A stretch of DNA of 64,000 nt from Diadema antillarum. Its lineage: Eukaryota. The stretch lies in NCBI RefSeq assembly GCF_040938485.1, contig NW_027271507.1:1798001-1862000 (forward strand), written 5' to 3'. Shown piece after piece: positions 1 to 64,000 of this stretch (the first letter of the stretch is position 1; the number at the start of each line of letters is the position of its first letter). The notes below the pieces were generated by a model. The model was not told the origin of the DNA, made no database searches, and was given only the letters and a program-made list of their open reading frames with translations. The translations under genes were made by a program, and so were the position numbers.

Positions 1-14581: not shown

Positions 14582-15105
14582 ATAACCTCCGCCAAGGGAG
14601 GTTATGTTTTCGTAACTGTTGGTTTGTTTGTTCGTTCGTTCGTTCGTTAGTTTGTCCGTGTGCAAAATAACTCAAAAAGTAGTTAACGGATTTGGATGAA
14701 ACTTGCAGAAAAGGTTAAGAATGATACAAGTAACAAATGATTAACTTCTGGTAGTGATCCAAGAATTTTTTTGGGAATTAATGAAGGATTTTCGATATTT
14801 TGGCAGGTAGGGTCAATGAACTTGGGAGTTCAGGCTGCGCCGTATTTGAGGTTCGCATGCGCGCACTAAAGTGCGTGCTCTAGTTTCTGCTAGGGCGAGG
14901 CGCGCCGTATGGTTGTAGCTTAAGGTTTATGACGTAACAAAGGCTTCTATAGTGGGAAATCGGGCGACTTTCAGCGCACAATGCTATAAGTACGTATGGG
15001 TGGAAATCACTGAGATATCTCTATGGTAGCAGAAGATCAGTGGTGGAAAATTTAATGAGCTGCATGCTTGGCGGAGGTCTGCGCTCTCAGAGAGCTTCTC
15101 TAGTT
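14582..15105 (+). mobile_element. Helentron/DINE-1-like element, family B
   Basis: ATAACCTCCGCCAAGGGAGGTTAT hairpin, (GTTC)n, subterminal CTTGGCGGAGGT, 3' hairpin GCTCTCAGAGAGC, CTAGTT end. Confidence 0.78.
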
Positions 15106-16063
15106 TACATGTATGCAATTGTACTGTGAAATTTGATTCTCGTGCCTTATTTCCCACATTTTCTTTTTTATGTTAGGCATTGGAGGAAAACCTACTCACT
15201 CTTTTCTTTGCAGGGCTCTGCATGGCAAGCTGTGTCAATTGCCTACCAGTACAGTACATAATTTGTACAGGTCAAGTCAGAATGACATACACGTGTGCAT
15301 TCTGAATGTTTTCCTGTGTACCCAAAACTGTGTAAATTCCATGTGTGACTGTGTGAATACTTTGTGGAGACTGTTACCAGGTAGTCTTCACTGATTGTGT
15401 ATTAACCAGTTCACCATGGACCATTAATATTATGTAATGGTCGAGTATACATACAATGTACAGTGTACTCTGTACTTTGTGCGGACCATGATATTACATG
15501 CTGGTCATATTGTTTGTTACCAAGTGTCATCACAGCAGCATGTACACACACTCTGTGCCTACTGTACTCCTAGCATAGACTCTGAATAACAGATTCTGAG
15601 ACTGTAGGCAACAACTGACTGTACCCTTTCAACAATGATAATAAAGATACTAATTAGAGATGATAATATGCTAATGACAATAATGATAGATTATAATCTT
15701 CATGAAATTAGGAATTTCTCTGCCATTTGTTGATATCAGTGAAAAGTACAATGAGGTATTTTAAAGTAAAAAGTCACTGTAAATTCAGGCGAATGATTTC
15801 ACTGTTCACTCATAAATAAACACCATGTGTTTTTCCCTTCTTTGATTTGTGTGTGTGACAAATAACGCTCACCACACTGGTGCTCAGTGGAGGAAATACA
15901 TTGTAGCTTGCAGCAGTCAAGTGCTTAAAAACAAAAGCAGCATTCTAATAGCCGAAGAAGGTGCAAGGGAAGTTGTGTTTGTAGCATTCATCCTCCCATT
16001 TATGTTCATATTCCTATCTGTGGGTCTGGCTCAAGCATTCTAGAATGCTGCTTCATATGACCT

Positions 16064-16361
16064 TTAAAGGGATGGTGTATAGTTTTGGTTGTGGTCCGAA
16101 TGAAAGGTGGGACCCATCTCTTATTTGGACCGCTTTGGACCACATTGTGTTTTTTTTGATATCTCAGCCATTTCAAAGCTGATATTTAAAACCACTTCAA
16201 AGATGTCAAAGAGCATACAATTCTAAGAGGAATTCAAAGTTTGTTTGATGAAAATTGGTCTTGAAATAGCTGAGATATAGATCCAAAAACAAAGTGGTCG
16301 AGATGAAAGGTTGCACTCACCTTTTATTAGGACCACAACCAAAACTATACCATCCCTTTAA
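16064..16361. mobile_element. TTAA-flanked Kolobok-like MITE
   Basis: AGGGATGGT..TAGTTTTGGTTGTGGTCC / GGACCACAACCAAAACTATACCATCCCT. Confidence 0.72.
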
Positions 16362-17267
16362 ACATGAACTTTCATCTTCTTAGATTGTCAAACTATGACA
16401 TAGCATTGCGGGGCAAATACATTATAAATATCATACGTAATTTCATGTGTGGGTTACAAAAAATGTAATATAATGACATCCAGTCTTCAGATAATGAATT
16501 AATAATGACTTTGACACTTCCACTACCTTTTGCTGCATGTGAATGCTGATGACAACACCCTCTGTCTATTAGAGACAAATATTTACCCACCAGTATGTAA
16601 TAGGGATGATTAAAGGTTTGATGTTGGGCGTCATCAGTGCATTACTTACCCAGGAAGTATACTTTATGCATGGTATGATATGTAGCAGAGTATTATATTT
16701 GTGAATTTTGTGAGTTGACAAATTATTTTGAAATGTAAACTTGAAAAAATGTCCTCCCGTAACTGTCTTGTATTAAAATGGCATGCATGTACGATCATGT
16801 CTAAGGCGGAAATCTCTAAACTTTTCTTTTGAAAAGTGAGAAGTAATTCTTCTTCTTGAAGTGTTAGTATGGCTCTGGATCCCAAATTCAGCACTCCCAA
16901 AATTGTCTTCCAAGTCAACTTCACAAATTATTATATTTGTGAAATACATGTACATGGCGTGTACAGTATGTGTAGACAGGAATAGTGTGAAAGTGCCTTT
17001 TCATCATCTAAACTGTACAGGCAATGTGCTGATTTGTATGAACAAAGACCGAGTTGAGGCAGACTTTAATCAATGTAATTTTGTTGCAGTGCAGGTGTTA
17101 TTGTGATTATGATTAGTACTTTGGAACAGCTCTGAAAAGTGCATTATGTTCTGCATGGATGCATTTGTATTACGTTGAAGTCAAGATGAAGTCTCAAATT
17201 TATTGGAAGTGACATACAGTACCACTGAGGAGCATCACAGAGCCAGCTGTGCAGAGCTGTAGTCATG

Positions 17268-17451
17268 ATACTGTAAAAGTGGACATTTTCGCAGTGTGGA
17301 AAATAAAAGCGTGTGAATATATTTGCATGCCATATGTTCCTGTAGTTAATGTTCTGATTCTGCGGAATTAAAAACATAAGGGTATGTGAAATTCATCTAC
17401 ATGGCCTTGCACAAAAATATTACTCGCACAGAAATATCCACTTTTACAGTA
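17268..17451. mobile_element. TA-TSD MITE
   Basis: TACTGTAAAAGTGGA...TCCACTTTTACAGTA. Confidence 0.75.
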
Positions 17452-17561
17452 AAGTCATTTGGAAACAGAATTGTTGTGAAAAACCTGGTCAGTAAATCTG
17501 TATAATATACATGCATGTACAGGTCATTATCTCATCTTACATGTGTCAAAATGTAATTCAA

Positions 17562-17726
17562 TACAGTGCACTCCCGTTATAATGAACACGGTTATAACAA
17601 AATTCCAGTTACAACGAAGTAAAAATTCAGGCCGCAACATTATCCTCTCTGTGTATTTTTATTGTTTATTTGTTCGATTATAACGAAATTTCAATATAAC
17701 AAAAGAAAACTGCCGAGTCCACTGTA
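17562..17726. mobile_element. pogo-like TA-TSD MITE
   Basis: TACAGTGCACTC...GAGTCCACTGTA, homologous to 51691-51880. Confidence 0.7.
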
Positions 17727-20087
17727 TGATTATTTTCTGGTGTAGCATACAAACCATGAATACATGTACAAAATGTAGTACTACAATTGATTGCATTGTT
17801 ATGAAAACATACCATACATTACCTGATATTCCCTTTAAAAGGGCTTGTAGAATTGTTGCAATTTATCATTCGTCAATATTGTTTTTTCAGAGTTATCTTA
17901 GCCCGTATCCTGTAGAGCTGCAACCTTTGCTAAATTTGTAACCATGTCCATGCATATCAAGAGATTATAAAGCCATTTTCATTTGCAGTCATTCAATCAG
18001 TGGTACCCTGTCGGATCCCCGCTTTGGTACCAATCTTACATATTAGTCTCCTGCTTATTAAAATACAATACAATTTTGTAGTCATGATACACAGCCCTCG
18101 CTGGTTTCATCACGGTTGACTATTGGTTTCATCAACATGACTTCACTGGGTGCTGCTTTGCCTCCGCTAATATTTGATGACTACCTCCACGGACAGTAAA
18201 ACAGGGTCATCAATAAAACCAGTCTTGCATAATTTATTGTTTATGGGTTGGATCTGTCACAGAAATGCACAGTTATACCAAGACCCTGACAAATTAGGGT
18301 TACACGCCACTATGACTCATGCAGAAATATGATTGCTCTGGTCTGTGCTGTCTGTGAACACTTGTGGGTGTTCTGTTGTTATTTTATTCTATTTTATTTT
18401 CACAGCACATTGTCCGTATCCACATTCTGCCATGTATAGCACTCTACTAGGAATATTCACTTTGGTGGTACCTGCCTAATAGTTACTATGAATCACATAA
18501 TGAATTGAGTGATTCACAATGTGCCCAAAAAAAAAAGTGTTTTTCTGCAAAGTCAGAGATGAGCTGGCCACCTAAAAATTAAGTCTGTGCTTTTGATGAC
18601 ATGTTTTTCCAAAATGATGTGTAGAATGTCACTTGCCATACACGCCAATGGTACAGGTATTCTTCATGATTTTCAGAGTGTAACCTGTATGACTGTAGAT
18701 GGCACCAAGCAGAATTAATCACCTTTTTTAATAGTAGTGTTGATAGAATGTTGATAGAATTGAACAGGATCTCTGTCGTACTTCTTATCAGTTCCAAGCA
18801 TCTTCCATGCAGTTTCATTGCCAGAGGATGTTTTTATCATATAATGATTAAGTGTCGTACTACCGGTACTTTATTTTCATATTTTATGCATACAGGTCTT
18901 CATGATTAGGGTTTTTCTTAACAAGCAAGAAGCCCCCTTCCCCCACTTGCCCAACATAGCAATGGGTAATGCATGCAAAGTGCATTCCAAGTATTAGAAC
19001 ACGCTCGGTACGTGCAGGTGGTGGAATAGCTTGTTAATAGATCGTGGGAGGGGGGGGGGGCAGGGGGATTTCATAGCTTTGAATAGACTATAGTGATAAA
19101 CTGGTGTGTTCCTTGTTCAAACATAAACACTGAGCAGTATTTTATCAACTATAGATGCAAATCCAATATGTGACTGACATGAGCCCAATTCTCAGATTCC
19201 TTCAGATGGCCATTATCTGTGAGTGTGAGGTCTTCTACTTTTCAATTTCACCAACTCTGCAGAGTGTATGTTAACTGTTTTTAGCCCCCTTTTAGAGCCC
19301 CTTGCTGGAAATGCCAGATTCACAGGGAACAAAATAGTGAAGATAATCAGATTAGCCTCCAGTCCAGGTTCTGTGCTATGAGTTGATGATTGCCAAAATA
19401 GATAAGCACCTGCAAAGAACGAGGTAGGATATGCATGCACTTATGACATACACATATTTTACCCAACAAAAATATTAAAGATGACACATAATTTTGCAGT
19501 CTTCTAATAATATTGAAAAGAATCTTCCATTGATGATTCAATGCTCCTAAATTAGATGTATTTTTTTTTTGTATTTATTTGTGTATAAAATCATTTATTT
19601 ATTGATACTTCTGGTCTGCATAAAAGTAGAATGCAAAAAAAAAGAGCAAAATAAACAAATTGAAGAAAAACCCCTATAAGACCTGGAAGATATGACAGTC
19701 TTTTAGATCATGTACACTGTAAGTGCAGTTTCAGCTAATCCTGTGGATCATAATAATTGACCAAATAATGTTAGCCACAAAGAGAATTTTTATCAAAAGT
19801 TAGGTAGCCTGATATGAAAATACCTGTAAGAGAACTTGTTGAGAAGATAAAAAGAAGATGAAATACTGCGTAAACTACTATATCAAAAGAAATAATTCTT
19901 AGAATTGTCAACTATTGGTCATTGTTAAGTAATTTATTTTCCTTCATTTTCAAAGTTTTATTTTGTCAAGAGTTGGGGCTCGTAATTCACATTGGTAAGA
20001 TGCAGCATATAGAAATTCACTTTTTTTCACCTGATCCAATAAATGACATTTGAGTGATTTTGCATTCTTTGACCTTGTTTTTTTTTT

Positions 20088-22322
20088 TTATTCCCCCACC
20101 CACACATAGTGTGTATGGGGGTATATAGGAATCACTCTGAAGTCGGGTGGCCGGTCGGTCGGTCAGGTGGGCGGGCGGTCGGTCGGGCAGTCGGTCCGTT
20201 GCAAAATCTTGTGGATCGAACTCCGCTCTCATTTTTTGAGCAATTGACCGTAAATTAGGCATGTGTGACCACTATCAAAGGTAGCTGTGCAAGACACCTT
20301 TATCGGTAGTATCGCATAATGTGTTGGCATGGCAATGGCATATTTTCATAAAAACGTGTGGATTGAACTACACTCTCATTTTTTGAGCACTTAACCCCAA
20401 ATTTGGCACGTGTCTCCGCTATCAAAGTAAGATGTGCAAGACACCTTTTTCGTTAGTATTGCGTATTGAGTTGCTATGACAACAGCAAATTTTACAAATA
20501 TCTTACAAAATGTTGTGGATCGAACTACTCTCATTTTTTGAGCAATTGACCCCAAATTTGGCATGTGTGACCGCTATTAAAGGTAGATGTGCATGACACC
20601 TTTTTCGTTAGTATTGCATAATGCGTTGCCATGGCAACGGCATATTTTCATTAAAAAACTTGTGGATCAAACTACTCTCATTTTTTGAGCAATTGACCTC
20701 AACTTTGGCATATGTGACAGCTATCAAAGGTAAATGTGCAAAATACCTTTTACGTTAGTAGTGCATAATGCGTTGTCATGGCAACAGCAAATTTATTTTA
20801 AAATCTTACAAAATGTTGTGGCTCAAACTTCTCTCTCAGTTTTATAGCAACTCAATTGAAATTTGGGATATACGATCAATATAACGTGTAATTGTGCAGG
20901 ACACATTTTTTTTGCTTGTGAATAGATCTGTTGCCATGGCAACAGCAGTTTTTTTTTAATACAATCATACAAAAATATGTGGATTGACCTAACTCCCAGA
21001 TTTTTTTGCGAATTTGACTTGAATTTTGGCACATGTGACCACTACAGTATGTAGATGTGCAGAACACAGGTCTGTTGATGTTGAACAATGCGTTTCCATG
21101 GTAACAGCCTTTTTTCACTCAAAAGAATATAAAAAAAATGTGGATTCAGCTAACTCCCTCAGTCTTTCAGCATATGCCTTGAAATTTAGCACATGTGACT
21201 TCTGTGGTGCACTTGATCTTTCGTCATTGTTGAACAGTGTGTTGCCATGGTATTGGTAACAGCATATTCTGAATGAAAATCATACAAAAATACTGTGGAT
21301 TCAGATATCTCCCTCAGTCTTCTAGCATTTGGCTTGAAATTTGGTACATGTGACCGCTATAGTACGTAGATGTGCAAACTTAATCTTTCGTCAATGTTGA
21401 ACAATGCATTGCCATGGTAACAGCATTTTTTTCACAAAAAGGCATACAAAAATATTGTGGATTCAGCTTACTCCCTCGGTCTTTGAGCATTTTGCTTGAA
21501 ATTTGGCACATGTGACCGCTATAGTACAAAGATGTGTAAACTATATCTTTCGTCATTGTTGAAGAATGTGTTGCCATGGTAACAGCATATTTTGAATGAA
21601 AAATCATACAAAAATACTGTGGCTTCAGTTAACTCCCTCAGTCTTTGAATATTTGGCTTGAAATTTGGCACATGCGACCGCTATAGTACAAAGATGTGCC
21701 AACTTCATCTTTCGTCATTGTTGAATGATGTGTTGCCATGGTAACAGTATATTTTGAATGGAAATCATAAATATTTGGAATTCAGTTTAGTCTCATTTTT
21801 TGTTTATCATTTGCCTTCAAATTTGGCACATGTTACCACTATATTAACTAGCTATGCAAAATTGATCTTTCGTCATTGTTGGAAAATGTGTTGCCATGGT
21901 AACAGCATATTTTGAATGAAAATCATACAATGATATTTTGAATTCACCTAACTCCTAGATGGTTTTGAGCATTTGACTTGAAATTTGGCATATGTGACAG
22001 CTGTGATATATAGTTGTGCAAACTTCATTTTTTCCAATGTCAAACATTTTGTTGCCATGGTAACAGCATTTTTTAATGAAAATCATGGAAATTACTGATT
22101 TATTTGCTTTACTCATTCAGGTTTTGAGCACTTGACTTGAGATATATATGGCACATGAGTATCAGTGAGCAAAATATACATTTCTTCAATGTTGAACAGT
22201 ACATTGTCATGGTAATTGGGTTTTTTTTTCAATAAAAAGAATACAAAGTCATCATTGCTAGTTGAGCTAACTCCCTCAGTGTTAGGTGGGGGTATTAACC
22301 ACATTGAGTGATACTTCTAGTT
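20088..22322 (+). mobile_element. Helentron/DINE-1-like element, family C, with internal satellite
   Basis: ATTCCCCCACC...GGTGGGGGTAT subterminal IR, (GGTC)n microsatellite, CTAG end, poly-T flanks. Confidence 0.78.
20200..22280. repeat. tandem array of ~13 diverged units of ~147-165 bp
   Basis: Recurring GTGGAT.AACT...AAATTTGGCA...GTTGCCATGG(C/T)AACAGCAT in each unit. Confidence 0.9.
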
Positions 22323-24139
22323 TTTTTCTAATGAATAGATCTGTATTTGCCATGTAGGACAGTACACTGTGCCTGGAGTTTTAGAACACCATACATGTTA
22401 GTTGTCAACTGAATATTGTACACTGCACAAATTTGGTACATTTGATAAATGATTGCATTCATGGGCAGTTCCTAATGGTGTAAATTTCTTCTCTCAGCTA
22501 TACTAAACCACCACAGCATGAAATGTCAAGTACCTCGTGACTGCACATGGCTCTTGTGAACAAGCGCGCAAATCTGAGAATCTGGGATACGAGTGCGCGT
22601 CTAGGAAGTCACACCCTGATAAAGGTTTTGCCAAGTGTTGCAGATTGTTTTTTGATCTGTCATTGTTCAACTGAATTCTAGATTGTTAGTCAGTGTCATG
22701 GCTTAGGTCTCAACCTTTTGTTGGGTACATGAACCTCAGGAAATGCAAAGAGTGCCTGCACCCAGCTGCAGCTATACATAGATCTGCAACTGTTAGATCT
22801 TCTTGTTCTATGTCACAAGAACACAGAAGATGTAAATGTTTTGGTATTTCTACAAGAAAATTAAAGATTTAGAATCTTCTTATCCCTCTGCATTATTTCT
22901 GGTTAAATTAACCTCATGCCACACACCTCAGTGATATTAACTATTGAATGAAGAACATTGCTTGAATTATTATACAGTTAATGAAAATAAGTAATCAGTA
23001 TCATTATGTCATACTCTGCAGTGCAGGTTATATTTGAATAGAGTACACATGATCAATATGAAGGATGTGTCAGTTTTTACAGTGTATTATACAATTGATG
23101 CACATTTTCTCTGTGCAGGGGTTTTGATTTATGTCTTACCAATTACTATTTCATCTAAGTCTGTGGAAGGAAATCAAATTAAAGTTATAAACAACCATTG
23201 TCAAATTGACTGTAAGAAATAAATGTCTAAAGTACCAAACAGTGAAAGGTTCATTAAATCAAGTGATGGAAATCAAAGCTGTGACAGAAGCTAACTTGGG
23301 TAATAAATATTATGTTTTGACAAAATTGTAATGTATGTAGATTATATGAGGTGATAATATTAGACCCTCATTAAAGTCTCCCATTTGTTTGATGTAACAT
23401 TTGAATGAAATTAAGTTAGAAGAAAGATTCACTTCTCATCTTCAGGTTATTCTAGCATTGTAGCAATTAGCAGTTATGATCTTTTAATGCTAGTAAAAGG
23501 AATAGTTTATTGGCGTTAAATATTAACCATGAAAGGGATTTTATAGTATTCTAATGTACGAATGAAAGACAGAGTTGCGAGCTGATAACATCATCTCCTT
23601 GTCTTATAAGCATAATGTCACTGAGGCCAATATCTTAGTTTTGTAAAAGCATGTTAAACTTATGTTTGTATACAGTTTAGATGAAACTGTTATGTTTCTG
23701 TTTGTTTACTACTGTACTGGTATACTCTTCTTGTTACAGTCGAGTTCAGTATAGGATAGAGTTTTCCTTTGATGTTAGAATTGATATATGTGTGCCGTCA
23801 TATCAATAAATAAATAAACAGGAAATTTGATGTGATTTATGATCTATAGGTATAGTGAATGATATCTGCAAGATATTTTTATCGATGACTTTCTGATCTG
23901 AGAGAAGCTGGCAATGTGGCACGTACATTCCAGGTTCTGTTTGGTTCATTTTGTCAAATGTTGCAGAACCCCCCAGTGCCCAAGGGAAATTAATCATTTT
24001 GATGAAGGACCGAACTTGAAGCATCAAAATGTCTTACCTCCTGTTACCCTTTCCAAGCCACAATTAAAGGGATGCAGAGAGCATTTTAAGGGCAGCAGTA
24101 AATTGGCATATTCTGCTGTCATCAAATTGTCTCTCAATA

Positions 24140-24599
24140 GGCGCGGTCAGACTGGCAAAAGAATGAGAAGTTCAAGATCGCGAAGTCTTTGTGATCTTTT
24201 GTGGTCCGTTCACACTGGCAGCCAAAGATCAAGAAGTTTGGGTCATTAGTACATGTACACAAGAAAGAAGAAAGAGTGCGCCGTCTGATTGCTAGTGATT
24301 GGGAGGTAACAATGAACACCTGTATTTGGTTATAACACAATAGCCATGCACTTCTGAGACATCTCCAGAAAACAGGTGGTGGACTGGCCACCTGACAAAC
24401 TTTGCGAAGTGTCATTTTCTAGTGTTCACACTGGCAAAAGATCAAGAAGTTTGGAAGTGCTTGGGAAATATCCCTAAGTTTGAATGGGAAGATTCGCAAG
24501 AAGTTTTGCAGGAAGTTTGCGGTCACACTGGCAAAACTCTCGAGCTATTAAAAAATTGTGATCTTAAACTTCTTGATCTTTTGCCAGTGTGGCCGTGGC
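24140..24599. mobile_element. PIF/Harbinger-like MITE
   Basis: GGCGCGGTCAGACTGGCAAAAGA / TCTTTTGCCAGTGTGGCCGTGGC with internal repeats of the TIR motif. Confidence 0.65.
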
Positions 24600-24800
24600 T
24601 ACTGACTTACTCTGCAGCACATAAAGTCTGTTATGTGTCAATAGTGAAAACAGCATTGCCCTTTTCATGTTCTAAGAAATACAATGGAGCAATTTCAAAA
24701 GTATACATCACTTCTTTCGTGGCTTTGTTTACAACAGTGGGAGGAATACTCAGCACTGTCAATATTTTATGGCAAAATTTGCTTTTTCCCTGTGACATTT

Positions 24801-26003
24801 TTATGCCTCCGCCACAAAGTGGTGCCGGAGGCANNNNNNNNNNNNNNNNNNNNNNNNNNNNNNNNNNNNNNNNNNNNNNNNNNNNNNNNNNNNNNNNNNN
24901 NNNNNNNNNNNNNNNNNNNNNNNNNNNNNNNNNNNNNNNNNNNNNNNNNNNNNNNNNNNNNNNNNTGGACAGGGTAACTATCAAAACCTTTTGAGGTATC
25001 CTAATGAAACTTGGCATGTATGTGTATCAGGGGGTGAAGTTGTGCCTATCAACTTTTGGGTGCACATGCTCAAGGTCAAAGGTCAAAAGCTCAAGGTCAA
25101 ATGCTTAAAATTTAACTATTTCCCCCATATCTATGCAATATCTGAAGATATTTTCTTGAAACTTAGTGTATACATGTATTACCCAATTAAGATTCTCTGG
25201 TGAAAGTTTGGGGTCATGAGGTCAAAAGGTCAAAGGTCAAAAGGTCAAGTAAAATGTTAAAATTTCACTTTTTTCTCTGTATCTTGGAAATTGTTCAAGG
25301 TATCTTTATGGAACAAAGTATATATGCATGTACTGACTGGCAGTGGTTATCTAGGGAATTTGGGGTTCATGTGGTCAAAGGTCAGGGGTCAAAGGTCAAG
25401 GGCAATACTTCAAAATTTTACTATTTTCCTTGTATTTATGCAATGCCAGCAGGATTATTTTTTTTAAAACTTGATGTATGCATGTATAACCCACTAGAGA
25501 TTGTCTGGGATTTTTTTTTTGCCAAGAAGGTCAAAGGTCAAAAGGTCAAAGATCAAGTGAAAGTGCTGAACTTACTTCTTTCTCCATATCTCGGAAGTGG
25601 CTCAAGTTATCTTTAAACATAGTACATATTTATGTATGTTCTACATGACATTGATTCTCTTATGAATCAAAGGCCAGATGAAAATGATAACAATTTACTG
25701 TTCAATACAGAAATTGCACTTTTTCTCCATACCTTGACAATTACTCAAGTGCGTAAACTTATGAAAGGGTCAAAGTCGAAGTTAAAGTTCTTAAATCCCC
25801 AAATACATGCTCTCCTATTCATCCAATTAAACATAGGTCAAAGAAGGTGAACATTCGATACATTTGCGACAAACATGTCATTTTAATATTTTGCCAATTT
25901 TGTGAAAATGTAATCACACATTGTCCACATGTACTATAGACCTATTAGGAGAATCATGCATTATGGCGGAGGCATACCAGTCGCCATAGCGACATTTCTA
26001 GTT
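24801..26003 (+). mobile_element. Helentron/DINE-1-like element, family A copy 2
   Basis: Clearly homologous to 6079-6996. 3' hairpin GTCGCCATAGCGAC. The N run sits where the microsatellite is expected. Confidence 0.8.
24834..24964. other. assembly gap or masked run (131 N)
   Basis: N run. Confidence 0.98.
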
Positions 26004-26649
26004 TTGGTTTCTCTGATAGAGACTTGGCTCTGTTTCATATTGTGTGAAATTAAGATATTACGTGTAAATATGCTGGTTAAAAAACATGAACATGCCAGTA
26101 TAGTCAGAACCCTGTCAGTGTCTACAGTAGTTTGTTTGTCCAAATGCAGAGAGCATGTGTGGCTATAGTGCTTTGCTCTTTATGCATGGCTCTTTGTTGG
26201 TGTGCAAAAGATGCAAAAACTTGCACTTTGGCAAGTATCAGATTAGGTCTCGTTATTGTAAGGGTGGTTATGACAGTTAATACACACATGTCATGTCCTA
26301 TTTGAGCTGGTCACTAATTAATCCCTCTGCCTGCTGCAGCCTGATGCCTGATGTATTGATTAGTCCATTTCAGCTGCCCAAGGTTAGAAGTCCCACTCAG
26401 CTAATAGCATCTCTTTTTATATTGACTTACTGTTAATAAATCACACTGAATTAATTAAAAAGGTGGAAAGCTAAAATTAGCTATAACTGGAGAGTTCCAG
26501 TGTGGCAAATTCTGTGATGGTTAGATGCATTACCATGAGATCATCTGTGTACGTAGTATTACCAAAGTCAGGATGAAAGCTTTCTTGAAAGACTGGCTGT
26601 GTACTAGTACTGTAGTCCGTGTAAGCTGTATAAAGTGTAATCAATCTAA

Positions 26650-27130
26650 GGCTGCGTTTATCTAAAAATTTTCTGAGGCAGTGTCACGATCCTAAACGCG
26701 TTTCAGGCATTTTCAGGGGTTAGATAAACACAACCCTGTTTTCAAACGCGTTTAGAAACGCTGTTTTGAAACGCCTTTCAAAGGGCGTTTTGAAACACGT
26801 TTGAGACCACGATGGCCGTTCTGGGAGTAGATAAATGCAATGCCGTTTGAAACGCGTTTATATCTCAAGGTCAAATCCAGCTGTTTCCGGTTGTGCTCTC
26901 TACCCGTTATTTGTGTGTGACTGATGAGGCATGTTTGGTGGTATGCAGTTGACCTTTACTTCCTGGGTCAAACGGCGCAAAGCAGCTGCGCAGTGACACC
27001 ACTCGAATTGCGATTGTATGATGGTTAGATAAACGTCAGCACCCTGAGAATCGCGTTTCAAACCACGTTTGCAAACACCGTTCCAAACGCGTTTTGAAAT
27101 GTGATTCTCTCAAGTTAGATAAACGCAGCC
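26650..27130. mobile_element. PIF/Harbinger-like MITE
   Basis: Perfect 16-bp TIR GGCTGCGTTTATCTAA. Internal AAACGCGTTT palindromes. Confidence 0.75.
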
Positions 27131-27356
27131 GTAGTTAGCACAATTCAGGAAAGTTTGGGACTTCATATTTTAAAAATCCATTCACTTTTAATGTACCCAC
27201 AATGTTGTTTCATAGGCAGTCATTAACAGACTTATACCATGGGACCTTACCCTGACAAATGTCTGGACAGCTTCCCTCCAGAGTTAGAATTCCTTGTCTT
27301 AGGCAGTACAACTGCTGGAGAGAGCAAGAGATGCTATCTTGATAGACACACACCGA

Positions 27357-28176
27357 AGGCGTGTCTTCATCAGCCCGAAGTTCAAACTAGCGAGACATTT
27401 TGCGGTCTTAGTAAATAGCCCGATACAGCGAATGTGCGTCTTCATCAGCTCGAACAGCCTGTTTCGGGAAATTAGTCCAAAAATTAACGCATGCGCACTT
27501 TGCAATATTACTCTGCCTAGCTCGCGGTTCGAAAGTGGATTTCCCCGCTCAAAATCTCCTATATCACCGTATGTACGATACTACAACCAGGGAGGTGAGC
27601 GGTACAGCAAATTCTCTCCAAAGGGATATTAATAACGCTACTCTTTTGTCCAGCGAGGCATCTTATATGAAGTTAACAAATTGCAATGTGTTAAACAAAT
27701 CAAAAATACACACAATCTGCAAGAATCTTCAGCTAAGGAAGAAGTTTACAAAAAACAGCTAGCATGCACGGCACTGAGTTTTATTAGGGAGGTGAGAGAA
27801 ATCACCTCCCTGGTTTGATGTCAACAACAGTAGGCCTATATGTGATCCTGGATGAATACACCGTGCGTGGGGGTAATGTACTAACACAATTACTAGCTTG
27901 TACATGCGTTTTCCATTGCCAGCTGGCTAACCAGAAGCGTGGAGGGATCGAGAAAATTTCGGGCTGATGGAGACGCACCCAAAATAGCGCGCTATTTCAT
28001 GAATTAGCGCTCTAGTTGACGAACTAGGCCAAGATTTTTGTGGAAATTTTCCCGATCAAATAGCGCGCTATCTGCGTCTTCACTACACAGATAGCGCGCT
28101 ATTTTGACATTGGACTAGTTTGGTAACCGCAAGATAGCGCGCTATTTTGAAACTTCGGGCTGATGAAGACACGCCT
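27357..28176. mobile_element. PIF/Harbinger-like MITE
   Basis: ~30-bp TIR AGGCGTGTCTTCATCAGCCCGAAGTT. Repeated ATAGCGCGCTAT palindromes. Confidence 0.75.
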
Positions 28177-29588
28177 CATGAAACCTTTTCTGGGTAGGTT
28201 TTCATAACAACCTATCCATTCATGTGTGAAAGGGTGTGTCCACTGACAGACCCCTGATACACTATTGTACAACTACCCCACCGGTATGTGTGTGCTCCTG
28301 ATCCCAACCCCTTAGATCAGTGGTTACAATTCATGCATATGATCGGCACACTGTGCGTCATTCTGTCTGGACTAGTGTGCATGCCTATTGAGTTTATCAG
28401 CAGAATCTTACCATGAGAGTGTCTTCTTAACAGAAAGGTTATCGGAGGACGTTGCCGCAATAATGTCAGGGTAATGTTGGGGTAACTACCCTAGCTGGCC
28501 TTGGGTAGAATTTGGCAAAAGTTACCATGAAAACACATATATGAGCAACATTTTGCAAGGAGCATCTTGTAACAGGCAGGGTAAATAAAGATTGTCCGGA
28601 TGTTGTTGCAGTAACTCTGGTTTGAAAGGCTCTGTTAAAACAATGTTTTATTGAAGCGATGGTGGCTGAAAGGAAAGTAGAGGTTTGTAGAGAACTCAAT
28701 CTCTTGTTAAAACCCATTATTTACAGCAAATTCCTCCCTTTCCTGATGTGTTGCCCCACCCCCACCACCACCACCACCACCTACCACCTGAAGCATACAG
28801 CTGTACTTGATCCAATTTCATTCAGATCATTTGTAATTGGGGCTATGATTTATACTTTGATTTGTACCAAAAGCTCAATTTATGCATTGAATTCCGAAAC
28901 CTTTCCTAGTGGAAGAGACAAAATAATACTAACTGTCACAATTCACAACTAAGTTAATCAGAATTCAAGGCCACTCGTACAGTAGTTCCCCTTTTGAAGC
29001 TGTAGCATGGATTTGCAATCCAATTAAACTCAGCCCGTAGAAGTGCAAGTACAAACCATGTTCAAATTGACTTTGAAACAAAGAAAAAATGAAACAAATG
29101 GAATGGTAGAAGTTTTGTCAAAATCTTACCAAAGGTAAAAAAAGGCACTTTAAATGGAGATTCACTTATTTTCGTATAAGAGTAGCAGCCACACTCAAAA
29201 TGATTTGTGGACAAGGCAATAATGACACAGACTCACTGTCTATCTATGACCAAAGTATTTTTACCTTTTTTGTGTGTGTATAGAATAAAAAAAAGATAAT
29301 GTTGTCATTTGTGCTGAAATTTTGTGATATGTTGTAATAACCTGTCTATGATGACTTTGAGGGGGAAAAGGCTTGTAGTTGCCAAATTGTGGATGAAAAA
29401 TGTGTGTTTTCATTTTTTTTTTTTTTTTTTGTGTGGTTATATTTATATCACAAATGAATAGTAGAGATTAGTTGACAGTTGATGACACAATCATGGCAGC
29501 TATTTTTCATATGAAGTTTGTAACTAATATCACTGTCGGGTGAAAATGTGTAGGATTTAATAATTCCCCAAGAAAGTTTTCCAGTATA

Positions 29589-29795
29589 CTGTAAAACGAG
29601 AAATGTTCGCGTGCATTTTAATTTCGCGAATTTTGCGAGCGCCAAGATTGGCGAAATTAAAATGCACGCGAAACCTCTTATCTACACTATATGCATTGAA
29701 TGCAAGAGGCAATTCGCGAAAATTTCTTGCCACGAAAAAGGCCGTCAGCTCCAATTCGCGAAAATTTCGTGCCGCGAATATATCATGTTTTACAG
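29589..29795. mobile_element. 207-bp TA-TSD MITE, copy 2 (inverted)
   Basis: TA|CTGTAAAAC...GTTTTACAG|TA. Confidence 0.85.
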
Positions 29796-32700
29796 TATCC
29801 GATTCACAAAGCTTCTTCAATTCTGCTTTAAGAATTTACTTGTGTGTTATACAGTTGTAGTCAAGTCGACCATAGTGTGGAATTACATGTGTGAGTGCGA
29901 GAAAAAGACATCAATACTACATCCAGAATGACTGCGGTGGACAGCCACATCCCCAATGTTTATTCAGCAGAGTACCATCAATTATGGTGGCAATAAATGA
30001 CAAGCTTGCAGTTCAGCCTAGTATGTAATACCACATAGCTACAGTGTGTGGGTGGAAAGAGGTGCAGCCAGTGTGAAGCTGAAGTCTTTTTCTCTTGTGT
30101 CCTAGTGTTCAGAGTCATCATGATTCAATGGTGCTCGCCCAAAGTCAGAGACAGTAAAAAAAAAAAAAGATTCTCTTTTCACTTCGAAATAATGATCCAT
30201 CATTTCTATGGAGGTTAGAGCTGAAACATACCTTTTCTTTAACCCCATGCATGAGCTGCCATCAAATCCATGGCACCCCCCCCCCTCCATTTGTGCTTAA
30301 GCCTGTACACTGCAATATGTCAGTAATCAAACAATCACAAAAACATGTGGAATCCAAATATTTCCTGCTGCACCCTTTAGAACTACTATTTCCAGCACCA
30401 GTGAAGAATACACTTGGCACAATGTTCTGTGGTTGTTTCTAGACTTGAAAGGGAACAATTTTGTACAACAAGAATGTGTAATCTACTCACAGTTGGAATG
30501 TTCTCTTGAGACAAATGATTCATTCCTTCAGCAGTAGAGAATTGTCTCTGTGCCAAGTTTGATGTTGTATGTTGGTAGTACCAAGAAGGCTCATAGCACA
30601 CTGAAAAACAAGGAAAAGTGCATGTTGGAGTGACCTCGTGGCATGTTTTGATAGTGGTGTTTTTTTTTTGTGGGGGGGGGGAGGGGAGGGGTGTGCTATT
30701 CCCAGCATAAATACAGAGTTATTAATATTTTTGTTAATTTGCAATCACTTTTTGTAGCAAGATGGCTAATTGTATTTGTGGCTGTCCATGGCAAGGCATG
30801 TTGAATTGTAATATTCCTTGAAATGTGCAGGTCACAGAGCTATGCATCAATTCGGGTGCAATGTACAGATATTTTCATACATGGTAAAGGTAATGTCTGT
30901 TAGTTTTGTATTGATTTAGTAAGCATCCAATCTCCCTCTTTATACAAAATCTAATTGTAATTTTCAGTTGATAGGTCCTTTGTGAGCTTTGTGTGGAAGA
31001 TATTGTAACTTTGTTTCATGTTGAATGATTGCCACAGTGTATGATGCACTTACACCGTACATGTCAGAATTCAATCATTGTATTTACGTCCAGACAGTAG
31101 CTGTATAATACTGGCTCTGCACAGAAATTCAGCTATTTGGGCATTATGTTTTACTATTTCACATTATTATCTGGGTTTGTTTTCTTTCTTTTTAGTTGTT
31201 TCATGTTTGAAAATGATTGGATGTGTTGCTTATAATCAGTACCAATACTATGTACATAAATTTCAAAGTACTATTGCACCATGGAGCTACAAGTGTAGCT
31301 CCATGAGTACACTATAACATTAGTTCATTTTGATATTTGGTATAGTGTAAAACTTACAACTAGTACAACAGATGCAAGTGAACAACAAAAATGCCTTTAA
31401 TATTTAAAAAATGTAACAAACCCAAAATACATGCTTGATCATAGAACTTGACTGGTCAGCTGTCGCATTATTTTTTATTTAAAAAAAAGGCAGATTTTAG
31501 TAAGGCCATCATGTACAATCTGTATTGAAATTTACTCCACACCAATAATGACAATCTTCACTCATTACCAAGCATGACTTGTGGATATGTAAAGTGTACA
31601 TGTACATGCTCTGGTGTGGATTATCCAGTTGACACATGATTAACCGCAGAATACAAATTTGTATGATTGAGACATGACACTGATAAGAGAGTTTGTACAA
31701 TTTTGGAGAACAGAAAACGACTGAAGCACTGCTGTGTCTGTGACGCTATCACCCACAGTGAGGCCCCTCACAACTCATGCTAATCTGGCCATATCAGATT
31801 CCTGGGAGCAATTTCGTGGATCCTGTATACAACTTCGCTGTGGCAGCACAAATGTTCGGCCCTGATTATTGATGCATGGCTCCAATTTAGCTGCTTAGAG
31901 CATGGAGCATTCAAAACGGAGTGTCAGACTGGGCAGCCATTCATTGTTTTTGTTTTGTTTTTCTCCAAAGTGACTTTCAATAGCAGCCAGTCTCTCATAC
32001 TGTCAAGGACAGGTCAGAGATAATTAGATTTGGTATCACATTCATCATGATCAAATAAAAGAAACCACAATCCCATGTTTCTCATGTACAATCTAACATT
32101 GATTTCACCTTCTCTTATCTGGACCTTTCCTGCTCGACAGACATTTGATACTAGTGCAAAAATGTTACAAAATACAAATCTTGGAGCTGCTTTGATATCA
32201 TATGCAGTATATCGCTTGCATAGAAAAGACGTGAAAGAAAAAGTGGACTTTGATGTTCATGTACCACTTGTACACAGTGTGTGATGCAAAGTGTTTTACA
32301 TGTTAGAAGGTAAGAATAAGATTGTTTTTTTTTTTTTTTTAGCAATGCCAGGTCTTCAAATTTATCCCACAGACTGTTTCAGTATAAGGTGACCATAAAG
32401 TAATTTGGAATTACATTGTAATATGTGGGCTTTATCAGCTATAGTTTTCATAGGAAGTAGTATAAGATTAGAGAAAGGATGTTACATCTACTTTAATGCT
32501 GATTTAAACACATATATTTAGCTCTCTCTTTTTTTAAACTTTAGTTGTTTTTGTGCACACACACAAGACGAAACAAACATGAATATATACAATGTACATA
32601 TAATGTTTGTGTGAAAAAGAAAGAATCCATATTACGCATGGAGTCTTGGATGATAGTGATCACATGATGTATCAGTTCCTCTCAGGCAGAGAAACTGGTC

Positions 32701-33333
32701 AATACAAAGTAGACCAGTTTATGAACTATGTGTGGTATATTAAAAATTATGAATGTACCAGGCCAGTTCACTCCACCATATATTGGTTTAATTCTATTTC
32801 AGTCACCAGAACTTGATAGGCAAATGTGACTAGATTTGGCAAGCCTAATGCAACCTCTGGAGTTACCATAATCTCTGTTGCCTGAGTTTTGCTTATCATT
32901 ATATTACAAAGTAAAGGATGAATCTGTTATCACAGCATATAATGTTGTTTTGTTAAAAAACAAAAATAAAAACCCATCAGAATAGCATGTTTCTTAAAAT
33001 GCTTTTAGTTCTTTAATAGAGAAAGCAATAGGGCAGGTGCCACAAACAATGTAACATGCATACAGGAATACAATTGACTGCTGTAGTTATTATCATTACT
33101 CTTATTATCAGTTTGTCTTACATCGATATTGGTAATGATTCTCATAATCGTATCATCTGTATTGTCATCACCTTCATTACTATGATTCTTTTATTTCCCC
33201 TCCTCTTTTGATGAACGCTGTTTCTTCATTTTCACATAAAACTCAACAGCACACATTGTAACATTATGTAGTTTCTTTCTTGACAAGTGTTGGCCCCATC
33301 TGGCTCTTGTGGCTCACAATCAGAATGGCTTAC

Positions 33334-33425
33334 TTAACCCATTGAGGACGGGCTGATTTTGCTCCAACATGCATTTCCCATAGACACTTGCCCGAGTATA
33401 CTTGAGACTTGTCCTCAAGGGGTTG
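33334..33425. mobile_element. ~90-bp piggyBac-like mini-MITE
   Basis: TTAACCCATTGAGGAC...GTCCTCAAGGGGTTGA. Confidence 0.65.
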
Positions 33426-35315
33426 ATGTAGCATATTTTCTCTTGTAGTACTGTATGATGTGATAGGTATTATGTTTGTTGTACTTTCATTGGTGATGGT
33501 TTGCTTTTTTCATCTATAGGCAAATGCTCCACCATGTTTAGGCCCTTTTGCAATCCTTGCACCCCCCCCCCCCTTGTCAACTTCTTTAATCTTTTAAAAG
33601 GAAGAAGATGTCTGAGTAATTCCATACTGGTGATGAAAGAGAGAAAGAGAGAGAGAATATGGGATAGGTAGATATAAAGATAGACAACTGGTGCATTGCC
33701 TGTATTTAAATATGAAAAAATAGAGAAGGAGGAGGGGGTCAAGAGAGGCTGTAAGGGAAGGAGTGAGAGAATCAGATGGAGGGAGAGTGTTGCATGAGTC
33801 AGCCCCAGTCAGGCATCTCTGTCATGTGATGTCATGCCAGTCACGCTGGTGACATTCATCTCCATGGGGACCTCAGCATTCCTGCCTTGGATAAACATAT
33901 CTGTCTCTTCTCTATAATGAGATTCTCTATCATACCCTCCCCTCCCCCCCCCCCCAAAAAAAAAAAAAAAACACACACACACTCACCCTGTTCCTGTAGT
34001 TGGGTGCAGAAAAAGACCAATGAATTACGAAGTTTATACATGATGTATCATATTGAAAACAAGCTATGTTAATTCTATTCAAAATCAGTAGACCTGTAGT
34101 CTACAGTGGCAGTATGCCATAAGTTACATAAAGAAGAAAATGAAAAGCCTACCAAGACTTATTTCATTTGTTTTTATGCAAATGTATAAATGCAATTTTC
34201 CTGATATCTTTGTGAAGCAGAAAGAAAAGAAAAAGAGACAAATCATATGAATAAAGGCCATTTAAGCTGAAAAGTATCATCCTTATTCACCAGTAAATAT
34301 GTAGGTTAGGATTTGCATTTTGGTGAGATAAATGTAGAAGGCATCGAACATCTATGAAGCAGAATCAAATCATGTGGCTGCAATGGCCATCTTGATCCCA
34401 ATCAGTAATTAGTTTGAATGACCAGTGATGATTTCCTCTCTTATGGAAGCACATCTGCTGCAGAAGCTAGTAAAAAGCACCAACAACAACAATTACATAT
34501 TCCTCTGTTAAACATGGGACATCAGTGAAAATTTATGGAGAAAATAGTACATTGTTGGGCACTTATCTATTGTTCAGATTTAGCTCTCAGTGTCGTAACG
34601 TACAGGCTAACCTTGGTAAGGTAGTGTAATTATTGGATTAATATACTGCAATGGTACAACTACATACAAGCAGTTGAGTATTGTGACTTGAAGTGACTTT
34701 GATGGTATTTAGTGATAACTACTTGAGTCATATCATTCAACTTTATACAGTGATGTGTAATAAAGTCAATTTGATTTCATGTTTCTGCATGCATATCATA
34801 TACCTAGTGGAGCATTGCTTAATTACTAATGTTCAGAGTGAGACATACACACATCTGCACATAATTAGATGTTATTCAGAATGTAATATTGCACTTGTGC
34901 AATGATGCATGTCTTAACTCCTAAGAGGAGACCTCCATTTCAAAAAAAAAAAAAAAATGTTTTAATAATCATTGTCCCTGCTTTGCATACCTGCCCTAGC
35001 CCCTGAACCTGAATGGCACAATTGAATGTTTCTCCATGAGCCATGCCATTACCTCTTTCAGTGACATGAAAATGTACTCCGTCACCTTACAATGCAAAAT
35101 GCATAGCCATCCATTTCTGTGTAATTATATGAGTGCCATTGCTGCGCATAATTCAACCATCGTTTCTTTCTTACACTCATCCCGTTGCCTGAATGCAGGT
35201 GGCCCACGGGGGCAGCATGATGCTCACACACCCAGAATGACCGACTCGGATTCCATTTAGCGCAGCACGGAGGCCGTTCCCCCGAGTGCTTAGCAGTCCA
35301 CGCATCGCTGGCACC

Positions 35316-35369
35316 ATGAGTGAACAGGAGAGACCCAGGAGCAGGTCTGCCTCACGCTCCCCTAGACAG
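35316..35369 (+). CDS. ALMS1: ALMS1 coding exon 1 (MSEQERPRSRSASRSPRQ)
   Basis: GCACCATGA start context, an in-frame upstream stop, and donor CAG|GTGAGG in phase 0 matching the next exon. Likely acceptor for the UTR part at 35199. Confidence 0.65.
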
Positions 35370-38300
35370 GTGAGGATCAGTGCACTTTAGGGATGTACAC
35401 TGTATGACCCTATCCTTCTGTCATATTTGAAAATGAATCAATTATGAATTTTGCCTTATGAATGGTCCGAGCAAAATATACTTCATGTGAAAAAGATACT
35501 AATTGCCCATTGCCTTTCAATAGCAAGACTTTGGAATCCTTAGGATCACAAAGTTTTGTTGAGAATTTAAATTGTGAGAAATGTATTTTGTTGAAATATA
35601 GTGATTCATTCATAGTATGGCTTGTAAATGGCTACTAAGTATTCAGTGAAAACAGTATTCATTCAATTTTCATTCATTCAGTGTTTGAATGAAGTTCAGG
35701 TTAGGCCATTATATCATGTAGTGGTTTTGTAGGCAATGCCTACCTTTGTGCAAATTGTCCAACATTTATCCATCAAAACCCCAATGAGCTATTAAGATAT
35801 TTTTATAAGTGGTACCTCCTGGATAAGAAAGCTTGGAGAAGCCTTGCACAAAGAATCTTTCTTATCAACCGTATAAACTAGCCGCCCTTTTGCATGGAGT
35901 AGCTAGAAACACCCATTATGTACTTCCATGCATGAAATTTATGCTGCCCTGGTCATTAACCTGTATCCACCAGTGTCGTTATGCAATTTAGAAGCTGTTG
36001 GTGCCAGAGACTATATATTTCATGCACATTTACTTAACTGTGCTCTCGTAACTTCAAATTGATATCACAGACATCTTTGAGGAGGAAACTTTATGAAGAA
36101 ATGTATATCAATTGAAAGAGAAATTAATTGTCTTCACTATAGGAAGTAAATCAGAGTCCTTTGATAAATTATGTGACATTACATTTTATATAAATATTTG
36201 CATGTACATGAAATACAAACTATAAATAACCATATTGCTTTAATTCAAAAGAAACCACTCATGAAAAAAAACAAGATCTTATAAAGGAAAGACAATCATA
36301 ATTTTTGAAATCTTCATGATGTAGGCTTTCCAAGGGTATACCACTCTAGTGTGGTCTTACTCACTTATCTATAGATGGGACTACAGTAAGATATGTATGC
36401 ATATGGCATTGTTTGATCTCATTTTACATGTAGACCTATTCCGTTAGCTGTAAACTTCCAATACTTTAAAAGTGAATGCCAATCCAAACAATAGAGATAG
36501 GGAGCGAGACAAGGGACTGTGGGATATTGGTCAAAGTTTGAGGGCTATAAAAACTCTATAAATGACATCATTGTCTTAAGTTATTTGTGCTACGGATTAT
36601 CCCGTAGTTTGGTGATTGCAGCGTTTTTGCAATGCTTAGGCATAATTTATGATGTATCAGTCTAAATCTTGGTCAAATTCTGTGTACTGCGTACACAACA
36701 ATGCTATCACTCATACAGTCATGTTTTTGCAATGTTAGTCAAATTGTACAATGTTTGTACTGTGTAGCTCCTTTATTTCAATCTGCTTGGTGGGTTAATT
36801 GTACTGTTCGTGTGATGCATTTTGTTCCCTACGGTATTTCATTGTACTTTTAAACAATAGTTCTGTATTGAACAGTTTGAAATTAAACATTGATATTCAC
36901 TTGATTTACGGGTTATTCATGAATGAAGTAAATCCTTTTCTAGATATTTTAAGGCACCCAAGCAATACTTGAGGTTCATAAAAGAAGTATAATGTGTATC
37001 CATTTTTCAATTTATCTGGTGTAGATGCTTCAGATCCCAGTCCTTTTAGTACTAGGTTTGTGTCATGCACATACTTTGTAGCTGTAATTATTGTATTTTA
37101 TACTTGACATTTACATTTAATTGCCTGCGCCTCAGCTCTGATTATTTTTTTTTTTCATGTGACAGCCGTATGAAGTATTGTCAAATGGTAGTGAGCAATC
37201 ATGCCAACTTGATATGTTTTTCATTTTGGCTTTACCCACACTCCTTGGATGTAAATACTTTATGCTTCTTTTGTTTCGTCATAGGACTCCTGGTATACTT
37301 TGGTCCAGGAGGAGGTCCTGGTCTCATCACCGTGCCCTTCACCACGGTTTTCTGGCTCTGGAAGCAGCAGTCGAGCGTCGTCCAAGGCCAGCAGTGTGTC
37401 TTCCACTCCAAGGAGAACCCAGCATCCACCTACCTCATCAACGACGACTGCTGCTAGTGATGGTCACTCATCTACTCTTCAGAACTCTACTCTTTCCCAG
37501 TATCCATTAGAGGAAGAGTCCCCTGTCCTTGTGGTATCAGGTGGGACTGGTGTGTCTACTGCCGGGCAGGAACACGCTAGTGCAGATGCCCACCGAGATG
37601 TCATTTCACCTCTCGGGGGAGTGACTAGGGATGATGGTAGGCCTGCAGATGACCTGTCGCCGATACCTCCACTCAATCTTGCAGCCCACATGGACTCTCA
37701 GGAAGGAGATATGTTGAGACCACCCGCTGATGACTCTGGAGGCATCACGAAAGAGATGTCTCCATTTGTGGAAGATGACGAAGGCACCATGATTAGCAGT
37801 GATACCGATATTCCTATTCCATTCTCGGATGCTGATGAGAATGACGGCAGTACCTCGGAAGGTGCGGGAGGGTTTGGTGGAAGTATGGTCAAAGATGCTG
37901 TTCAAGAGGCAATTGCTGAAGTTTCAGCTGACCTGGTTAGTGGAGCACTCTCCATGTCCATATCACATCATGAAGTGGACTCTGCCACTGAGCAAGAAGA
38001 ACTTAAGGATGATGCAAATGTTTTTAATCTTCCTCCAAAGAGTGCAGTTCAGGAGATTGATGACACCCTGGATTCAGCTGCAACAACGCCATGGCAATCT
38101 GAAGGAGTAGAGCAAGCAACACCTTCTCCAGTTGAGCCTGCACAAAGAGAAGGGAATGGATCGACATCGGTTGAAAATCAGGAAAGTCTGTTGCCAGGAG
38201 AAGATAGAGAAACAGGATTAACAGATGCTGTACGCACTGACAGAGACAGTCTTAGGGCAATAGTTATAAATGAATGTGTTGATGGTAGAGCTGAAGTTGC

Positions 38301-41300
38301 GTCAAGGGAATCAGATAGTGAACATCTTGCCCTGCCTGACTATGACTCTGGCCACATTACTTCCACTCACTTCGAGAGCAGTGCCCAGTCAGCTCACCAT
38401 GAACAAACTGAAGTGACACCTCAAACCCAGTATCAAAGAACCTCTGTTGAAAGTCATTCAAAAGACTCCTTAGATGCCAAATACTTATCTCCAACAGAGG
38501 TGGATATTCATCAAGATGCCCAGTCTTACATCCAATACCCCAGAGATCTGCAGAGCTCACCTCATCACATCGGCCTCTCAAGTGACGAAAGCTACGCAGG
38601 TGATGGTCGACATGACAGAAATCTGGACAGGCATGAAAGGACCACTGGCATACACTATGCTAAAAGAGATCAGGAGAGTGAAGGAGATCTGCTGGCAAGG
38701 AGGGTGGCACTACTCCTCCAGGTCAATGGAGATTTTGATGCAGAAATTGCAAAATGTACAGCCACCCCATCAAGGGCTTTGTCTGGCAGTATGTCGTCTT
38801 CGGTGACAGGTAGCCCTGACAGCATAGAAGAAGCCAATCTTCCTCTTGGCATTCTCTCAAGAGATGCCAGTGGTTCACCAGCAGCCCATAGGAGAGGAGA
38901 TGGTCAGTCGTTGCCTGCAACATCTAGGACAGACTCCAGTGGGAGCTCTACGGACTCGCTGGCAGAGCATGTCAGGCGCCTTCTGCAGGAATCTGAAAGT
39001 TTGCGCAGACTTCATGAGGCAGGTATCGACACCCAGCAGCTCCTCAATATCCAGGCTGAAGTTGGCAAGAGTTCTCCAACCATATCTGAGGCGAGCACAT
39101 CAAGCTCAGTGCGAGATATCATTAACAGAGTGGTGAGGCGTTCAAGGACCGGTAGTGAGAGTGATGATGGTTTTCAGCTGCAAGAGGAAGGCCACTTGAC
39201 ACCCTCTCCACGTATGCCAGTCAGTGCTGGAAGGCCGGTTGGAATCACAGGTTCACGGTCACGAGAAGATTCTGGGCTTAGTGACAGCAGCAAGATTACA
39301 TTTCAGCAAACATTTCAATCCAGTCGTGCCAAGGAAGGGGCTCATTCAGTAGATTCACATCACTCTTCTGAGAGCACTCTCACCAGGGACTCATTGTCAC
39401 AGCGAGTTCAAGAGCTTCTCAGTGTTGTTGGTGAAGGTGTAAGTCAACCATCTGTAGCACCCAGTGGTAGTCTTTCTAAAGAAGATCTGATTGCCTTGAT
39501 GCAAGTGGCTGAACTGGAAAGAAAATTGAGTGAAGGGTATGTTCCATCACAGAGGTCCTTTTCTCCAAGATCAACACAGAATTCTCGCATGTCATCCGTA
39601 AGGGATGGTGTCAGCAGTTCTGTTTCTGGAAAAGACACTTCTGTTGCTAGTGCTGATTCGTTAGCACTTCGGGTCCAGGCTATCCTTGGTAGGGAAGCTC
39701 CAGGTGAAAGAGTGGATCGGATAATATCTGAGGCACTTAGTGCTGCAGAAAGGAGTCAGTCTCAGTCACCTTTAGGGAGCAATTATTCTAGCCCAAAATC
39801 CCATAAAACTCCCTCTCCGCGAGATGTCCAAGATCCCTCCACAGTTCCAAGTTTGGGATCTGTAGCCGACCTGGTTGAGCGGCCATATGGAGCATTTGAT
39901 CACGCTCGAGACATGCTGACTCTGCACCTGCAGCGCCTCACTGATCGCACATTTGATCACAGTGTAGAGATGGGCACACCCTTTCAACAAGATACCAATG
40001 GCAATGTAATGAATATGAAGCAGTATAGTCCTCAAACACTTCAGTCATCACAACAACGGTCTCATCATGAATTCCAAACACCCTCTTCACATTCAATAAG
40101 CAAGCCGATCTCCTCTGAACATGTGTTTTACGGACTCTTGCCAGAACAAATACCTGGCAATGTGCATATGGATCATGATCAAAACTTAGGCGAATTTCAT
40201 CCATTGCCAATGGAGCATTCACCAGCAAAGCAGAAACCATGGCAAAGAGATCTACCCCAGCAGTACCATCCATATCAGAGGTCTCCTAGTAAAGGGCAGC
40301 GTCCCAAAAATGAAAGTCTGCGAAGAGACAATAGCAGTGACCTGGATGACAGCCTGTTTATCATGGCAAGATCAAAATCATCACCAGAGATCAAGGTGGA
40401 CAAAAAGCTTTTTCCTGGAGTAGAGTCATTTGCTCCTTCTCACCAGCGTTCCGGTTCTTGGGGGAGGCAGTCACAATTCCAACAGATGAAGCAACCTCTA
40501 CCTGGTAGCAAACTCCCTGTTCCTTCACGCAGTGATGCAGTGCATGGGAAGACCTATTCACAGGAGCAACAGTATCCCAGTCGTCCAGCCTCCCAGACTC
40601 CACAGCATCTGCCCTCCCAGCAGCCGCAGAGTCCAACTGCTCGTGAGATGTACAGTACCAACAGTTGGCCACGGTCCCTCTCCAAGTCCAGGTCCTCCAG
40701 TGGGATTACCACCCAGGGCCAAAGCCCTGGATCACCATCAAGGCAGAGCCTCACAAAGGATCCCTTTGTGACAGATGGGTTCCTGAAAGCATACAGACCT
40801 CCAGGTAGCTCAGAGGTTATCTACACATATCCCGTTGATGGACAGGGAGTGAGGGCTACCCATGGCTCTCCAACCATGAGCTCTACCACCATGGAAAGCA
40901 CTCACACAGGTTTGTTGGCCCCATATTCATGGGATTAAAGGGGGAGGCTAGTAAGTGATCAGTGGGAATCAGTGGAAATGCTGGGAGATGATTGTTCCAA
41001 TCCTTATTGGATTCATTCAAGAGTTCATTGTATATCTATTGTTGTGTGAAAATGATTTGCTTCAGAACGGTCTCATATTCAAATAATGTGCAGATTAATG
41101 CTCCGTCACTGACCAGGGACGCTAACCTGGAAGCATTAAACTACACATTACTTGAATATGAGACCATTCTGAAGCAAATCATTTCCACACAACAATAGAT
41201 ATACAATGAACTCTTGAATGAATCCCATAAGGATTGGAACAATCATCTCCCAGCATTTCCACTGATTCCCACTGATCAGTTACTAGCCTTCCCCTTTAAG

Positions 41301-42514
41301 TCATATGCAACGATCAGCATGCCGGTTTCATAGTTAGGCATATTTTGATTTCTTTAATTTTCCTCTCTTTTTTTAGCCTCACTGCTGAATGCCACATTAT
41401 TCAAATGATGCACAGATAGGAATTGTGCACGTAAGGTAACTATGAGATGCTTAACCCACAAGGCAAAACTTAGTGGATTTATGCTAACTTCCATAGATAC
41501 CGCATACACACTATTCCGACTGATGCACAAAAATCATCTGTTTTATTGAACGGAAAACAAATTTCTATGCCAGAAATAAGTTTTTAGCTCACCTGAGCCA
41601 AAGGCTCAAGTGAACTATTGCGTTCGCTCTTCGTCTGGCGTCCGTCGTCCGTTGTCCGTCATCCGTCGTCCGTCGTCTGTCGTGTGTTGTGCGTAAACCT
41701 TTTACATTTTCATCTTCTTCTTGAGAACCCCATGACCGATTTTTACCAAACTTGGCAGTTAGCATCCCTAGGGGGATAGGATCTCAATTTGTTCAAGTTG
41801 TCACCATGTTCCACCTGAGGGGCCCCTGGGGGGCCCCCAGAGGGGCCAAAACCTCCAAAATTAAGGAATCTTAAAAAATCTTCTTCTCTAGAACCAGAAG
41901 TGATAGAGCTAAGTTAATACCATGAGTTGGTACATTGATGATTGTAGTTTTAAGTTTGTTCATGGCGGAATCAGGGGTGCCCCCCTTGGGACCCAGGGGA
42001 GGGGGGTGGGGAGGGTCCTAATGAGGCCCAAATTGTACATTTTCATCTGTTTCTTGAAAACACCATGATGAATTTTCACCAAACTTGGCAGGTAGCCTCC
42101 CTAGGGGGATAGAATCTCATTACCATCATATGGGCACCATGCCCTACCTGGGGGCCTAGATTGGGGCTAAATTGTAAATTTTGATCTTTTTCTTGAGAAC
42201 CCCATGATAAATTTTCACCAAACTTGGCAGGTAGCATCCCTAGGGGGATAGAATTCCATTCCCATCATATGGACACCATGCCCCACCTGGGGGGCCCCAG
42301 GGGGCCTAGATTGGGGCCAAAGTGTAAATTTTCATCTTTTTCTTGAGAACCTGGCAATGAATTTTCACCAAACTTGGCAGGTAGCATCCCTAGGGGAATA
42401 GAATCTTAATTCCATCAAATGGGCACCCAACCCAACCCCCATTAAGGAATCTTTAGAGATTTTCTATAGAACCGGAAGTGATTGAGCTAAGTTAATAATC
42501 AGGGGTGCCCCTTC

Positions 42515-42556
<42 letters not shown>

Positions 42557-45500
42557 AACCCAGGGGAGTGGGATGGGATGGGTCCAATTGGGGACTTAAA
42601 TTGTACATGTTCATATTCTTCTTGAAAATCCCTTGATGAATATTCACCAAACTTGGCATGTTGCGTGCCAGGGGATTAAGATCTCAATTTATTCAACAGG
42701 GCACCATGCTTCCTTTGGGGGCCTCTAGGGGGCCCAATGCCCCCCCCCCCCAAACATTAAGAAATATTTACAATTCTTGTTCTCTAGAACCAGAAGTGAT
42801 CGAGCTTTAACCCTAAAAAGACTGGGCTATTTTGGTAGCTCGAAAGACTGGGGGGGGGGGGGGGGGGGGGGGCCTCAAGGGCCCCCCCCCTAAGATCTCG
42901 GCCGTGGATCGCGCGATCGCCGCGGAACTTTGCACAATGGTAGTGTGCGATGTAATCTACAAGATCGTGTTTTTGAATTTTAGAAAATAGTCTTCTTTTA
43001 TTTTATTTTGATTAATTATGATAATTTATGCGAGAAATCAGAATCTTTCATCTGAATCAGTAAATAAAGCTCCAAATTTGCTCATTTTTGGTATAATTAT
43101 TCTTTGTGGCATTCTTAGCAAATGTGCTTAAAAAAATTTGGTATCAAAATCAATTTCTTATTTATTTTATTGTTTCATGAATTTCTTATGTATTTCTTTG
43201 TTTTTTCGACCTTTTGTTTTTGTTGTTTTTTGTAACAAAATTTGTCACAGACACTTTTTGAAGCATAATACTCCTAAAACAAACTAATTTTAGCCATTGA
43301 GAGTAAAAATAAGCATATTTATATGAACCATGTGAAAAAACTCAATTTGCATTGACTTTGTACACAAAATCACATTTTTTAGCCATTTTTGGCCTCACGT
43401 GCATGTACAAAAAGTCATGTAACTTCAGAACCGTACCCCCAGGCGTCACAAATTTGGTGTCAAATTGTGCGGGAAACTCATAAGAAAAAAGTCATGGAGC
43501 ATCGCGGCGAGAGCATTGCGTGTTGCAGAGTAATCGTGCGAAATGTCGAGGGGGGACCTCCGAGGCGCCCCCCCCCCCCCCCCCCAGTGCAGTTAGGGTT
43601 AAGTCTTTTTTTTTTTTTTCCAAACTGCATAGTCCAACATTATATAAAGTACAGTGTACTTGGCAGGTATTTTTACCAGTTAGTTGGAATATGCAAATGG
43701 ACACCATGCCCCCAGCTCTCAAAGCTCCCCACACCACAAGTTTCCAATGTTCTCAGGTAAGAGTCTGCTGAAATGTATGGAAGGTGAACTTGCGATACTC
43801 AGGTGAACGCGAGACCCCTGGGTCTCTTGTTTAAATCATGTAACGTGATGGTTAATGTACTGGATGCATTTCCTTTTGGCTTGCCATGGACAAAAACGTG
43901 ATGCTTCCAGTGGCTGTTATGAGGCAACATGCAATCAGTAGAAATTAACACACAGCTCTCGACCAATGACATTGCAGGATGTTGGCTCCTCGTGCTATGA
44001 TGCTTTCTATTATTAGCACCCAGTCTTCTTACTGTATTATTTTTTAATCAATTTACAGGATTTAATGTGTACAATTTCTTTGATATTATAGTTACAGTGA
44101 TACACACAGACCAATGATTCATGTCAAAAATGCTGGATTATTTTACATCACTTTACTAGTTCATATTCTTAACACTCTCCCATCTCCATTCCTCTTCCCA
44201 AATTTAGGATCTGATGATGCACATGCCCCATCATTTCCTGCTGGCACCTATGGAAGTAGGACAAGTCGGGACCCAACAAGTCCATCTCCCCACTCTTCTA
44301 AGATCCCAAGATTTGATCATGGTTACAGCAGATCTCCTCCCAAAAGTCCCCAGGACAGAGGCAGAGGACAGTCGCTCACAGCAGATAGCCAACTGGATGG
44401 TAGACGCTACAGGAGATCGCTCAGCGACAGTGGCAGGCAAGAAATACAGAAAGAGAAGCTGAGTCGTCAGACGTCCCTGAGTCCCCAGCACAGAGCGGGA
44501 AGAGCGAGAAGTGTTGGTTTGAAACGAGAGCACTCCAGATCCCCACCGGAATTACCTCCTTTCTCCCAGCAGCCGTACAGCTTTGGCGGCCAGCAAAGTG
44601 GACCACAGCAGAGAGATGTTGCAATCACTGGTCCTCTAGTCAGAGACAGAACCATGATGGACAGATCAAGACAGGAAGGGTACCGGTTCCAGGAAGTGCC
44701 AGGTTGGGAAGCTTCCCGAGTAGATCGCTCGCAGATACCTTCCACAGCATATCAGCCCAATGCACAGTACCGGCAGCAGTATTCTCCTTCAAGCCGAGTG
44801 GCTACCGTACCAACCTCAGCTGCTGGTGCAACATCTCCGACAAAGATTCCGCGCTACAGACAAGGACCAGACCAGGTTCCAACAAGGTATGCACCAGCTG
44901 GCAGCGAGAGGGCAGAGAGGAGGGGGCCAGGTGTTGCAGACTATCCTGAGAGGCATTATCAGCAGTACGGAACCCAGTATGGCCCAGATGTACCTCAGCT
45001 TCCTGGCACATACAGCAGACAAGTTCTTGAGAATATCCTGCAGGTAAGCTTACACTGTTCTTAAGTGGAAATAAATTGACTCTCTTGGTTACCATGGAAT
45101 GCAAGCCCTGTTGCTCTATACGATTGAATGGAGGTTTGTACTAGCCAACCCTTTCCTACACATAACAACTGTTAATGTCATTGGCTTTTCTCAAATTTAC
45201 TACCTAGAGGAATGCTTAAAATGATGAAAGAAATCAAAACAGTGATCATAATGATGATGATAATAGTATGGCAGTAATAAAATAAGCTTCTGTTCTCACA
45301 CACAAGTTACTCGGACATTGTTTGAAACACAGAAAACATCTTCTCAGAAGATTCTAAAAGCCCTTTGCAGGCTACAATGTCAGGCTCCCAAGAGTCCACA
45401 GCTTTATTCACACCTCTCATCTTCCACTCGCTATTTTACTGCATATGCAATGCCTGCAGTGCTTAACTATGACTTTTTACAAATGATGAAAGGGCTATTG

Positions 45501-48500
45501 AAAGTTTTATGACTAAACTCTCTACCAGAATGAGGCCGACCCCCGCTATCGGGAAGCCTCCGCCATGTGGGACCAGTACCAGCGGCTCCAGCAGCAGAAG
45601 GAGGCTCGGCGTGAGGCCCGCCGCGAGGCTCGGCAGGATGTGAAGGGTGATGAGTCCAGTGTCTCCAGCCTGGACTCGCGAAGGGTGGATAGACTGGCGC
45701 ACCTGGTCCAGGACCCAGTGAAGCACACAGTGGACCAATTTGTCCAAGGTACTGTAAAACATGATATATTCGCGGCATGAATTTTTCGCGAATTGGAGCC
45801 GACAGCCTTTTTTGCGGCATGAAATTTTCGCGAACTGCCACTGGCATTCAGTGCATATAGTGTACAAAAGAACTTTCGCATGCATTTTAATTTCGCGAAT
45901 CTTTACGCTCGCGAAATTCGCAAAATTAAAATGCACGCGAACATTTCTCGTTTTACAGTACTGGGACACGATGGTGATATCGATTTAAGATTTTAAATGA
46001 AGCAGATTGTACATGCGCGTGAGACATCTGGATTCATTATTATTTGAAGATTTCATTTTAATATACTCTCCATTGTAACAGGAGCCTATATGATGTCCCT
46101 CATATACACCTCAAGTCAGACAGGCTCCTAACACATTTTAGCTGTGAATTCTTGAGCCTTTATCTAATATTTGTGTATGTGTTACATGTAATGTGAAGGA
46201 TAAATATGTCAATGTGAAATTAAGTTTATTAAAGAAATATCATTCAGTGGCATGCCATTAGTATGCCTTCATTCCTTATAGTCTGTTTGCTGTATACAAT
46301 GTATTTTAGCTTTTGAGAGTCATGTCATGAAGAGAAAAATCTAGAATTTGAAGGAGGAAATGCATGTTCTGAATTTCTTCCTTTTGTGCATTGAAAGAAC
46401 TATCTTGCCCTTATCATACTCAAATATTATATGTCTCTTTCTCTTTGTGAATATCACAGATGAGGAGGATGGTCGGAGTACCAGTAGTTCAACGGTAACG
46501 GATGGCAGCACTCCTCGTCAGAGAAGGAAGTGGGATCGAGACCAGCAGCAGTTCACCCCTAGGGAGCAGTCGCCCGAGAAGATGCCTCACAATGGAGAGT
46601 ACGTTCTCATGAATTGTTAACCACTGTGAATGTCATAATTTGATTGCATGAATTTTACAAATGTAAAATGTCACAAGTCCGCCAATAGTGGCATTAAAAA
46701 ATGCTTCCTGCCATGCTACAAGTGCAATGCATATTGTCAGCAAGCTGGGAAATCACTAACTCACTTCTTGGAAAGGGTTATTGACTTATTTCGCATTCCT
46801 TTCCTGTGATTCTTCATCACAAATTTAAGCTTTCGAGAACTTGTCATACAATTCCCAATTGGTGGAAGTACATTGTATGTGTATACATTGTAAGCAGTGA
46901 CTCATAGGCACAGAATATAGTGTTTGGCAAACGTAATGAAACGTTATGGCCAGCTTGAATTTCATTACGTCAGTGTTCAGATTTTACTTCTCAACAGACT
47001 CTGGAGACTTTTACAACCCTTGTGATTTTTATGCGAGTCAGAGGCTCTGTAGCAAGCACTCTCATATGACACTATTCAATACATATATATGGCACTTCTA
47101 AAGCACAGCAAGGTTTCTGAAGATGCCATGCAAATACATATTCTATTTCTGTATTTCTTGTGCAGGTTTCAGCGGAGAGTCTCCCCAGAGGAGATCGCTG
47201 CCATTGTTCAAACCTCGCCAACCAAGGAATCGAGAATACCACGATCAACAAGTCAACAGAATGGACACAAGCATCATGAGAGGAAGAAGAGGAAAGAAAC
47301 TGATGTCTCAGCGAAGAGATCTCCAGAGCAGTCAGCTGAGGCCAGTAGGTCTTCCACTCTCCAGAATGACACCAGCCAGGACACCCTGACAGAACTGGCT
47401 GCTTCGCAGGACATGAGTCTCGAGTCGGACCGATTGCTGCAACTCCTGGGACCGGACGGGATTCGCAAGTTGAGCTCCAAGCTGGTGAAGCTGCAACGCA
47501 AGATCGACAGGCAGCGCGAGCAGCATCGGAAGCGGGCGGACGAGAAGGGCCGAGACGAGTCGGCGAGAAGAGACTCCTCAAAGAGGAGAGGACACAGAGA
47601 GGAAGCACCTCCTGCCAGCACGCCGACCGTTGACGAGTCGATGTTGTCATCCGCTGCCTCCACTCTCACTGAGGACTCTTCAGATGTCACCAACAGTCAC
47701 CACCGCCTTGGGAAGCAAGCTTCACTGGAGCCGTCGTTGAGTCCGGTCCAAGAGGCATCCTTCAGATCGACGGAGGAATCTGTCTACGACACAGCAGAGA
47801 GTTCTCCTCCTGAGGCTAAAGCCCAGGAGAGACAACCAGACAAGACGGAGAAGGCGAAGGAGAGTACGTACCTTGCCAAGCGAAGAAGGGACTATGCGCA
47901 CAAGGACGACTTCGGTGTCACCTACAACACTGACTCTCTCAGTGATACCGGCTCAGATGTCAGCATCCCTTGTGCCTGCAGGCCTAAGAGGTCTCACTCT
48001 ATTCATGGTATCACCAACCGAGCAAGAGAGCAGGCCACTGAGAAAATGAGCAAGCAGACCAAGATGGATGTGGAGAGAAATGAGGTGTTCAAGAAACCTT
48101 CAAAGAGCTCATCAAGAATTCCAGTAAGGGACGTTGATGTTGCGAGAGAAAACGGGGCAGCAGCTACCCGGGCACAGGAGAAGCCTCAAAAGCAGGCAAG
48201 GCCCGGTACTGCCTTTGTGATCGATGTGGGTCAAGAAAACAAACTGGCATCCAAGGATAATGTTCTCACAAGAAGGCAGAATGACGACAACAAAGAAGTG
48301 ACGGGCAAAGATGACGAGAGGAGGAGAAGAAAAATGGAAAAGAGGGAAATAGTAGGCCAGGAGAATGAAGCCCCATCAAGGTAACTAGATGCATAATTTA
48401 TTTCCCTGCATCACAAAAAAAAAAAGAGCCAAACATGTATTTTGAGTAGGACACACTCGATGTACTGAGTAATCAGAAGAAATTATCAATCATGTATTCA

Positions 48501-51500
48501 TGGCATGGTTTGTATCTGCAATTAAAATTTCTTGTGCATTTGCTTTGAAATAAATGTGTGCATGGATATTTCCTGAATTATTGAACTCTAAAACGAGACA
48601 AGTGACATATATTTTATAAATGTCTCTCCCCTAAGCAATATTGGGGCACAAATTAATTTTCCATATTTTGTGTGTGAGTACTCTTTTGTGAGTGCACACC
48701 AATGAGGTGTTCTGAATGAGCTATATGTTGCCACAAATGCTGTATAGAACTGCTGCAAAAAAAAAAAGAAAAAAAGCTTGGTTTATTTTGGTGAAAATCT
48801 GTTGTAAGTGTATTTTTGTTGTGTGACACAGAATGACATAAGATGTTATGGTGGAGGGAGAGAAGGTTTCATAAACCAATTGCAGTAGAAAGACAGAAGA
48901 AATGTTAAACAGGACTTTCATAGAAATGACTTTTCATAAAGCAAGTCATTTGAAAAATGTCTTTGTATTTTTTTTCTCTTTACCAGAATTCCAAAGAAAA
49001 TAGTCCAACCTGTTGCATGGTTTCAGCCTTTAAGCAAGAAGATGCCATGGCAACAGGACACACCCACCAAGGCCAGACCGCAGCCAATGAGCTTTCCAGC
49101 CAAAGGGGACGAAGAAAATGTCAAGGCAGGTGACAAGGCTTCTCTGCAGGTATGATGAAAGGATTTTTGTTTTTCTTCTGTGTATGCATGTATTACCTGG
49201 AATTGACTAAACACTTACATTGTACATTTAGAGTATGAACAAGGCATTATGATCATGTTGCATGAGAAGTGGATAAACCATGGCATCATTGTTTGTTAAA
49301 ATCCCAGAGTTATGTTTTCGATCCAAGTCATTTTTTATAGTGTGACATACTTTCAGTTGAAATGGTAGGAATGGAAGGGAATTGTGGAAAGATATTGTGC
49401 CATTATCTGTAGGAAAGGAAGCAGTGTTTAGAAATGAATGGGATAATGAAGTAGAGCCAGGTGCTAACTAAAAACACATTTGAAAAGAGCTATGTATACC
49501 ACACTGTCCTAAAATTTGTTACTGTTTCATTTAAAAGTTTGGCTAGTATCAGTCGTTCACCTGCAAGGGTTGTCAGCCATAGTTGCAAAACCAACTACCT
49601 ACATGTAACCACTGAAATGGTATGGTCAAAGTGCAGAAAGGCCCCTTTTTGTATGTGTCAGTGAAAATGAACAAGAAGAGACATAGTGTGTCTTTATTCA
49701 GGCAAGAACAAAGTGGCCAATGTGTATGACATTCAGCACATGACTGGACAGCCCTGTCAAATCTTAACCCTCTGTATATGACAAAATGTTTAGAAACAGA
49801 TGTGTGTAGTCAGTTTTCCCCGTGTCCAGATTCCATGTACTTTTGTTATGAGATTATAGATATGAGTTTAGTATTTTATGTGAAGGGTACTGTTCATCAC
49901 ATACCAAATGTATTACACTGTCCTGTTCATTGAGCTGGAGTTAATGTCTGCTATTGTCACTCTCGCCCATTTTCCCACTCACCTTGCAGGAAGCTTTCGA
50001 AAAGTACCGCAGCGACTTCATTTCGAAGTCCCGCGAGCGGCAGCGCAAAGTGAAGCTCGCCGCAGAGGAGCGCCACACCCAGGCAATGTGTGAACTGGAG
50101 CGAGCCCAGATCTTCCACGATCAGCGGTCCAAGAAATCCAACCCAATGCCCACCCACTGAGTGGTGAGTCCCCTTGTTCATCTTTGCATTCCTGTCCGAA
50201 CTATCTAAACAGTTGGCTTTTGCTACTGATTATTAGACCATTTTATGAGTTATGCAGTTATTCCTTTTTGTGAAACAGTCCTACAGTGAATTTAATTAAA
50301 GTGTTCTTGTTCAGAATCAAATACTTTCTATCTTTCTTTCTTCATTTATTTATTTTATTATGATTTTTTTTCTTCATTTTTGTGGTGTCATATTAATGCT
50401 CTTCTGAATTTGTCACCTCATTTGTTAGACATTCATCACAAAACACTTTTAAACTGTCATTTCATATACATTGCTGACTGAAATTACAAATCTCCTTGCA
50501 CTCATTTTCATTGTAACCCCCCGGCATGTATGCCAGAGGATACTTTGGATTCATTTCCATTTTCATTTCACTTGTCCATACCCTTACATGCATACTTGCC
50601 AACTAATAAGATTTTATCAGATTCAGTAAGATTTTTTACATTAAAAATAGTAAAATAAGATTTTCTGTCAGAGAAATAAGATTTAAAGGGTGTGTACAGT
50701 TCTGGTCGAGGCGAGGATTTAGCTTTTAACGTTTTGCGAGATATTCAGAAACCACTCTATGAGATGTCAAAGAGCATGCAATTCTAAGGGGTATCAAAAG
50801 TTTATTTGATGAAAATCGGTTTTGAAATGGCTGAGATATCCAAAAACAAGGTGAAACAAAGAGATACTGTCTAATAAAGTTGTGGCCTGTCGCCTTTTAT
50901 TATTATCACTTTTTTGGATATCTCAGCCATTTGTAAACCATTTTTCATCAAATAAACGTTGAATCCTTCTTAAAATTACATGCTCTTTCATATTTTATAA
51001 GAAGTTTCTCATTATCTCACTTAGGACTGTTCAAAACATGAATCCCTCACCTCAACCAGTACTGTACAGTCCCTTTAAAAAAATATTTAGCTATACCTTT
51101 CATGTGTATTTTCTGAAGATTTGACCGAAAGTAAGATTTTTGACTTCAGTTTGCATATAAAATAAGATTTTTGCAATCCACGAGTAAGATATTTCATCTT
51201 GAAATGTTGGCAGGTATGTAACAAGATGAAGAGATGTTAGTGTAGAATATGATTACTGCCCTCGGGCTAGAACATGATTAAAGGTGGTAAGTATTGTATA
51301 TTCTTTTGTTCATTTGTTCATCTGATCTTAAAAGTTAATCTTTGCATAGTGATTGTAAAATAACTGCTGACCATGTTGCTAAGCTCATCTTATTGTGACA
51401 TTGCTCTTTCCTGTTCCAGACCAACACCACAATCCCAAAAAGCGTGCAATATCAAAGCGACAAATGAGAGAGCACACAGAAAGGTAAGTAAAATAAGTCT

Positions 51501-51965
51501 ATTCTTTCTCTTGTTTACATGCATGTGTGTGTGTGTTAATGTTCTCTCTTTTTAATTCCTTGTAAAGTTGTATCTTTGAAATGCTACCCCCAATTAATGT
51601 CACACAGAAAATATACTCACACTGTAACCAAGTTGCTTCAATGATTTGAGAATTTTCCACAAATTACAACTTTCTGTCACCTTGATGCTGTACATTGCAC
51701 TCCCATTATAACGAACACGGTTACGAAAAAATTCCTGTTGCAACAAAGAAAACAAAGTAAGACATTATCTGCCCTTGTTTTTTTTTTTGTTGTTGTTTAG
51801 TTGTTCGGTTATAACAAATTCAATATGATGAAAGAAAACTGCTGGTCCTGGGGACTTCGTTTTTAACGGGAGTCCACTGTATTGAGTACCAAAGTGTGAT
51901 GTCATAGCCATTCATTGCCATGGAAACTGGTTCTAAACAACCTCACATAGCCCGAAAGTATGTGA

Positions 51966-51996
<31 letters not shown>

Positions 51997-53755
51997 GGGG
52001 GGAGTTGCTGACCATGTTCAAACAAAAGACTGTGACATCATCACTTCATTACTCTATACTTTCAAGTCAAATGTGTCCTTTAACACAACGCTGCACACTG
52101 GCACTGGTCTGACCAGTAGCTTTTTCAGGAATGGACCAGTGAAAAATTGATAAACTGGGTACCTACTGGTCTGACAGACAGGTCAGACCAGTAGATGTAA
52201 AAAAAAAAAAAAAAAAAACGGGTTAGTGTGCAGCCCTGTTTAACATGTATTTCTGTCACATCTCTCCTGGTAAAGGTTGTACAATCGTCTCCCTGAGGTC
52301 AAGCAGAAGGAGAAAGAGAAGAAGAGGATGCAGGATTTTGAGCTGAATCGACTCCGGGCTCAGATCTACCGAAAGGTATGTCATCGTAGCCTTTGCTAGC
52401 ATCGTAACATGAGAAATTCCACTGCTGAGCATCAGTCTTTTGAAACTGCATGCACACAAGATATCATTCCTGCTGTTGATATGAACCATTTCTTTTTCTT
52501 TCTTTTCTTTTTTTTTTAATTTTCCCAGGAATTTTAAAGATTTTTTCCCCTCTTTTTTATTATATCTTTAAACAACTTTTCTTCATTTGTGTAAACTCTA
52601 AGTGAAGTGAGATGACAATTTGCCTGCATGCAATAGTCCTTTTTTCCTCATTTGTCTTAATTGGTTCTAAGATTTCTCCGTCATGATGATTGCAAATTGG
52701 TTCGTAAGCTCCTATGCTGTTGTTTATTATGTGATGCCAATTGAATAGTGAGCTTTGATAATCCTTGGTATTGATAGAGTTAAGCCTACATCTAGATTCT
52801 TTGTGTGAATGCAGTCTTAAATCATCAATTTGTTTTGTTATTGTTTTTTACTTTTAGTTTTTCTCTCTGAGCATGCACCTTGGCATTCACAAGCTTTTCA
52901 TGCGAATAAAAGTGAAGGGAATTTTTTTCTTTTTTTTGTGTATGATCTATTGTACACTTCATGCTAACCATTCCATTGTCATACATAGCTTCTTGAATAA
53001 ATTGTAAAGCCACGAACATTTATAATTCTGTACTCCATACAGTCCAACTGACGCAAGTCAATCTCTCATGAGTTGATTACTCAGCTAAGTCAGAGCTCCC
53101 ATAAAGTTAAAAAATTATATTAGTTTTTGATGGATTCAACTTGTGGTAGGGTGGCTGTGTGAAGTGTGAACAGATGTTCATCCATGAAGGTTGTTGGTCT
53201 TCACAATGTTTTCAGGCTGATGGTGTGTCGGAGAATCAGGATTTTGCTTTACATTAGGTGATATTGAACAATACGCCGTGTGAAGTAATGCCTATCATAC
53301 TGATTTCTTGCATAGTGTTTGTTTTGTGATGGGGATATTGATTAGGTCATTGTGGAAAATGTATTGATTTAATGGCATGGTTTAGAATAGGTTCATTTAA
53401 TTGCTAACAATGTGACCTTTGTTGTGTTTTAGGAAAATAAAATGAAAGAATAAACCAGTGAAAATGTTGTCTGTAGTTCATACATTTTAACTTTTGCTAC
53501 TCAGAATCGAAGAAGAAAAATGAATCTTAATCTATTCTCTGGCATTTCATTTCTTTCATTACAACTGATTGACAAATTGCCCTACATCGACGTAAATAAG
53601 CACTGAATTGATCAGTGTTTTACGTCGATGTAGGGCAATTTGTCAATCAGTTGCAATGAAAAACATCTCGACGGAAGAAAATTTCATTTCTTTGTTGTTT
53701 ATCTTCACAGAAACTCAGTGACAAAGTCAAGAAGAAGCCATGGTCGGGAAATTGA
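35316..53755 (+). CDS. ALMS1: ALMS1-like centrosome/basal body protein, 11 coding exons, ~2211 aa (one frameshift in exon 8 as assembled)
   Basis: All introns are GT-AG and phases match except for 1 nt in exon 8. C-terminal ALMS motif: SLQEAFEKYRSDFISKSRER...HPLSD...ISKRQMREHTERLYNRLPEVKQKEKEKKR...NRLRAQIYRKK. Other blocks resemble vertebrate ALMS1 as I recall it: YRPPGSSEVIY, TTMESTHTGSDDAHAPSFP, WDQY...VDRLAHLVQDPV, WFQPLSKKMPW. Confidence 0.9.
37285..40909 (+). CDS. ALMS1: ALMS1 giant coding exon 2 (3625 nt)
   Basis: Polypyrimidine tract then TAG|GACTCCTGG. Coincides with the 1212-aa ORF. Donor ACAG|GTTTGT, phase 1. Confidence 0.9.
40935..41299. mobile_element. fold-back (palindromic) TTAA-flanked MITE
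   Basis: About 165-170 bp near-perfect inverted arms with a short spacer, TTAA at both ends. Confidence 0.88.
41584..43832 (+). mobile_element. Helentron/DINE-1-like element, family D, with ~120-bp subrepeats
   Basis: TAGCTCACCTGAGCCAAAGGCTCAAGTGAACTA hairpin, (CGTCCGT)n, subterminal CTCAGGTGAAC, 3' hairpin GAGACCCCTGGGTCTC. Confidence 0.8.
42811..43598. mobile_element. piggyBac-like MITE nested in the family D element
   Basis: TTAA TSDs, CCCTAA...TTAGGG termini. Confidence 0.78.
44208..45043 (+). CDS. ALMS1: ALMS1 coding exon 3
   Basis: TTTAG|GATCTGATGAT joins to give THTGSDDA. Donor CAG|GTAAGC, phase 0. Confidence 0.9.
45529..45748 (+). CDS. ALMS1: ALMS1 coding exon 4
   Basis: ACCAG|AATGAG, encodes NEADPRYREASAMWDQYQ...VDQFVQ. 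Donor AAG|GTACTG, phase 1. Confidence 0.88.
45752..45958. mobile_element. 207-bp TA-TSD MITE, copy 3, inserted in a splice donor
   Basis: TA|CTGTAAAAC...GTTTTACAG|TA. Confidence 0.85.
46460..46598 (+). CDS. ALMS1: ALMS1 coding exon 5
   Basis: CACAG|ATGAGGAG. Donor GA|GTACGT. Phases 1 and 2 fit the neighbouring exons. Confidence 0.82.
47166..48380 (+). CDS. ALMS1: ALMS1 coding exon 6
   Basis: TGCAG|GTTTCAG. Lies within the 431-aa ORF. Donor AAG|GTAACT, phase 2. Confidence 0.88.
48987..49149 (+). CDS. ALMS1: ALMS1 coding exon 7 (WFQPLSKKMPW...ASLQ)
   Basis: Long pyrimidine tract then ACCAG|AATT. Donor CAG|GTATGA, phase 0. Not listed in the ORF track. Confidence 0.88.
49990..50163 (+). CDS. 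ALMS1: ALMS1 coding exon 8 (start of ALMS motif; 1 nt short)
   Basis: TGCAG|GAAGCTTTC encodes EAFEKYRSDFISKSRER. Donor GTG|GTGAGT. The exon is 174 nt but 175 are needed to keep frame. Confidence 0.85.
50591..51218. mobile_element. hAT-like MITE host
   Basis: TIR CATACTTGCCAAC / GTTGGCAGGTATG and repeated TAAGATTTT. TSD not recognisable. Confidence 0.55.
50683..51078. mobile_element. TTAA-flanked Kolobok-like MITE nested in an older hAT-like MITE
   Basis: Same family as 2936-3325. Confidence 0.72.
51420..51483 (+). CDS. ALMS1: ALMS1 coding exon 9 (DQHHNPKKRAISKRQMREHTER)
   Basis: TTCCAG|ACCAA and donor AAG|GTAAGT. ALMS-motif residues. Confidence 0.88.
51691..51880. mobile_element. pogo-like TA-TSD MITE
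   Basis: TACATTGCACTCCCATTATAACGAA...TTCGTTTTTAACGGGAGTCCACTGTA. Confidence 0.7.
52086..52238. mobile_element. hAT-like MITE, 7-bp TSD
   Basis: CAACGCTGCACACT / AGTGTGCAGCCCTG flanked by TTTAACA. Confidence 0.65.
52276..52375 (+). CDS. ALMS1: ALMS1 coding exon 10 (LYNRLPEVK...NRLRAQIYRK)
   Basis: Less common AAG acceptor (TAAAG|GTTG). Donor AAG|GTATGT. Core of the ALMS motif. Confidence 0.9.
53554..53661. repeat. near-perfect inverted repeat (~50-bp arms)
   Basis: TTTCATTACAACTGATTGACAAATTGCCCTACATCGACGTAAA...TTTACGTCGATGTAGGGCAATTTGTCAATCAGTTGCAATGAAA. Confidence 0.9.
53711..53755 (+). CDS. ALMS1: ALMS1 terminal coding exon (KLSDKVKKKPWSGN*)
   Basis: TTCACAG|AAACTC in phase 0. Ends ...KPW, as I recall ALMS1 C-termini do. 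TGA at 53753-53755. Confidence 0.82.
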   Translation, partial: KLSDKVKKKPWSGN

Positions 53756-55494
53756 AAATGCTAAGGAGTAACCGCTTCCACTTTTGCTGTAGTGAATAAG
53801 AGCTGGAAGAGACATGCCGTCTTTGTGTCTTCTGTGCTCCGTTTTCCTTCCTGTTAGACCCCATTCCCAACCATGTCAGGTACATTACAGCTTCAAGAAG
53901 TTGTTCAAAATTAGAAAATAAAAAAGAATGTATGTAATGAAGTATATGCTTCCTTTCTGTCCACTCTTTAATAAGACTAAAAACAAGTTGCCATGTCCCT
54001 TTCAAAGACTTATGCTGTTAATGCAGTAATAGTTAATGTTTTATTGTCAAAGTGAAGACTAGATATGCAAGTCAAATACTGTAAACAATGTTAAGGTTTA
54101 GAATTTTAATGCTGATGGGTTTTGTAAGCTCTTTTTGTACTACTCAATAGAACCAAAGATGGGACATTGTCCACGTCATCAAAGCAAGCTGTAGTATTTC
54201 ATTTTCCCAGTACATTACAAGTGCCAAAGGGATTACATGAATCGCCAAATATTTGCAGTCAGTATCAGAGTTATGTTAATAATTCATCAATAAATGCGAA
54301 GATGATTTTGGGAGATAAGGTGAGAAATATCTCTTCTCCATCAATTTTGTAATTTCATTTTATGTGTGATGTGCTCTGTCACACTGTAAAATGCCGATTT
54401 TTGATGATCAGATGTTCACTTACAGTGCCTAATCTGTATGAAGATAAAGGACTGGGTATACTGAAATTTGTTTCCTCCGCCATCGTATACTGAGTTCCCC
54501 TTTGTTAAGCCAATGCGCCTGATGGTGCCATAATAATTTATTGATGCCTTAGTTGTTGTTTCTGTCTTTTTCTTTTTTTAACACTGTCAATTTTGTTTCT
54601 TTCTTTCTTTCTGGGGCCTACTTTGGTGGTTTTTCCTGCAATTTTTTCTGAAATGGTAATGAATACTTTCAAAGCATTCCTTTTGTTCTTGTGCTGTAAA
54701 TGGAAATGATGGGATTATTTTATGATGTGATTGTAAAATGTACATACCACAAGATACAAGCAGAATGTGAATGTATATAGGCATTTTGGAGGCAGGCTAC
54801 TGTGTAAATAGTAACATGCAAATGTGAAAGTGAGTGCAGAGATGATTTGGTTTTTACCATTTTAAGCTTGTAGAATATTAAATACGTAATTTATTTCTCA
54901 TCTCAGGAGAGTGTTTTGTGTCTTGGTTGATTTAATTTTCTAATAATACATTTTGACATAGAATGTTTTCCAGACTCTGTCCTGCAGGCCTTATGCAGGC
55001 AAGTTGATTGCTGTGTCAGTAAGAATATAAAGGGAACAATATTTGGGGTTTACAAGAACACAATTGCACCTGATTAGTTGGCCATTCTTTTTTTTTTTTT
55101 AACTTTAACTCTTTTGATAAAACAAAACAATTCCAGAGTTAATATCTCAACTTTGGAAATTCCTAAATGTAAAACTGCACTTTACAAGAGTAGACTTGCA
55201 GTTACAGGTAGTGATAGATATTGATGCAAAAAATGCTAATGGATCGCAGAATGAATACCAGTCTTTGATGTTACATGATAGTTACACTTTAAGCCAGTTT
55301 TTGAGAGGGAGAGAGGGGAGTAAGTTTTTAACTGCATGAATGTAATTTGCGTATCGTCTTGGGTGGAAGATAAGAGGGTGTCTCATAGAATTTAATTGAG
55401 CTTGCCCAAAATCAAATATTTTCTTGCCCAAAATCAGATATTGCATGAAGATTTTCATCAGCAAATGCTTGATGTGATGCCATTAAATTTAATG

Positions 55495-55529
<35 letters not shown>

Positions 55530-56702
55530 TACTGAGGGTAAAACTCGCGGTAATGCAGTTTTCAGTACACGTATCAGTTATGTGGATATGAGACCATACT
55601 ATCCTAACCAAGATCCAAATCAGTGATGCAGTTAAACAGAACAAAATCTCAGAGTTCAAGTGTGTTGGAATATCAAAAGCATTCGCAAGAAAAATTGGTC
55701 TTTCAAATTTTTTTGAGAGCAGAGTATGCTTTAATCAGTCACTTTAAGAAACATGTTGGGTGTGGTTTTAGTTGACTCTACCATTCCAAGGATGTATGCC
55801 ATGAACATTCCTTTCTCTTCTTTCCTTTCCTATTACATGTCTTAATCATATGAGGATGAAATTCTGATTAATTTTTTTTTTTAATGGTACATGTAGTATG
55901 AGTACTTAATAGTTAGAAAGAATGGTGTGTGCTTACAGTAAACAAACTTTGTCCCTAATACATATGTACTGTGAGATTGGAGTCTCCACAGGATGTATAA
56001 TTCTTGCCACACAGCTAGTTTTGTATTCTGATCCACGGCTAACTTTCAGGATAGAAGCTTCCAAAGGTAGTTCGTCATCAGCTTTGCACATCTATTTTGT
56101 GATAGGTCATGTGGCAGTCATCAAACAGTGAAGTTCCTTCCTCTTTACACAGTAACATGCATGATCTGATAAAATGGAATATTGTCTTCTATTCTAAAAA
56201 GATCGCTCCTAGGGTTCATCATGAAGCACACTTGCTGCTATTAGAGATGTGAATTATAATATGTGGGGTACACTGTGTGGAGAAAAAATATGACATAAAT
56301 GCTATGTACACTCACTTGAAATGATATAGTTTGCAATGTGCAGGATAAAAGCTGATGCAGATCCATGGGGAGTTAAACTTGTTCAATCAAATTTTAAAAA
56401 TAATGATACATGTCTCTACACATTCTGAATATCTTGTTACGTTGACTAACTTGAATCATTTCAAATATTGGTTGCCTTATTTTTGACATGACTGTTTGAA
56501 ATTCTTTGAGATAAGAATGGATTTGTCAATCCACTCCCAATAATACCAAATGATGAAGCAATGTTCAAAATGTGTCTGTAATTGTAGGATATGAAATGTA
56601 CTGCAAGCTGTTCTGTGTACAGTAGAAGTTATTGTATATCCAAAGTATGTAAATGAACGTGTACCATAAGATCAATATTGGTGTGTGTTGTCCTGTAACA
56701 AA

Positions 56703-56708
56703 AATAAA
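56703..56708 (+). terminator. candidate distal poly(A) signal of ALMS1
   Basis: AATAAA followed by a GT-rich tract, near where base composition changes from T-rich to A/C-rich. More proximal AATAAA hexamers also exist near 53917 and 54289. Confidence 0.35.
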
Positions 56709-56892
56709 TATGAAAAGTAACAATGGGCAAAGCTGCCGACCAAGAAGAGATAAATGCAACAGATGTGTCATCTTGTATTGTTTGTTATATCATATTTGTC
56801 TGCTTATGAGTGTATATGTGAAGCCATGACAAGAGTAAAGATTGAGAGAAAAGTCTGAATACAGTGTATATCATTGAGAAAAAAAAAGTAGA

Positions 56893-56898
56893 TTTATT
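56893..56898 (-). terminator. candidate poly(A) signal of the minus-strand gene
   Basis: TTTATT on + with a T-rich downstream tract on the - strand. An alternative signal lies near 63016-63021. Confidence 0.3.
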
Positions 56899-59122
56899 TA
56901 AAATTCATGGGCATTGTGCCAGTCATGCACTTGTGATTTCTAAACATAGAAACACTGAACTAAGCAAAAACAACATACATGTATAATACATGGCATGGGA
57001 GAGATTTATCTTATATTTCAAGTACAGCTGAACAGGGGTCAGCTAGTAAAAACATATTACATTGCAGGACTCATCCAAACTGATTTGATAAAGCATTTCT
57101 ACTTTGTGTATTCCTTAATTCCAGAATCCTCTTGACTTTCTCCAAAATGCAAATGCCCCCTAATCAAGATTTTTAGCATAGATGTGTACATATACACATG
57201 AATTAACCCAAATAATCAGCACATACACAGTACATTATAAATGATAATGTCATCTCAAACATATCTCACTTTGCTAAAGAAATCACATTCCTAACCTTCT
57301 ATTAGAATGATTATCCCCATGAGCTTTGACTGCTATACCGGTGCGCAAAGACATCTCTACGTATGTTAATGAACAGGAGTTCTGATCGGAACATAAAGAA
57401 TAAGATAAAGCCTTCAGATTGGAACATAGAAACCTATATGATGACAATGAGAAGATGTACATAAATTCATAAAAATCTGCACTTTCCTTCCATTGGTATC
57501 CTTCATATACAACTTTACAAATTCATCTCACATAATTTCAGTGTTACAGAAATATGCACTATGGAAATATTGGCACAAACATATATCTCAAGGTGTACAA
57601 GAAAAGTAGAATACTAGGGGGGCATTTCATCAATGTTTTGTCAGTGATTTTCATCGACAAATTTGCTCTCAGCCAATCAGATGCAAGGATTTCAGTAGCT
57701 TAAAACAGTTGTCAGTGACTGACGAGTTTCATGAAACGGAACTCTGGTCTATGGTGGCTAAATCTATTAGAAGTGGTATGTGAAATACACATCACAAGTA
57801 CTGTAACAGGTATGCATAATTTAAAGGAAACTATTTCCTGGAATGTGAAAGTGGTGAGACTCAAGATGAAAGACAGCTTTGTTCATTTGCACATCAAAAG
57901 TATAACAAAATATACAATCTTCACACAAACGTCTTATCAAACACATATAGAACTGGCTACAAGCATTTACAGCTGTATCTACACACAAGACATGGTATGA
58001 AACTTCAGACTTGTTTTTTAAGAAAATGGAAACAATTTCTTACCAACATAGATAGTACTAAAAATGTAATCTATATTGCTGCAATTTAAAGTCACTATAA
58101 TAAATTGCCACCCCCCCCCCCCCCCCCCCCCATTAGCATACATGTTGTATGTGCATTGCCTAGTCCAGTCCATCAGTCTTGCTGAATGCACAATCTGCAA
58201 AATCTTAGACCTAAAAATCAGGGATGCCAGTTTTCCGGCAGTAGCCGGAATTCCGGCTTTTTCATATTTTGGTGTCCAATTTCCGGCTTCGTGATATTAT
58301 TTCCGTCTGTGTGGGAAAGCCGGAAAACACGAGAAAGAAACAAAGAAAGAAAGAAAGATGAACGAAAAAATATGATCATCTAAACTTGCGGGACATTCAC
58401 TTTCACGATTTCCGTAGTATGTTTCGCATATACTTGGGCATGAGAATATCACAAAACGACTGTCATGCAAAACTAGCGCGATGTTGCTGCTGCTAGCTGG
58501 GACATGCAACACGTGCGATGATAGCGATCGAACAGTGTGTGGTGTTTCTATGCGATGTACTATGTGCGGTGCATGAATCATACTGCACTCTCGCTATAGC
58601 TACAGCGCTGAGACGGTGTGGTGAGTCGATTGAGTCAGCTGAACGAAGCAAAACTACGGAGTTTACGGCACTAGGACTTCTTTATTTTTGCTACAAATTC
58701 ATTTCTCTGGAGAATACGACCACATTATTGTCCGGAAAGCGTTATGGAACATCCAAACGACGGAGTTACAGTACCGTTAGTACCGCATCGGAACTTCTTT
58801 ACAAATTTTCAGATTCATTTCTTTATCATGATCATGTTAGGAGATGTTTATTGGATAGGTACCACAGCACCACTTGCACAGCGTCTGGAAAGTGTGACGG
58901 AACATTACTAATCATCTGATTGTGATTGCTTACACGAATGTTTCGCCTTCTCAGAGGCCCAAGCTGAGGGAGCTTGCATGGTTTGACTATTATTTGTTTT
59001 AATACTTACTGCTGGATTACTGCCTACCACCGTACCGGGTAAGGAATTGATTGATATTGTTGTTGTTGTTGGTTTTTTTTGGCCTACCGGTACTCATTGA
59101 CTGCAATCCACATGGACTAAAA

Positions 59123-62100
59123 ATGGCATTGGAAGTAGGAAGAGGCGCTGATGTTAAATTGATTGATGCTGGCGTGAAGAATAAGTTTAATTGGCGGTGG
59201 CTAGAATCAAAAGACACTGATGTATGTTTTTTGTTGGATTACATTCGTAAACTGGATGTAGCAGGGAAAGCAATATGCAAAGTGTGCTACCAAACAATTT
59301 CATACGGCAGTTCTGGAATCAAGGCACTGGTGAAACATGGCAACTCTGATACACATAAGAAGGCAAAGAAGATACATGCCACTATCTACCAAACACTGCC
59401 AGGAATCTTTAAAGCCGCAAATGCAGTAGAGTCAGGAGAAGCTGGCAAGGGAAATGAGTCTGTAGGGGGGAAGCAAGAACACTGTAGTCTGCCATATGGT
59501 GCTCCTCCAAATGTTCACCAATCAGATTTATGTTCTGGTAAAGAGAGATGCCCCTTTACCAAATGTTTCTTACTTAGATAGGAAGGCAAATGCTGAAGCA
59601 ATGGTGGTGTCATTTGTAGCTGAAAATAACTTAACATTTTCGACGACATCAAAGATTTTAGACCTTGCAAAGGAGCTTGCAAAGGACAACAAAGTTTTGC
59701 AGGATTTGTCACTAGACAGGACTTCATGTACATACAAACTCAAAGATGGGCTAGCCATGGTGTGTCATAAACGTCTAGTTTCAGACATGAAGAAGAGCAG
59801 ATTTTCCATTAATATCGATGAGTGTACAGCACAAAACAATAAGCGAGTGTTGAGTGTACTTGTATCATATTTCTCAGAGAGCCTTGGAATGTGTGTTGTA
59901 CAACACTACATGTCAATGAAGATGACAACTGTGAATGCTAATACTGTATATCAAGCTGTCATCAAGGCATTCCGGGAAGATGACATTCCTTTGGAGAATG
60001 TGGGGTCCTCATTGAGCAACTCTGCAGCGTACATGCAAGGCAAAAACTCTGGCTTTGAAAAGAAACTACGTGATGTAGCACCACATATGCTCGACATAGA
60101 TGGTGATTTGTGCCATCATGTACACACCACTGTCAAAAAATTCTGTGCACATTTTGATATGCATGTCGAGAGGCTTGCAGATGATCTCTTTCATGATTTC
60201 CACTATAGCCCTGATCTACAAGAACATTTGTCAGACATCTGTGATTTGCTTGGAATTGCATGTAAAATTCCTACAGAAAGGATTGCCCATCGCTGGCTGT
60301 CAGCTTTACGATGTTACATGCCGGAATGTTGAAATGTTAGAAGCGTTGACCATCTTTTACTTTGCATGGGTTGATGTGGACAATCTCTCTGCATGTGAAC
60401 GCATGATCAATGATATCATCAGGAAAGTTGATCCTGCAAAGTTCCTAGTAAACAAGAAACAGCTTGACAGCATTTTGATCAAACTGAAATCCAAGCAACT
60501 GACAGCTAAAGGGCTTGCTAGGAAGAAACGGATAGTTGAACGGCTCTTCAACCAGCGTCAGCTTATGCATGCATGTATGAATCTGTACTGTAGTGTCTTA
60601 CCTATGTTCAAGAGCTTTGTGCTAACATTTGAGAAGAAGGAACCTATGGTGCATAAAGTGCATGATGAACTCACGGAGCTCTTTCGAAGTTTCCTAGCAT
60701 GTTTCCTGAAACATGAGACATTGTGTGATCTGTCAGCTAGACAGTTATCTGACTTAGTCATCAATGATGGTAATCTTCGGAAATGTTCAAAGATGTTTGT
60801 AGGTACAAGATGTGAACATGCACTCCTTCAAATGAAGCCTCAAGAGTTTCAAACATTCCTCAACAAAGTAGGGAATGGATATAAGAGTGCTGGGATCTAT
60901 CTGCAAGAAAAGCTTCCTCTGAAAAACAAGCTGCTCCAGATGTTGTCAGCCATTGACCCCAAAGCAGAAGGACATGCATTTACTTGTTCCTACCTCCAAG
61001 GCCTGCCAAAGGAAATGAAAGTAAAACTACAGGGGAAACTCGGTATAACGAACACTGCTATAACGAGATATCGGTTACTACGAGGAAATTTTCCCGGTCC
61101 CAAATTTCCTTCCACACAAGTCTATGTAAAATGCTACTCTTATAGCGAGATCGGCTATAACGAAATAACTGCTATAACGAGATAGAATTTGTGACTTCCA
61201 AACAAGGAAAAACATAGCCAATCAAACCTGTTATAGCGAGGTAAAGCAAAATGTCTTCGGGTAAAGCTTTACTTCGCCTGTGCTATCACCTTCCGAGATT
61301 GTAAAGCTCGATGCGCCAAAAACTGTCTTGTACACACATAATACATTTTCTTCAGAGCTCTCCAGCTAGCACCGCATGTTGTACGTGTATGTGTGTGTGT
61401 GTGTGCACACACTGATACATGCAGAAAATGTGGTGGGACGGCCATATGTATACATGACATCATCATGACGTTTAGAAGGTGTGAGGCAATCTGATGCTGT
61501 ATTTGGCTTTCTACGTAGGGAATTCCCCATCTTCACACACACTCACACGCAGTCATAATGTACACACAGAATGTGTCACATACACACACAACATTGTGCA
61601 GGCCATATTCCACACACAACACACACCCATACCATAACCACATCCCAATCCACAGACGATCTTGACACAATCGCAAGCTATATAAATTTACAAATTCAAA
61701 CATCTTACAATTAATAAGAAACACATTCTTGATATTGGATTTCATTGGCGAAAAGCATCTTCTTACCCATAAAGGTGAGTAATTTCCTCACACACATTAT
61801 CAAGTTATCAGTATTGATTGAAAGATGATGGGTAGTCCCACATGTGCAAATTAATGTCTTTATGATGCTTTCTGTTATGCCTACTGATATAACGAGATAT
61901 CGGCTATAACGAGGAAAATGACTCGGTCCCGACCATCTCGTTATATCGAGTTTCCACTGTATCTCCAACAGAGAAAGATCAGTACAATCTGCAGGCATCA
62001 AATCTTTAGCTTGACAGATCTCTGCCTCCAGTAGAAGACAGACTTGATAAATGGTGGGCAGTGACATTGAAGAAGTATCCAGCACTGAAACCAGTCATTG

Positions 62101-62588
62101 TACCAGCACTGACCATCATCACTGGCGCAAGAATAGAGCAGTCCTTCAGTATCATGAAAAATGTGATCACGGAAACTACTAACAGGCTGAACATTGACAC
62201 ATTCAATGCAATACAAACTGTAAAGTTTGATCTGCTTTCCACAAATGAATCTTCAATTCAAAGGTATCATAGGAAAGATAAGTTTACCTCACCAGTTGAT
62301 CAGTGATCAGTGGCATATCATGTGAGAACAGCATATATCAGACACAAGAGAAAAGTGGCAGAATCCCACACTTCATCTACCAGTTCATGTACCAGCCAAA
62401 AGAGAAAAGTGGCTGAATCCCACACTCTATCTACCAGTTCATCTACCAGCCAACCTCCATCAAAAATGAAGAAAGTCATCCACAAATCAAAGGCAACATC
62501 AAGTGTACACAGTGAAGTTGCCAAAATAAAAACCAAAGTTTTCCTGCAACAGAAACTGAATGTGCAACAGACCAAGAGAAAACGCTAG
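59123..62588 (+). pseudogene. hAT transposase pseudogene
   Basis: N-terminal zinc finger (CKVC...HGNSDTH), SINIDECT, DLCHHVH (CxxH), HRWLS, and a dimerisation-domain-like DKWW..KYPAL..IEQSFS. Frameshifts near 59550 and 60305, stops at 62007 and 62304, and a MITE insertion. Confidence 0.88.
61030..61959. mobile_element. Tc1/mariner(pogo)-like non-autonomous element nested in the transposase
   Basis: TA TSD. TIR CAGGGGAAACTCGGTATAACGA / TCGTTATATCGAGTTTCCACTG. Removing it restores the transposase frame. Confidence 0.88.
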
Positions 62589-63282
62589 GTGAGTACATGT
62601 ATAAAAATTGAAAATGTGTATGTTTTAATTTTCATTTATTTTTATATTAACATCAAAATGACCCCAAATTAGGGGATTAGATTTGAGGGAAGAAGAGCCC
62701 TCAGAAATGCTCAGATTGCACCAGAGAGCATCTAAGAACCCCAGAGCTTCCAGGGCCCTTGAGCGGGCCCTGGACCCCGGCCGAAGGGACTTCGCGTTCG
62801 TGATGTGCGCTTCGCGCACATCAGTTTCGTTCACAAAAAAATTTCAGGCCCAAGAGCAATTTCCCACTGGCATCCCTGAAAAATGCAAGTGTTGAAAAAC
62901 AATTTCCAAGTTTTCATCTGCAGAAAATTAGCAAACTCAATGAAACTACTGTAGGACTAAATTTCATTCTGCCCCAAGCCTAGACCTGTATTCAACCATG
63001 TTAAAGACAAATACTTTTATTACTTACAACAGAAAGTGGTAAGTAGAAAAGGGATGCAGCTTACATCAACATTTATCTCCTGAAAGCATATACAGTAGCT
63101 CCCTGTAAATTACTGGTAATCACTGAATACCAAATGCGTGGCTGCAGTATAATACATCAGATAACACACATATGGGACTAAGTCACTGCATGTCCCAAAT
63201 ACACACATAACATTAGAAGTGCCTATGAATCTGTTTATGAAAATATATATGCTAACACAACTGCCAAGCATAGCCAGCAGAG

Positions 63283-63464
63283 TTAATCCTTTCCTGATTT
63301 CTTCTTCTTTCCCTTCCCTTTCTTCTTCTTTGGTCTCTCCTCCTCCTCCCTATCCTCCATCTGGTCCGCATCTCCATCGAGCTCCGGGTTGTTCCGTGCC
63401 GTTTTGATCCTCTTGTTGAGATCCTTGCTCAGTTTCTTCACGTCATTCTCATTCCCTCCTTTTT
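63283..63464 (-). CDS. terminal coding exon of an unidentified convergent gene (acidic then Lys-rich tail ...REEEERPKKKKGKGKKKKSGKD*)
   Basis: Minus-strand acceptor CCCCTGCTTCACAG|AAAAAGG, purine-rich open frame to TAA. Upstream exons are not identified and probably lie beyond the window. Confidence 0.75.
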
Positions 63465-64000
63465 CTGTGAAGCAGGGGAGCAGGAATGAAGACATTTCAA
63501 GGACAAAGTAGACAAGAATATTTCACGGACAAAGTAGTAACAAATATTTCTATTTACTGGTGTGAAATATCATGCCTGAACAACAGCATGGTAATTCCCC
63601 ATAACAATCTACCTCTCAGAACCTGTTGCCATGGTTTCGGTCTCAAAACACTGAAATGATAAACACCTTTGTGACCACAGCACTTGGGACGTTCAGACTG
63701 TGTAAGTCCAAATTGATTGATAGTGTACAGCTAGTACAGGTATTATCTAGGGTAAAGGGGACTTCCATTATTACAAAGTCCTTGGGAAAGGCAGTTTTCT
63801 TCCATCGTACTGAAATTTCATTTGGGGGACCTGAACTTTTACTTAGTAACAAAATTTGGTTATAACCTTTGTTATATTGGGAGTGCAGTATATTAGCGTC
63901 TTCATTTTTCATTGTTAGTCAGACAATGACCAAATACTTAACACATACAGTGGACTGCCATTATAACAAGGTCCTCGGAACTTGCAGTTTTCTTTCGTTA

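Follow-up and report, generated by a model that had tools for sequence, protein, structure and literature searches.

The X-box recognised by RFX transcription factors is conserved at the level of the lineage in the repeat arrays of non-autonomous Helentrons (HINEs) of Diadema antillarum, whereas the link of one such array to a neighbouring gene with ALMS motifs looks ordinary. In these arrays the box that is kept is the motif of a named transcription factor, the constraint is assignable to the transposing lineage rather than to the inserted copies, and the box recurs in unrelated repeats, so that the reason for the existence of the central repeats of HINEs, and of their conserved boxes, becomes testable.

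The window, that is, the whole 64-kb stretch of DNA that was analysed, contains an array of 13 X-box-like sites (Table 1). The original prediction described them as palindrome-like, and on re-reading of the window every coordinate and letter string proved correct. The sites are 147-167 bp apart and 12 of them match GTTGCCATGGCAAC with at most three mismatches. The entire window holds 20 matches at this threshold, while shuffled sequences lead one to expect 3.6. The RFX consensus RYYNYY N1-3 RRNRAC, taken from PMC4168999, fits 10 of the 13 sites, which bears out the identification of the motif as an X-box. When the 13 units are aligned, the box is the most conserved 14-mer (mean pairwise identity 0.86 versus 0.64 for the average column), as had been judged by eye. 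The suggestion that the near-nucleosomal spacing is a special design found no support, since units of 140-180 bp are general in HINEs, including those of the oyster (PMC7492417), and since the pattern used in the metagenome scan described below itself fixed the spacing.

Table 1. Features of the array, its carrier element and the ALMS-motif gene. All coordinates in table and text are positions in the 64-kb window unless another contig or locus is named.
Feature	Position	Strand	Basis
Box 1, degenerate, 2 mismatches, outside the RFX consensus	20323..20336	.	
Box 2, 2 mismatches in the window copy, perfect in the other haplotype (C335)	20470..20483	.	
Box 3, perfect palindrome	20625..20638	.	
Box 4, 1 mismatch	20772..20785	.	
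Box 5, perfect palindrome	20930..20943	.	
Box 6, near match; 3.1-kb inverted-repeat element inserted 27 bp before it in C335	21092..21105	.	
Box 7, broken by a 6-bp insertion in both haplotypes	21241..21260	.	
Box 8, first base off the family form in the window copy, not in C335	21408..21421	.	
Boxes 9-12 (21570, 21732, 21890, 22051), exact GTTGCCATGGTAAC	21570..22064	.	
Box 13, degenerate; last unit degenerate throughout the family	22203..22216	.	
Non-autonomous Helentron (HINE), older subfamily, ~2.2 kb, inserted in a T run	20087..22321	+	
5' subterminal repeat (1 mismatch to family form) and inverted partner, forming the 5' hairpin (fold -10.1 kcal/mol)	20089..20125	+	
GGTC/GGGC microsatellite next to the 5' end	20142..20196	+	
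Central array, 13 units of 147-167 bp, one box each	20203..22280	+	
3' subterminal repeat, decayed 3' hairpin, CTAGT end	22285..22321	+	
Exon with splice acceptor and inferred start codon (35316), which shares the reading frame of the long exon starting at 37285	35199..35369	+	by eye; X1 contig depth 23
Long coding exon in the ALMS-motif gene, of low complexity and without Pfam match	37285..40906	+	
Two exon stretches matching Pfam ALMS_motif	49975..52384	+	

The carrier, which had been called Helentron-like, has the anatomy of a HINE at 20087-22321. Subterminal inverted repeats, of 11-15 bp in HINEs, are present near both ends, the family form being ATACCCCCACC on the 5' side and the reverse complement of this ahead of the 3' end. 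The 5' repeat is followed by its inverted partner and then by the microsatellite, while the short hairpin near the 3' end, clear in family copies, has decayed in that of the window. Where both ends of a copy were located, they abut T, and the flanks vary from copy to copy, as judged from occupied sites. The copies are dispersed, and no ORF of 120 aa or more lies inside the element. A family search with the first 721 bp of the element as query gave 2456 first-look candidates, 40 of which were scored. Exact 3' ends of the family number 321 in the assembly, which contains both haplotypes. Young full-length copies measure about 2.7 kb and carry 16 units, and lengths range from 2.0 to 3.4 kb, so arrays gain or lose units and exchange between units must occur. 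The nearest relative of the window element among the compared copies is 86.9% identical over 2.1 kb.

The element is present in both haplotypes. In the other one (contig C335), the array is split by a nested 3,147-bp element (C335:349357-352503) that has short inverted repeats at its termini and a target duplication of 4 bp, and that is absent from the window haplotype; from its ends and duplication we take it to resemble Sola-type transposons. An apparent lack of two boxes in the C335 copy was an alignment artefact, both boxes being kept there.

The genome yields 136 Rep-domain matches, many of them in open frames of about 3400 codons, and the G-S-P signature of Helentrons (PMC4067079) is found in 29 of the 30 Rep-domain loci read. 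Dozens of intact Helentrons with such ~3,400-codon frames are near-identical, which suggests recent activity. The box was not found in 30 intact-Helentron loci examined together with 1.5 kb of flanks. The window also holds two copies of another HINE-like family (6070-7000 and 24800-26000), whose 3' terminal hairpins (6973 and 25980) resemble the X-box, and a variant of the second family described below likewise terminates in an X-box-like hairpin. Such hairpins are a possible origin of the motif, or may resemble it by chance. Further along, 59051-61185 contains broken frames with a weak BED-finger match and is probably a decayed hAT-like transposase.

Constraint on the box is seen in the lineage of the element. 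Variants common to several copies, which arose in source elements, are rarer in the box (7 in 196 columns) than in the flanks (182 in 1947; p=0.005). The same box is carried by a second HINE family, whose ends are related (family 2, the window element belonging to family 1). Twenty-one unit types were compared, of which 14, taken in succession, came from the majority sequence of family 1 and 7 from a single copy of family 2; all were located by their box, and the two degenerate terminal family-1 units were left out. In this set 13 of the 14 box columns are invariant, as against 9 of the 144 others. Flank identity among these unit types is 0.67-0.68 within families and 0.52 between them, and the RFX consensus fits all 21.

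The only free column of the box in this comparison is position 11. Once the box is folded on its palindrome, position 4/11 likewise accounts for 207 of the 259 mismatches of young loci of family 1, for 123 of 243 among its old loci and for 39 of 48 in the second family; the commonest box forms are asymmetric. This position corresponds to the N in the RFX consensus, and its variation is what a tolerated N position would show. Because it varies without symmetry being restored, which is not what a hairpin would require, and because it coincides with the consensus N, the constraint probably reflects the binding of a protein to double-stranded DNA.

After insertion the box appears to decay like its surroundings. 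CpG columns were excluded from these tests. Among 15 mostly young copies (those, out of 20, with both ends found), private changes affect 23/2855 box positions and 300/28309 non-CpG flank positions, a difference that is not significant (p=0.24; odds ratio 0.76, 95% CI 0.50-1.16). For old copies, 40 loci had been chosen by their 3' end and hence independently of the boxes; 20 of them were used, namely those of the older subfamily without haplotype duplicates. Here again box (59/1592, 3.7%) and flank (613/15222, 4.0%) do not differ significantly (p=0.59; odds ratio 0.92, CI 0.70-1.20), and the box changes fall on all 14 positions. Only segments whose flanks were at least 82% identical entered the old-copy test, a filter that lowers the flank rate and so biases the comparison toward the null, and the same segment could be used for more than one unit. 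The window copy, compared with its own subfamily, shows 6/166 box and 95/1554 flank changes (p=0.23, low power). Against C335 it differs at 2/174 box and 21/1712 flank positions, with a third box difference at 21408. The expectation that a regulatory element at this locus would keep its X-boxes better than their flanks thus found no significant backing in these low-powered comparisons. An apparent protection of the window copy (box 5.6% versus flank 16.4% against the young-family majority) was discarded, as it mixes in subfamily differences and the gap within its own subfamily is not significant. The three post-insertion point estimates (0.76, 0.92 and 0.58) all lean slightly toward protection, none significantly, and a minority of functional copies may be hidden among them. 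Lineage constraint combined with decay after insertion indicates that the constraint is limited to copies that transpose, and that the box probably serves the element.

The same box is also found outside these two families. Two other repeats of the genome (L064 and L071) carry it at a spacing of 165-182 bp in flanks unlike those of families 1 and 2 (z mostly below 3). One of them, at L071:2300-4900, is an element with long terminal inverted repeats and non-HINE ends, whose three boxes lie 179-182 bp apart in mutually unlike flanks; boxes are therefore not limited to Helentrons. Metagenomes scanned for pairs of boxes at a distance of 130-160 bp, a pattern that itself fixed the spacing and letters of the box, yielded at least 121 stretches. 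The 121 listed form five clusters (110, 8, 1, 1 and 1 members), and one of them has a weak BLAST match to family 1. One metagenome locus (L128) has HINE-type ends by eye and another (L090) resembles family 2. The box-bearing metagenome contigs presumably derive from host-animal DNA. At 110 metagenome sites off the pattern, position 4/11 leads modestly, with 46 of 180 mismatches. Phage records gave no match.

We somewhat favour an explanation, resting on sequence comparisons, in which host RFX aids the spread of these HINEs through the X-box kept in every unit, for instance by opening the element or by driving transcription across it. Each array unit would offer one site, and bound host RFX would help source copies to be copied. 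In germ cells or early embryos, RFX would open chromatin or drive transcription across the element, and an opened element would let the Rep-helicase, supplied in trans, reach the ends. The genome does encode RFX DNA-binding domains (19 matches), and human RFX1-4 group together by testis expression (PMC5838959). Six-letter parts of the X-box are rare in the array table of the oyster supplement (PMC7492417), and oyster HINE arrays, as far as that table goes, seem box-free; HINEs can therefore move without the box, which speaks against a universal need for it. A more far-reaching version holds that RFX has been hijacked by a class of rolling-circle elements widespread in animals, each internal unit being a landing pad through which this ciliary and sperm regulator of the host opens the element for copying. 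This we regard as possible but rather doubtful. If it were true, the roughly 14,000 perfect sites per haploid genome, mostly in arrays, would form the main RFX-bound compartment; the arrays would act as a sink setting free RFX levels and as a standing supply of ready-made ciliary enhancers.

The reader of the box might instead be some protein besides RFX, for example one that the autonomous partner encodes, or the box might act as a structure or recombination point that holds the units in register during rolling-circle copying. Lineage-only constraint would be explained equally well in this way, satellite units commonly contain palindromes and conserved boxes (PMC12628747), and the palindromic form does fold, if weakly (-5.9 kcal/mol). 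However, the commonest form, representing 22,640 of the 27,591 exact sites in the assembly, is asymmetric and folds poorly (-1.1 kcal/mol), and the occurrence of an identical 14-mer in repeats with unrelated flanks is easier to reconcile with a conserved host factor than with proteins specific to each family. In addition, contig C1 carries two intact Helentrons in 1.2 Mb without an exact box among the matches listed. We consider a non-RFX reader or a structural role unlikely, although less so than the two explanations that follow.

Alternatively, no selection need be involved if the box stays uniform through conversion among adjacent units or because it mutates little. The box is devoid of CpG, and units are indeed exchanged, as the variable array lengths attest. 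Yet CpG columns had already been excluded from the tests, the box mutates at the flank rate after insertion and hence is no cold spot, and the invariance ends sharply at the box edges while skipping position 11. Uniformity without selection is thus improbable, and assistance by host RFX remains the reading that we prefer for the family as a whole.

As for the window copy, its neighbour is a gene that matches Pfam ALMS_motif at two places, 49975-50142 and 52271-52384. The assembly contains four such matches in all, the rest being on the second haplotype (C335). Together with the long low-complexity exons, these point to ALMS1 as the putative identity of the gene; six long ORFs searched against Pfam gave nothing above the cut-off. 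The original prediction placed the array 13 kb upstream of the ALMS1 start. This is right for the distance to the inferred start codon (35316, read by eye) and does not hold for the promoter: the exon of that codon has a splice acceptor, and a spliced, transcript-like contig of run X1, whose RNA origin is a guess, spans the coding exons and extends about 240 nt further 5', so that transcription must start elsewhere. Comparison of the contigs with 25000-44900 and 700-20600 listed no piece upstream of the spliced coding exons. The mean X1 depth in bin 1364-2027 is 7.96, the value that 230 nt at the contig depth of 23 would produce, a weak hint that exon 1 lies in CpG-rich DNA around 1.4-2 kb and that a long first intron contains the element. 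The first 3000 nt of the window are CpG-rich, partly repeats, with two weak X-box consensus matches (1722 and 2382), and are a candidate promoter region of the gene. From about 3 to 57 kb the DNA is CpG-depleted outside repeats, which suggests gene-body methylation. An intron of the gene also contains a 139-bp tandem repeat (42028-42427) without X-box match.

Arrays of this kind are common. Exact matches to GTTGCCATGGYAAC in the assembly number 16,058 in forward and 16,484 in reverse orientation, leaving 27,591 sites once the 4,951 palindromes counted twice are subtracted, while the reversed motif used as control gave 0 and 3. Exact boxes sit mostly in such arrays, and in genomes like this one such repeats, unless masked, would swamp searches for ciliary genes by their X-boxes as well as analyses of RFX motif enrichment. 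Eleven arrays of at least three exact sites lie in the 3.96 Mb spanned by the matches listed, about 2.8 per Mb, so the chance of encountering one in any 55 kb is about 14%. Proximity to ciliary genes (16 genes: tektins, B9, radial spoke, DM10, IFT57, IFT46, BBS5 and TPH) was compared with that to 14 proteasome genes, in 40 kb around the 5'-most domain match and with one haplotype per gene. Arrays of at least three near-matching sites were found near 3/16 ciliary and 1/14 proteasome genes (p=0.60), which excludes only a large excess. Compared with the expected 1.7, the ciliary count gives p=0.23, the sample being too small for a twofold excess. None of the arrays lies within 9 kb of the 5'-most domain match in either set. 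Exact matches per Mb amount to 14.1 around ciliary genes, 8.9 around proteasome genes and 18.5 genome-wide. The enrichment of family copies near ciliary genes that had been envisaged was thus not seen in this small sample. A relaxed X-box scan upstream of the same genes fails to separate ciliary from control (7/16 versus 4/14, p=0.47), and hence could not serve as a positive control for X-boxes of promoters in this species. Single exact boxes at L062:2718 and L067:3046 lie in CpG-rich DNA without an array and look like ordinary promoter X-boxes.

It was also proposed that the window array works as an RFX enhancer of the ALMS-motif gene. In favour of such co-option, the RFX consensus still fits 10 of the 13 sites, the copy is shared by both haplotypes, human ALMS1 is, as had been stated of the mammalian gene, RFX-regulated through a proximal-promoter X-box (PMC2913254), and the heat-shock-element arrays of Helitrons do drive nearby genes (PMC6927752). 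But an array at such a distance is no rarity, ciliary genes show no excess of them, and the window boxes, not significantly better kept than their flanks, differ between haplotypes, in one of which the array is split. Moreover, validated human X-boxes are no further than about 500 bp to 2.3 kb from the start site (PMC5838959), and the copy resides in CpG-depleted DNA suggestive of a methylated gene body. Co-option is therefore very unlikely. The array most likely lies beside a ciliary gene by chance, and the window copy is likely to be a neutral passenger. This accords with the caveat of the original prediction that the motif may be a family trait and its place coincidental, as arrays are common, no ciliary excess appears in the small test and the boxes are unprotected after insertion.

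We found no published description of X-boxes in Helentron arrays, in a literature search that was thin on subscription journals and did not extend to Repbase reports. In its architecture, the Diadema element resembles HINE/DINE-1-like Helentrons (PMC4067079) and Cg_HINE of the Pacific oyster (PMC7492417), which likewise have a 5' subterminal repeat with inverted partner, a microsatellite, a central array of 140-180 bp units, a 3' subterminal repeat with hairpin and no coding capacity, and whose T-rich target the Diadema element appears to share. The difference resides in the units. Those of Diadema have an invariant X-box, whereas those of the oyster share two common conserved segments, for which the accessible parts of the report mention no factor site (PMC7492417).

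The closest known case is that of the heat-shock-element arrays in Caenorhabditis Helitrons, where a rolling-circle element likewise carries clustered sites of one host transcription factor (PMC6927752). HSF-1 binds these arrays, and they represent a large share of such sites in the genome, and a selfish origin has been proposed for them (PMC6927752). There, binding and effects on nearby genes have been demonstrated, and the sites overlap in tandem (PMC6927752). Here, the RFX sites are putative, occur once per 150-160 bp unit and were found in no excess near target genes. The promoter X-boxes of human ALMS1 and HEATR2 (PMC2913254, PMC4168999, PMC5838959) have the same consensus that fits 10 of the 13 window sites, and consist of one or two conserved sites near the start site. 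The window array, in contrast, comprises 13 sites, far from any mapped start and decaying at the flank rate.

The Rep proteins of AAV and of Helentrons are both HUH enzymes. In AAV, too, a host RFX factor is bound within a replicon of single-stranded DNA, since RFX1 and RFX3 bind the D sequence of the terminal repeat (PMC5760533); in the Diadema element binding is putative. The AAV replicon is viral, with one site per terminal repeat and a measured effect on transgene expression (PMC5760533), while the Diadema arrays hold many putative sites inside a transposon.
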